Of a stretch of DNA of 64,000 nucleotides, positions 1 to 64,000 are shown in pieces. The notes under the pieces were generated by a model. That model did no database searches and had not been told where the DNA came from. It saw only the letters and a program-made list of their open reading frames with translations. The DNA is from Macrostomum lignano. Its lineage: Eukaryota. A program made the position numbers and the translations under genes. The stretch is taken from NCBI GenBank assembly GCA_002269645.1, contig NIVC01000106.1, forward strand, positions 248,001 through 312,000. The letters are read 5' to 3'. Numbering within the stretch: the first letter of the stretch is position 1; every line of letters starts with the position of its first letter.

Positions 1-165
1 TCCTTTCCTTCGCAATGTTTGGATTTAAATTTCTCTGTGGCCATTGGCTAGCTAGAGCAGGGAGGCTGAGGCGGTCGGGTCCGATCTCCATCAAAATAGA
101 TACAAGACATCTAGACAGGAGCTCGCGAACGCGCCTTCATCGCTCATTTTCACCCAAGTCACATA

Positions 166-249
166 TCAATCAATCGATCAATCAATCAATCAATCAATCG
201 ATCGATCGATCAATCAATCAATCGATCAATCAGTCAATCAGTCAATCAA
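166..249. repeat. (TCAA)n microsatellite directly abutting the GPCR ATG
   Basis: Direct reading of tcaa/tcga tetramers ending at ATG 249. Confidence 0.95.
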
Positions 250-3200
250 TGGACGAGAAACTCCCGGACAGCGAGCGGCACCTTAGACTGGGCCTGCTGA
301 TTCTGTACGGCCTCGTTGGCGCGGTGGCCATCGCGGCCAATGCCGGTTTGGGGCTCGCCATCTGGCTCAGCCGTCGAGACCGTCAGCGGCCGAGGACGCA
401 GGCTCTCCTAGCCAACCTCTGCCTGTGCGACCTCTGCATCAGCGCCATCGTCCTGCCGGTCACCGCGTTGAGCTTCGCCGACCTGCGCTGGCACCTGGGC
501 GCGGTACTCTGTCCGCTGGTCCAGTTCGCCAGCTGCTCCGTGATGTTCGCCTCGGTGTTCACCTTGGCCTCGGCCAGCCTGGTTGAAGGATTCGGGTTAG
601 GAGACAGTTTTGCCGCAGCGGCTGCGGCAGCAGGAACCAGCGGATGCGGCAGCGTCGGCAATAGCAGCGGAGTCGAAGGCGGGGCTGGCAGCGGCGTCAG
701 CGTTCGAGACGGGAGTTCCAGCAGATGGCATCGGTTTTGGAGCTCACGAGGGTGCGTGCGATGGTTTGTACCTGTTAGATAGGGGTGTCCGGGTGTGTTA
801 CCTGTTAGATAGGGGTGTCCGGGTGTGTTACCTGTTAGATAGGGGTGTCCGGGTGTGTTACCTGTTAGATAGGGGTGTCCGGATGTGTTACCTGTTAGAT
901 AGGGGTGTCCGGGTGTGTTACCTGTTAGATAGAGGTGTCCGGATGTGTTACCTGTTAGATAGAGGTGTCCAGATGTGTTACCTGTTAGATAGGGGTGTCC
1001 GGGTGTGTTACCTGTTAGATAGAGGTCTCCGGATGTGTTACCTGTTAGATAGGGGTTTCCGGTGTGTTACCTGTTAGATAGAGGTGTCCAGATGTGTTAC
1101 CTGTTAGATAGGGGTGTCCGGGTGTGTTACCTGTTAGATAGAGGTCTCCGGATGTGTTACCTGTTAGATAGGGGTTTCCGGTGTGTTACCTGTTAGATAG
1201 GGGGGTCCAGGTGTGTTACCTGTTAGATAGGGGTGTCCAGGTGTGTTACCTGTTAGATAGAGGTGTCCGGGTGTTAGCTGTTAGATAGAGATGTCCGGGT
1301 GTGTTACCTGTTAGATAGGGGTGTCTGGGTATGTTACCTGTTAGATAGAGGTGTCCGGTGTGTTAGCTGTTAGATAGGGGTGTCTGGGTATGTTACCTGT
1401 TAGATAGAGGTGTCCGGTGTGTTAGCTGTTAGATAGAGGTGTCCGGGTGTGTTACCTGTTAGATAGAGGTCTCCGGGTGTGTTACCTGTTAGATAGAGGT
1501 GTCCGGGTGTTATCTGTTAGATAGAGGTGTCCGGGTGTGTTACCTGCTAGATAGAGGTGTCCGAATGTGTTACCTTTTAGATAGGGTGTCCGAGGGTGCT
1601 ATATGTTAGACAGATTGTGTAACCTATGAGACAATAGTCCCTGTACAATATCTCTCTGTAAAAGCTTAGCAGAAATCATTAACCAACGAATTCCATTCGC
1701 AGTTTTTCCGGCATAAAATGGATCGCCTGTCTGTGGCTTCTGTCCGGGCTTTTTGCCGCCCCTAATGCGGTTAATTACCGAATCGAGTTTTGCAACGACA
1801 GGTGCGTGTTTTAAGACACTTATAAATATGCAGCAACAGGCACGGCCCAAATGGAATCCGGGGAGTGGGGTGGCTGTTTAAATGAAGCCTGGGGAGTGGG
1901 GTGGTTGTCCAACTGACGCTCGAGGAGTGGGCTGGCTGTCCAACTGATGCCCGGGGAGTGGGGTGGCTGTCCAACTGACGCTCGAGGAGTGGGCTGGCTG
2001 TCCAACTGATGCCCGGGGAGTGGGGTGGCTGTCCAACTGACGCTCGAGGAGTGGGCTGGCTGTCCAACTGATTCCCGGGGAGTGGGGTGGTTGTCCAACT
2101 GACGCTCGAGGAGTGGGCTGGCTGTCCAACTGATGCCCGGGGAGTGGGGTGGTTGTCCGACTGATGCCCGGGGAGTGGGGTGGTTGTCCAACTGATGCCC
2201 GGGGAGTGGGGTGGCTATCCAACAGACTTAAAGTGTCTCCCCTGGTTAGTCTTATCCGCCTCAGAGCTACAATGGGCTTCTTTAGTCCTTTTTGAAATCC
2301 CTTCTTGATCAAGCAGAGTTTATTTAAAAAGGCAGAAGATGCAGAGGCAACATGACTTGGATGCTGCCTCTCGAGTTTCAAAGGTGAATTGAGAGAGGGG
2401 AGTAAATAAGGACAATGAAAATAAATCAAAGTGAATCTGAGCCAGCTTAGCCGGGAACTTAAATCAGGATTTCTTCTGTATCGACTTCGAAAATTGACAA
2501 AAAATGAATATTTTCTTAATCAAGTAGTCGGTGTCTAAATCAAGGGGATTTAGATTTAATCTTTACCTTTTCCTATCGGATCTACTCCCTCTATCGTTTA
2601 GCCGCTCCTTCCATCACCTATCCGCTCCCTCCATCACTTATCCGCTCCCTCCATCACTTATCCGCTCTCTCCATCACTTATCCACTCTCTCCATCACTTA
2701 TCCGCTCCCTCCATCACTTATCCACTCTCTCCATCACTTATCCGCTCCCTCCATCACTTATCCGCTCCCTCCATCACTTATCCGCTCCCTCCATCACTTA
2801 TCCACTCCTTCCATCACCTATCCGCTCCCTCCATCACTTATCCGCTCCCTCCATCACTTATCCGCTCTCTCCATCACTTATCCACTCTCTCCATCACTTA
2901 TCCGCTCCCTCCATCACTTATCCACTCTCTCCATCACTTATCCGCTCCCTCCATCACTTATCCGCTCCCTCCATCACTTATCCACTCTCTCCATCACTTA
3001 TCCGCTCTCTCCATCACTTATCCGCTCTCTCCATCACTTATCCGCTCTCTCCATCACTTATCCGCTCTCTCCATCACTTATCCGCTCTCTCCATCACTTA
3101 TCCGCTCTCTCCATCACTTATCCACTCTCTCCATCACTTATCCACTCTCTCCATAACTTATCTGCTCTCTCCATCACTTATCCGCTCTCTCCATCACTTA

Positions 3201-6156
3201 TCCGCTCCTTTCATCACGTATCCGCTCCTTCCATCACTCATCCACTCTCTCCATCACTTATCCACTCTCTCCATAACTTATCCGCTCTCTCCATCACTTA
3301 TCCGCTCTCTCCATCACTTATCCACTCTCTCCATCACTTATCCGCTCCCTCCATCACTTATCCGCTCTCTCCATCACTTATCCACTCTCTCCATAACTTA
3401 TCCGCTCTCTCCATTACTTATCCGCTCTCTCCATCACTTATCCGCTCCCTCCATCACTCATCCGCTCTCTCCATCACTTATCCGCTCCCTCCATCACTTA
3501 TCCACTCCTTCCATCACTTATCCGCTCCCTCCATCACTTATCCACTCCTTCCATCACTTATCCACTCTCTCCATCACTTATCCGCTCCCTCCATCACTTA
3601 TCCACTCTCTCCATCACTTATCCGCTCTCTCCATCACTTATCCGCTCTCTCCATCACTTATCCGCTCTCTCCATCACTTATCCACTCTCTCCATCACTTA
3701 TCCGCTCTCTCCATCACTTATCCGCTCTCTCCATCACTTATCCACTCTCTCCATAACTTATCCGCTCTCTCCATCACTTATCCGCTCTCTCCATCACTTA
3801 TCCGCTCCCTCCATCACTCATCCGCTCTCTCCATCACTTATCCGCTCTCTCCATCACTTATTCGCTCCTTCCATCACGTATCCGCTCTCTCCATCACTTA
3901 TCCACTCTCTCCATCACTTATCCACTCTCTCCATAACTTATCTGCTCTCTCCATCACTTATCCACTCTCTCCATCACTTATCCACTCTCTCCATCACTTA
4001 TCCGCTCTCTCCATCACTTATCCGCTCTCTCCATCACTTATCCGCTCTCTCCATCACTTATCCACTCTCTCCATCACTTATCCACTCTCTCCATCACTTA
4101 CCCGCTCTCTCCATCACTTATCCACTCTCTCCATCACTTACCCGCTCTCTCCATAACTTATCTGCTCTCTCCATCACTTATCCGCTCTCTCCATCACTTA
4201 TCCGCTCTCTCCATCACTTATCCGCTCTCTCCATCACTTATCCACTCTCTCCATCACTTATCCGCTCTCTCCATCACTTATTCGCTCCCTCCATCACTTA
4301 TCCGCTCCCTCCATCACTTATCCACTCTCTCCATCACTTATCCGCTCCCTCCATCACTTATCCGCTCCCTCCATCACTTATCCGCTCTCTCCATCACTCA
4401 TTCGCTCTCTCCATCACTTATCCACTCTCTCCATCACTTATCCGTTCTCTCCATCACTTATCCGCTTAAACTGAAGCCTCAGTCACTGCAACTCCCGCTT
4501 AAACTGAAGCCTCAGTCATTGCAACTCGAGCTCAACCTGAAGCCCCAGTCACTGCAACTCCCGCTTAACCTGAAGCTCCAGTCACTGCAACTCCCGCTTA
4601 ACCTGAAGCTCCAGTCACTGCAACTCCCGCTTAACCTGAAGCTCCAGTCACTGCAACTCCCGCTTAACCTGAAGCCCCAGTCACTGCAACTCCCGCTTAA
4701 CCTGAAGCCCCAGTCACTGCAACTCCTGCTTAACCTGAAGCCCCAGTCACTGCAACTCCTGCTTAACCTGAAGCCCCAGTCACTGCAACTCCTGCTTAAC
4801 CTGAAGCCCCAGTCACTGCAACTCCTGCTTAACCTGAAGCCCCAGTCACTGCAACTCCCGCTTAACCTGAAGCCCCAGTCACTGCAACTCCCGCTTAACC
4901 TGAAGCCCCAGTCACTGCAACTCCCGCTTAACCTGAAGCCCCAGTCACTGCAACTCCCGCTTAACCTGAAGCCCCAGTCACTGCAACTCCCGCTTAACCT
5001 GAAGCCCCAGTCACTGCAACTCCCGCTTAACCTGAAGCCCCAGTCACTGCAACTCCCGCTTAACCTGAAGCCCCAGTCACTGCAACTCCCGCTTAACCTG
5101 AAGCCCCAGTCACTGCAACTCCCGCTTAACCTGAAGCCCCAGTCACTGCAACTCCCGCTTAACCTGAAGCCCCAGTCACTGCAACTCCCGCTTAACCTGA
5201 AGCCCCAGTCACTGCAACTCCCGCTTAACCTGAAGCCCCAGTCACTGCAACTCCCGCTTAACCTGAAGCTCCAGTCACTGCAACTCCCGCTTAACCTGAA
5301 GCCCCAGTCACTGCAACTCCCGCTTAACCTGAAGCCCCAGTCACTGCAACTCCCGCTTAACCTGAAGCCTCAGTGACCGCAACTCCCGTCTCTTCCCTTC
5401 TCTTCTCTTCCCCTGTCCAGCAACCCGCACGCCACCTACGAGCTGACGCCCGCTGAAGAGTCGCAGAGCTGCCAGCTGTGCTCCGAGAGCTGGAGCCGCA
5501 GTCTCCGCTTGCTCGGCCTGCAGGCCAACCGCAACGAAGACGCCGCTCGAAGCGGCTACGCCTCCCTAACTGCCGTCTGTCTGCTGCTGCTGCCCACACT
5601 GGCCATCGGCACCGCTCACTGCCGGATCTACCAGCGCCTGTCGGGTCTGGTGCACCGACGCCAGACCGAACTGCGGCTTCAACTGCTTCGCGGCGACCCC
5701 ACGGCCGACACGGCTGCTGCAGCGGAATCGGCGGTCGATTTCCGGATGCGGCGGGCTCGATGCATCTACCGCGCGTCAGTTGTCATGGTGCTGGTGTTCG
5801 TCCTGTTCTGGGCGCCGCTGCACCTGTACAACCTGTTCGCCGACACCCTGATGAACCAGCTGATCAAGCTGAACACCAGCCTGGAGTTCTTTATCGTTGC
5901 TAAGAATGTCTACCAGGTGTTCATGTGTCTGGCACTCACTAATTCGGCCGCTAATCCATTCTTTCTATTTGCCATGCATTCCGTCTATCGGAGGTCGTTA
6001 GTTCGAATCTGCTGCCGCTGTCTACGTAATGGAAGAGAGGCGGCTGTTGATAGCAATTGCGAGGAAGTCATCAACAATGACACCGCGGATGCGGATGCAG
6101 AGCTGCTGCCGCTGCGTCCGATTGAGACTGGGTCGGCCGGGAGGGGATCCGAGTAA
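249..6156 (+). CDS. Class A (rhodopsin-like) GPCR, peptide-receptor-like, 445 aa; exons 249-751, 1703-1801, 5421-6156
   Basis: TM1 (LYGLVGAVAIAAN), TM2 (LANLCLCDLC..VLP), WHLGAVLC-TM3 in exon 1. A 99-nt exon not in the ORF track encodes TM4 (KWIACLWLLSGLFAAP). Exon 3 has ECL2 C-x-E-x-W, TM5, TM6 (VLFWAPLH) and TM7 (NSAANPFF). Donors GTGCGT at 752 and 1802, acceptors CAG at 1702 and 5420, all phase 2 and in frame to TAA 6154-6156. Confidence 0.9.
766..1590. repeat. 30-bp minisatellite (CCTGTTAGATAGGGGTGTCCGGGTGTGTTA) filling GPCR intron 1
   Basis: Tandem units visible; produces the spurious CYLLDRGVRV ORF. Confidence 0.95.
1860..2225. repeat. ~31-bp minisatellite with two alternating variants (62-bp dimer), GPCR intron 2
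   Basis: GGAGTGGG(G/C)TGGCTGTCCAACTGA units; dimer period seen at 1921 and 1983. Confidence 0.9.
2580..4466. repeat. 20-bp minisatellite (TCCGCTCTCTCCATCACTTA), GPCR intron 2
   Basis: About 94 tandem units visible. Confidence 0.97.
4466..5380. repeat. 33-bp minisatellite (CAGTCACTGCAACTCCCGCTTAACCTGAAGCCC) ending at the polypyrimidine tract of GPCR exon 3
   Basis: About 27 near-identical units; directly abuts the 20-bp array. Confidence 0.97.
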
Positions 6157-6386
6157 GAGGCTGCTGCCGCTGCGTCCTAACACTGAAGGAAATGAATGCG
6201 TTTCATAATCTGGAAATTTCACATCGTCGAAAGACAGCGGCTTTTACAAGCTTGAAACTTTAAACTAAGTTTGAAGATTTATTGGAGCTTATGAATTAAT
6301 TGCCATCTTTGACGATGCGATATTTGACCAGGGGCTCGGCAAACTTCTCCATCCGGTCTTGGATGGCCTTTTTAAACTTCACATTT

Positions 6387-6983
6387 GCAATCCGGCCCGC
6401 TCAAGGCTCGGGTCCAACCTCTCTTCTCTTCTCCTCTCCTCTCCTCTCCTCTCCTCTCCTCCCTTCTCCTCTCCTCTCCTCTCCTCTCCTTTCCTCTCCT
6501 CTCCTCTCCTCTCCTCTCCTCTCCTCTCCTCTCCTCTCCTCTCCTCTCCTTTCCTCTCCTCTCCTCTCCTCTCCTCTCCTCTCCTCTCCTCTCCTCTCCT
6601 CCCTTCTCCTCTCCTCCCCTCTCCTCCCTTCTCCTCTCCTCTCCTCTCCTCTCCTTTCCTCTCCTCTCCTCTCCTCTCCTCTCCTCTCCTCTCCTCTCCT
6701 CTCCTCTCCTCTCCTCTCCTCTCCTCTCCTCTCCTCTCCTCTTCTCTACTCTCCTCTTCTCTCCTCTCCTCTTCTCTCCTCTCCTCTTCTCTCATCTCCT
6801 CTCCTCTCCTCTCCTCCCTCTCCTCTCCTCTCCTCTCCTCTTCTCTCATCTCCTCTCCTCTCCTCTCCTCCCCTCTCCTCTCCTCTCCTCTCCTCTCCTC
6901 TCCTCTTCTCTTCTCTCCTCTCCTCCCCTCTCCTCTTTCCTCCTCATCTGGCAAGCAGTCATGCGCTAGGTTTTCTATCTGGC
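6387..6983 (+). mobile_element. Putative dispersed element with (CTCCT)n core and conserved flanks, copy A
   Basis: 5' flank GCAATCCGGCCCGCTCAAGG and 3' flank GCAGTCATGCGCTAGGTTTTCTATCTGGC recur at other loci in the window. Confidence 0.6.
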
Positions 6984-7874
6984 TTTTGAGTCTGGCTTTG
7001 GCTTACACCGCCTGATAACAAGAAAGTCTGAGATCGGATTTACAGTACTGTATATGCTGTCTGCTAGCGTCTCTGTGTGCATGCACGGATGTGCCTGTGT
7101 TTGCGCTTGATTGTTGTCTCAACATCCTCATCAGATTAGAGTTACGGGCTAGTACTCAAAAATCAACCTGCAACTCGCGTGATAATTAATTGGTTTTTTT
7201 GCAAACTCATCGCAACATTCGCGTGTGTGTAACTTTTGAATTTTGTCAATCGAAGGTCACCGAAGACCCCTGGGAACATGGGTAGCAAACAACCAGTTCT
7301 ATAGGGAACTCCATAGGCCGTAATATGAGGCGAAGAGAGGATTAAAAGGTGCAGCAAAGTAGAATTACAAACTGTGTGAGCACATGCCAATTAGAAGGCA
7401 AGGTTTTCGTCATCATCACTGAGCAGTCTGTTTAGTTACGAGTAATTACAGCAAGTACTTTTTTGTCTTAAGTCTGCGTTGATTCAGCGTCCTCTTGTCT
7501 GTTTTGTTTGAAGCGGTCTGTAACCATGACAACACCTGTGTTTTATTGTATTCGGTTGTGCTGAAGATCCATGTTGAGTAACAGTTGAAATATATATAGC
7601 TTTAAGAAGCAGCTTCTATGTGTTAATAATAATACAAGTTCCTTTTCACAAGACTATTCTTCCCTCTGATAAACTCACGGATGTTGTGAGCTAAGATTGA
7701 ACTAAAGATTAAAAAGCCCTCTGCAATCAAGAAAAAGGCTTACCTGAATAACATTTTATGCTCTGCTTTAATACCATGGATTTTATGGTTGGGGACAAAG
7801 CCAAGAATTCTACATTACATGTTACACATGACTAAATTCCTACATGTACATAAATTTCAGAATCGGTGTTGTCA

Positions 7875-8117
7875 ACGCTTTTTTGGCACCGCAGGCCCAC
7901 AGGCACTCGTTATAGTGCCACAGGTCCTCATTTTGGCGCCGCAGGCACTTATTTTGGCGCCGCAGGCACTCATTTTGGCGCCGCAGGCACTCATTTTGGC
8001 GCCGCAGGCACTTATTTTGGCGCCGCAGACACTCATTTTGGCGCCGCACGCACTCATTTTGGCGCCGCAGGCACTCATTTTGGCGCCGCAGGCACTCATT
8101 TTGGCGCCGCAGGCACT
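7875..8117. repeat. 21-bp minisatellite (ATTTTGGCGCCGCAGGCACTC)
   Basis: About 10 tandem units; followed by a G/C-run region (8150-8245) resembling a MITE subterminal end. Confidence 0.9.
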
Positions 8118-9065
8118 ATGTTTTGTCGCCCTGAAGCAAAACTATTTCCATAACGGGTCACCAGGTGGGGTGGGGGTGGTACAAAGCATTGGATGTCCCC
8201 CCATAGCTTTTACTGAGGGGACATGTCCCCTCTGTCCCCCCCCCCCGGGTGGCGAAGCCCATACTACTACTACCTGCATCTATGAAGCCATGCGTACAAA
8301 GCCAAAAATACATTTACAAATTTAAAGTACTTGCAGAACTTTTATGCAAATACTGATGCAAGTTTATTTCTGCTAATTCTCGTTAATTAGCATCTAATTA
8401 CCCTTAAATCAGACAGGAAAATGGCAGCAGAGACGAAAAGGGGACGCAATCTATTTATTTACAGCAGCCGAAAGTTACGATAGAGACAATCAATTAACGT
8501 GCAGTAACTTCAATAAAGTCAAAGTATTATTACTCACTGTAATCTAAATGCTTGTGCTTGTTTCTTGTTACAATCGTTAGACTAAATAAGTGAAGCGATT
8601 ACAGTATGTACAGATCGGGTTGGCACTGCATCAAAAAAAATATTACTGGATTCAACAGCGATGAATAGGATTGAGGGACTTTGCCCGCACGACACCAACC
8701 CAGGCAAACAATAGCAGACCGCTTCGATCAGAAAAGGGGTTGAAACACCTCGTTTCAATCAATTCTTTTCATCCATTAAGCCTCACCCATCTCACATCCG
8801 TTGATATATAATTAATAGGCCACTTGGCGCTGGGCTAAAAATGACGACATAAGGCTGTGTGCACCCTGGCGCACTTTAAGCGACATTGTCGAACAACCGG
8901 CGAGAGGCATTACTGCCCATTCCGCCGACTCCCCTTAAGGTTTGAGTCCGGAAGAAGAGAAACGGGAACAAATAATGCTAAGATAAAAAGTACAGGTGTT
9001 AGATAGAACTGAAGATTTATGGACTTAAAACAAGAGGACTTTCTAGAACGGAAATATGAACCATG

Positions 9066-11986
9066 TCAGCTGGCTGTCAATTCAGCTTCCTTTATTCCGT
9101 TTGCCTGTCCAGCCTTTCCAACTGAAGCTTGTCGCCTGCAATGGGTATAACACACGGAGCGGGTGTGGCAAGTTCAATTTCAATCCAGAGCTGCTTGTGG
9201 CTCGCTCGTCCCCGTCTATCGAGACATTTCCTTGGTCTATCATGGGGAACTCAGCCTTTAAGCTTAGGGCTGTATTGGCCAAGTGCTAGTTCGTAATTGA
9301 ATTAACATTATCCAGTTCAGTGTAGTCTCAAGGGGAAAGACTTGAGCAATGTAGAAAAGCAGAATACCCAATTTTCTCCGCTTTATCCAATTTGTAAAAC
9401 TTCATTTATGAAATGCAGGTAACAGCTTAGACCTGCAAACATGCTGTTCGTGTCGTGCATCATGCTAGCATCGCACTATCAATGTTTAACTGGCCGAACT
9501 CACCTTAACTCTTTGCTTCTTTTCGACTGCTTATTCTTTGGCGGCGGCGGAGGTGGCGGCGACGGCGAAGACGCGGAATGCGACGGTTCACCGGCCGCTG
9601 CCTCCTCCATGGACTTGATGCTCTCGTAGGTGTGCGACTGGGCTGACTCGGACAATATCGCGTTTTCCTTTGAAGGCGGTGGCGATGTTGAACTGCTTGC
9701 ACCGGAAAATCCCTCGTCTTCAATGTTCTCTTCGTCCGCATCGTAATGATTTACCTGTGCCGAGGGGAAACGGCACTTAATTGTGCAAAGCTAAAGTGTT
9801 TGCATTTGACAGTGACAGTGTCTGTCCCAGGGGGCCAAATAGACAACCTAGAGAATGACTGCGAGGCGGGGGGGGGAGAGGAGAGGGAATAAAGAAGAGA
9901 GAAGGGAGATAAGAGAAAGGAGAGGCGAGAGGAGAGAGCAGAGAAGAGAGAAGCGAGGAGAGAAGAGAGAAGAGAAGAGAGGAGAGAAGAGAGGAGAGAG
10001 AAGAGGAGAGGAGATGATAGAGAAGAGAAGATAGGAGAGAAGATAGGAGAGAAGAGAGGAGAGAAGGGAGATAAGAGAAAGGAGAGGCGAGAGGAGAGAG
10101 CAGAGAAGAGAGAAGCGAGGAGAGAAGAGAGAAGAGAAGAGAGGAGAGAAGAGAGGAGAGAGAAGAGGAGAGGAGATGATAGAGAAGAGAAGATAGGAGA
10201 GAAGATAGAAGAGAAGAGAGGAGAGAAGGGAGAAGAGAAGAGAGGAGAGAAGAGAGGAGAGAGGAGAGGAGATGAGATGAAAGAAGAGAGGAGATGATAG
10301 AGGAGAGGCGAGAGGAGAGAGGACAGAAGAGAGAAGAGAGGAGAGAAGAGAGAAGAGAAGAGAGGAGAGAGGAGAGAGGAGATGATAGAAAAGAGAAGAT
10401 AGGAGAGAGGAGAGAGGAGATGATAGAAAAGAGAAGATAGGAGAGAAGATAGGAGAGAAGAGAGGAGAGAAGAGAGGAGAGAAGAGAGGAGAGAAGAGAG
10501 GAGAGAAGAGAGGAGAGAGGAGAGGAGATGAGATGAAAGAAGAGAGGAGATGATAGAGGAGAGGCGAGAGGAGAGAGGACAGAAGAGAGAAGAGAGGAGA
10601 GAAGAGAGAAGAGAAGAGAGGAGAGAGGAGAGAGGAGATGATAGAAAAGAGAAGATAGGAGAGAGGAGAGAGGAGATGATAGAAAAGAGAAGATAGGAGA
10701 GAAGATAGGAGAGAAGAGAGGAGAGAAGAGAGGAGAGAAGAGAGGAGAGAAGAGAGGAGAGAAGAGAGGAGAGAGGAGAGGAGATGAGATGAAAGAAGAG
10801 AGGAGATGATAGAGGAGAGGCGAGAGGAGAGAGGAGAGAAGAGAGAAGAGAGGAGAGAAGAGAGAAGAGAAGAGAGGAGAGAGGAGAGAGGAGATGATAG
10901 AAAAGAGAAGATAGGAGAGAAGATAGGAGAGAAGAGAGGAGAAAAGAGAGGAGAGAAGGGAGGAGAGAAGAGAGGAGAGAAGAGAGGAGAGAAGAGAGGA
11001 GAGAGGAGATGAGATGAAAGAAGAGAGGAGATGATAGAGGAGAGAAGAGAGGAGAAAAGAGAGGAGAGAAGAGATTAGAGAGAAGAGCGCTGAGAAGAGA
11101 TAGAAACCTTGAGCGGGCCGGATTGCTATTGCAAAGTTTCAAAAGACCCCAGGGCCGAATGAAGATGCTCCGCGGGCAGGAGTCTGCCGAAACCTGATTG
11201 TCTGTCTAATTGAATTTGCACTTTCCATAGCCACAAGCAGTAGTAACAGTAATAGCATCTCTGCGTACTAATCACACAATGCCGAAGACTTTAAGTCACA
11301 ACCCCAACCCCTAAGACAGACGAGAATGATCCTGCTGTGATAGGGTAGCAATGTTGAGCTACGGTACGGTAATGGTACGCTCGTACATTTTATATGAGAG
11401 GTGCTGCTCCTGCACAGTCTCAGCACTCACAGTAGACAGCAGCAACAACAACAACAAAGTACACTGGATAGTCTCTAGTGTCACAGGGCGCGTCTCAAGG
11501 CCACAGCAGCGCTTTATCTATTCCTCTTCCCATACTGAGCCGGGATGCTGGGATTCAGCTATGAGTTAATTAACTCACTTGAGCAGTGGTCCGGACAGTT
11601 GTCGAGCTGCCTGAGGTTTCATCTTCATCAAGAAACGTCTCCGGCAGGCTGTCAATCAGCAGCATGACAAAATTTCTGCGCTCCGACTCCGTTGAGGCCT
11701 GCGAGTCGAAACTCTCCAGTCGGAATTTGACGCGGCTACGAGAGGGCCGGAGACGAACTGAACTAGACGACTTGCGACGCTGCCGATCTGTAGTTTGCAT
11801 GCAGTGCCGATACCTCACAGCCAGCTCCTCGTCATCAATCTGCATCCGAGCTTCGTAGTCGTCTCCGGTACTTGGCTTCTGCCGATGATGGCCAGGCTCT
11901 GAATTAGGGTCCATAGCCACCTCGAAGCTGTATCCGGAGCTCCGCTTGCTGCGCCCGCCAGCGCACGACGCTAAATGGTTGCCCAT
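9066..11986 (-). CDS. Orphan disordered protein, 242 aa, N-terminal MGNHLASC motif; exons 11986-11579, 9754-9504, 9135-9066
   Basis: ATG 11986. GTGAGT donors after 11579 (phase 0) and 9504 (phase 2); CAG acceptors before 9754 and 9135 with matching phases; TGA at 9068-9066. Acidic, Ser- and Pro-rich; no domain recognised. Confidence 0.75.
9834..11126 (-). mobile_element. Microsatellite-cored dispersed element, copy B (inverted), in intron 1 of the orphan gene
   Basis: 11107-11126 is the exact reverse complement of copy A's 20-nt 5' flank; 9834-9862 matches the 3' flank with about 5 mismatches in 29 nt; GA-rich core lies between. Confidence 0.6.
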
Positions 11987-13026
11987 ATCTACAGCCGGCT
12001 GAGCGACTGGCTGTGTCAGCTTAAGTGCTCAAACTATTTCTTTATAAATGTAAAAATAACTGCTGCTTCAGACGAGACTGCTTCTCATGTGTATTTATAT
12101 TATTCTTGCCAACTATCCTAATTTAGACTGCCGTGGTTTGCCCGTTCGGCTATTCTGAACCCATGCAGCTTTTTATGTCTGGCCATACACGCATGAAAAA
12201 TTTAATTTTCAAACCGCTCCATTGCTTTTCTCTGCCTCTCTCTCTCTCTCTCCGTCTGCTGACTATTCTCTTCGAGCTGTCTGTCTCTGTCTCAATGTAC
12301 CTGACCCTGCTCAACCCACTATATATAACTGTTGTATGGGCTTTTTAAAAAAATGACGCAAAAGCAGACTGCGCGCATGACCCCAGATGCGCGAATGGAG
12401 AGAGAGAGAGAGAGATATCTCAAGCGTAAATAAGCCACCAACCCTAGCAATTGTGAGACTACTCGAGAGTGAGCTTAGGTGTGCTGATCTCGCCCTCCCT
12501 CAGCTTAAATTGAATTTGCTTTTATTTGGATAGCAAGAAAATTCACCAGACCCCGAATGTGTGCGCACGCGGGAGCGCCCACTCACGGTTTTATGAATTA
12601 TTGCAGCATCACAATTTCTAATGTCTATACCAATACTATAGACAATAGTGTTTTAAAAAGTCATTCAATAAAATTTAAACCATTAAATCGCTACGTACAA
12701 TTAATCGCAACATGTCCTGTGCCTAAAAAAAGCATAAAAATGACACGGCTCGGCTCAATGGTTTTATGAATCTATTTTGTCATTCTTTGCTGACTCTGTA
12801 AAAATATGTGCAGATAAAATGAAAACTTCCTATCTCTGTAGTGTATTTTTTCGGTAACGCCTGCATCTGCATGCCTCCTAAAATATGTCTATGGCAAAAG
12901 CTTCCCGCCAAAAAGAATGAGAGGTCGAGCCTGAAAACCAAAAGTGTTAATTTCCAATAACTTGCTAGAGATCGTTGCAATTTCACAAAAATTGCATATT
13001 TTACTTAAATTTCCTACACACCGACT

Positions 13027-16000
13027 ATGGAGCTCAGGGTTTCCAGTTCGGAGTTCGGAGCAGAATCCAAGCACGAGTTGCCGCCAATAATCCTACGCCG
13101 ATACACCCCCAGCCAGGACATCCAGCCCGAAGAGACTGCGCCCTTCGGCATCACCGAATTCGAAACAACCGCCAAAGTGAGCGGAGTCAACACGAGGAAC
13201 TTCAGAACCTTCCACGTGTACAGAGACAAGCCGCCATGGATTGAACGGCTCACGGAAACAAGTTGCCCATTCTTGAAAGTTAATAGCAGCCTCGACGATG
13301 TGATTCCGTTAAAGAATGAGCTAGATCGCAATCCGGATCTAATTGGAATACCTTTGCGGGTAAGTACTTTCCATCGATATTCGTCCTTTTTTACCCACCC
13401 AGATCAGCGGCCCACACAGAGGGGGCAGGGGGCCGACACCAAATGCGAATAATGCTCCTCGAAAACTATGCGAAATTGGTAACCAAGCACGACGAATGAG
13501 AGCCTACCAAGAGATAGGGGCGCCCACCAAGAGACAGGGGCGCCCACCAAGAGACAGGGGTGCCCACCAAGAGACAGGGGCGCCCACCAAGAGACAGGGG
13601 CGCCCACCAAGAGACAGGGGTGCCCACCAAGAGACAGGGGCGCCCACCAAGAGACAGGGGCGCCCACCAAGAGACAGGGGCGCCCACCAAGAGACAGGGG
13701 CGCCCACCAAGAGACAGGGGTGCCCACCAAGAGACAGGGGCGCCCACCAAGAGACAGGGGCGCCCACCAAGAGACAGGGGCGTCAGCAAAGAGACAGGGG
13801 TGCCAACTATGAGACAGGGGCGCCAACTATGAGACAGGGGCGCCAACTAAGAGACAGGGGCGCCAACTAAGAGACAGGGGTGCCAACTATGAGACAGGGG
13901 CGCCAACTAAGAAACAGGGGCGCCAACTAAGAGACAGGGGCGCTAACTATGAGACAGGGGTGCCAACTAAGAGACAGGGGCGCCAACTAAGAGACAGGGG
14001 CGCCAACTAAGAGACAGGGGTGCCAACTAAGAGACAGGGGCGCCAACTATGAGACAGGGGCGCCAACTATGAGACAGGGGTGCCAACTATGAGACAGGGG
14101 CGCCAACTATGAGACAGGGGTGCCAACTATGAGACAGGGGCGCCAACTAAGAGACAGGGGTGCCAACTATGAGACAGGGGCGCCATCTATGAGACAGGGG
14201 TGCCAACTATGAGACAGGGGTGCCAACTATGAGACAGGGGCGCCAACTAAGAGACAGGGGCGCCCAACAAGAGACAGGGGCGCCCACCAAGAGACAGGGG
14301 CGCCCACCAAGAGACAGGGGCGTCAGCAAAGAGACAGGGGTGCCAACTATGAGACAGGGGCGCCAACTATGAGACAGGGGCGCCAACTATGAGACAGGGG
14401 TGCCAACTATGAGACAGGGGCGCCAACTAAGAGACAGGGGCGCCCAACAAGAGACAGGGGCGCCCAACAAGAGACAGGGGCGCCAACTATGAGACAGGGG
14501 CGCCAACTAAGAGACAGGGGCGCCAACTAAGAGACAGGGGTGCCAACTAAGAGACAGGGGCGCCAACTAAGAGACAGGGGCGCCAACTAAGAGACAATGG
14601 CGTCTACTAAGAAATCAAAAAGCAGCGCCCCATGGGGTGTCGGTCCGCTCTAGTTAAAGATCCTGCGTACGCCACTGACCAAAATACTCGGAATCAACAT
14701 TTTCTAAAATTTGATTCCGATATACAATGCATATTGCGACTTGCGGGAGACAAATATTTAGAATTTTGGATGAGAGGATTTTCATCGGAATAATTACAAT
14801 CAAAAATCAGACAGACAACTAATAAGAGATGCTGGCAGATGCACCTGATTAAGGGGTTATAGCGACGCAAAGATTGAAAGGTATCGCTGGGTCTGTCTGA
14901 AGGGCCGGACGCCATTAGAAAAGGAAAATGAAAGAGGTACTGGGCGCATATTTTGCTGCAGTGCGAGTTTCTAAATAGAGGCAGGGGCTGTGTGCATCCT
15001 GGTGCACTATAAGTCGCACAAGAGGCGAGAAGTGAGAGGCATTGCTGCCCATTCCGCAGACTCCCCTGAGCAGGCACACAAGCGCGCGGATACGTACGCA
15101 GTCAAACGCACAGGCACACACTCACACAGGAGTGTACAGCAGCCCTAACTTTATTTATAGTTAGGCATGAACACTTCACTGTGCCTTGGGGGTTGGCCCT
15201 TGAAGGCGTTAATTGCACGAGCAGAGCTAAGCCGAGATTCCAATTTAGCCTCAAATTAATGTGACTGCACTTGAAATCGAGCCTGGGCCGCTGGCACATC
15301 AAAGCGCCGCGCTAAAACCATTGGCTACGGCCCACCGCTACGATAGAGGCATATTTTGTCAATTGAAGTTCAAATCCTATGATGATGAGTAGTTATACAT
15401 GAATAACATGAATATGCCTTATTGAATTGTTTTTCTTAAACTCAACAAGGAAGTTGACCCGCACTACATGGGTCGCAACACTTTCGTAACGGTGTCAGAC
15501 GAGCGGGAGCTCTATCGATTCACCTCGCATCGCAGTCTGGGCGTTTTCTCTCCTGACAGTGAGCTGAGACAGGCCGCCATCAGCATAGTGACCAGCCTCC
15601 ACTTCCAAGCTTTCATAGTCAGCGTTATCATTCTCGACTTTCTAGCTTTGGTCTTCGCATACAGCGACGATCCGATCATCGATATTGGAACAGATTTATT
15701 TTTTGCCGTGTACTGCTCCGAACTGATCATCAAGATAATCGCCTACGGATTTATGTTCGATGAGCACTCGTTTCTGCGGAGCGGGCACAGTGTAATAGAA
15801 GTAATCGTGATCAGCTCCAATGTGCTGCCGATGTTTATACCGATTACTTCAATGTTCAGGTAGGTTTTTCAACGGTTTTGGTTACAGTTGTAGCTCATAT
15901 TTGTAGCCTAGTGGGTAAAGTGGCGGACTCACGACTGAAAGGTCGGGGGTTCGATTCTTTCAACTCACTCGGAACAATTTGTGTCCTTGAGCAAGACGCT

Positions 16001-19000
16001 TAATTCTGCATTGCTTCAGTTCACCCAGCTGTAAAATGGGTGCCAGCATTAGCTGGGGTAATTGAGGGTGTGGGTGGCGACCCCCCAGTCCTTGGACTGA
16101 ACAGCCGTACGCAGCCTTCAGATGCGCCGCGCAATAGCTGCGGCTGAGCTGTCGGTTGCACATCTGGCCGTTAGGGTAGGTAAAATCAATAATTATTATT
16201 TATTTAATTCGTTCATATTACACTATATCTTCAGGAATTTATATCTACAAGCCTTTATATGGCGCTGTGAAGAAGCATCGAAAAAAACATTAAAACGCAT
16301 ACGCGAGATCTATATTTCAAGGATATGCGAGTTAATCGGCTTTATGTGCAGATTTTTTCAGCATTGGGGTCTTTGAAAGGAACCTGTGCAATTAGTTTCT
16401 AATTTGTGGCATTCTAATTTATTTTCTAGGGCTCAATTTTGGAACGGGTGTCTTTTGGATGATTAAAAGGAGATTTAGAGACCTAAAAGAAGATACATGT
16501 ACTAATATACACCGGATATTAAACCGCTGGAAAAAACTTATTTTTTCAAACCAAAACGCGCAGGCAACTTCGAGTCATCCGGGTGATCCGCCTGTTCCGT
16601 CTCATTGGCACGCTTCAGTTCACGCGCAAAATCATGAGAGCTGTGGTGAGCTCCATCAAGGATCTGGTGCCAGTTTTCGGGCTTTTTATGGCTCTGGTTG
16701 GATTCTTTAGCCTGTGCTCGTTGGTGTTCTACCGGCGTTCTCTGTTGGGCAAATGCGTCAACATTAACTACACTGCGATCTTTGACGGTGCAGGCGACGC
16801 TGCCAGCTACGACAGCGTAGCTGCGGCCTCCAGGGTCATGCACAATCGTTTTCTCAACTGGACAGACAACACGGACAATTGGCAGCCAGGACCGTTCGGA
16901 GCCCAGCGCTGCCCAGTGATCACATCTAGTCCGAACTGGTGGACCAGCATCATTGACGATCGCCAGATGCGCAAGTGCCCGGAGCCTTACCGGTGCATGC
17001 AGACTACCACGGGCAACCCGGACATGGGCTTCAGCAATTACGACACGCTGATGCTATCAATGTTGAGCACTTTCCGCTTACTGTGCCAGGACTGGTGGGA
17101 CAATTTGTTCGTTCAGTTGTCTTTAGTTAACGGTGGGCACGCAACAACGCTGTACTTCTTGGCCCTGATATTTCTAGGCTCGCACTATGTGATCAACTTA
17201 GTATTGTCTACTATTACGCTCTCATATCAGAGAAACGAACGATCGGAAGACACTGACGAGGATGAGCTGGCTAGGATGGCCGTGCTAATGCACGTTAATA
17301 GAGACAATTACCTTCGCAGACAAGTGGAAATCTATAATGTGCTGCTAGACCAACAGCGCAGTGGACTGACTGAACCAAAGTTTCTTCGAGAACTGAACGA
17401 ATCTCCCGTGGGCAGGTCGCCTTTGGTGGAAGCCTACATAGACGAGTATATAAAATCCTATTCCATGCAGCCGGGGCCCAACAGTCAGATAGGACGCAAG
17501 ACCAATGTGTACCTTAACGCTCTGAACATGGCGACCTCGCCAGGCAAAATAGGCGCTCGTCTGCGCGGCATGGTGGTTCGAAACGGCAGCACGGATGATT
17601 TGCCAATCGATCGGTTAATCAACTTCGTCATTCTGATGAATGTTGTCGAGATGCTAGTGGTAACTCCGGTTAATATACAATCGCAACAAATTATCGAAGG
17701 CACGAACAAGCTTTATACAATAATATTCACCCTGGAAGCTATAATTAAGATTCGCTATCAGCGTACTTATTATTTGAAGAATGACATAAACCGATTTGAC
17801 CTAATAATTGTATTCTTCTGTTTAATTGAGATGATGCTACCAACTAGCGGTAGCCGAATGGCAATGGTGCTTCGGATGACGCGTTTTCTCCGCTTATTCA
17901 AACTGGCTCGCGTGTCCAAGGAGCTTGAGAGGCTGCTAACCATAATGTTCCAGTCGTTCAGGTCCGAGATACCCCTGATTGTTGTCAGCTTTGTAGTCAT
18001 CCTGATAAGCGCTGGCATCGGCATGGTTATGTTTCAGGATGTTTACAAAAAGAATCCGCAATATTTAAGACCGACACAGAATTTCGCCGATTTATACAAC
18101 AGCATTCTGCTAGTTTTTCGTATTATGTGCGGCGAATGGACAGAAAACCTGTGGGTCTGCATGAAAATTATGGAATCAGCTCCAGACAAAGGATTCTGCG
18201 TCGCTTATTTTCTCACTAATCAGATAATAGTCAGTCTCATCATATTTCAGCTCTACATTGGTATTCTGCTGAGCAAGTTCTCAGAATTTCGATCATTGTC
18301 CCGCGAGCAGCAGGAGAGGGCGAGGGCGGAAGCGGAGGATGCGGGCCAAGAAAAGCCACTAAAGCCCCTACTTATGGAAAGGATTAAGGGCTTTTTAGCA
18401 AAAACTTTCGGCATTAATTTTGGCGTTGTAAGGGAGTCAGCGACGATGGGTGCTACAGATACGGCGTTCTCGCGTTTCCGAAACGCGCTGGCCGCAATAG
18501 CGAGCTATAGTTCCAGCTGGTACTCCAGGTATATAATAGCCATGACTATATTGAGTTCAGCAGCCCTAATACTCGACGATTACTATTTAAAAAGCGATCC
18601 GGGGCTTCAGAAAATATGCCAACACCTAGAAATAATTTTTTTGGTCGTGTTTGGCACAGAGGTGATCGTCAAGACTATCGCCTACGGGCCGCGCACTTAT
18701 TGCAGTAGTCCGTGGCGCATAATCGATGCTATCATTGTTCTTGTCTCGCTGGTTGACGTCGTTATTAACAACATCTACACCAAGGAAGTGAACCTAGCCA
18801 TGCTTCGGGTGATTAGAACTCTACGATGCCTGCGAATACTGCGCACAGCGAACGTGTGGGAGGGCTTCAAGCTCACAATCAGCGCACTATTCCGTTCGGT
18901 TGGCAGACTATTTTTTGCATTTCTCATTGTGATCATCGTCTGGCTGATGTTTGCTCTGGTGTCAACCAGCCTTTTCTCGAACAAGTTTTACAGATGCGTA

Positions 19001-20620
19001 CACGACGGTGTAGTGTTAAATAAGACAATAATACCAAACAAGGCGGCCTGTCTTAAAGCCAATTACAGTTGGGTCAATAAGCGAATCAACTTTGACACAA
19101 CGCCGCACGCGATGCTCGCTTTACTTGAGGTGTCCGTATTTAAAGGCTGGATTGACATCCTGCAGGACATCTCAAACTCGCCTAGTGCAATCGATGATCA
19201 GCCAGAAATCAACAATAACACAACGCTCAGCGTATTGATCTACATATTATTTATTATCATCGGCTCGTTCTTCATGATCGGCATGCTCATTGGTGTGATT
19301 GTTGACAGCTTCGAACAGGAGAGGATTAAAGTAGCCAAAATAGTGCTAACTGACGGTCAGAGACGACTGCAGAACACTCTGAAGCAGTACCTCATGTTTC
19401 CACTCAGTTCAGCCAAGCCGGTGACAGAGGGTTGGCTGTCAGAACGCTTACACGGAATCATCAATACAATCTATGTGGAAGTATTCTATCTGGTGCTAAT
19501 CTTAGTCAGCACTGTCATCATGGCTCTGCAATATCATCCCGGCAAAAGCAGATTGGTGCAAGTGTACTTAACTGTATTTGATGATATCATTCTATTCTGT
19601 TTTGTACTGGAGATTATAATGAAGATTCTTGGCGAAGGGTCTTACTATCTTGTGCCTCTAGTCAGCTGGAATCTGATCGACTTCCTCATCGTAGTACCGT
19701 CAGTGGTTGCGGAAGTCTGCGAAGAAGCCATCGAACTTCAATACCTTCGCGTGGTTCGTTTCGCCCGTGTCTTCCGCATGGGCCGCCTGTTGGCTCGATC
19801 AACGAACATAAAAACTGTGCGCGACATTCTGCTCGCCATGGTGGCCACCCTTCCTAGCATGTTGAACATGATCGCGCTGCTAATCATGGCAATTTGCATC
19901 TTTGCCATCGTTGGCGTCAATCTATTCAACGACCAGGAAGGCAACATAGCGCACCCGTTCAACGAGTTGTTCAACTTTCGCAGCTTCACAGCTACCTGGA
20001 GAATTCTGTTCATAGTAAGCACGGCGGCTGGATTCAATGACTACCTGGAAGGTACAATGCGATTTCCATATCCGTATTCTGTACTAGCCGTTGTTTTCTG
20101 GGTGTCCTACCTGTGCGTAGCCTTCTTTGTACTAACCAATCTGATAGTATCGGCTGTCGTATCCAGCTATAACGAGGTGTTTAACAATGAGGACTTCAAG
20201 ACGCAGTTACAAACGGCGGAAAAATTCACCAACCTGTGGAACGATTTCGATCAGAATGGTACAGGCAAAATGCATTCGAAGCACATAAACGAGCTGTTGG
20301 ATTTACTAACCGAACCGTTGCGAATGGCCCAGCCGAATTCGGGTGTGATTAGCTACATGGAAATACCACTCACCGACGACTATCACGTGTGCTACGGCGA
20401 CGTCATCACAGCTTTAGTGAAGGAGATTATGGAAGAAATGGGCCTGCTGGACAGCGAAACGGACGACATCAACCAGGAGATTAAACACACGGCATCCAAA
20501 CCGCCATTGAATACGCAGGTGATGTACAAGTTGCGCATGGCAACTGACGTGATTAAGACTGCCTGGAGACAGAAGAAGTTGCGACAAAGTTTGGCCAAAT
20601 TCAGTGAACTTCAGGACTAG
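13027..20620 (+). CDS. Divergent Nav1-type voltage-gated sodium channel alpha subunit, 1599 aa; exons 13027-13359, 15450-15859, 16564-20620
   Basis: Nav N-terminal domain (GIPLREVDPHY..TFVTV..YRF); four Arg-rich S4 helices; pore loops CQDWWD, CGEWTE, FKGWID, AAGFND giving DEKA; Nav EF-hand-like CTD and IQ-like segment. Intron phases 0 and 2 match; total 4800 nt. Confidence 0.93.
13405..14677. mobile_element. Possible MITE-like shell around the 20-bp array
   Basis: Imperfect terminal inverted repeats CAGCGGCCCACACAG vs CAGTGGCGTACGCAG (11/15) plus a subterminal CCGACACC at both ends; no clear target-site duplication. Confidence 0.4.
13500..14600. repeat. 20-bp minisatellite (GAGACAGGGGCGCCCACCAA / ..CCAACTA[A/T]) in Nav intron 1
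   Basis: About 55 tandem units with two variant blocks. Confidence 0.97.
15903..16207 (+). mobile_element. tRNA-headed CORE-type SINE in Nav intron 2
   Basis: A-box-like TAGCCTAGTGGGTAA and B-box GGTTCGATTC; 15981-16040 resembles the MIR/CORE consensus (GTGTCCTTGAGCAAGACGCTTAA...CTGTAAAATGGG); AT-rich tail. Confidence 0.75.
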
Positions 20621-21427
20621 TAGGACATGCATATATCTGCAAGTTTAGATAGACAAACAAGTAATACTCGTACTGCCTGCGATTCACCGAGTATCTCCCT
20701 CAATCAAATAGTCGAATCACAAACCCATAAAACTTCAATTCCCATCAGTCACTATAAAAAAGCAAATCACCCTTTATCAGTAGCTTAACCCTTCCTTATA
20801 AAAGCACAAACTTTTTCAGCACAAGTACATTGCACTCGGAAGATTTAATTACACTGATTAAAAAAACAGACAGCAAAAGCAGTTTACAGTAGTCAGCAGT
20901 TTTTTATTCGAATAGAAACTGTTAGAACACTATAATCAAAAGTTTGCATACTAAACAAACGACTTGTTTTGTGCTTTTTTCACCGTTTTATTTGTACTTA
21001 TAATGCTTCATTCGGTGCTTAGAGAATTTGAGCTTGTCACTACCGATAGCAAGATAAAAATATTAGAAAAATAGCTTCAATAATTAACCGCGAATCAGGC
21101 ACTCGTACAACAAAGAAAAACTATTTCCAAATACGATGAAATTAACTAAGATGAATCATTCGATAAAGATAAATGACAGACACAATAACAATCTCATAGA
21201 AGACACAAATTGTGCACGTACAGAGTCCATTTTTTCAAAGCTTAGACATACAAAACTGTTGACAAAAGCACACTGATACACAGAAATAAGAAATACACAG
21301 AAATGAAAGAAGTTTGCTACTTGAAATGAATATGATGCACTCTACTTGGTCTTTTGGTTGACTCTAAATTGACAACTTAAAACTTTGTACTTTGTACTTG
21401 CTTTAGTCAAGCAAAAGATCGCACAAG

Positions 21428-21886
21428 TCACAATCGACAATGCCGAGCTAGGTGAACCAGATAAACCACACTAGCTGCAATTCCACCCATATTCAACGCC
21501 ATGCTAAGCCCGTGCAGACGACGGAAAGCTGTTTTATCCTTGCGCTTCAGAGCCTGACTGACCAGCGGGCCAAGGTACAGCTGGTGCAGCCAGGCGCTAG
21601 CGGTGCTGGCGCACAATACAGCCATGATTCCCAGATTGTTCTGAGCTAGGCGAGTCAAACTGAAGTGCTGCTGTGCGCTGCCTCGCAGCTGAATGTAGCT
21701 GCCCAGTAAGGCGGTGGACAGAATACTCTGAGACAAGAAGTAGCGAGGAAAAATGATAGATTGAACCTCTTGGAAAGTCTCAGATGACAGGGCCCTGAAC
21801 AGACTGGGTCCATGGACAAAGGTAACCCATAGCTGGGTGCCAAATTGGGCACCCCAGACTGACAGGTTTACTAGAGTGGATATCAT
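21428..21886 (-). CDS. TMEM205: Transmembrane protein 205 (DUF4149), single coding exon, 152 aa
   Basis: GTQLWVTFVHGPSLFRALSSETFQEVQSIIFPRYF matches the family motif (human [35 protein letters not shown]); C-terminal FRRLHGLSMALN. Confidence 0.92.
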   Translation of the reverse strand: MISTLVNLSVWGAQFGTQLWVTFVHGPSLFRALSSETFQEVQSIIFPRYFLSQSILSTALLGSYIQLRGSAQQHFSLTRLAQNNLGIMAVLCASTASAWLHQLYLGPLVSQALKRKDKTAFRRLHGLSMALNMGGIAASVVYLVHLARHCRL

Positions 21887-24811
21887 TTTAAATTGAAGCT
21901 GGTTTCTTTTCTCTGAAATAGCAAGTTTTTTGCGAGAATGATTTGGCCTGATGAATGTTCATACAAGATTTAAAACTACATATTTAGCCACTTGATGTTA
22001 TTTGAGATCTGACATAAAAACATGTTAACAATGAACACACCAATAAAATAGGATTATTGCCAAAGTGAACAATTTCCTTGTTGCTAATAGCCCCACAATC
22101 CCTTTCAATTGTCTATAACTGTTAGTCATCAATAACAATTTGTAAGCCCTCTTTAGAAGTTTAAAAAAATCACTTGGTCAAATTATTCTATGGCATCATA
22201 TTTGGAAAGGAAAAGCCAAAAAAATTGTTATTTGATATTATCAAAAAAACTTATAAATAAATTTAAAGGCATAGAATGGTACTCCCAGGTATTTTGATAT
22301 GAATGTTCTAGCCCTAGGCCCAATAAATGTTCCAAAAGCTAAAAAACTTCAAGTAAAGATTTTTGAAAGTTTTACCTCAACTAACATTTTGAATTGTTTA
22401 ACTAAAACACATAAGTGTATGACTTCTTAATTAAGCTAAAAATATAATATATAGGAAAAAGAAAACATATATACACATATATATAGGCTAATATTCTAGA
22501 ACTTTAATTATTAAGGATTATAAATTGATATATTTTGTCTATTGTCAATGAATATAGGATAAAAAGCAAGACCTTTCCCTTGCTATTTCTATAGTTACAT
22601 TAGAAATTGATGGTGGATATGACCAAAAAAGGATATTGACTTAGGCCTAGTCTTAAAATGGGTGCAAATATATTAGAGTGGCACTTTAGCTATTAGATTC
22701 TTTTTATTGGGATAGCAATGAATGTATAAAATTATAAAAAAACCCTATCTCTCTTGTTTCATTAGTATTTGACCCTAGTGGGGGCAGTGATACAATATCT
22801 TACAAAGGTCAAGGTGCAACTAGACATTGTTGAAAGGGTATTCTAGAGGACAAAGATTCAAAGGAGGGGAGAGAGGGTGGCACTATGGCTTTGTATTTTG
22901 GCAAAAAAATGCATGGTTTCCTTTCTAATTTTTGAAGAATCAAAATTCCTCAAAGGTTAGGCCTATGTGCCTAGGGGCCTAGGGGTCTATATTTTATCTT
23001 CAAAAGCTAGAAGTTGAATTGCCAATTGTAATTGTTATGTGATGGTGATTCTAACATAACATAAATATATAGCCTTTAGTTTATACTTTTTACTTGGTAT
23101 TGGTAATTAATTATCCACTATACTAAATTTTTTTGGCTATGTGACTAATAGGCAAGTGAAAGTTAATAATAGGCATAGCTAATAGTGTATAGTGGTAGAT
23201 AGACCTTAGATCTTAGTCTTAATCTTAGGTCTAGCTAGGCCTAGTAAATTATATAGAAATTAGCCTAGTTAGACATAGACTCATATAGAGCCTAGAACAA
23301 AGAAACATGTTAATGCTTCATTTTATACTATAGACCAAATGGATGAGTCTGTCTAATTTAAAAAGGCAGTCATGTCTCATGTGCATCTAAAAGCGATTTT
23401 TCAGTCCCAGTGGTGACATAAAATTCCATAAATAAGAGGGATAGAGTAGACTCCGCGATGGCAATAGGGTTATATCTCACAGCAAGGACTACTCAACTAG
23501 AGACACAACTCAACTAGAGAGTCTAGTTGAGTAGTCCGACCTTGTCTCACAGATGGTCGTCGTCGAAAACTTCGATTTTTGCTATATAATTTTATTACTA
23601 TACCCATATATACTAGTGTGATAGGTATTAACTTTTTTAAATACATTCTCCCCCCTAACATGGGATATCCCCAGTAAAAATCATGTAGCCTACGCCAACC
23701 AACAGGCCAGTCTTATAAAATTAGCCTAGATGCACTATGGCAAAGATGCATTATGGTTCCCAGAAAATTATTAAAGTGAATCGGTGCCATAAAAACTACG
23801 TTCATATGAATCAGGTGAAGTAGATGATTTTATATAAGGATCAGAATGTCTTGTTAGGATTTTTTCAATGACAATAGGTCAGGTTTTACAGGAAGAAACT
23901 AACAAGTTAGTAAGATTGTTATGAAATGGTGGATACTAAATAGATCTGAGCGCGTATATTAGAGTTGAGGATCGTGTTAAATTCCCCTTGCACGTACCCA
24001 AGCATGCGCATGAGCATTTTCCGAATAAAAAGTAAACTAAAACTGATGCTTTCTGGAAATCTCGTAAGCTTAACTAGCGGTACTTGGTTATAAATTTTAC
24101 GGAACGCCTTTTGTTGCAAAAATTATGCGTACGATGATCCATGACGGCAGGTTACGGTGTACATGTACTTCTTTATATAGTTGTTCGTGTCAGTAGCTAT
24201 AGCTAACTATCCAATGCGTCTCAAAGCTAAATATACTGATAAATTGTGAGTATTTGATTTTATTCTTGTAGCCCATCACGCCATTATCTGGTATTGTCGG
24301 CAAACGTTTGCGGAATTCGGAATGTTGAACACTGAACAGGCTGCAAAACATTTTAACGCTGCATTCGACTGCCAATATTCTACCTGTCTCTAAGATTGAA
24401 GACACCCGCAGGTGGAACTAAATGTAAATAAATAACAAGCCGTATAAGGTAATTTTGCTTTGCCCACACTCCGCATCCTGCATGTCGCGAAGCTCTTACA
24501 ATTAGAGGAGAGATGAAATTCTAAATTATACATGTATGTATAGGACGTATCGTTGAGTACCTATAATATACGCGCATGCGGTGTTTAATTTCAAAGCTAG
24601 CTAGTTATCCTCACAACAAGTAATTACAGTAGTACATGTAGCTACAGTATTGGCGCGCTTGTACATGTGTGCTCAGGAGTCAACGGAACGGGCAGAATTG
24701 CCGCGAGTTAACATCGTAAAGTTGTCAACAAAATGCCAAAATTAAAGGCTTAGTTTCCCAGTGAGTTTTTTTAAATCATGTACGAGCTATTTATTGATCA
24801 ATCGCAATGGT

Positions 24812-25066
24812 TTATAGCCAAACCAGCTCAAGGAACCAATAGTTAGAGTCTTCAGCAGTGGTACAGACCGGCAGTGACGGCCCAGCTCCGCAGGCATTAA
24901 GAAAGCAGGTCTTGCCAAACGAATCAAAATCGACAGATCCGCATCCGGCAGTGCGAGAGCAGTTGGCCAAACAGTCCGTCAGATTGTCAACAAAATATGG
25001 ACCGCCAACAAGATTGTAGCCAGGTGCGTAGCGACCAGCTTGGCCTAGGTAAACCTTGGCAGATTG
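24812..25066 (-). CDS. Duplicated, intact PAN/apple-domain terminal exon (84 aa plus stop)
   Basis: Reads identical to 28643-28897; CAG acceptor at 25067-25069; phase 0. Confidence 0.65.
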   Translation of the reverse strand, partial: QSAKVYLGQAGRYAPGYNLVGGPYFVDNLTDCLANCSRTAGCGSVDFDSFGKTCFLNACGAGPSLPVCTTAEDSNYWFLELVWL

Positions 25067-25147
25067 CTGAGGGATTTATAGTTTTTAAGTTTCTTGTTAC
25101 TATTACAAAAACTGTCTATCTTAGGGGGTTCATGGCAAGCTTTTTAA

Positions 25148-25598
25148 CTCAAAAAGTCAGATGCAGAATCTAGCGCATGACTGCAGACCAGAGAAAGGGT
25201 GAAGAGAGAAGGGAGAGAAGGGAGAGATAATGGAGAGGAGAAAAGAGAGAGGAGAGAACGGAGAGGAGAGAACGGAGAGGAGAGAACGGATAGGAGAGGA
25301 GAGAAGGCAATGGAATGAAGGGAGAGAGGAGAGAAGGGAGAGGAGAGAAAGGAGAGGAGAGAAGGAAGAGGAATGAAGGGAGAGGAGAGGAGAGGAGAGG
25401 AGAAGGGAGAGGGGAGAAGGAAGAGGAGAGGAGAGGAGAGGAGAGGAGAGGAGAGAAGGGAGAGGAGAGGAGGAAGAGGAGAGGAGAGGAGGCAGAGGAG
25501 AGGAGAGGAGAGAAGGGAGAGGAGAGGAGAGAAGGGAGAGGAGAGGAGAGAAGGGAGAGGAGAGGAGAGAAGGGAGAGGAGAGGAGAGAAGGGAGAGG
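25148..25598 (-). mobile_element. Microsatellite-cored element, copy C (3' flank plus GA-rich core, truncated by the duplication junction)
   Basis: Reverse complement reads CT-rich core followed by GCAGTCATGCGCTAGATTCTGCATCTGACTTTTTGAG. Confidence 0.55.
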
Positions 25599-25600
25599 AC

Positions 25601-25720
25601 CTCTTGGAAAGTCTCAGATGACAGGGCCCTGAACAGACTGGGTCCATGGACAAAGGTAACCCATAGCTGGGTGCCAAATTGGGCACCCCAGACTGACAGG
25701 TTTACTAGAGTGGATATCAT
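25601..25720 (-). pseudogene. TMEM205: 5' fragment of TMEM205 (codons 1-40) truncated at the duplication junction; possible first exon of a chimeric gene
   Basis: Identical to the first 40 codons of 21886-21767, then runs into GTCCTC and the CT-rich microsatellite. Confidence 0.85.
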
Positions 25721-28642
25721 TTTAAATTGAAGCTGGTTTCTTTTCTCTGAAATAGCAAGTTTTTTGCGAGAATGATTTGGCCTGATGAATGTTCATACAA
25801 GATTTAAAACTACATATTTAGCCACTTGATGTTATTTGAGATCTGACATAAAAACATGTTAACAATGAACACACCAATAAAATAGGATTATTGCCAAAGT
25901 GAACAATTTCCTTGTTGCTAATAGCCCCACAATCCCTTTCAATTGTCTATAACTGTTAGTCATCAATAACAATTTGTAAGCCCTCTTTAGAAGTTTAAAA
26001 AAATCACTTGGTCAAATTATTCTATGGCATCATATTTGGAAAGGAAAAGCCAAAAAAATTGTTATTTGATATTATCAAAAAAACTTATAAATAAATTTAA
26101 AGGCATAGAATGGTACTCCCAGGTATTTTGATATGAATGTTCTAGCCCTAGGCCCAATAAATGTTCCAAAAGCTAAAAAACTTCAAGTAAAGATTTTTGA
26201 AAGTTTTACCTCAACTAACATTTTGAATTGTTTAACTAAAACACATAAGTGTATGACTTCTTAATTAAGCTAAAAATATAATATATAGGAAAAAGAAAAC
26301 ATATATACACATATATATAGGCTAATATTCTAGAACTTTAATTATTAAGGATTATAAATTGATATATTTTGTCTATTGTCAATGAATATAGGATAAAAAG
26401 CAAGACCTTTCCCTTGCTATTTCTATAGTTACATTAGAAATTGATGGTGGATATGACCAAAAAAGGATATTGACTTAGGCCTAGTCTTAAAATGGGTGCA
26501 AATATATTAGAGTGGCACTTTAGCTATTAGATTCTTTTTATTGGGATAGCAATGAATGTATAAAATTATAAAAAAACCCTATCTCTCTTGTTTCATTAGT
26601 ATTTGACCCTAGTGGGGGCAGTGATACAATATCTTACAAAGGTCAAGGTGCAACTAGACATTGTTGAAAGGGTATTCTAGAGGACAAAGATTCAAAGGAG
26701 GGGAGAGAGGGTGGCACTATGGCTTTGTATTTTGGCAAAAATATGCATGGTTTCCTTTCTAATTTTTGAAGAATCAAAATTCCTCAAAGGTTAGGCCTAT
26801 GTGCCTAGGGGCCTAGGGGTCTATATTTTATCTTCAAAAGCTAGAAGTTGAATTGCCAATTGTAATTGTTATGTGATGGTGATTCTAACATAACATAAAT
26901 ATATAGCCTTTAGTTTATACTTTTTACTTGGTATTGGTAATTAATTATCCACTATACTAAATTTTTTTGGCTATGTGACTAATAGGCAAGTGAAAGTTAA
27001 TAATAGGCATAGCTAATAGTGTATAGCGGTAGATAGACCTTAGATCTTAGTCTTAATCTTAGGTCTAGCTAGGCCTAGTAAATTATATAGAAATTAGCCT
27101 AGTTAGACATAGACTCATATAGAGCCTAGAACAAAGAAACATGTTAATGCTTCATTTTATACTATAGACCAAATGGATGAGTCTGTCTAATTTAAAAAGG
27201 CAGTCATGTCTCATGTGCATCTAAAAGCGATTTTTCAGTCCCAGTGGTGACATAAAATTCCATAAATAAGAGGGATAGAGTAGACTCCGCGATGGCAATA
27301 GGGTTATATCTCACAGCAAGGACTACTCAACTAGAGACTCAACTCAACTAGAGAGTCTAGTTGAGTAGTCCGACCTTGTCTCACAGATGGTCGTCGTCGA
27401 AAACTTCGATTTTTGCTATATAATTTTATTACTATACCCATATATACTAGTGTGATAGGTATTAACTTTTTTAAATACATTCTCCCCCCTAACATGGGAT
27501 AGGCCTATCCCCAGTAAAAATCATGTAGCCTACGCCAACCAACAGGCCAGTCTTATAAAATTAGCCTAGATGCACTATGGCAAAGAGATGCATTATGGTT
27601 CCCAGAAAATTATTAAAGTGAATCGGTGCCATAAAAACTACGTTCATATGAATCAGGTGAAGTAGATGATTTTATATAAGGATCAGAATGTCTTGTTAGG
27701 ATTTTTTCAATGACAATAGGTCAGGTTTTACAGGAAGAAACTAATAAGTTACTAAGATTGTTATGAAATGGTGGATACTAAATAGATCTGAGCGCGTATA
27801 TTAGAGTTGAGGATCGTGTTAAATTCCCCTTGCACGTACCCAAGCATGCGCATGAGCATTTTCTGAATAAAAAGTAAACTAAAACTGATGCTTTCTGGAA
27901 ATCGCGTAGGCTTAACTAGCGGTACTTGGTTATAAATTTTACGGAACGCCTTTTGTTGCAAAAATTATGCGTACGATGATCCATGGCAGCAGGTTACGGT
28001 GTACATGTACTTCTTTATATAGTTGTTCGTGTCAGTAACTATAGCTACCTATCCAATGCGTCTCAAAGCTAAATATACTGATAAATTGTGAGTATTTGAT
28101 TTTATTCTTGTAGCCCATCACGCCATTATCTGGTATTGTCGGCAAACGTTTGCGGAATTCGGAATGTTGAACACTGAACAGGCTGCAAAACATTTTAACG
28201 CTGCATTCGACTGCCAATATTCTACCTGTCTCCAAGATTGAAGACACCCGCGGGTGGAACTAAATGTAAATAAATAACAAGCAGTATAAGGTAATTTTGC
28301 TTTGCCCACACCCGCATCCTGCATGTCGCGAAGCTCTTAAAATTAGAGGAGAGATGAAATCCTAAATTATACATGTATGTATAGGACGTATCGTTGAGTA
28401 CCTATAATATACGCGCATGCGGTGTTTAATTTCAAAGCTAGCTAGTTATCATCACAACAAGTAATTACAGCAGCTACAGTACATTGGCGCGCTTGTACAT
28501 GTGTGCTCAGAAGTCAGCGGAATGGGCAGAATTGACGCGAGTTAATAAATATCGTAAAATTGTCAACAAAAATGCCAAAATTGAAGGCTTAGTTTCCCTA
28601 GTGCGTTTTTTAATCATGTATTTATTGATCAATCGCAATGAT

Positions 28643-30770
28643 TTATAGCCAAACCAGCTCAAGGAACCAATAGTTAGAGTCTTCAGCAGTGGTACAGACC
28701 GGCAGTGACGGCCCAGCTCCGCAGGCATTAAGAAAGCAGGTCTTGCCAAACGAATCAAAATCGACAGATCCGCATCCGGCAGTGCGAGAGCAGTTGGCCA
28801 AACAGTCCGTCAGATTGTCAACAAAATATGGACCGCCAACAAGATTGTAGCCAGGTGCGTAGCGACCAGCTTGGCCTAGGTAAACCTTGGCAGATTGCTG
28901 AGGGATTTATAGTTTTTAAGTTTCTTGTTACTATTACAAAAACTGTCTATCTTAGGGGGTTCATGGCAAGCTTTTTAACTCAAAAAGTCAGATGCAGAAT
29001 CTAGCGCATGACTGCAGACCAGAGAAAGGGTGAAGAGAGAAGGGAGAGAAGGGAGAAAGAAGGGAGAGATAATGGAGAGGAGAGAAGAGAGAGGAGAGAA
29101 CGGAGAGGAGAGAACGGAGAGGAGAGAACGAATAGGAGAGGAGAGAAGGAAATGGAATGAAGGGAGAGGAGAGAAGGGAGGGGAGAGGAGAGGAGAGGAG
29201 AGGAGAGGAGAGGAGAGGAGAGGAGAGGAGAGAAGGGAGAGGAGAGAACGGAGAGGAGAGAACGAATAGGAGAGGAGAGAAGGAAATGGAATGAAGGGAG
29301 AGGAGAGAAGGGAGGGGAGAGGAGAGGAGAGGAGAGGAGAGGAGAGGAGAGGAGAGGAGAGGAGAGAAGGGAGAGGAGAGAACGGAGAGGAGAGAACGAA
29401 TAGGAGAGGAGAGAAGGAAATGGAATGAAGGGAGAGGAGAGAAGGGAGGGGAGAGGAGAGGAGAGGAGAGGAGAGGAGAGGAGAGGAGAGAAGGGAGAGG
29501 AGAGAACGGAGAGGAGAGAACGAATAGGAGAGGAGAGAAGGAAATGGAATGAAGGGAGAGTAGAGAAGGGAGGGGAGAGGAGAGGAGAGGAGAGGAGAGG
29601 AGAGGAGAGAAGGGAGAGGAGAGGAGGCAGAGGAGAGGAGAGGAGAGAAGAGAGAGGAGAGGAGAGGAGAGAAGGGAGAGGAGAGGAGATGAGAGAAGGG
29701 AGAGGAGAGGAGAGGAGAGGAGAGGAGAGGAGAGAAGAAGGGAGAGGGGAGAAGGAAGAGAGGAGGTAGAGGAGAGGAGAGGAGAGAAGGGAGAGGAGAG
29801 GAGAGGAGAGGAGAGAAGGGAGAGGAGAGGAGAGGAGAAGGGAGAGGAGAGGAGAGGAGAGAGGAGAGAAGGGCCGAGAGAAGAGTGAAGCCCTATTCAC
29901 TGCTAAGCGTGCGCATTTCTAGACCTACGCTGGTTGATTTGTATGGATCCATATGCAAAACAGCTCAGTGGTAAACGCGTCAGACTTCTCGCGCCAAGAC
30001 CCCTGGTTCGATTCCGTGCGCGGCCCATTCATTTGGGGCTTGTTTGCATGAAGATTAGCCAGAGTGAATTGGGCTGCGTGCAATTCACTGCACCCATGAG
30101 GGCCAAGCCCCCAGGGCGCAGAGAGTGAACATGCCTGACGATTAGAAGGTCAACAAAGGGCCGCTGTAACCTAGCAATCAGGCCGGTTAAGCCATGGCAT
30201 AAAGGCAGGGCTTCGATGCCAAAGCTCACAGGGGATGATGATATCTTAGGCTATAGATAGCAGGCTGTCAAGGCGGATGCTGTTTTTCTTTAAGCATCAA
30301 TTTCCTTAAGAAATTAACCAGAGTGATCGGAACAGCTACATATAGTCGAAGCTTCAATTAAACATGTAGCAATTATTTACCTTAACGAACACGGAACACA
30401 TCGATAGATTTCTGCTACTAGGAGGAGCGAGCAAAAACTTGTTGTACCCGGTTGACTCGACGCGTTTAGCCGCATCAATCAGACAGTTTGCATGAGGAGT
30501 TGCAGCGATGGCGGACGCTGCCGCCGGCAGCTGATCAAATGCGTCATCGTTACACGCTAGAAAAAAATCGCAGTCTAGCTTCGAAGCGCAGGCGCTGGCG
30601 CAATAAGCCGTAACTGCAGCCGCCCTGCCGGATAATTTGTGCTCTTCAACTGCGGAACTGGTAGACTGAATGAACTGCTCAACTCGCGTGCTACCGCTGA
30701 TTTTAATCAGCAGCAGTAGCACAAGCCATGTAACACATGATTTAAAGTTGTACATGCAGATTTTCGTCAT
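28643..30770 (-). CDS. Secreted protein with two PAN/apple-like domains, ~214 aa; coding exons 30770-30381 and 28897-28643; probable 5'UTR exon(s) near 32221-32298 and 32431
   Basis: Signal peptide (SCVTWLVLLLLIKISGS); YCASACASKLDCDFF..NCLI in exon 1; DCLANCSRTAGCGSVDFDSFGKTCFLN (C-x3-C-x5-C..C) in exon 2. AAG|GTAAAT donor and CAG acceptor both phase 0. Upstream acceptor TTTTAG at 30793-94 and donor AAG|GTAAGG at 32219-20. Confidence 0.8.
28979..29885 (-). mobile_element. Microsatellite-cored element, copy D, in the PAN gene intron
   Basis: Same 3' flank as copy C; its 5' flank differs from copies A and B. Confidence 0.55.
29955..30245 (+). mobile_element. tRNA-headed SINE-like element in the PAN gene intron
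   Basis: CAGCTCAGTGGTAA A-box and GGTTCGATTCC B-box with no complete acceptor stem; followed by a ~230-nt GC-richer body. Confidence 0.55.
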
Positions 30771-30821
30771 CTTGGCCCGGTAGGGAAACTGTCTAAAACA
30801 AAGGATGTTTTTAATGACTGT

Positions 30822-32380
30822 CTAACAGGTGACACTAACAGGTGACACTAACAGGTGACACTAATGCAGGTGACACTAATGCAGGTGACACTAATGCAGG
30901 TGACACTAATGCAGGTGACACTAATGCAGGTGACACTAACAGGTGACACTAATACAGGTGACACTAATACAGGTGACACTAATGCAGGTGACACTTACAG
31001 GTGACACTAATACAGGTGACACTAATGCAGGTGACACTAATACAGGTGACACTAATGCAGGTGACACTAACAGGTGACACTAATGCAGGTGACACTAATG
31101 CAGGTGACACTAATGCAGGTGACACTAACAGGTGACACTAACAGGTGACACTAATGCAGGTGACACTAATACAGGTGACACTAATGCAGGTGACACTAAT
31201 ACAGGTGACACTAACAGGTGACACTAACAGGTGACACTAATGCAGGTGACACTAATGCAGGTGACACTAATGCAGGTGACACTAACAGGTGACACTAATA
31301 CAGGTGACACTAATACAGGTGACACTAATGCAGGTGACACTTACAGGTGACACTAATACAGGTGACACTAATGCAGGTGACACTAATACAGGTGACACTA
31401 ATGCAGGTGACACTAACAGGTGACACTAATGCAGGTGACACTAATGCAGGTGACACTAATGCAGGTGACACTAACAGGTGACACTAACAGGTGACACTAA
31501 TGCAGGTGACACTAATACAGGTGACACTAATGCAGGTGACACTAATACAGGTGACACTAACAGGTGACACTAACAGGTGACACTAATGCAGGTGACACTA
31601 ATGCAGGTGACACTAATACAGGTGACACTAATGCAGGTGACACTAATGCAGGTGACACTAATGCAGGTGACACTAATGCAGGTGACACTAATGCAGGTGA
31701 CACTAACAGGTGACACTAATGCAGGTGACACTAATACAGGTGACACTAATGCAGGTGACACTAATGCAGGTGACACTAATGCAGGTGACACTAATGCAGG
31801 TGACACTAACAGGTGACACTAATGCAGGTGACACTAATGCAGGTGACACTAATACAGGTGACACTAATGCAGGTGACACTAATGCAGGTGACACTAATGC
31901 AGGTGACACTAATACAGGTGACACTAATGCAGGTGACACTAATACAGGTGACACTAATGCAGGTGACACTAATGCAGGTGACACTAATACAGGTGACACT
32001 AATGCAGGTGACACTAATGCAGGTGACACTAATGCAGGTGACACTAATGCAGGTGACACTAATGCAGGTGACACTAATACAGGTGACACTAATGCAGGTG
32101 ACACTAATGCAGGTGACACTGTCTACATGTAACGGTGACACTATCCAACAGGTGACACTAACAGGTGACACTAACAGGTGACACTAACAGGTGACACTAT
32201 CTAATTCAGTAATTCCTTACCTTGGGGTTTCTATAGGGGCTTCGCGGCCTATTCGCGGCGCCTGCGCCCCCCGCCAGTAGTAAGTAGTAAGACACAATCT
32301 AACAGGTGACACTATATCCAACAGGTGGCACTATCTAACATGTGACACTAACAGGTGACAACAACAGGTGACACTGTCTA
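30822..32380. repeat. 15-bp (13-bp variant) minisatellite ATGCAGGTGACACTA filling the 5'UTR intron of the PAN gene, with a few more units at 32300-32380
   Basis: About 95 units, each containing CAGGTG. Confidence 0.97.
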
Positions 32381-33234
32381 ACAGTATATACAAAACAATA
32401 ATTTTGACAAACTGAATGAAAATGACTCACCGTTTTGCTAACAGATAGAATCAGAGAATCAGACAATGATATAAATGTTCAAGAAGCCACGGATTCTATT
32501 TTACACTCTAGTGGGGAACTCCTACCTTAAATCTTGCTTGGACAGAGTTGGTTCAGCAACGCAAATACAGATTTCGATAAAGCAAAGAAAACATCTTGAC
32601 CGAGAAAGAGCGAGGAAATTGGGAAATTGGGCAACGCGTTTCCCGCAGAAGCGAAAGCGTGACTAAGAATTTGTAGACAATAAATTTCCCTTGACGAAGT
32701 GGTTGAACTATTTTGGCCAGTAAATATTTATTCAGCAGCAGAGTGCAATCGACAAAGTTTCTGATTAAATATTTCTTTTTACTTTTGCGAGCAAATTATG
32801 GAACAGTCGAAATTCCGCACTAATCACTTTACTCTGATTCTTAATTACTTCTGAATGTTCAGTTTGCAACATGAATAATTCAAAACCAATTACAGCTCCA
32901 AAAGTTCGGACTGAGTTGGCATAAATTACTGAGCAATACAGAATTATTTATGTCTACAGGTGCGCCAATTGTAAACGAAAACTTCCTGAGTAATAATATA
33001 TTTTTAATAGAAATCAGTTATTTAAAAAACTACTGGAAGTAGCAAATAAGGCGAATTTTATAAAAATAAACGACATTGGACGGATTTTAATGTTCGCTAT
33101 GCAAAAGAATTTGCAGCCAATGAAAAAAATGTATCACAAAAACGAGTCACTAAACTGACAGAAACTGTGAATTCTGTTTACTAATAGCTACATTTGTAGA
33201 TAAACTGTTATATTATATTTGGCTCCAGTATGAA

Positions 33235-34065
33235 CTTGGATTGACCAATCTGTATATTGGATTGACCAATCTATAAGTTGGATTGAACAATCTGTATATT
33301 AGACTGACCAATCTGTATATTGGATTGACCAATCTGTAAAATAGATTAACCACAATCTGTACATTAGATTAACCACAATCTGTACAGTAGATTAACCACA
33401 ATCTGTACATTAGATTAACCACAATCTGTACATTAGATTAACCACAATCTGTACATTAGATTAACCACAATCTGTACAGTAGATTAACCTCAATCTGTAC
33501 ATTAGATTAACCACAGTCTGTACATTAGATTAACCACAATCTGTACATTAGATTAACCACAATCTGTACATTAGATTAACCACAATCTGTACATTAGATT
33601 AACCACAATCTGTACAGTAGATTAACCACAATCTGTACATTAGATTAACCACAATCTGTACAGTAGATTAACCTCAATCTGTACATTAGATTAACCACAA
33701 TCTGTACAGTAGATTAACCACAATCTGTACATTAGATTAACCACAATCTGTACAGTAGATTAACCTCAATCTGTACATTAGATTAACCACAATCTGTACA
33801 GTAGATTAACCACAATCTGTACAGTAGATTAACCACAATCTGTACAGTAGATTAACCACAATCTGTACAGTAGATTAACCACAATCTGTACAGTAGATTA
33901 ACCACAATCTGTACAGTAGATTAACCACAATCTGTACAGTAGATTAACCACAATCTGTACAGTAGATTAACCACAATCTGTACAGTAGATTAACCACAAT
34001 CTGTACAGTAGATTAACCACAATCTGTACATTAGATTAACCAATCTATACATTGGATTGAACAAT
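33235..34065. repeat. 21/23-bp minisatellite (TGTACATTAGATTAACCACAATC) just 3' of KLHDC9
   Basis: Tandem units visible. Confidence 0.95.
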
Positions 34066-34092
34066 CTATACATAAGTCTTGAACAGACAACG

Positions 34093-36314
34093 CTAGCCCT
34101 CTGGCGTCCATTCCAGCCGGCACAGTCGCCCAGTAACCTGGCAGTCTGACAGGACGCCGCCCTGCAGCCAGGCCACACCGGTGGCCGGACACACGCAGGC
34201 CACGGCACCAGCGACAGCCGCGTCCTGACTGGCCTGGCCGCAGTCGAATGCGGCGACACCGTCCAGCAGGACGAAGTGCGATGTCGGGCCCTTGTGGCGT
34301 CCGGTGAAAGTCTCGCCGCCGTACAGCAGAATCCGGCGACCGCCTGCGGCGAATGCCGAGTGGCCGCGACGGCCATTGCGACGGGGATCGCTTGGCCGGC
34401 ACGGGATCGACTTTGAGTCCAGAACTGCCGCTGCGAATGAGGCTGCCGCGTGGCAGATTGGACCTGCGGAGGATGGGAGTGCTCAAAACTGAGATAATTG
34501 CTCACAGTTGGGCTAAAAAGTGCTCAAAACTGAGATAATTGCTCACAGTTGGGCTAAAAAGTGCTCAAAACTGAGATAATTGCTCAGAGTTCGCAACAAG
34601 TGCTCAAAACTAAGATAATTGCTCAGAGTTCGGCAACAAGTGCTCAAAACTGAGATAATTACTCAGAGTTGGGAAACAAGTGCTCAAAACTGAGATAATT
34701 GCTCAGAGCTGGGCCAAGAAGTGCTCAAAACTGAGATAATTGCTCAGAGTTGGGCCAAGAAGTGCTCAAACTGAAATAATTGCTCAGAGCCAAAAAGTGC
34801 TCAAAACTGGGATACTGTAATTGCTCAGAGCTGGGCCAAGAAATGCTCAAAACTGAGATAATAAAAAACCACCCCCAGTCTCACTAGGCTTCACTCCGCG
34901 GAAGGCATGCACCTCGGTGAGCTGGTCGGCCCGACCGCCCGTCACCACCAGCCGGCCGCCGCTGGAGTCGCCGACCGTGGCGTGGCCGCTGCGAGAGCCC
35001 ACCACAATGCCCGGCTCAGCGTACTCGGACGTGGCTGGCCGGCTGGCCCGGCCGGACAGCAGGAAGGCGTTGCCAGATCGGCGCTGAGTTCGCAGCGAGC
35101 CCTCGCGACCGATCAACAGGGCGGCGAAGTTGTCGCTTCCGGTTCTGACATCGCCTCCGCCGACGCCTGAAGGAAAATTTCATAAAAATTGAGTTGAGTT
35201 GACCTGCAGCCAAGCGAGAAGGCGAGCAGTCATGGGTGGATGCTGTAGAAAAAGGAAAAGAAACGACTCTAAAACGGAAGTTTCACAAGCTCGAAGTGTG
35301 ATAAGCTCGAAGTGTGATAAGCTCGAAGTGTGATAAGCTCGAAGTGTGATAAGCTCGAAGTGTGATAAGTTCGAAGTGTGATAAGTTCGAAGTGTCACAA
35401 GCTCGAAGTATCACAACAAGCTCGAAGTGTCACAAGCTCGAAGTGTCACAAGCTCGAAGAGTGATAAGCTCGAAGTGTCACAAGTTCGAAGTGTCACAAG
35501 CTCGAAGTGTCACAAGCTCGAAGTGTCACAAGCTCGAAGAGTGATAAGCTCGAAGTGTCACAAGTTCGAAGTGTCACAAGTTCGAAGTGTCACAACAAGC
35601 TCGAAGTGTCACAAGCTCGAAGTGTCACAACAAGCTCGAAGTGTGATAAGCTCGAAGTGTCACAAGCTCGAAGTGTCACAAGTTCGAAGTGTCACAAGCT
35701 CGAAGATTTACTAACTCAAACTCGTTCTAGTTTCAAAAGTGACTGGCAGATCTGTTCGAAAATGGTGAACTATTTTTAAGGTAAATTTCTAAAAAACCCA
35801 CAGATAAACAAAGCGATGTACTTTTTCTCCGTCCTCCAGCATTAGCAGCTGTCGCAACAGCGGTCGCCGTATGACCGCTCAAGCCGGCTCCACGAGGAAA
35901 ATTGCCGGGCTGCAGGCCGACACAGATCCAACGGCACTCGGCTGTATCATAGCAGGACAAACCGCTTGTCCGCTGACGGCCGTCCCAACCGCCTAGCAAC
36001 AGGAGGTAGCGGTTAGCAACTGTCAGGGAGGCGTGCCCGCTAAGCGCTGGAGACTCCGGCGTGGTCAGGTCGGTCCAGACTCCGCTGTCCAGCTGGCACC
36101 TGTGCAGCTGGTTGACTGGCGACTGGCCGCGGTACTGGCTGACCCCGCCGTGGGTGTACAGGCAGCCCCCGATCACCTGGCCCGTGTGCTCGGCGACCCG
36201 GGGCCCTCCGGCGCTACCGATGGAGCGCCAGGTCAGGTGCAGCTGCACTGGCTGGGAATCCAGGCTGGAGCGCCGGGCTGCGGCCTGCCTTGCCGGTCTG
36301 GGTGGTGATGAGGA
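34093..36314 (-). CDS. KLHDC9: Kelch domain-containing protein 9 homolog, 381 codons with no Met; exons 36314-35822, 35166-34885, 34463-34093; start codon not in these exons
   Basis: LLGGWDGRQR, AGLSGHTAT, IGREGSLRTQRRSG, SRSGHA and LYGGETF match the KLHDC9 motifs GGWDGSRR, AGLSSHTCT, GREGGIHTQRRYG, SRSGHC and FGGETL. Both introns are phase 1 and in frame to TAG 34095-34093. Confidence 0.85.
34480..34860. repeat. ~41-bp minisatellite filling KLHDC9 intron 2
   Basis: GTGCTCAAAACTGAGATAATTGCTCA.AGTTGG... about 9 units. Confidence 0.93.
35285..35705. repeat. 16-bp minisatellite (AGCTCGAAGTGT[G/C]A[T/C]A) in KLHDC9 intron 1
   Basis: Tandem units visible. Confidence 0.95.
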
Positions 36315-36339
36315 CTGGAGAGGAATGGGATGCGCTGGA

Positions 36340-36721
36340 TGCGTATGTCTGTCTGTCTGCCTGTCTGTCTGTATGTCTGTCTGCCTTCCTGTCTGTCTGC
36401 TTGTCTCTCTGTCTGCTTGTCTCTCTGTCTGTCTTTCTGTTTGTCGGTCTGTCTGTCTTCCTGTCTGTCTGTCTGTCTTCCTGTCTGCCTGTCTGTCTGT
36501 CTGCCTGTCTGTCTGTCTGCCTGTCTGTCTGCCTGTCTGTCTGTCTGTCTGTCTGGCTGTCTGTCTGTCTGCCTTCCTGTCTGTCTGCTTGTCTCTCTGT
36601 CTGCTTGTCTCTCTGTCTGTCTTTCTGTTTGTCGGTCTGTCTGTCTTCCTGTCTGTCTTTCTGTCTTCCTGTCTGCCTGTCTGTCTGTCTGCCTGTCTGT
36701 CTGTCTGCCTGTCTGTCTGCC

Positions 36722-36754
<33 letters not shown>

Positions 36755-36905
36755 GCCTGTCTGTCTGTCTGTCTGCCTTCCTGTCTGTCTGCTTGTCTCT
36801 CTGTCTGTCTTTCTGTTTGTCGGTCTGTCTGTCTTCCTGTCTGTCTGTCTTCCTGTCTGCCTGTCTGTCTGTCTGCCTGTCTGTCTGTCTGCCTGTCTGT
36901 CTGCC

Positions 36906-36938
<33 letters not shown>

Positions 36939-37250
36939 GCCTTCCTGTCTGTCTGCTTGTCTCTCTGTCTGTCTTTCTGTTTGTCTTCCTGTCTGTCTTC
37001 CTGTCTGTCTGTCTGTCTTCCTGTCTGTCTCTCTGTCTGTCTTCCTGTTTGTCTGTCTGTCTGTCAGTCTGTCTGTCTGTCTGTCTGCCTTCCTGTCTGT
37101 CTGCCTGTCTGTCTGCCTGCCTGTCTGCCGGTCTGTCTTCCTGTTTGTCCGTCCGTCTGTCTGTCTGCCTGTCTGTCTTCCTGTTTATCTGTCTGTCTTC
37201 CTGTTTGTCTGTCCGTCTGCCTGTCTTTTCCGCCCGTCTGTCCGCTTTCG
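36340..37250. repeat. (CTGT)n-rich microsatellite immediately upstream of the first KLHDC9 acceptor
   Basis: Direct reading. Confidence 0.97.
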
Positions 37251-37629
37251 TGTTTATCTAATACGCAGTCGGCTCAAGACGGCAGAAATAGCACAGATTA
37301 GAACTCATGTAGATCGCATATGTATTGGCAGTTATACGAGTATCATACAGACTGTAGTTGAAACCAACGTAAGCTGCATGCCATACATGTACAATATATT
37401 CAACAATTCAATCCAGCATTAATATATCTTAACAAAATCAAGATGGATAGGCAAGAAATAGATCAACAAATAAATAAATTGAATTAGAGTGCAATTCTAG
37501 TACTGTACAATGCATAACCTTGAGTCGCAACCACAATCTAGTTTTTCCAACGCTAAGATCTGCCACTGACGCAGACAATGATACTTGAAATACAATAGGT
37601 GTCGGCAAAATTTTGTTCCCCAACGGCTC

Positions 37630-37745
37630 GATCGAGAACCTAACGCATGACTGGGGTCCAGAGTAGGGAAGGAGGGGAGAGAGGAGAGAGGAGAGAAGAG
37701 AGGAGAGAAGAGGAGATGAGAGTGGAGAAAACGACAGAGATTACT
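37630..37745 (-). mobile_element. Short relic of the microsatellite-cored element, copy E
   Basis: Reverse complement reads CT-rich core followed by CAGTCATGCGTTAGGTTCTCGATC. Confidence 0.45.
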
Positions 37746-37895
37746 AGAGATAAGTGAGTTTGCCGACCGCCTGAAGTACAATACTAACTATAAATAACCC
37801 GGCTTTACTTTGTGCAGTTAAATCCGGGCTCGTCAAATATAACCTAGTCATAAACAAAACAGACTACTAGTAATAGTAGTATCGTCAACTAATTG

Positions 37896-43374
<5,479 letters not shown>

Positions 43375-43574
43375 TTAGTATGGAAGCTAGCTTAAGCTGG
43401 AGAGTGGGTTAAAGAAATACTTTATAATACAGTTGCTTTTGTTTTATGCTACTTAACTGTTGAATAAAGAGTAGTCAAGTACGATTATTGGATTTTAATA
43501 GGAATTCAGAAGCTTAAAAAAGTTCAACTGTTTTATGAAGTGCTGGAAGTGACCTTCGTGGATTTTCAGTGAGC

Positions 43575-44890
43575 TGCAGGGTCCTTCAGTAGGTCACTGT
43601 CAAATCCAGGGCCCTTTAAAAAGTCACTGTCACATCCATGATTCTTCAATAGGTCACTGTCACATCCATGATTCTTCAATAGGTCACTGTCACATCCAGG
43701 ATCCTTCAATAGGTCACTGTTACATCCGGGATACTTCAATAGGTTACTGTCACACCCATGATTCTTCAATAGGTCACTGTTACATCCGGGATTCTTCAAT
43801 AGGTCACTGTCACATCCGGGATTCTTCAATAGGTCACTGTCACATCCAGGATCCTTCAATAGGTCACTGTTACATCCGGGATCCTTCAAACGGTCACTGT
43901 CACACCTGGGATCCTTCAATAGGTCACTGTCACATCCGGGATCCTTCAATAGGTCACTGTCACATACGGGATCCTTCAATAGGTCACTGTCACATCCAGG
44001 ATCCTTCAATAGGTCACTGTCACATCCATGATTCTTCAATAGGTCACTGTCACATCCATGATATCCATCAATAGGTAACTTTCACATCCATGATTCTTCA
44101 ATAGGTCACTGTCACATCCAGGATCCTTCAATAGGTCACTGTCACACCCGGGATCCTTCAATAGGTCACTGTCACATCCGGGATTCTTCAATAGGTCACT
44201 GTCACATCCATGATATCCATCGATAGGTCACTGTCACATCCATGATTCTTCAATAGGTCACTGTCACATCCATGATATCCATCAATAGGTCACTTTCACA
44301 TCCATGATTCTTCAATAGGTCACTGTCACATCCAGGATCCTTCAATAGGTCACTGTCACACCCGGGATCCTTCAATAGGTCACTGTCACATCCGGGATTC
44401 TTCAATAGGTCACTGTCACATCCATGATATCCATCGATAGGTCACTGTCACATCCATGATTCTTCAATAGGTCACTGTCACATCCGGGATCCTTCAATAG
44501 GTCACTGTCACATCCATGATATCCATCAATAGGTCACTGTCACATCCAGGATCCTTCAATAGGTCACTGTCACATCCATGATTCTTCAATAGGTCACTGT
44601 CACATCCGGGATCCTTCAATAGGTCACTGTCACATCCATGATATCCATCAATAGGTCACTGTCACATCCAGGATCCTTCAATAGGTCACTGTCACATCCA
44701 TGATTCTTTAATAGGTCACTGTCACACCCGGGATCCTTCAATAGGTCACTGTCACATCCAGGATCCTTCAATAGGTCACTGTCACATCCGGGATCCTTCA
44801 ATAGGTCACTGTCACACCCGGGATCCTTCAATAGGTCACTGTCACATCCGGGATCCTTCACATAGGTCACTGTCACATCTAGGGTCCTTT
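43575..44890. repeat. 30-bp minisatellite (AGGTCACTGTCACATCCRKGATYCTTCAAT) between POLE3 and NPRL3
   Basis: About 43 units. Confidence 0.96.
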
Positions 44891-45548
44891 CAGAGGCCGC
44901 TGAAAACCCTGTTTAGTTTCGACTACCAAAACAAGGTCTGATAACAACTGACCTGACTGCAAAAATCAAAGCGATAAAAATTGCCATTTTATTTTTCTTT
45001 TAAAAATTAAATTGGACTGTTTTAAACGCAACATATATTTAGTTATTACTTCAATTATTATTCAAATGCATAGCATAGAAAAAAAACACAAAAAACTACA
45101 TGCGATAAAAATGAGAACCAATGCCATTTCGTATATAATAGACATACTGTAACAGGATTACAAATGCTGTTGCAATAGAGAATATTTATAATATCATCAT
45201 TTAAGCAACGACTGCACACAGAACGAAATTGAGTTGAATTACAAAAAAGTACAAAAATGCATTTAGTTTATATAATCTGCTGTCGTAATAATTGACACTA
45301 TAATAACGGTACGACAGTTTAGATGATTACATACATGCGTAACACAAGGTCCAGCCAAAGTAACTCGCAAAATACCCACCCGTAGAACTAACTAGATGAC
45401 AAAGCTTTTAGCCTTAACAATACAGTCATAGTTACTTCTGCCGTTTGCCCAAAATAACGTTAATATTTCTAGGCTTCTTTCATAGGTAAGTCACGTTTTT
45501 GGCAGGGGGGGGGGTTGCGCATGTATGGATGGTTATAGTAATAATTAC

Positions 45549-46188
45549 TTAAAGAAACTCAATGGTATCAGCCTCAAACGAGACCACATTATTTGGCACA
45601 GACCAAGGCTTGCTGTTGTCACTGACCTCGGCAGCAACTGGTGTGTCCTCAGCATCCTTGCTGCCGGCCTTGTCTTCATCACACGATGAAGATGGCGCGT
45701 GAAACTGAATCAAAGCGTCGACATATGATCGGCGAGGCTGCTGAACTTGTTTCACCGGTGGAACAGGTGTCATCACCGGCTCTACCGGTGAAGCCTGGCT
45801 AGTGTCGCCTTCTTTGTCGTCAGTGCCGGACACAACCGCGTTCATGATGTCATCTAAATCGTCCAGAGTGGCAGTTGGACCGCTGTTGGCGTCGTTGCTA
45901 ACAATATTATTGTTAGTGTTCAGCGTTTTAAAGTCTGCCAACGGGTCCTGCGGGCAGATAGTGATGAATGCGTTTGATGAGCCTGCAGTGGGTCTGAGAA
46001 AAGACAGTGCCTAAATGTCTGTCTGCCCCTGTCTGTCTGTCTGTCTTAGTGTCTGTCTGCCTGTCAGTCTGTCTGCCTGTTGTCTGTCTGTCTGTATGTG
46101 TGTCTGTCTGTCTGTCTGTCTGTCTGCGTGTCTATCTGTCTTTCTGTCTGCGTGTCTGTCTGTCTGTCTGTCTGTCTTTCTGTCTGCG

Positions 46189-46225
<37 letters not shown>

Positions 46226-47800
46226 GCGTGTCTGTCTGTCTGTCTGTCTGTCTGCGTGTCTGTCTGTCTGTCTGTCTGTCTGTCCGGGCGTGTGTGTCTA
46301 CCTGCTCAAGCTCGGCATCCTCAGCATCAGCCTCATCGGCCGCCCCCCGCCCTCTGGTCCGCAGGCGCTCCAGGCACTCCCGGACAGCTGGCAGGAAGGC
46401 TTCGAATTCGGCTTCGACCAGAGCCAGCTCAACATCGGCAGCCGTCATCGTTTTGCGACCCTGCGGAGCCGCCGCCTTCTTGCTGTTCAACGGCTGCTTG
46501 CGAAAGACGCGACCTCGAGTAGATCGGTGCTGCCTGGTGTTGCGGGCGAAATTGAGATCGGTGATCATTGAGGTTGGGGTTGAACTGATGACAGTTAGGC
46601 CTACGTCCTCTCCTGTTCTTCTTTCCCACTCTCACTCTCTATCTCGCTATAAAATCTCTCACACTCTACCAGTCAAGCATTATATCCTACCTCACTCCTC
46701 TATATGTTTCTTCCCCACTCTTTATGTAGCTCTCCTCATACATTACTGTCTGGTTCCTCTCTAATTGCCTCTCACTCTCTACCTGTCTCTCCCTCACTCT
46801 CTTCCTGTCTCTCCCTCACTCTCTTCCTGTCTCTCCCTCACTCTCTTCCTGTCTCTCCCTCACTCTCTTCCTGTCTCTCCCTCACTCTCTTCCTGTCTCT
46901 CCCTCACTCTCTTCCTGTCTCTCCCTCACTCTCTTCCTGTCTCTCCCTCACTCTCTTCCTGTCTCTCCCTCACTCTCTTCCTGTCTCTCCCTCACTCTCT
47001 ACCTGTCTCTCCCTCACTCTCTACCTGTCTCTCCCTCACTCTCTATCTGTCTCTCCCTCACTCTCTACCTGTCTCTCCCTCACTCTCTACCTGTCTCCCT
47101 CACTCTCTACCTGTCTCTCCCTCACTCTCTACCTGTCTCTCCCTCACTCTCTACCTGTCTCTCCCTCACTCTCTACCTGTCTCTCCCTCACTCTCTACCT
47201 GTCTCCCTCACTCTCTACCTGTGTCTCCCTCACTCTCTTCTCTCCCTCACTCTCTACCTGTCTCCCTCACTCTCTACCTGTCTCTCCCTCACTCTCTTCT
47301 CTCCCTCACTCTCTACCTGTCTCTCCCTCACTCTCTACCTGTCTCCCTCACTCTCTACCTGTCTCTCCCTCACTCTCTACCTGTCTCTCCCTCACTCTCT
47401 ACCTGTCTCTCCCTCACTCTCTACCTGTCTCTCCCTCACTCTCTACCTGTCTCCCTCACTCTCTACCTGTGTCTCCCTCACTCTCTTCTCTCCCTCACTC
47501 TCTACCTGTCTCCCTCACTCTCTACCTGTCTCTCCCTCACTCTCTTCTCTCCCTCACTCTCTACCTGTCTCTCCCTCACTCTCACCTGGCAGCCTCGGCC
47601 AGCATGACATCATTAGCGGCCGCAGTCAATCGCAGAGCGAACGCAATCGCACAATCACCAATCAATTTCCTAGCGTCCTTAGCAACGGAAGCCGAGTCGG
47701 GTAGCGAAGATTTGATCAGACGATTGAGCACAGTTTGAGGCAGACCCAGCTGCTCAAACGTTGGACCAGTTTCTTCAGACTGAAACACAGACACCATCAT
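45549..47800 (-). CDS. POLE3: DNA polymerase epsilon subunit 3 / CHRAC17 histone-fold protein with extended acidic tail; exons 47800 (or acceptor 47779)-47586, 46482-46302, 45947-45549
   Basis: [27 protein letters not shown] and [31 protein letters not shown] match the POLE3 histone fold ([58 protein letters not shown]). Phases 2 and 0 consistent; the exon 2 acceptor is one of two possible sites. Confidence 0.88.
46015..46290. repeat. (CTGT)n microsatellite, POLE3 intron 2
   Basis: Direct reading. Confidence 0.96.
46765..47580. repeat. 22-bp CT-rich minisatellite (CTGTCTCTCCCTCACTCTCT[T/A]C), POLE3 intron 1
   Basis: Direct reading. Confidence 0.95.
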
Positions 47801-48542
47801 TAAATATAAAATACGAGGTATATAAAATTAGCGCGATAATTCGGAATTATTTTATGCTAATGCATACCGAGTCAGTGTCGCAAATAATAAATTCAGAAGA
47901 CATTAGTTATATAGTCTATATAAATTCAACCTTTTATATTTATTTTATGCAAAAATCAAGGTGACATTTGAAGGTCAAACCCTGAAATATAAATATCACT
48001 ATACAAAATCATATTTTGTCTCCTATCTTTTTAGCAAATTGATAAATAGGGTGAGAGTTCCATACGTCTGATTGTGCGGTTTTGGTAGGGTTAGGATGAA
48101 GGAGAGACAGGGGAGGGAGAAGGGTTCATCACACTGGGGAAGATTCACACAGGAAGACAGTAAAAGTGAGACGGCAGAGAGGACTAATCCAAGGGGGGGG
48201 GGCAGAGGGCCAATGAACGAGTCGCGTCAGAAAATATCTATAAAATGCCATTATGCATCTATCTACTGAACTGAGTAGCTAAGACGCGAATTTGTCGAGC
48301 GGCCTTTGAGTAGCAATTTTACGATCTGCAGCAAATGAATTTAATATTAGATTTTGAGCAACTTCAGGCGCAACGCCTTCTGGCGACATCATTTCACAAC
48401 GCCGTCGGTGAGGCAATTCTGCTCATTCTGCTCAGAAGGCCCCAGGCTCTACCCTCTAAATATTGAGGAACCAAAACGAAAAGAAAATGCAACAACAACA
48501 GAAGGCCTTCTGTGTCAGCTTATTACGAGTAACTGATAAAAA

Positions 48543-51500
48543 TCATTTCTTCTTGTTCTTCTTTTTATTGCCAGTTTTCGGCTGCGACTCCGCCGCAGAG
48601 GCAGCAGACGCCGGCCGCCTTGACTGCTCCATGTCGTCCAGCCTCGCCTCCAACCGGCGATGCAGCTGGGCCCGTCGCACAGCCTCCCTGTTGGATTTTG
48701 GCGGCGCCACAGGACCGGAAGTAGCCGAACCGGAAGCGACTCGCCTGGCTGCCTCTCGGCAGCCTGACCGCAGCCGTGAACTTCCGGTACGAAATGGCTA
48801 AAACAGTAGCGCCTGCGGCAGTGTGCGCAGCCGTGGCCTACAGTGCGGACTGGAGTTTTACAGTCCGGATAGCCGCACACGGAGTCCATGGCGGCGAATT
48901 CGGCTAGAAGGGCGTCGAAATCTTCTTCAGTGTTGTTGTCGACGGCTTCTGCTTGTTGCTTTTTCTTGTTGGCTTGCTGCTTTTTTATAGCGGACCCGTC
49001 GGATTTTTGATTGCTGGCCACGCCAAGGACCACTAATTGGGAAAGATCTTGGCGGTGGCAAATTTTGTAATTTTATAAACTACTATTAAAATAAGCTTTA
49101 ATAGTGTCAATGGAAACAGACTCAACTACCATACACTGGGTATCCATGGCAATAGACTCAACTTACAGAGTGTCCATGGCAACAGACTCAACTATCATAT
49201 ACTGGGTGTCCATGACAACAGACTCAACTTCCAAGAGTGGCCATGGCAACAGACTCAACTACACTGGGTGTCCATGGCAACGGACTCAACTACTCTGGGT
49301 GGCCATGGCAACAAACTCAACTATCATACACTGGGTAGCCCTGACAACAGACTCAACTTCCCAGAGTGTCCATGGCAACAGACTCAACTACACTGGGTGT
49401 CCATGGCAACAGACTCAACTACACTGGGTGTCCATGGTAACAGACTCAACTATCATACACTGGGTATCCACGACAACAGACTCAACTACCCAGAGTGTCC
49501 ATGGCAACAGACTCAACTACACTGGGTGTCCATGGCAACAGAATCAACTACTTTGGGTATCCATGGCAACATACTCAACTACTCTGGGTGGCCATGGCAA
49601 CCAACTCAACTATCATACACTGGGTGTCCATGACAACAGACTCAACTTCCTAGAGTGTCCATGGCAACAGACTTAACTACACTGGGTGTCCATGGCAACA
49701 GAATCAACTACTTTGGGTATCCATGGCAACATACTTAACTACATTGGGTGTCCATGGCATCAGGAATCTCTTTGGTGTCCATGGTAACAGAAACTAGACC
49801 TACGCCAGTGGACGTGACAGCAAAAAAGTCAATCGGTTGCCATGGAAACAGAAACTAAGGTCGCTAGCATAGGCTAAAGCCGGTGCTCGAGTGCATAGCA
49901 ATCAACTATTCGTAAAATTCTCTTACCTCCAGTCTTTTTTTGGCTGCCCTTCTTGCCGCCAACAGCTCCACCGGATTCAACCGCAGCCGAAGCGCCATCA
50001 ACGGCCGCTCGCAACTGTCGATTTCGCATTGCCCAATCGCAGGCCACCCGGTGCAGTTCGGCGTTGCCAGGCGGCACCGGCTTGCCGCACACCGGGCAAT
50101 CAGTGGCTTCATTGGCAACCGGGCCGCTTGACAACGGATTGACCTTTGCGTTGCCAGCCGCTGACATTTGGTCAGACCCTGTTGCCATCTTGTCAGACTC
50201 TGATGCCATCTTGTCAGACTCCGATGCCATCTTGTCAGACCCTGATGCCGCCTTGTCAGACTCTGTGGCCATCTTTTCAGATTCTGTTGCCATCTTGTCA
50301 GACTCTGTTGCCGCCTTGTCAGACTCTGTAGCCGTCTTGTCGGACTCTGTTGCCATCTTGTCAGACTCTGTTGCCATCTTGTCAGACTCCGATGCCATCT
50401 TGTCAGACCCTGATGCCGCCTTGTCAGACTCTGTGGCCATCTTTTCAGATTCTGTTGCCATCTTGTCAGACCCTGATGCCGCCTTGTCAGACTCTGTGGC
50501 CATCTTTTCAGATTCTGTTGCCATCTTGTCAGACTCTGTTGCCGCCTTGTCAGACTCTGTTGCCGTCTTGTCGGACTCTGTTGCCATCTTGTCAGACTCT
50601 GTTGCCATCTTGTCAGACTCTGTTGCCGTCTTGTCAGCAGTCGCTCCAGAGACCTTAGATACAAGCAAGACTCTCCCGCCGCCTTCCCCAGCAGAATTTG
50701 CAGCATCCTCGTCGACACTTCTGTGCTGAAGCCCGCCGATGCGTTCGCACTCCTGATGGAAAGTTACGAAGCAAAGGAAAACTATTGTCAGGGCGATTTT
50801 TGAAGGGTAACTGAGGGCGATTCTCAGGGGGAACTGAGGGCGATTCTTAAAGGGGAGCTGAGGGCGATTCTCAGGGGGAACTGAGGGCGACTCTTAAAGG
50901 GGAGCTGAGGGCGATTCTCAGGGGGAACTGAGGGCGACTCTTAAAGGGGAGCTGAGGGCGATTCTCAGGGCGAACTGAGGGCGACTCTTAAAGGGGAGCT
51001 GAGGGCGATTCTCAGGGGGAACTGAGGGCGACTCTTAAAGGGGAGCTGAGGGCGATTCTCAGGGGGAACTGAGGGCGACTCTTAAAGGGGAGCTGAGGGC
51101 GATTCTTAAAGGGGAGCTGGGGGCGATTCTTAAAGGGGAGCTGGGGCGATTCTTAAAGGGGAACTGAGGGCGATTCTCAGGGGGAACTGAGGGCGACTCT
51201 TAAAGGGGAGCTGAGGGCGATTCTCAGGGGGAACTGAGGGCGACTCTTAAAGGGGAGCTGGGGGCGATTCTCAGGGGTAACTGAGGACAATACTCAAGGG
51301 GGAGCTGAGGGACATTCTCAAGGGGGAACTGAGGGCGATTCTTAAAGGGGAATTGAGGGCGATTCTTAAAGGGGAATTGAGGGCGATTCTTAAAGGGGAG
51401 CTGGGGGCGATTATTATAGGGGAACTGAGGGCGATTCTTAAGGGGGATTTTGATAGACTTCTCTAGCCGATTAGAGGTAAAAGGCCAGGGTAAATATGAC

Positions 51501-53316
51501 ATTTGTTCCCAAATTAGTAAATAAAAGCCTCGCCATCTAATTAGTGCCAATCATTAACAAATGCCTTACCTCGTGCAGCCTGGCTCTCTCGTAGGGATTC
51601 AGTCCGAGAAATCGAAGCTCCCCACCATCTTCTGTGAGAACAAATGCTACTCCAACAGCTGCAGCAGCTGACGACAAGTTATCCAAAGAAGAATTGGCTA
51701 ACAGACGAATAACATTGATTAGCTGTTCGATGCGAGCTTCTTTTGCTTCTTTGTCTAATTTTTGCTGCTTTTTATTGTTGCCACGTTTCTGCTGTTGCTT
51801 CTGGCTTTGACCGCCAGCTGATGGTTGAGATGGAGACGCCATCACAATGTCTGGGGAAGAAACAAAGAAAGCATAACATAACTGTGCTACTTAGAAGCTT
51901 TGATTTTGGGGACTCTGGATACAGGCTTGCGGATCCCTGGATACAGTCTTGGAGACCCCTGGATACAGGCCTGGAGATCCCTGGATAGGAGCTTGGAGAC
52001 CCTTGGATACAGGCCTGGAGATCCCTGGATAGGAGCTTGGAGACCCCTGGATACAGGCCTGGAGATCCCTGGATACAGGCCTGGAGATCCCTGGATACAG
52101 GCCTGGAGATCCCTGGATACAGGCCTGGAGATCCCTGGATACAGGCCTGGAGATCCCTGGATACAGGCCTGGAGATTCCTGGATAGGAGCTTGGAGATTC
52201 CTGGATAGGAGCTTGGAGACCCCTGGATACAGGCCTGGAGATCCCTGGATATAGGCCTGGAGATCCCTGGATACAGGCCTGGAGATCCCTGGATACAGGC
52301 CTGGAGATCCCTGGATACAGGCCTGGAGATTCCTGGATAGGAGCTTGGAGACCCCTGGATACAGGCCTGGAGATCCCTGGATACAGGCCTGGAGATCCCT
52401 GGATACAGGCCTGGAGATCCCTGGATACAGGCCTGGAGATCCCTGGATACAGGCCTGGAGATCCCTGGATACAGGCCTGGAGATCGGTGGATACAGGCCT
52501 AGAGATCCCTGGATACAGGCCTGGAGATACCTGGATACAGGCTTGGAGATCCCTGGATGCAGGCCTGGAGACCCCTGGATATGGCCTTGAAGACACTAAA
52601 TGATGTTGCGAATGCTAAGATTAATGATGGTCTGGAAACTCTTATAATGCTATAATAAACTATCAAGTGAAAACTACATTGCTAAACTTATTAGAGATTA
52701 GCACTTAAAGAAAGATGATTATAATAAATAAATACCAATATCTCACCGTCTAGCACATGCGCAAACTCGCTAGCAGACCTGACCTTCGCATTGGTCAGCA
52801 GATACTGAACAAATCCCGCTAGAACGCTGTCCCCCCGTCCAACTGTATCGCAGTCTCCGATGACGCACAGGTGTCGCCTAGCTCGAGTTACGGCTACATT
52901 TAATCGCCTATGCTCGGACAGAAAGCCAACAATTCCTTTGCGATTGGATCTCACTAGAGAGATTATAACCGCCTCCTTTTCGCGTCCTTGGAAACCGTCC
53001 ACTGAGCGAACTTCGACGCTTTGCAAATTGCTGGACGGAGTGGACTGCTGTTGCTGCTGCTGTTGAAGGGCAAGTCGAATGTGTTCGACCTGAAGGTTGT
53101 ACGGACTGATCACGGCTATGTCTGACGGAGCGAGACCGCTGGTAACCAGGGCCGATACGTGCTCTGCAAAGGGGCCAGTGTTTTGCTTAGTGTAGGCTTT
53201 GGAATCTAACTAACTGACTAACTAACTGACTAACTAACTGACTAACTAACTAACTGACTAACTGACTAACTAACTAACTGACTAACTAACTGACTAACTA
53301 ACTAACTGACTAACTG

Positions 53317-53367
<51 letters not shown>

Positions 53368-53444
53368 GACTAACTAACTAACTGACTAACTGACTAACTA
53401 ACTAACTAACTAACTGACTAACTAACTAACTAACTGACTAACTG

Positions 53445-53475
<31 letters not shown>

Positions 53476-53485
53476 GACTAACTAG

Positions 53486-53523
<38 letters not shown>

Positions 53524-53568
53524 GACTAACTAACTAACTGACTAACTAACTGACTAACTAACTAACTG

Positions 53569-53602
<34 letters not shown>

Positions 53603-53648
53603 CAGCTAACTAACTAACTGACTAACTAACTGACTAACTAACTAACTG

Positions 53649-53698
<50 letters not shown>

Positions 53699-53701
53699 CA
53701 G

Positions 53702-53746
<45 letters not shown>

Positions 53747-53905
53747 CAGCTAACTAACTAACTGACTAACTAACTGACTAACTAACTAACTGACTAACTA
53801 ACTGACTAACTAACTAACTGACTAACTGACTAACTAACTAACTGACTAACTAACTAACTGACTAACTGACTAACTAACTAACTAACTAACTAACTGACTA
53901 ACTAG

Positions 53906-53955
<50 letters not shown>

Positions 53956-54036
53956 GACTAACTAGCTAACTAACTAACTGACTAACTAACTGACTAACTA
54001 ACTAACTGACTAACTGACTAACTAACTAACTAACTG

Positions 54037-54070
<34 letters not shown>

Positions 54071-54128
54071 CAGCTAACTAACTAACTAACTGACTAATTA
54101 ACTAACTAACTGACTAACTAACTAACTG

Positions 54129-54186
<58 letters not shown>

Positions 54187-54224
54187 CAGCTAACTAACTA
54201 ACTAACTGACTAACTAACTAACTG

Positions 54225-54270
<46 letters not shown>

Positions 54271-54316
54271 CAGCTAACTAACTAACTGACTAACTAACTG
54301 ACTAACTAACTAACTG

Positions 54317-54359
<43 letters not shown>

Positions 54360-54369
54360 GACTAACTAG

Positions 54370-54402
<33 letters not shown>

Positions 54403-54425
54403 AAACTGACTAACTAACTAACCAG

Positions 54426-54474
<49 letters not shown>

Positions 54475-57400
54475 AAACTGACTAACTAACTAACCAGCTA
54501 ACTAACTAACTAACTGACTAACTGACTAACTAACTGACTAACTAGCTAATTAACTAACCAGCAACAATGGCGGCCTCCCCAGGATTAGCTTTGGACATCT
54601 CAGAATCGTCAGACTCCAGCTCAGCTAAATCGCAGCCAGCAGTATCAACAAGCAGCAGAGGCGGAAACTCGTCGTCGTTTTCGACGCCATCCGACACGGC
54701 GGCGAAGCCGGGCAGATCGGCCAGTCGGTGCCCGGCCACCGACTCGTGAGAAATCAGCTGATTAGAATAAAAAGCTTCCGATGACCAGAGCATAATATCG
54801 CGATGCATTCGATACTGTACAGTCAGCAGCTGGGTGGCTTCGGCTGATCTAGGCAGCAGGCGCTCCATCAGGGTGACAGCGAAGCCGGCAGCAACGGCGC
54901 GTTCGCTGCGCACAGTCGGCGGCAGCTGGTAGGGGTCGCCGGCCAGGATGCACTTGGGAGCTCGGGGCAACGCCAGCCAGCAGGCTGCTTCCGTGGCCTG
55001 CGAGTGGATGGGGGCGATGGGTGCACTTTTAATAAAGAACCAAACAAATGTACTTTATTACACTCACCTCACTCCAATTTCCTACCCCTCACTACACTCA
55101 CCTCACTCCACTTTTCCTCTACCAATACACCCACCTCACTCCACTTTCCTACCCTCCAATACACCCACCTCACTCCACTTTTCTTCACCCCAATACACCC
55201 ACCTCACTCCACTTTTCCTCTACCAATACACCCACCTCACTCCACTTTTCCTCTACCAATACACCCACCTCACTCCACTTTCCTACACTCCAATACACCC
55301 ACCTCACTCCACTTTTCTTCACCCCAATACACCCACCTCACTCCACTTTTCCTCTACCAATACACCCACCTCACTCCACTTTTCCTCTACCAATACACCC
55401 ACCTCACTCCACTTTCCTACCCCTTGATACACCCACCTCACTCTACTTTCCTGCCCTCCAATACACCCACCTCACTCCACTTTTCTTCACCCCAATAAAC
55501 CCACCTCACTCCACTTTTCCTCTACCAATACACCCACCTCACTCCACTTTCCTACCCCTTGATACACCCACCTCACTCCACTTTCCTGCCCTCTAATACA
55601 CCCACCTCACTCCACTTTTCTTCACCCCAATACACCCACCTCACTCCACTTTTCCTCTACCAATACACCCACCTCACTTCACATTTAACCTTCGCCCCAA
55701 TACACCCACCTCACTCTACCTTCCTGCCCCTCAATACAACCACCTCTCTCTCCACCCTCCCGCCCCTCAATACATCCACCACCCTCTCCACCCTCCTACC
55801 CCTCAATACTAGTACACCCACCTCACTCCAATATTCTACCCCAGCACATGCATTAGCCCGATCAAAAAGCCCGTGCACTCACCTGAGAGCACTCGTCAAT
55901 AACAGTGGCATCAAACTGTATTTCTTTCAACGTAGAATCGTCATTCAAGCCGCCAACAGTGAGAGTGCAGAGCACAGCCTGAGCTCTAGTCAGAATGGCT
56001 TTAACACAATTAGCTTCCCGTTGACGCAGCTCAGACCTGAGATTGTGCAGCTCGGCTCCTATTCGTCGATTCCGACCGCCGCTAAGCAGCTTGTCAATGT
56101 CGGCTCGGACGTCGGCAATAATTCGACGATCCTCGCTGCGAGCGAGTAGAGCGTCGAGCGAATGCTCAACTACCTGAGGCAGCTGTCTGGCCGGGTGACC
56201 GAGACGAACGCAGCGAACTCCGGACGCAATCAAGCGCTCGGCCAGATTGTCCACCTGTTTGGTGGGTTGTTGTTTAAAAAATTCGTCTAATTTTGTTATT
56301 AGAATGCTCTATAAATCTTACTAAAAGTAAGGCTTCAAATGATACTAGATTTGGAGATGGGGATTATTGCCATCTGGAGATGGGGATTGTTGAAATCTGG
56401 AGATGGGGATTATTGAAATCTGGAGAGATGGGGATTATTGAAATCTGGAGAGATGGGGATTATTGAAATCTGGAGAGATGGGGATTATTGAAATCTGGAG
56501 AGATGGGGATTATTGAAATCTGGAGAGATGGGGATTATTGCCATCTGGAGAGATGGGGATTATTGAAATCTGGAGATGGGGATTATTGAAATCTGGAGAT
56601 GGGGATTATTGAAATCTGGAGAGATGGGGATTATTGAAATCTGGAGAGATGGGGATTATTGAAATCTGGAGAGATGGGGATTATTGAAATCTGGAGAGAT
56701 GGGGATTATTGAAATCTGGAGAGATGGGGATTATTGCCATCTGGAGAGATGGGGATTATTGAAATCTGGAGAGATGGGGATTATTGAAATCTGGAGAGAT
56801 GGGGATTATTGAAATCTGGAGAGATGGGGATTATTGAAATCTGGAGAGATGGGGATTATTTCCATCTGGAGAGATGGGGATTATTTCCATCTGGAGAGAT
56901 GGGGATTATTGAAATCTGGAGAGATGGGGATTATTGAAATCTGGAGAGATGGGGATTATTGAAATCTGGAGATGGGGATTATTGAAATCTGGAGATGGGG
57001 ATTATTGAAATCTGGAGACATGGGGATTATTGAAATCTGGAGAGATGGAATTATTGAAATCTGGAGAGATGGAATTATTGAAATCTGGAGAGATGGGGAT
57101 TATTGGAATCTGGAGAGCGCGTCACTCACAGCCGTATTAGACGGAGCGCAGCACAGCAATCGTTCGCCCCTAGCAACCAACTGCCGAACTAATTCCACCA
57201 CAGTGGTAGTCTTGCCAGTGCCCGGCGGTCCGTGTATCATTACAAGATCGCTTCGACGCAAGCCCAGTTCAACAGCGGCGCGTTGGGATTCGTCTAGATG
57301 GGGATTGAAGTACGAGACGCCTCTGCTGCTGCTGCTGGCTGCCGTTGACTCGCCAGAAGGTGGCGGCAGATCGCGTGTTGGTGCCAGCGACCGCTCGCCA

Positions 57401-58172
57401 AGCAGCAGGTCGGCAAGTGAGGGCGGCTTCTGCAGTAGCGCCAGAAGGCCTCTGGGCAGTTTGCGATGGCAGAGTGAAATTTCAATTATTTTTAGTCCTT
57501 CGTACTGGCTTGAGACACCCTCCCCACTCCGCTCTCTGCCCCGCTCTTGAGACACCCACGCCACTCCGCTCGCTGCCCCGCTGCTGAGACACCCACCCCA
57601 CTCCGCTCTCTGCCCCGCTTTTGAGACACCCACCCCACTCCGCTCGCTGCCACGCTTCTGAGACACCCACCACACTCCGATCTTTGCCCCGCTTCTAAGA
57701 CATTCATCCTTTTTACTCACTTTTTCAATCTCTTAAACGTAACATCGGATCCCAGCTTGACAACACTGTACTTATAGCCAACCTCAAGTTGACCATCGCC
57801 AGATGATGCAGCACTAGAAGCCTGATCCGTTTCCATGGCAACGCAGACAGCTCTAGCCAGAACCTTAGTAACAATACCAGAACCAATCTGTTGCTGTTCC
57901 TGTTGGGAATGGAAAATTCCGACAATATCGCCGGGTGCAATAGAATGAGACGGCAAGTCTTTTGCTCTCTGATAAGTCTCAAATTCCAAAACTCGACGGC
58001 CGTACATTCCGGTCGCTTGAGAAGCTAAATAAATCTTGTGCAATGCCAGGCCCTTGTCCTGAAGAGCTCGGGCTGAGGATTTTAATAAATCCTGCTCGGC
58101 AGCCATCTCTTCTTGGCGTTCTAGCGATACCAGCTCAAGCTGACGCTGTACAAACTCTTCCAACTGTTCCAT
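48543..58172 (-). CDS. IGHMBP2: DNA-binding protein SMUBP-2 (SF1 helicase, R3H, AN1 zinc finger); exons 58172-57721, 57451-57130, 56254-55883, 54997-54559, 53163-52747, 51850-51570, 50752-49927, 49032-48543, with an apparent 1-nt deletion near 48758
   Basis: FVQRQLELVSLER, GPPGTGKT, CCAPSNTAVDNL, RLGHPAR, VIDECSQA, LAGDPYQLPPTV, QYRMH, VDGFQGREKE, RRLNVAVTRAR, R3H and the AN1 finger C-x4-C...CxxC..YCFSH..PEVHGC. All seven intron phases match. Confidence 0.95.
49105..49850. repeat. ~31-bp degenerate minisatellite (GGGTGTCCATGGCAACAGACTCAACTACACT) rich in X-box-like motifs, IGHMBP2 intron 7
   Basis: About 18 CCATG(G/A)(C/T)AAC cores; GTTGCCATGGAAAC at 49836-49849. Confidence 0.9.
50170..50640 (-). 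repeat. Coding 21-bp minisatellite (SDKMATE heptads, ~22 units) inside IGHMBP2 exon 7
   Basis: The frame is open and continuous from the R3H end to the C2HC finger and the GTAAGA donor. Confidence 0.8.
50790..51440. repeat. ~23-bp minisatellite (GGGGA[A/G]CTGAGGGCGA[T/C]TCT...), IGHMBP2 intron 6
   Basis: Direct reading. Confidence 0.94.
51905..52590. repeat. 22-bp minisatellite (CCTGGATACAGGCCTGGAGATC), IGHMBP2 intron 5
   Basis: Direct reading. Confidence 0.96.
53205..54558. repeat. (ACTA)n microsatellite filling IGHMBP2 intron 4
   Basis: On the sense strand it is (TTAG)n and begins at the donor GTTAGT itself. Confidence 0.97.
55060..55850. repeat. ~33-bp minisatellite (AATACACCCACCTCACTCCACTTTTCCTCTACC), IGHMBP2 intron 3
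   Basis: Direct reading. Confidence 0.94.
56355..57115. repeat. 25/23-bp minisatellite (GGGGATTATTGAAATCTGGAGAGAT), IGHMBP2 intron 2
   Basis: Direct reading. Confidence 0.96.
57500..57700. repeat. Degenerate ~41-bp repeat (GAGACACCCACCCCACTCCGCTC...), IGHMBP2 intron 1
   Basis: About 5 units. Confidence 0.85.
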
Positions 58173-58377
58173 CGTTTTTATTTGTTCTGAATGGAAAATT
58201 TTCATTTTAAAATTGTAATTAATTGGTGATTTTAGAGTTAGCATAGATCACTATCTACATTAGGGCAGGAACGACTCTGTAAATGACATGCAAGATATGC
58301 TGGACGAGTCGAGACGTCATGACACGATGCAAAGTTGTCTAAAATTCTCCAGAGAGGGGAGCCTAGGCATTCTCTAA

Positions 58378-58650
58378 GATGCCGCAAGTGACTCTGGGAT
58401 GCCGCAAGTGACTCTGGGATGCCGCTAGTGACTCTCTTGGATGCCGCAAGTGACCCTGGGATACCGCAAGTGACTCTGGGATGCCGCTAGTGACTCTCTT
58501 GGATGCCGCAAGTGACTCTCTAGGATGCCGCAAGTGACTCAAGGATGCCGCAAGTGACTCAAGGATGCCGCAAGTGACTCAAGGATGCCGCAAGTGACTC
58601 AAGGATGCCGCAAGTGACTCAAGGATGCCGCAAGTGACTCAAGGATGCCA
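58378..58650. repeat. ~20-bp minisatellite (GATGCCGCAAGTGACTC...) upstream of IGHMBP2
   Basis: Direct reading. Confidence 0.93.
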
Positions 58651-58849
58651 AAAAACTCTTAAAAGCTTATAATATCGACACAACGCCAATTGGAAACTAG
58701 CATATGGTTGTTAGTACTTTTAGAAAGTTAGAGAATTATATCAGAATTATGAGTTGTATCACAGAATCGATTAAATGGTTAACAAATCTCACTAAGAGTC
58801 ACTAGACAGTTATTTACTAACTACGATTGCTGAACGTAGCTAAATTATT

Positions 58850-59001
58850 ATGGCAACGCCTTGTATCAGGGGAGACTGAAGACACGGGAATTTTCTCTCA
58901 TCGTCGTATGCTGAGTCTGATACCTGAGTCTGACCTGGAATCGAACCTAGAACCTTCGGCAGTCGGCACAGAAGATATGTCGCCAAGGCACAAGACAAGC
59001 C
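58850..59001 (-). mobile_element. tRNA-headed SINE-like fragment
   Basis: Reverse complement contains B-box GGTTCGATTCC (58947-58937) after a degenerate tRNA-like 5' half; no cloverleaf. Confidence 0.45.
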
Positions 59002-59639
59002 AATAACTACTATTCTACTAAAAACACTCTGGACAAATTAAAAAAAATTAAGACAAAAGTTTCATCTGTAGCAATATCTTGTTTCTTTTAGCAACAGAGC
59101 CAAGTTTTATTTGCTATTTTTCGAAAAAAATGTTCTCGTCATTATAACAAAACAATACAGTTTTAAGATACAGAACGAAGTTATAGCTGAATTAAGTATA
59201 GGAAAGTATCGATAATAAGAAGAATATTACCAGTAGGTTAATATTAAATAACAGTTTAATTTGGGATTTTTTTCCTTTTAAAATTTTGACCAAAAAGTTT
59301 ATGGCGTCATTTCTAACCGGACAAGTCGAGAAATGCAGACCGAACACTGGGATAAATAATTCCGAAAGCGTTACAACATTTACTTCCTATACTTATTTGA
59401 ATGTTCGTCTAGTTACCGTGTAATATAGGCTACCTTTCATTTCAAGTTGTAAACAAAACAAAATACCGACTCTAATTTAGTCAGTGGATGCGAATAGCAA
59501 AATTAAACTTAATGCAAATATTAAAAAACCAATAGATCTTAATAGGTCTTAATAATCCTAGATTTTTTGTCATTTAAACGTGTTATCAACGGACAGGAGA
59601 AACCTTAGTCACGATTGGCAAATCTTTTGAGGCTGCTAC

Positions 59640-60000
59640 AGCAACTGGGGATCTGGGAGGCTGATGGCCCAGCAACTGACACTCTGGGAGGTTGGCCCAG
59701 CAACTGACACTCTGGGAGGCTGGCCCAGCAACTGACACTCTGGGAGGCTGGCCCAGCAACTGACACTCTGGGAGGCTGGCCCAGCAACTGAGGATCTGGG
59801 AGGCTGGCCCAGCAACTGGGGATCTGGGAGGCTGGCCCAGCAACTGACACTCTGGGAGGCTGGCCCAGCAACTGACACTCTAGGAGGCTGGCCCAGCAAC
59901 TGACAATCTGGGAGGCTGATGGCCCAGCAACTGGGGATCTGGGAGGCTGATGGCCCAGCAACTGAGGATCTGGGAGGTTGGCCCAGCAACTGAGAATCTG
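59640..60000. repeat. 28-bp minisatellite, same family and orientation as 42310-42700
   Basis: GGCCCAGCAACTGA(CACT/GGAT)CTGGGAGGCT units, including the same +GAT variant. Confidence 0.95.
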
Positions 60001-60120
60001 GGAGCATGTTGTGTATACATCTACACAAAAGAATTTCCACAATGTCCCGGACATTTAGCACTCCGTCTCCAATCTTCCAGGGTTAAATAACAGTAACGAA
60101 TGCAGGTAATAAGATCCGCA

Positions 60121-63100
60121 TCAAGCCGAAGCCACCCGTTCATAGCAGTACAAATAGCCCATATGCTTTGGCGGCTCCTCAGACACACAAACTTTGTCGT
60201 CGTTAAATATGTACCAGACATTGTTGCGCCGCAGGTGGCACACGTAGTGGCCGCTATGAGTGGACGCGCCCATATGGCTGATGAAGCCAAGTAGCCGATA
60301 GCTCGGCGGGCCATCAGTCAGAGCTCCAGTGTCAGCGGCGGCAGCGGCAGCTGGCGGCGCCTCATCAGCTGGCGCATTCAATTCGTCCATATGGGAGAAA
60401 ATCCAATCGACAGCCCGTTCGGGATTGTTGTCCGTCTGGCTCAGCGCTCTGCTGGCCTGCTCCTGGGTGAAGCCCATGGATACTATTGTTGCTAGGGCTT
60501 CCGGGTTCGGTTCGAAGCCGGCTGTCTTCTGCTTCTGCTGCTGTTGTTGCAGTTGCTGGGGCGGCAGATCAAAGTCCGCGTCCTGACTGTGGTCCATGGC
60601 CCAGTTGAGGGCGGCTTCCAATCCGCCGCCTTTGGTTGCCAGGACAGCCCTGGTGGCGCCGTTCTCGCTGAAGCCCAGCTCGCGCACCTGGGCTACAAGG
60701 GACGGGTCCACCTGGAGGGTGTGAGGGGTAACGGGGTGCCGAAGGGATAAGTATAATATATAAATATAAATATTATATTTAGATAAATATAAAATACACG
60801 CTCGTATACAAGCCAATAAATCCAAAATCTGCACAGGTCTCAAATTCAGAGAGCTCTATTATCTAGATCCTAAAATCTTATAACATTCTAAATGCTTTAA
60901 ACATTCCACAATCTAAATCTAAATCCCAAATAAAATCCCAATCTGGATCCTAAATAAAATCCCAATCTGGATCCTAAATAAAATCCCAATCTAGATCCTA
61001 AATAAAATCCTAATATAGATCCTAAATAAAATCCTAATATAGATCCCAAATAAAATCCCAATCTAGATCCTAAATAAAATCCTAATATAGATCCTAAATA
61101 AAATCCTAATATAGATCCCAAATAAAATCCCAATCTAGATTCTAAATAAAATCCCAATCTGGATCCCAAATAAAATCCCAATCTAGATTCTAAATAAAAT
61201 CCCAATCTGGATTCTAAATAAAATCCTAATATAGATCCTAAATAAAATCCTAATATAGATCCCAAATAAAATCCCAATCTAGATTCTAAATAAAATCCCA
61301 ATCTGGATCCCAAATAAAATCCCAATCTAGATTCTAAATAAAATCCCAATCTGGATTCTAAATAAAATCCCAATCTGGATCCTAAATAAAATCCCAATCT
61401 GGATCCCAAATAAAATCTCAATCTAGATCCCAAATAAAATCCCAATCTAGATTCTAAATAAAATCTCAATCTGGATCCCAAATGAAATCCCAATCTAGAT
61501 CCCAAATGAAATCCCAATCTAGATCACAAATAAAATCCCAATCTGGATCCCAAATAAAATCTCAATCTAGATCCCAAATAAAATCCCAATCCAGATCCCA
61601 AATGAAATCCCAATCTAGATCCCAAATGAAATCCCAATCTGGATCCCAAATAAAATCCCAATCTGGATTCTAAATCAAATCCCAATCTGGATCCCAAATA
61701 AAATCTCAATCAAGATCCCAAATAAAATCCAAATCTGGATCCCAAATAAAATCTCAATCTAGATCCCAAATGAAATCCCAATCTGGATCACAAATAAAAT
61801 CCCAATCTAGATCCCAAATGAAATCCCAATCTAGATCCCAAATAAAATCCCAATCTAGATCCCAAATGAAATCCCAATCTAGATCCCAAATGAAATCCCA
61901 ATCTGGATCCCAAATAAAATCCCAATCTGGATTCTAAATCAAATCCCAATCTGGATTCTAAATAAAATCCCAATCTGGATCCTAAATAAAATCCCAATCT
62001 GGATCCCAAATAAAATCCCAATCTGGATCCCAAATAAAATCCCAATCTAGATCCCAAATGAAATCCCAATCTGGATCCCAAATGAAATCCCAATCTGGAT
62101 CACAAATAAAATCCCAATCTGGATCCTAAATAAAATCCCAATCTGGATCCCAAATAAAATCCCAATCTGGATCCTAAATAAAATCCCAATCTGGATCCCA
62201 AATAAAATCTCAATCTAGATCCCAAATGAAATCCCAATCTGGATCACAAATAAAATCCCAATCTGGATCCCAAATAAAATCCCAATCTGGATTCTAAATC
62301 AAATCCCTAAAATCCTACAATCCAGATCCCTCAAATCCCTAAAATCCCACAATCCAGATCTTCAAAAATATGAGAAGTTTCTCAATTCTTAATCTAAATT
62401 CCCAAAATCCCAAAGCCGAGAATCCTCTCACCAGCTCAGCAGCAGATTCGGGCTGATCCGCAGGAAATTTGAGCTCGACTTCGCCCGGCTGCAAACCGCC
62501 GCAACCGCGCAAAAATCCGATATCGATAAACTCCGGCACGTCTAATTCTACGTCTAATTTCTTCGGGCACCAATTATTATCGATGGTGAACTTTCTGGCG
62601 TGCAACAGCAGATAGTCGGGAAAGCTGGCCAAGCGACTCTGCTTACTAGCCGGTCCTTTAGCCTTAGTGGCTGGACTATAGAAATCTTCGATGCATTCAA
62701 CAGCACTGAAGGCTTCTAGACAGGCTTTGAGAGACACCCGAGGCGGCGGGGCGCCCGAATCTCCAGTGCCAGCTCCATCCAAGGGAATGGGGAATGACAG
62801 GGACAATTCCCGGCGACTCTTGTAGGCCACCTGACCCGACTGGCCGCACTGAAGCCGGTCTTCGATGTCGAAAGCGAACACTCGGCCGGGGTTGTCGGCT
62901 TGGGCCAGACTGCTGCTTCGCTCCACCAGGGTGAGCAGGTGGAGAAAAAACTCGAAGGAATCCTGCTGCCGGCTGGTTGAGAACTCCGGGTGGCCACGAC
63001 CCACCTGTCGAGGTTTGCGTGGGTCAGCTGGGTCAGCTAGTGGGTCACTAGTGTCAGCTGGGTCAGCTAGTGGGTCACTAGTGTCAGCTGGGTCAGCTAG

Positions 63101-64000
63101 TGGGTCACTAGTGTCAGCTGGGTCAGCTAGTGGGTCATTGATATGTTTCAGCTGGGTCAGCTAGTGGGTCATTGTCATTGATATGCATCAGATAGGTCAG
63201 CTGGTGGTTCATTGATGTGTCAGCTAAGTCAGCTAGTGGGTCATTGATGTGTCAGCTAGTGGTTCATTGATGTGTCAGCTAGTGGTTCATTGATGTGTCA
63301 GCTAGTGGTTCATTGATGTGTCAGCTAGTAGGTCATTGATGTGTCAGCTAGTGGGTCATTGATGTGTCAGCTAGTGGGTCATTGATGTGTCAGCTAGTGG
63401 GTCATTGATGTGTCAGCTTGGGTCATTGATATGCATCAGATGGGTCAGCTGGTGGGTCAGCAAAGTTAACCATAAATAATGTCAGCACAATGAGTCAACA
63501 CTAAAACGAGTCCAACATCCCGGACTCACCAGAGTCCTCAGCATCTGCGGCCGGATACCATAAGCTGGAGCCAGATCTCCCGGTTTCGGAGGCTGCTCAG
63601 GCTGCTGACCCTTAGCGGGTGCCGAGTACTTTCCAGACAGAAGTCCATCAGCCAGCTTAGCCAACTGAATATCCAGACTCGATACGGGATCGGACCTTTC
63701 CCTCTCCAATATGCCTGATCTACCATCGTAGTACCTTCGCACAAATGATGGCACAGCGAACAGCAGCTGCAGCACCGAGTTGATGTAGCAGGAGTTACCC
63801 AGATTGCGCAGACCGGTGAGACCCGGCCCACCAGCAGGCACCAGGGCTTTGCCAGTCTCCTGAATCGAATCCCACTCGCGCATGTTGGCTTCAATCTCCA
63901 ACTCATTCATAGTTTTATCAACTTTTCTCATAGCATTTAAATCGATACCAAAATGCTTGAGATGCTGCTCAAGCTTACTATCCAGCACCATATTATCCTC
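60121..64000 (-). CDS. USP5: Ubiquitin carboxyl-terminal hydrolase 5 (isopeptidase T), 5'-partial; exons (>64000)-63530, 63004-62432, 60711-60121
   Basis: End of the ZnF-UBP region (EQHLKHFGID); Cys box GLRNLGNSCYINSVLQ; GRGHPEFSTSRQQD; two UBA domains (ELGFSENGATRA; SMGFTQEQASRAL..NNPERAVDWIFSH); His box HMGASTHSGHYVCH..FNDDKV. Both introns phase 0. Confidence 0.95.
60915..62370. repeat. 24-bp minisatellite (TAAAATCCCAATCTGGATCCCAAA), last USP5 intron
   Basis: About 58 units. Confidence 0.97.
63020..63460. repeat. 23/30-bp minisatellite (GTCAGCTAGTGGGTCA...), USP5 intron
   Basis: Direct reading. Confidence 0.92.

What the first reader, a model, noticed from the sequence alone, without database searches (positions are those of the whole stretch)
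24812..25720. Duplication junction could create a young chimeric gene: TMEM205 TM1 spliced in frame to a PAN domain
Seen: the duplicated TMEM205 fragment stops exactly after codon 40 (CAA GAG) and is followed by GT (25600-25599). The microsatellite and the duplicated PAN intron end follow, then the intact phase-0 PAN exon at 25066. Splicing 25600-25067 (534 nt, GT..AG) gives a 124-aa ORF: a 40-aa hydrophobic TMEM205 N-terminus plus 84 aa of PAN domain. The fragment keeps ~2.9 kb of native TMEM205 upstream sequence, so it is probably transcribed. Caveat: the donor GAG|GTCCTC is weak at +3 to +6; unspliced read-through gives the 187-aa S/L/P-rich ORF instead.
Basis: partly seen in the sequence, partly recalled or inferred. 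Interest (0 to 1): 0.72.

Follow-up and report, generated by a model that had tools for sequence, protein, structure and literature searches.

The report
Tandem duplication junction, unsupported chimeric gene
One of three assembled copies of this flatworm (Macrostomum lignano) locus carries a 3.8-kb head-to-tail duplication that puts the first 40 codons of a TMEM205-like gene in front of a spare last exon of a PAN-domain gene, but the splice proposed to fuse them relies on a GT no better than a random one, and the RNA-based annotation shows no fusion.

Summary
The sequence description is correct. The window is M. lignano Mlig_3_7 contig NIVC01000106.1. Window 21765-25599 and 25599-29457 are a direct tandem duplication. 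Each unit holds part of a CT-microsatellite, the last exon of a two-exon secreted PAN/Apple gene, 2.9 kb of intergenic DNA and the first 122 nt of a single-exon DUF4149/TMEM205 ORF. Two other assembled copies of the locus (L002, L003) are single-copy, so the duplication is derived.

The "donor" GT is just the first two bases of parental codon 41 (GTT). GAG|GTCCTC matches none of the species' GT[G/A]AG donor motif, and 54% of all GTs in the window score at least as well on a rough yardstick. The RNA-seq-derived GenBank annotation records only an 84-aa, ATG-less product starting exactly at the acceptor (25066). No 124-aa fusion is on record.

New caveat: copy A and its upstream flank are about 99.8-99.9% identical to contig L003. 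Copy B and its downstream flank differ from L003 by about 1.1-1.4%. The junction therefore sits where the haplotype relationship changes. That means either a real unequal exchange or haplotype-mosaic contig, or a false duplication in the assembly.

If the junction is real, I expect read-through RNA or spliced-leader trans-splicing onto the orphan exon, not the cis-spliced chimera. Interest is low to moderate.

The parts
25599..29457 (-). Duplication unit, upstream copy A. It holds part of the CT-microsatellite in the PAN intron, PAN terminal exon 2A, the 2.9-kb intergenic/promoter region and the first 122 nt of the TMEM205-like ORF.
   Evidence: Self-BLAST at 96.7% over 3882 columns. Outside the microsatellite it has 3 mismatches in 3431 nt to the single-copy locus L003.
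21765..25599 (-). Duplication unit, downstream copy B. It holds a shorter microsatellite, PAN exon 2B, the intergenic region and the start of the intact TMEM205-like gene.
   Evidence: It has 39 mismatches in about 3420 nt to both copy A and L003.
25598..25599 (-). Duplication junction (breakpoint 25599|25598). TMEM205 codon 41 'GT' abuts the microsatellite 'CCTCTCCC'. At most 1 nt (T) of microhomology.
   Evidence: The parent reads GAGGT|TCAATC; the junction reads GAGGT|CCTCTC.
25601..25720 (-). Truncated TMEM205/DUF4149 fragment: ATG plus codons 1-40, identical to the parent.
   Evidence: Within the 124-aa chimera, Pfam DUF4149 scores 26.9 bits over profile positions 3-38 of 102.
25599..25600 (-). 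Proposed splice donor GT (GAG|GTCCTC), which is parental codon 41.
   Evidence: Scores -5.4 bits on a rough donor yardstick; 54% of the 6971 GTs in the window score at least as well. No match to GT[G/A]AG.
25704..25705 (-). Alternative phase-0 GT after codon 5 (CTA|GTAAAC). It is the best donor-like site in phase 0 between the fragment's ATG and the PAN acceptor, but still poor.
   Evidence: -1.5 bits, with 16% of all GTs scoring at least as well.
25190..25598 (-). CT-rich microsatellite, copy B (GGAGA-type units on the + strand). It forms most of the putative 534-nt intron and of the 187-aa read-through ORF.
   Evidence: Tandem Repeats Finder.
25157..25720 (-). Read-through ORF of 187 aa: TMEM205 residues 1-40 plus an S/L/P-rich low-complexity tail.
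   Evidence: Not on record as a called gene anywhere.
25067..25199 (-). Unique 3' end of the PAN intron, copy B, with acceptor ...aaatccctcAG at 25068-25067. Identical to copy A (29030-28898).
24812..25066 (-). PAN terminal exon 2B: 84 codons plus TAA, phase 0, six Cys, no Met. GenBank annotates exactly this span as an 84-aa product.
   Evidence: Pfam PAN_1 24.2 bits, above the 21.4 cut-off. Identical in all four copies: A, B, L002, L003.
24790..24795 (-). AATAAA poly(A) signal 17 nt downstream of the exon 2B stop codon.
   Evidence: Read directly.
21428..21886 (-). Intact parental TMEM205-like gene: one 152-codon ORF with no intron at codon 40/41.
   Evidence: Pfam DUF4149 E = 2e-18. Annotated as a 155-aa 5'-partial product.
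30381..30770 (-). Native PAN gene exon 1: 130 codons, with a signal peptide and a Cys-rich region. It ends in phase 0 at the strong donor AAG|GTAAAT.
   Evidence: The peptide is present in UniProt A0A1I8JP10.
28643..28897 (-). PAN terminal exon 2A, the native partner of exon 1 across a 1483-nt intron. Exon 1 plus exon 2A gives a 214-aa secreted protein.
29026..29885 (-). CT-rich microsatellite, copy A, inside the native PAN intron. It is longer than copy B and has a 134-bp higher-order unit.
   Evidence: The same structure is seen in L003.

Best explanation
This is a young 3.83-kb head-to-tail segmental duplication in one copy of a Macrostomum lignano locus. The ancestral gene order on the minus strand is PAN/Apple gene (2 exons), then 2.9 kb of intergenic DNA, then a single-exon DUF4149/TMEM205-like gene.

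One breakpoint lies in the CT-microsatellite of the PAN intron. The other lies after nucleotide 122 of the TMEM205 ORF. The junction therefore leaves three things: (i) a promoter-bearing but truncated TMEM205 5' fragment, (ii) a microsatellite, and (iii) a redundant, orphan copy of the PAN terminal exon with its acceptor and poly(A) signal. The intact PAN gene (exon 1 + exon 2A) and the intact TMEM205 gene remain at the two outer ends.

Shown:
- the anatomy;
- the derived state relative to two single-copy loci;
- the absence of any good cis donor between the fragment's ATG and the orphan acceptor;
- an annotated RNA model that begins at the acceptor.

Inferred:
- RNA started at the fragment's promoter is mostly not cis-spliced into the proposed 124-aa fusion.
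- Instead it either reads through (187-aa low-complexity ORF, ending at the exon-2B poly(A) site) or, because an acceptor with no upstream donor is the known substrate for spliced-leader addition in this species, receives the spliced leader at 25066.
- PAN exon 1 may also occasionally splice to exon 2B, which gives the normal PAN protein.
- On this reading the junction is a gene relic plus a spare exon, not an established chimeric gene.
For: Duplication and its limits.

Single-copy architecture elsewhere. L003 3553-10143 aligns to window 32199-25599, and L003 6300-17924 aligns to window 25599-14000, so both flanks overlap on one copy of the unit. L002 is also single-copy, with a retrotransposon insertion.

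The duplication postdates the split from L002. Copies A and B share 98 substitutions against L002 and differ from each other at 39 sites.

Parent gene. It is an uninterrupted 152-codon DUF4149 ORF that reads GAG GTT at codons 40/41.

Donor quality (rough yardstick):
- proposed donor: -5.4 bits, at the median of all GTs;
- native PAN donor: +5.2 bits, top 0.4%;
- no GT between 25720 and 25067 scores above -1.1 bits.
The species donor motif is GT[G/A]AG, found at 65% of annotated donors (PMC8629364).

Annotation.
- The only product on record for this exon is 84 aa and starts at 25066. No gene is called at the fragment or at copy A.
- The annotation was built from StringTie/TACO transcriptional units cut at experimentally mapped spliced-leader and poly(A) sites, with TransDecoder ORFs (PMC5730564).
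- An in-frame TAA at 25078-25076 means an ATG-less ORF can start at 25066 only if the transcript model starts there.

Spliced-leader biology.
- The M. lignano spliced leader ends in ATG.
- An acceptor without a cis donor is the stated requirement for spliced-leader addition (PMC8629364).
- The terminal AUG of the flatworm spliced leader can initiate translation (Cheng 2006, as cited in PMC9851317).

Assembly. The window has no Ns, so the junction lies inside a Canu contig, not at an SSPACE join.
Against: - No read-level evidence for the junction or for any RNA across it could be obtained.
- Copy A plus the upstream flank is 99.8-99.9% identical to contig L003. Copy B plus the downstream flank is 1.1-1.4% diverged from it. 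A false haplotype duplication would give the same pattern.
- The published assembly has 180 Mb of redundant blocks, and only 64% of its bases are error-free by REAPR.
- The 84-aa model could arise from multi-mapped exon reads without any spliced-leader event. It is called only at copy B although exon 2 is identical at four places. That fits a truncated transcriptional unit at least as well as a spliced-leader site.
- The acceptor CCTCAG matches the trans-acceptor motif [T/C]TNCAG only in its CAG.
- Low-level use of the weak donor cannot be excluded, because the annotation discarded novel transcripts below 0.5 RPKM.
- My donor yardstick uses generic metazoan frequencies recalled from memory, not an M. 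lignano-trained model.
Confidence: 0.6

Rival explanations
1. Assembly artefact. The contig joins two haplotypes (or near-identical chromosome copies) of a single-copy locus, and their 3.8-kb overlap has been laid down twice. On this reading no such junction exists in any worm chromosome.
For: - Copy A differs from contig L003 by 3 of 3431 nt, and the upstream flank by 6 of 3219 nt. Copy B differs by 39 of 3418 nt, and the downstream flank by about 104 of 7250 nt.
- 17 sites group A with L003 against B with L002. The two 'copies' therefore look like two alleles, not like sister copies.
- One breakpoint lies in a microsatellite, a classic place for an assembly to break.
- DV1 carries extra large chromosomes, and Mlig_3_7 has 180 Mb of blocks that are at least 95% identical (PMC5730564).
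Against: - There are no Ns at or near the junction, so it lies inside a Canu contig built from about 130x PacBio data.
- The junction abuts unique coding sequence directly onto the microsatellite, with at most 1 nt of shared sequence. A spurious read overlap cannot produce that (inference).
- A random chimeric read would very rarely rejoin the same locus 3.8 kb away in the same orientation (inference).
- The last 1.4 kb of the unit is identical in A, B and L003. A true junction plus a haplotype switch inside that identical stretch, or an origin by unequal exchange between homologues, explains the pattern equally well.
Confidence: 0.25
2. Transcripts from the duplicated TMEM205 promoter are cis-spliced from GAG|GT (25601|25600) to the PAN acceptor (25067|25066). 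The result is a 124-aa protein with TMEM205 TM1 fused to a PAN domain.
For: - The frame is open and the arithmetic is correct.
- The exon side of the donor (GAG) is consensus-like.
- The acceptor is the native, functional PAN acceptor, identical to copy A.
- In the genes tested in this species, up to 2 kb of upstream DNA was sufficient for promoter activity (PMC5730564), and 2.9 kb is retained here.
Against: - The donor fails +3 to +6, scores at the median of random GTs, and is ordinary coding sequence in the parent.
- A somewhat better phase-0 GT exists after codon 5.
- The annotation's longest product at this gene is 84 aa, not 124 aa.
- The N-terminal segment is weakly hydrophobic (0.87, against 1.84 for the native signal peptide). 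Export of the six-Cys PAN module is therefore doubtful.
- The junction itself is unverified.
Confidence: 0.06
3. Spliced-leader rescue of the orphan exon. The acceptor at 25067 lacks an upstream donor and is treated as the end of an outron. The spliced leader, which ends in AUG, is added in phase 0. The mRNA then encodes Met plus 84 aa: a stand-alone PAN module without a signal peptide, expressed under TMEM205 control.
For: - The annotated ATG-less 84-aa product starts exactly at the acceptor. The annotation pipeline cuts transcriptional units at mapped spliced-leader sites.
- The spliced leader ends in ATG, and the exon is in phase 0 with no internal Met.
- The outron rule and the precedent for initiation at the spliced-leader AUG are documented.
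- No usable cis donor lies upstream.
Against: - Exon 2 is identical at four loci but the model exists only at copy B, so spliced-leader reads cannot by themselves be copy-specific.
- The acceptor only partly fits the trans-acceptor motif.
- The Met+84 protein is not on record.
- A cytosolic six-Cys PAN module is unlikely to fold into a functional domain (inference).
Confidence: 0.2

Closest known systems
Chimeric genes formed at tandem-duplication junctions. In the textbook mechanism, breakpoints in two neighbouring genes join the 5' part of the downstream gene to the 3' part of the upstream gene. This is well documented in Drosophila population surveys (from my own knowledge).
   Same: Head-to-tail duplication. 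One breakpoint lies in each of two same-strand neighbouring genes. The junction carries promoter plus 5' coding sequence of the downstream gene (TMEM205-like), followed by the 3' exon of the upstream gene (PAN). The parental genes stay intact at the outer ends.
   Different: The two coding parts are not fused directly. They are separated by 534 nt that would have to be removed using a non-consensus GT. No transcript or gene model supports the fusion, and the junction is not confirmed by reads.
Outron / spliced-leader trans-splicing logic. An acceptor without an upstream cis donor receives the spliced leader (Conrad et al. 1993, as cited in PMC8629364). [quoted passage not shown] 2006, as cited in PMC9851317).
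   Same: M. lignano trans-splices about 30% of its genes with a leader ending in ATG. The orphan exon has an intact acceptor, no usable upstream donor, phase 0 and no Met of its own. The gene model starts at the acceptor.
   Different: Spliced-leader usage at this site was not observed here. The acceptor matches the published trans-acceptor motif only in CAG. In its native context this acceptor is an internal cis acceptor.
False heterotype duplications in long-read assemblies of heterozygous or polyploid genomes (from my own knowledge of the assembly-quality literature).
   Same: The two copies differ at haplotype-level divergence (1.1%). One copy is nearly identical to another contig. One breakpoint is in a microsatellite. 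The assembly is known to be redundant.
   Different: There is no gap or contig end at the junction, and unique sequence abuts the repeat with no overlap that could mislead an overlap-based assembler.

Membership tests
Chimeric gene born at a tandem-duplication junction | Tandem direct duplication with breakpoints inside two different same-strand genes | tested here: met
   Breakpoints lie after nt 122 of the DUF4149 ORF and inside the PAN intron microsatellite. Loci L002 and L003 are single-copy.
Chimeric gene born at a tandem-duplication junction | A continuous reading frame across the junction, either direct or through functional splice sites | tested here: not met
   There is no direct fusion. 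The frame needs a splice from GAG|GTCCTC, which lacks the GT[G/A]AG motif and scores at the median of all GTs. Read-through gives low-complexity sequence that stops before the PAN exon.
Chimeric gene born at a tandem-duplication junction | A transcript spanning both parental parts | tested here: inconclusive
   The RNA-seq-derived annotation lists only an 84-aa product starting at 25066 and nothing at the fragment. Reads could not be inspected.
Chimeric gene born at a tandem-duplication junction | Genomic junction confirmed independently of one assembly | not testable with these tools
   No read sets or other M. lignano assemblies are searchable here. The 187-aa junction ORF is not on record.
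DUF4149 / TMEM205 (PF13664) | Match to the Pfam profile above its gathering score | tested here: met
   The parent scores 66.9 bits against a cut-off of 24.6, over profile positions 3-99 of 102. The fragment within the chimera scores 26.9 bits, over profile positions 3-38 only.
PAN/Apple domain (PF00024) | Match above the gathering score, with the Cys pattern | tested here: met
   Exon 2 scores 24.2 bits and the native protein 26.5 bits, against a cut-off of 21.4. The 84 aa contain six Cys. An exhaustive search found 36 relatives at E <= 1e-3; 3 of 4 sampled are PAN-repeat proteins.
Spliced-leader trans-spliced gene of M. lignano | Acceptor with no cis donor upstream in the same pre-mRNA | tested here: met
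   No GT between 25720 and 25067 scores above -1.1 bits; the native PAN donor scores +5.2.
Spliced-leader trans-spliced gene of M. lignano | Acceptor motif [T/C]TNCAG | tested here: inconclusive
   The site reads CCTCAG. The CAG is present but the T at -5 is absent. Fewer than half of the annotated trans-acceptor sites carry the motif: 9551 of 21,754.
Spliced-leader trans-spliced gene of M. lignano | Spliced-leader-containing reads at the site | not testable with these tools
   The only evidence is indirect: the gene model starts exactly at the acceptor, and the pipeline cuts at spliced-leader sites.
False (heterotype) duplication in an assembly | The copies correspond to different haplotypes, not to sister copies | tested here: met
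   A vs L003 is 0.09%, B vs L003 is 1.14% and A vs B is 1.14%. At 17 sites A equals L003 and B equals L002. The flanks show the same contrast.
False (heterotype) duplication in an assembly | Junction at a gap, a contig end or a spurious repeat overlap | tested here: not met
   The window has no Ns. The junction joins unique coding sequence to the repeat with at most 1 nt in common.
False (heterotype) duplication in an assembly | Read depth of one copy over the duplicated unit, and no spanning reads | not testable with these tools
   No read data are available.

The most novel reading that the evidence does not exclude
The junction is real, and the duplicated TMEM205 promoter now drives an RNA whose only usable splice site is the orphan PAN acceptor. 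The spliced leader is added there in phase 0, and its terminal AUG supplies the start codon. A former internal exon thereby becomes a free-standing 85-aa gene under new regulation. That would be gene birth by 'outron creation' at a duplication junction, a route open only to trans-splicing animals.
Probability: 0.12. Interest if true: 0.6.

Novelty: new member of a known kind. Interest (0 to 1): 0.22.

Why it matters
If the junction is real, it is a clean, datable example of what a tandem duplication with breakpoints in two genes leaves behind in a spliced-leader trans-splicing animal. It leaves a truncated gene fragment with its promoter and a spare terminal exon. It could show whether such orphan acceptors are captured by the spliced leader, whose AUG can start translation, instead of by weak cis donors.

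In practice it matters mainly as a caution. In the redundant Mlig_3_7 assembly, an apparent young duplication can coincide with a haplotype switch, and "chimeric gene" calls made from sequence alone need read support. The finding also shows that the 214-aa two-exon PAN gene is missing from the GenBank annotation at all three loci, while a fragmentary 84-aa model is present.

Tried and rejected
1. Exact-sequence look-ups. The 187-aa read-through ORF and the Met+84 product are not on record.
2. Homology search with the chimera. It returned only the window's own 84-aa model and the TMEM205 paralogue cluster, and no protein covering both halves. The search with the native PAN protein returned only a UniProt model holding exon 1.
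3. A species-specific donor matrix from window genes. I abandoned this because the neighbouring ion-channel gene is almost entirely one 1345-codon exon. A generic donor matrix recalled from memory was used as a rough yardstick instead, together with the published M. lignano motif.
4. TMEM205 as a downstream operon gene. The three annotated TMEM205 models start 9, 18 and 21 nt upstream of the ATG, not at one acceptor. The 'g3' suffix reflects clustering of similar transcripts. I therefore dropped this idea.
5. A tRNA or other known RNA in the PAN intron. ARAGORN and Rfam found nothing.
6. A spliced-leader RNA gene in the window. None was found.
7. L003 as a recent collapse of the duplicated allele. 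This is rejected because L003's downstream flank differs by about 1.4% from the window's.
Full report
**Origin of the window.** A homology search with the proposed 124-aa chimera returned two proteins. One is an 84-aa protein encoded by the window itself. The other is a Macrostomum lignano "hypothetical protein BOX15_Mlig000757g3, partial". Looking up the 84-aa protein placed the window on contig NIVC01000106.1 (981 kb) of assembly GCA_002269645.1, which is Mlig_3_7. Locus L001 is 100% identical to window 35066-14812. All genes discussed lie on the window's minus strand.

- The ATG at 25720 opens 40 codons (25720-25601) that are identical to the start of an intact 152-codon ORF at 21886-21428. 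That ORF is a DUF4149/TMEM205-family protein (Pfam E = 2e-18).
- GT follows at 25600-25599. Then come a CT-rich microsatellite (about 25598-25190), 133 nt of unique sequence, AG at 25068-25067, and an 84-codon exon with TAA (25066-24812).
- Deleting 25600-25067 (534 nt) gives an open 124-aa frame. Without splicing, the ORF is the 187-aa S/L/P-rich one.
- Self-comparison shows a direct tandem duplication: 21765-25599 against 25599-29457, 96.7% over 3882 columns.
- Outside the microsatellite the copies differ by about 39 substitutions and a dozen indels. These cluster between 28641 and 27339. The PAN exon, its intron tail and the last 1.1 kb, including the TMEM205 fragment, are identical.

**The native PAN gene.**
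- I found the native upstream exon of the PAN gene at 30770-30381. It has 130 codons, a signal peptide, the donor AAG|GTAAAT, and ends in phase 0.
- The native gene is therefore exon 1, a 1483-nt intron containing the microsatellite, and exon 2A (28897-28643). It encodes a 214-aa secreted protein.
- Its exon-2 part passes the Pfam PAN_1 threshold (26.5 bits against 21.4).
- An exhaustive search with exon 2 found 36 relatives at E <= 1e-3. Three of four that I sampled are PAN-repeat proteins.

- The parent reads GAG GTT CAA at codons 40-42. The GT is therefore duplicated parental sequence, and the breakpoint is 25599|25598.
- The 40-aa N-terminus is only weakly hydrophobic. Its best 19-aa Kyte-Doolittle window is 0.87, against 1.84 for the native PAN signal peptide.

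**The duplication is derived.** The TMEM205 protein cluster has three members, on three contigs. I fetched the other two loci.
- L002 (NIVC01000612.1) has one PAN exon 1, one exon 2 and one TMEM205 gene. It also carries a 4.6-kb Ty3/gypsy-like LTR retrotransposon between them.
- L003 (NIVC01000424.1) is also single-copy. L003 3553-10143 aligns to window 32199-25599, and L003 6300-17924 aligns to window 25599-14000. Both flanks of the junction thus overlap on one copy of the unit, which is the pre-duplication arrangement.
- Copies A and B share 98 substitutions against L002. The duplication therefore postdates the split from that more distant copy, which is about 3.5% diverged.

**A complication: the haplotype relationship changes at the junction.**
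- In the four-way alignment, copy A differs from L003 at only 3 of 3431 sites. Copy B differs from both A and L003 at 39 sites (1.14%).
- At 17 sites A and L003 share one base while B and L002 share the other.
- The flanks behave the same way. The window upstream of copy A is 0.1-0.3% from L003 (6 of 3219 nt). The window downstream of copy B is about 1.4% from L003 (about 104 of 7250 nt).
- The contig's relationship to L003 therefore changes somewhere between 27027 and 24810, an interval that contains the junction.

Three readings fit this pattern:
- (a) a real duplication formed by unequal exchange between two homologues;
- (b) a real junction in one haplotype, with the contig switching haplotype inside the 1.4-kb stretch where A, B and L003 are identical;
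- (c) a false "heterotype" duplication made by the assembler.

In favour of (c), the assembly is known to be redundant. It has 180 Mb in blocks of at least 95% identity, only 64% of its bases are error-free by REAPR, and DV1 carries extra large chromosomes (PMC5730564). Against (c), three points:
- The window has no Ns, so the junction is inside a Canu contig and not at an SSPACE join.
- Unique coding sequence abuts the repeat with at most 1 nt in common, which a spurious overlap cannot create.
- A random chimeric read would very rarely rejoin the same locus 3.8 kb away in the same orientation.

The last two points are inference. I put reading (c) at about 0.25.

**Does the junction make the proposed chimeric gene?** The evidence is against it.
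- The M. lignano cis-donor motif is GT[G/A]AG, found at 122,399 of 187,627 annotated donors (PMC8629364). The candidate is GTCCT.
- On a rough generic donor matrix the candidate scores -5.4 bits, and 54% of the 6971 GT dinucleotides in the window score at least as well. The native PAN exon-1 donor scores +5.2, in the top 0.4%.
- No GT between the fragment's ATG and the acceptor scores above -1.1 bits. The best phase-0 site is CTA|GTAAAC after codon 5 (-1.5 bits). It would give MISTL plus 84 aa, without the TMEM205 helix.
- The same GAG GTT lies inside the uninterrupted parental ORF, within the stretch matched by the DUF4149 profile.

**What the annotation shows.**
- The GenBank annotation was built from RNA-seq. 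StringTie/TACO transcriptional units were cut by the TBONE pipeline at mapped spliced-leader and poly(A) sites, and ORFs were called by TransDecoder. Transcripts overlapping repeats, and novel transcripts below 0.5 RPKM, were removed (PMC5730564).
- At this exon the annotation records, as the longest product, an 84-aa ATG-less protein that begins exactly at 25066. It records nothing at the TMEM205 fragment or at copy A.
- An in-frame TAA lies at 25078-25076. Such an ORF can be called only if the transcript model itself starts at 25066-25068, that is, at the acceptor.
- A dominant 25601|25066 splice would have produced a complete 124-aa ORF instead.
- This is indirect evidence, and it does not exclude a rare isoform.

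**What is more likely made, if the junction is real.**
- M. lignano trans-splices about 30% of its genes with a 35-nt leader that ends in ATG. The stated requirement for trans-splicing is an acceptor with no cis donor upstream (PMC8629364).
- The flatworm leader's terminal AUG can serve as initiator (Cheng et al. 2006, cited in PMC9851317).
- RNA started at the duplicated TMEM205 promoter has exactly such an unpaired acceptor, in phase 0, in front of an exon with no Met. In the genes tested in this species, up to 2 kb upstream was sufficient for promoter activity.
- Spliced-leader addition at 25066 would therefore give Met plus 84 aa, which matches the shape of the annotated model.

I treat this as the most interesting open reading, not as shown, for three reasons:
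- Exon 2 is identical at four places, yet the model exists only at copy B. A transcriptional unit truncated by read multi-mapping explains that at least as well.
- The acceptor CCTCAG fits the trans-acceptor motif [T/C]TNCAG only in CAG.
- A six-Cys PAN module without a signal peptide would probably not fold into a functional domain (inference).

The other outcomes I consider likely are plain read-through to the AATAAA at 24795-24790, encoding the 187-aa low-complexity ORF, and occasional splicing of PAN exon 1 to exon 2B, which yields the normal PAN protein.

**Comparison with known kinds.**
- The architecture is the textbook one for chimeric genes born at tandem-duplication junctions. It fails the test of a functional reading frame across the junction. 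The tests of a spanning transcript and of an independently confirmed junction could not be run.
- It resembles spliced-leader/outron logic in anatomy only.
- It shares with false heterotype duplications the haplotype signature, but not the gap or overlap signature.

**Verdict.**
- The cis-spliced TMEM205-PAN chimera is not supported (about 0.06).
- This is an ordinary young duplication, or an assembly problem, in a repeat-rich polyploid genome. It carries one modestly interesting and testable possibility involving the spliced leader.
- Interest is 0.22.

Noticed in passing
window 30770-30381 + 28897-28643 (also L002 268-657 + 2184-2438; L003 4982-5371 + 6846-7100): A two-exon, 214-aa secreted PAN/Apple gene is intact at all three loci but is not called as a gene at any of them in the GenBank annotation. 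The only related records are the 84-aa exon-2 fragment at copy B and a UniProt model (A0A1I8JP10) that holds the exon-1 peptide and then diverges.
   Followed up: partly
PAN exons, window vs L002: The PAN exons differ from the distant copy L002 at 1 of 645 nt, with exon 2 identical in all four copies. Adjacent non-coding DNA differs by about 3.5%, and the TMEM205 ORF by 16 of 459 nt (4 amino-acid changes). That points to strong constraint or gene conversion on the PAN exons, with not even synonymous differences.
   Followed up: no
L002 2630-7262: A 4.6-kb insertion, absent from the window and from L003, is a Ty3/gypsy-like LTR retrotransposon. Its 1064-aa ORF has protease, RT, RNase H and integrase zinc-binding domains, and a 252-aa integrase-like ORF follows. 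It sits between PAN exon 2 and TMEM205.
   Followed up: partly
window about 29960-30045 (minus strand, inside the PAN intron): A stretch resembles the 3' half of a tRNA on the opposite strand (GGTTCGATTCC-type T-arm). It may be a tRNA-derived SINE remnant. ARAGORN and Rfam did not call it.
   Followed up: partly
window 30826-32199, 33287-34042, 34478-34862, 35277-35705; also 763-1614 and 2580-5388: Between the Kelch-repeat gene and the PAN gene almost all DNA is tandem array, with periods of 15, 23, 41/81 and 16 bp. Further kilobase-scale arrays lie near the window start. Array lengths differ between the three loci.
   Followed up: no
window 6431-6991 and 9751-11142: A CT-rich microsatellite about 80% similar to the one in the PAN intron occurs at 6431-6991. 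Another low-complexity stretch at 9751-11142 produces a spurious 463-aa S/L-rich ORF, like the 187-aa read-through ORF at the junction.
   Followed up: no
window 16583-20620 (+ strand): The neighbouring voltage-gated ion-channel gene (Ion_trans, annotated product 1599 aa) is encoded almost entirely by one 1345-codon exon. It is convergent with TMEM205. In L003 the corresponding model is only 866 aa.
   Followed up: no
window 21895 / L002 10001 / L003 10001: The three annotated TMEM205 models are all '5'-partial' only because the ORF stays open upstream of the ATG to the model's 5' end (9, 18 and 21 nt). The 5' UTR is therefore very short, and the true protein is probably 152 aa.
   Followed up: partly

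What the first reader, a model, noticed from the sequence alone, without database searches (positions are those of the whole stretch)
34093..36316. KLHDC9 frame has no Met in 381 codons and opens at a phase-0 acceptor: candidate for initiation from a spliced-leader AUG
Seen: the three exons form a complete, conserved kelch protein with no ATG in frame. The first exon begins after a good acceptor (TCCCATTCCTCTCCAG|TCC TCA TCA) in phase 0, a few residues before the point where the human protein starts to align, and only a (CAGA)n tract lies directly upstream. Established: flatworm spliced leaders end in a conserved AUG, which has been shown in Schistosoma to act as an initiator. Inference: the gene cannot be translated without trans-splicing, which would give M-S-S-S-P-P-R. 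Caveat: a weak mini-exon such as ATG ATA CTC|GTATAA near 37340 cannot be excluded.
Basis: partly seen in the sequence, partly recalled or inferred. Interest (0 to 1): 0.78.

Follow-up and report, generated by a model that had tools for sequence, protein, structure and literature searches.

The report
Flatworm gene started by spliced-leader AUG
A conserved kelch-repeat gene (KLHDC9-like) of the flatworm Macrostomum lignano has no start codon of its own and almost certainly borrows the AUG at the end of the trans-spliced leader, a mechanism already documented in flatworms, so this is a clean example and not a new phenomenon.

Summary
On the minus strand, three exons (36314-35822, 35166-34885, 34463-34093) give a 381-codon kelch propeller ORF with no Met. 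Exon 1 starts in phase 0 after the acceptor tcccattcctctccag|TCC. Upstream lie 31 unique bases and then an 881-nt (CAGA)n tract.

The window is identical to M. lignano Mlig_3_7 contig NIVC01000106.1. NCBI annotates this gene and its duplicate copy as 5'-partial proteins. The duplicate's model (PAA79864.1, 381 aa) begins at the first base after the same acceptor.

The two copies differ by 10 synonymous and 3 non-synonymous changes (pN/pS 0.11), and neither has gained an ATG. The published 35-nt M. lignano leader ends in ATG, and the acceptor fits the published trans-splice motif [T/C]TNCAG. It is the best of 252 AGs in the region. A co-directional NPRL3 gene ends 1.58 kb upstream (about 0.64 kb after subtracting repeats), which is operon-like.

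No read-level evidence could be reached, so trans-splicing at this exact site is inferred. Initiation from the leader AUG is established in flatworms: more than 40 Schistosoma cDNAs need it, and Macrostomum authors already call it a start codon. This is a new member of a known kind and of modest interest.

The parts
36315..37895 (-). Outron / intercistronic region between the NPRL3 stop codon and the KLHDC9-like acceptor (1581 nt; about 643 nt after subtracting tandem repeats)
   Evidence: It holds 10 ATGs and 13 phase-0 ATG...|GT candidates, none with the M. lignano GT[A/G]AG donor.
36346..37226 (-). (CAGA)n microsatellite inside the outron, open in all frames and without ATG
   Evidence: TRF and translation. 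The duplicate locus L002 has a 1.2-kb (AGAC)n tract at the same place.
36315..36334 (-). Pyrimidine tract plus acceptor cgcatcccattcctctccag|, the proposed SL trans-splice site (exon begins at 36314)
   Evidence: Ranks first of 252 AGs for pyrimidine content (0.82) and is one of 4 matching [T/C]TNCAG. It is identical in the duplicate locus.
35822..36314 (-). Exon 1 (493 nt, begins in phase 0 with TCC TCA TCA = S-S-S); donor GAAAAA|gtacat
   Evidence: The model matches NCBI PAA90622.1 and PAA79864.1.
35167..35821 (-). Intron 1, containing a 16-nt tandem repeat (35277-35705)
34885..35166 (-). Exon 2 (282 nt)
34464..34884 (-). Intron 2, containing a 41/81-nt tandem repeat (34478-34862)
34093..34463 (-). 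Exon 3 coding part, ending in stop TAG at 34095-34093
37896..43374 (-). Upstream co-directional gene NPRL3 (GATOR complex; ATG at 43374, stop at 37898-37896), the likely upstream cistron
   Evidence: Gene table with PF03666; exon mapping of UniRef NPRL3 models; ORF map

Best explanation
The KLHDC9-like gene is the downstream member of a co-directional NPRL3 -> KLHDC9 pair in Macrostomum lignano. Its pre-mRNA carries an outron made of about 640 nt of unique sequence plus an 881-nt (CAGA)n tract. The outron is removed by spliced-leader trans-splicing at ctctccag|TCC (window 36315|36314). The 35-nt leader CGGTCTCTTACTGCGAAGACTCAATTTATTGCATG is joined so that its terminal AUG sits in frame directly before codon 1. 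The result is a 382-aa protein beginning M-S-S-S-P-P-R-P, with a roughly 25-residue disordered N-terminal tail followed by a kelch beta-propeller. That AUG is the first AUG of the mature mRNA and the only one in frame.

Shown here: the ORF anatomy, the acceptor quality, purifying selection, and the annotated 5' end at the acceptor in the duplicate copy. Inferred: that SL is joined at this site in this copy, and that ribosomes initiate on the SL AUG.
For: 1. **ORF:** 381 codons with no Met; all six ATGs of the CDS are out of frame.
2. **Published annotation:** The window is identical to NIVC01000106.1. NCBI models of both copies are 5'-partial. The duplicate's 381-aa model (PAA79864.1) starts at the first base after the acceptor. 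In that annotation, 5' ends of trans-spliced genes were set by peaks of SL-containing reads (TBONE, PMC5730564).
3. **Acceptor:** Best of 252 AGs and fits [T/C]TNCAG (motif from PMC8629364).
4. **Selection:** The copies differ at 13 CDS sites, 10 synonymous and 3 not; pN/pS is 0.11 and the binomial P is 2.8e-4. All splice sites are conserved and neither copy has gained an ATG.
5. **N-terminus:** Orthologs start 10-17 residues before the conserved W-R that sits at residues 29-30 here. In the AlphaFold model (pTM 0.81) the first strand falls at residues 26-31 and the residues before it are low confidence, so no N-terminal domain is missing.
6. **Context:** Same-strand NPRL3 lies 1581 nt upstream, about 643 nt after repeat subtraction. 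That is under the published 1-kb operon threshold.
7. **Literature:** The M. lignano SL ends in ATG. Thirty percent of all genes and 45% of human-conserved genes are trans-spliced (PMC8629364). Macrostomum authors call the SL ATG a translation start codon (PMC10468722). More than 40 S. mansoni cDNAs need the SL AUG (Cheng 2006, as cited in PMC9851317). In E. granulosus, 143 of 187 SL clusters are full length only when the SL ATG is counted (PMC3510090).
Against: - No SL-junction read or cDNA was seen, because none of the available collections held M. lignano transcripts of this gene.
- The window's own copy is annotated from 27 nt further in (PAA90622.1 starts QAAARR at 36287), not from the acceptor. 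The exact-boundary evidence therefore comes from the duplicate.
- The SL AUG context here (TGC AUG U) lacks a -3 purine and a +4 G.
- The gene's own intron 1 uses a weak-looking donor (gtacat), so weak upstream donors cannot be dismissed on sequence alone.
- The two copies are about 99% identical around the candidate mini-exon, so conservation cannot discriminate.
Confidence: 0.8

Rival explanations
1. A genomic 5' exon carrying an ATG is cis-spliced onto the acceptor at 36314. The exon could lie in the 1.58-kb upstream interval, such as the reader's ATGATACTC|gtataa at 37346-37338, or it could be an NPRL3 exon giving a read-through fusion. The gene would then be conventionally initiated.
For: Thirteen phase-0 ATG...|GT candidates exist in the interval. 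Three of them, including the mini-exon, are preserved exactly in the duplicate locus. The gene's own intron 1 donor is non-consensus (gtacat), so weak donors are used in this gene.
Against: None of the 13 has the GT[A/G]AG donor typical of M. lignano. Neither RNA-seq-based NCBI model has an upstream exon, and the duplicate's model starts exactly at the acceptor. Three further gene models from the older assembly also lack a Met start. Preservation in the duplicate means little, because the copies are about 99% identical there.
Confidence: 0.08
2. Trans-splicing occurs, but translation starts at a near-cognate codon (in-frame CUG at codon 18, 25 or 27, or GUG at 23). Alternatively, SL is joined at one of the other in-frame AGs (36284 giving M-AAARR..., or 36251 giving M-PVQLH...), which would give a shorter N-terminus.
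For: The SL AUG context is weak and in-frame CUG/GUG codons lie upstream of the first beta strand. Two further phase-0 AGs exist within the first 63 nt. The window copy's annotated protein begins 9 codons in.
Against: The alternative AGs have poorer pyrimidine tracts and do not fit the motif. With an in-frame AUG as the first AUG 32 nt from the cap, non-AUG initiation is unnecessary, and SL-AUG use has experimental precedent.
Confidence: 0.06
3. The locus is not translated: it is a transcribed relic or pseudogene that lost its start codon.
For: There is no in-frame ATG anywhere, and the gene is flagged partial in the databases.
Against: A 381-codon ORF is intact in both duplicates, with pN/pS 0.11 (P = 2.8e-4) and all splice sites kept. 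Ninety-three invariant columns are shared with annelid orthologs, and a confident propeller model was obtained.
Confidence: 0.03

Closest known systems
Flatworm mRNAs that take their initiator Met from the 3'-terminal AUG of the spliced leader (Cheng, Cohen, Ndegwa and Davis 2006, J Biol Chem 281:733; Schistosoma. Also reported for Echinococcus granulosus, PMC3510090)
   Same: The leader ends in AUG. The acceptor is in phase 0 at the very start of a conserved ORF. No genomic AUG can supply the conserved N-terminus.
   Different: This is a free-living basal flatworm (Macrostomorpha), not a parasite. The ORF here contains no Met codon at all, so there is not even a downstream fallback AUG. Trans-splicing and initiation are inferred here, not shown experimentally.
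[quoted passage not shown]
   Same: The acceptor fits the [T/C]TNCAG motif. There is a same-strand upstream gene, a repeat-filled intergenic spacer with a repeat-adjusted distance under 1 kb, and a conserved gene with a human homolog.
   Different: Those papers do not analyse which genes depend on the SL AUG. Whether NPRL3 and this gene share one primary transcript was not verifiable here.
slORFs in nematodes, ascidians and euglenozoans (slORFfinder, PMC9851317)
   Same: A start codon donated in trans by the leader creates the ORF.
   Different: There the leaders mostly offer near-cognate NUG codons and the ORFs are often alternative. Here a canonical AUG opens the main conserved ORF.

Membership tests
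SL-AUG-initiated flatworm mRNAs | The species' spliced leader ends in AUG immediately before the SL donor site | tested here: met
   From the literature: the 35-nt M. lignano SL is ...ATTGCATG, followed by GTAAG in the 109-nt SL RNA gene (PMC8629364). The SL gene is not in this window.
SL-AUG-initiated flatworm mRNAs | The mRNA is SL trans-spliced at the acceptor that opens the ORF | tested here: inconclusive
   Only indirect evidence. The duplicate's RNA-seq-based gene model starts at the first base after the acceptor. The site is the best acceptor and fits the motif. No junction read could be retrieved, and the window copy is annotated from +27.
SL-AUG-initiated flatworm mRNAs | The SL AUG is in frame with the main ORF, with no intervening stop | tested here: met
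   The acceptor is in phase 0. ATG plus the CDS gives a 382-aa product.
SL-AUG-initiated flatworm mRNAs | No genomic AUG can give the phylogenetically conserved N-terminus | tested here: met
   There are zero in-frame ATGs in 381 codons, or in the roughly 300 open codons upstream. The conserved region starts at W29, and orthologs start 10-17 residues before it.
SL-AUG-initiated flatworm mRNAs | Translation demonstrably starts at the SL AUG | not testable with these tools
   Needs ribosome profiling, N-terminal proteomics or a reporter.
M. lignano operon (criteria of Ustyantsev and Berezikov 2021) | Adjacent same-strand genes with a repeat-adjusted intergenic distance under 1 kb | tested here: met
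   The NPRL3 stop is at 37896 and the acceptor at 36315, a gap of 1581 nt. Subtracting 938 nt of tandem repeats leaves about 643 nt, measured from the stop codon and not from the poly(A) site.
M. lignano operon (criteria of Ustyantsev and Berezikov 2021) | The downstream gene is SL trans-spliced and both genes lie on one transcriptional unit | tested here: inconclusive
   The locus tags Mlig016903g2 and Mlig018640g3 fit a second or third gene of a transcriptional unit (naming scheme). The NPRL3 locus tag could not be retrieved.
KLHDC9 (kelch domain-containing protein 9) orthologs | Kelch beta-propeller covering nearly the whole protein, about 320-380 aa, with no BTB/BACK domain | tested here: met
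   Pfam PF24681, PF13415 and PF01344 match. PDB kelch propellers match. The AlphaFold model is all-beta with pTM 0.81.
KLHDC9 (kelch domain-containing protein 9) orthologs | Closest named relatives are KLHDC9 (ideally a reciprocal best hit to human KLHDC9) | tested here: inconclusive
   The best non-Macrostomum cluster (E 4.5e-46, 38% identity) contains KAI0214795.1, named 'Kelch domain-containing protein 9'. There are 93 invariant columns, including GREGSLRxQRRxGNAF. The reciprocal search against human was not done.

The most novel reading that the evidence does not exclude
The gene depends wholly on the leader AUG, since the conserved protein has no Met codon. In addition, the choice among the clustered acceptors in the first 63 nt would act as an on/off switch for protein output. 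Sites 36314, 36284 and 36251 are in frame. Sites 36297, 36288 and 36264 are out of frame and give 17-28-codon dead-end ORFs. The different annotated 5' ends of the two duplicates would reflect that choice.
Probability: 0.12. Interest if true: 0.45.

Novelty: new member of a known kind. Interest (0 to 1): 0.25.

Why it matters
The practical value is in annotation. Both NCBI entries (PAA90622.1, PAA79864.1) and three UniProt fragments are labelled partial, or are truncated, because pipelines trim the leader together with its ATG. The protein is in fact complete once the SL AUG is counted, and the same fix probably applies to many '5'-partial' M. lignano genes.

The gene has no alternative in-frame AUG, and M. 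lignano is the one flatworm with stable transgenesis. This outron plus exon 1 would therefore make a clean natural reporter for testing SL-AUG initiation in vivo in a free-living flatworm. It does not reveal a new mechanism.

Tried and rejected
- **Exact look-up of M+381 aa:** I looked up the M-prefixed protein for both copies, and the bare 381-aa window protein, in the 15-billion protein collection. I hoped for an ORF called on an SL-bearing transcript contig, but none is present.
- **Transcript-derived hits:** The homology search returned no Logan or transcript-derived M. lignano hits and no other Macrostomum species. Neither the junction test nor the ortholog test could be done.
- **Supplements and full text:** I searched Grudniewska 2018, Wudarski 2017 and Ustyantsev 2021, and all held full text, for Mlig016903, Mlig018640 and KLHDC9. 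Nothing was found.
- **NPRL3 locus tag:** Two protein searches aimed to recover the NCBI tag of NPRL3 and so prove shared transcriptional-unit membership. The first returned only UniRef fragments, probably swamped by poly-Ala words. The second returned nothing, although part of the query is in a known UniRef model.
- **Cheng et al. 2006:** The paper is not held. Its results are quoted second-hand from PMC9851317 and PMC3510090.
- **SL sequence in the window:** Absent.
- **Conservation between duplicates:** I tried it as a test of the mini-exon and rejected it as uninformative, because the copies are about 99% identical there.
- **P0003 (UniRef A0A1I8JP10):** I considered it as a third copy with a different N-terminus and rejected it. 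It reads exons 1 and 2 out of frame, consistent with indel errors in the older assembly.

Full report
**What is in the sequence**

Read on the minus strand, the interval holds three exons: 36314-35822, 35166-34885 and 34463-34093. They join into an 1146-nt ORF of 381 sense codons followed by TAG.

The translation contains no methionine. The six ATG triplets in the spliced CDS are all in frames +1 or +2, and the first lies 364 nt in.

Exon 1 follows cgcatcccattcctctccag| and begins TCC TCA TCA in phase 0. The same frame stays open for about 300 more codons upstream, because the (CAGA)n tract has no stops in any frame. That stretch has no ATG either. TRF places the microsatellite at 36346-37226, 31 nt from the acceptor.

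**Origin and existing annotation**

The window is base-for-base identical to Macrostomum lignano assembly Mlig_3_7, contig NIVC01000106.1.

| Copy | NCBI protein | Locus tag | Length | Annotated start |
|---|---|---|---|---|
| Window | PAA90622.1 | BOX15_Mlig016903g2 | 372 aa, 'partial' | QAAARR, 27 nt inside exon 1 |
| Duplicate (NIVC01000612.1, locus L002) | PAA79864.1 | BOX15_Mlig018640g3 | 381 aa, 'partial' | SSSPPRP |

The duplicate's gene model begins at the first base after the identical ctctccag acceptor.

Wudarski et al. 2017 (PMC5730564) describe how this annotation was made. Reads containing the leader were trimmed and mapped, and the TBONE pipeline cut transcriptional units at the resulting peaks to set the 5' ends of mature mRNAs. 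A transcript end that coincides to the base with a consensus acceptor, with no upstream exon in the model, is what that procedure yields for a trans-spliced gene.

This is the strongest evidence available here, but it is indirect and it comes from the duplicate. Three UniProt models from the older assembly also lack a Met start.

**Is the gene real and complete?**

- **Family:** Pfam finds kelch families (PF24681 at 4e-17, also PF13415 and PF01344), and PDB kelch propellers match.
- **Orthology:** The closest relatives outside Macrostomum are annelid proteins of 322-364 aa at 37-42% identity. One is named 'Kelch domain-containing protein 9' by its source. The alignment has 93 invariant columns.
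- **N-terminus:** Conservation begins at W29-R30 of the flatworm ORF. Orthologs have their Met 10-17 residues before that point, so the flatworm N-terminus is expected about where exon 1 begins.
- **Structure:** An AlphaFold model (pTM 0.81) puts the first beta strand at residues 26-31 of the 381-aa numbering. The residues before it are of low confidence, so no structured N-terminal element is missing.
- **Selection:** The two genomic copies differ at 13 coding positions, 10 synonymous and 3 not (pN/pS 0.11). The chance of 3 or fewer non-synonymous changes under neutrality is 2.8e-4. All five splice sites are conserved.

Both copies are therefore under purifying selection while lacking any in-frame ATG, which argues against a pseudogene.

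**The acceptor**

There are 252 AG dinucleotides between the NPRL3 stop codon and 115 nt into exon 1. The 36314 site has the highest upstream pyrimidine content (0.82). It is one of only four that fit the motif [T/C]TNCAG, which Ustyantsev and Berezikov found enriched at M. lignano trans-splice acceptors (PMC8629364).

The same paper gives the 35-nt leader CGGTCTCTTACTGCGAAGACTCAATTTATTGCATG. Joined at 36314 it reads ...TTGC AUG UCC UCA UCA, giving a 382-aa product MSSSPPRP....

**Context**

A same-strand gene for the GATOR subunit NPRL3 (PF03666) runs from ATG 43374 to its stop at 37898-37896. The 1581-nt spacer shrinks to about 643 nt after removing tandem repeats. That is below the 1-kb repeat-adjusted threshold the same authors use to call operons, and they note that repeats inflate spacers within operons.

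In the duplicate locus the spacer is 7.7 kb. An antisense non-LTR retrotransposon, a 56-nt repeat expansion and a longer (AGAC)n tract were inserted there, yet the gene still starts at the same acceptor. The suffixes g2 and g3 in the locus tags fit downstream positions in transcriptional units. I could not retrieve the NPRL3 tag to prove this.

**Rival explanations**

- **Cis-spliced ATG exon:** This cannot be excluded from sequence. Thirteen phase-0 ATG...|GT candidates exist, and the gene's own first donor (gtacat) is weak. However, none has the GT[A/G]AG donor typical of the species, no annotated model contains such an exon, and conservation between the roughly 99%-identical copies says nothing.
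- **Near-cognate initiation:** In-frame CUG at codons 18, 25 and 27, and GUG at 23, could be used. This is unnecessary when the first AUG of the mRNA is in frame.
- **Other AGs in the first 63 nt:** Sites 36284 and 36251 would also be in frame. Sites 36297, 36288 and 36264 would give 17-28-codon dead ends.
- **The window copy's annotated start:** A start at 36287 is compatible with a transcript beginning at 36288, just after an AG. One of three possible offsets landing after an AG has roughly a 1-in-5 chance, so I treat this as unexplained and not as evidence.

**Comparison with what is known**

A 3'-terminal AUG is a hallmark of flatworm leaders (PMC12582326).

- Cheng et al. 2006 showed it can serve as the initiator. 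[quoted passage not shown]
- In E. granulosus, 143 of 187 SL-bearing clusters are full length only with the SL ATG, and its use is conserved among orthologs (PMC3510090).
- For Macrostomum, Wiberg et al. [quoted passage not shown] They deliberately left it on trimmed reads (PMC10468722).
- In M. lignano, 30% of all genes and 45% of human-conserved genes are trans-spliced.

The present gene is thus a textbook-clean member of a known class. Its only unusual trait is the complete absence of Met codons. That is improbable by chance (about 5e-4 at 2% Met, 2e-2 at 1%). It is softened by the gene's 68% GC content and by a GC-rich ortholog with a single internal Met.

**Verdict**

The finding is a new member of a known kind and of modest interest. 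Its value lies mainly in correcting '5'-partial' annotations and as a potential reporter for SL-AUG initiation in a transgenic-capable flatworm.

Noticed in passing
window 43374-43404 (minus strand): The upstream NPRL3 gene has a look-alike acceptor (cccactctccag|CTTAAG, exon start 43396) 22 nt before its genomic ATG at 43374. If SL were joined there, the SL AUG would be out of frame and would open a 100-codon ORF overlapping the NPRL3 start. That would be the opposite situation to the KLHDC9-like gene.
   Followed up: partly
L002 2526-7264 (minus strand of the locus), duplicate contig NIVC01000612.1: The duplicate's NPRL3-KLHDC9 spacer carries an antisense non-LTR retrotransposon. ORFs of 307, 190, 641 and 307 aa look like the gag-like, endonuclease, reverse-transcriptase and RNase H parts. 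There is also a 7-copy expansion of a 56-nt unit that is single-copy in the window. Together these stretch the spacer from 1.6 to 7.7 kb without changing the acceptor.
   Followed up: partly
window 36287-36289: The window copy's NCBI protein starts at Q10 (36287), not at the acceptor. A transcript beginning at 36288 would lie just after an AG (gcaag|g), and an SL AUG there would be out of frame with a 25-codon ORF. It is unclear whether this reflects an alternative trans-splice site, multi-mapping between the duplicates, or an incomplete transcript.
   Followed up: partly
window 33287-34042, 34478-34862, 35277-35705: Both introns and the 3' flank of the gene are largely filled by tandem repeats: 23-nt x33 in the flank, 41/81-nt x9.5 in intron 2, and 16-nt x26 in intron 1. 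Repeat copy number differs between the two genomic copies.
   Followed up: no
window 40859-41923 and 46014-46297 (minus strand): The same (CAGA)n/(GACA)n microsatellite, which reads as TDRQ repeats in translation, recurs in NPRL3 introns and upstream of NPRL3 on the same strand. The strong GC/AT-skew blocks elsewhere in the window (for example 2-6 kb, 10-12 kb, 28-30 kb, 46-48 kb, 54-56 kb) probably reflect similar tracts.
   Followed up: no
window 35822-35880 / 35120-35166 (exon 1-exon 2 junction): Relative to annelid orthologs, the flatworm protein has an extra segment of about 22 residues (…TAANAGGRRK|SVGGGDVRTGSDNF…) spanning the exon 1/exon 2 junction. The structure model gives it low confidence (pLDDT below 50). 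It is present in the RNA-seq-based NCBI models, so it is probably a real disordered loop and not a mis-called splice site.
   Followed up: partly
window 45552-46010 (minus strand): A 153-codon open frame ends about 2.2 kb upstream of NPRL3 on the same strand. One UniProt NPRL3 model (A0A1I8FL59) begins with residues from it ([12 protein letters not shown]). It may be the last exon of a further co-directional gene, which would fit the duplicate's KLHDC9 being 'g3'.
   Followed up: no
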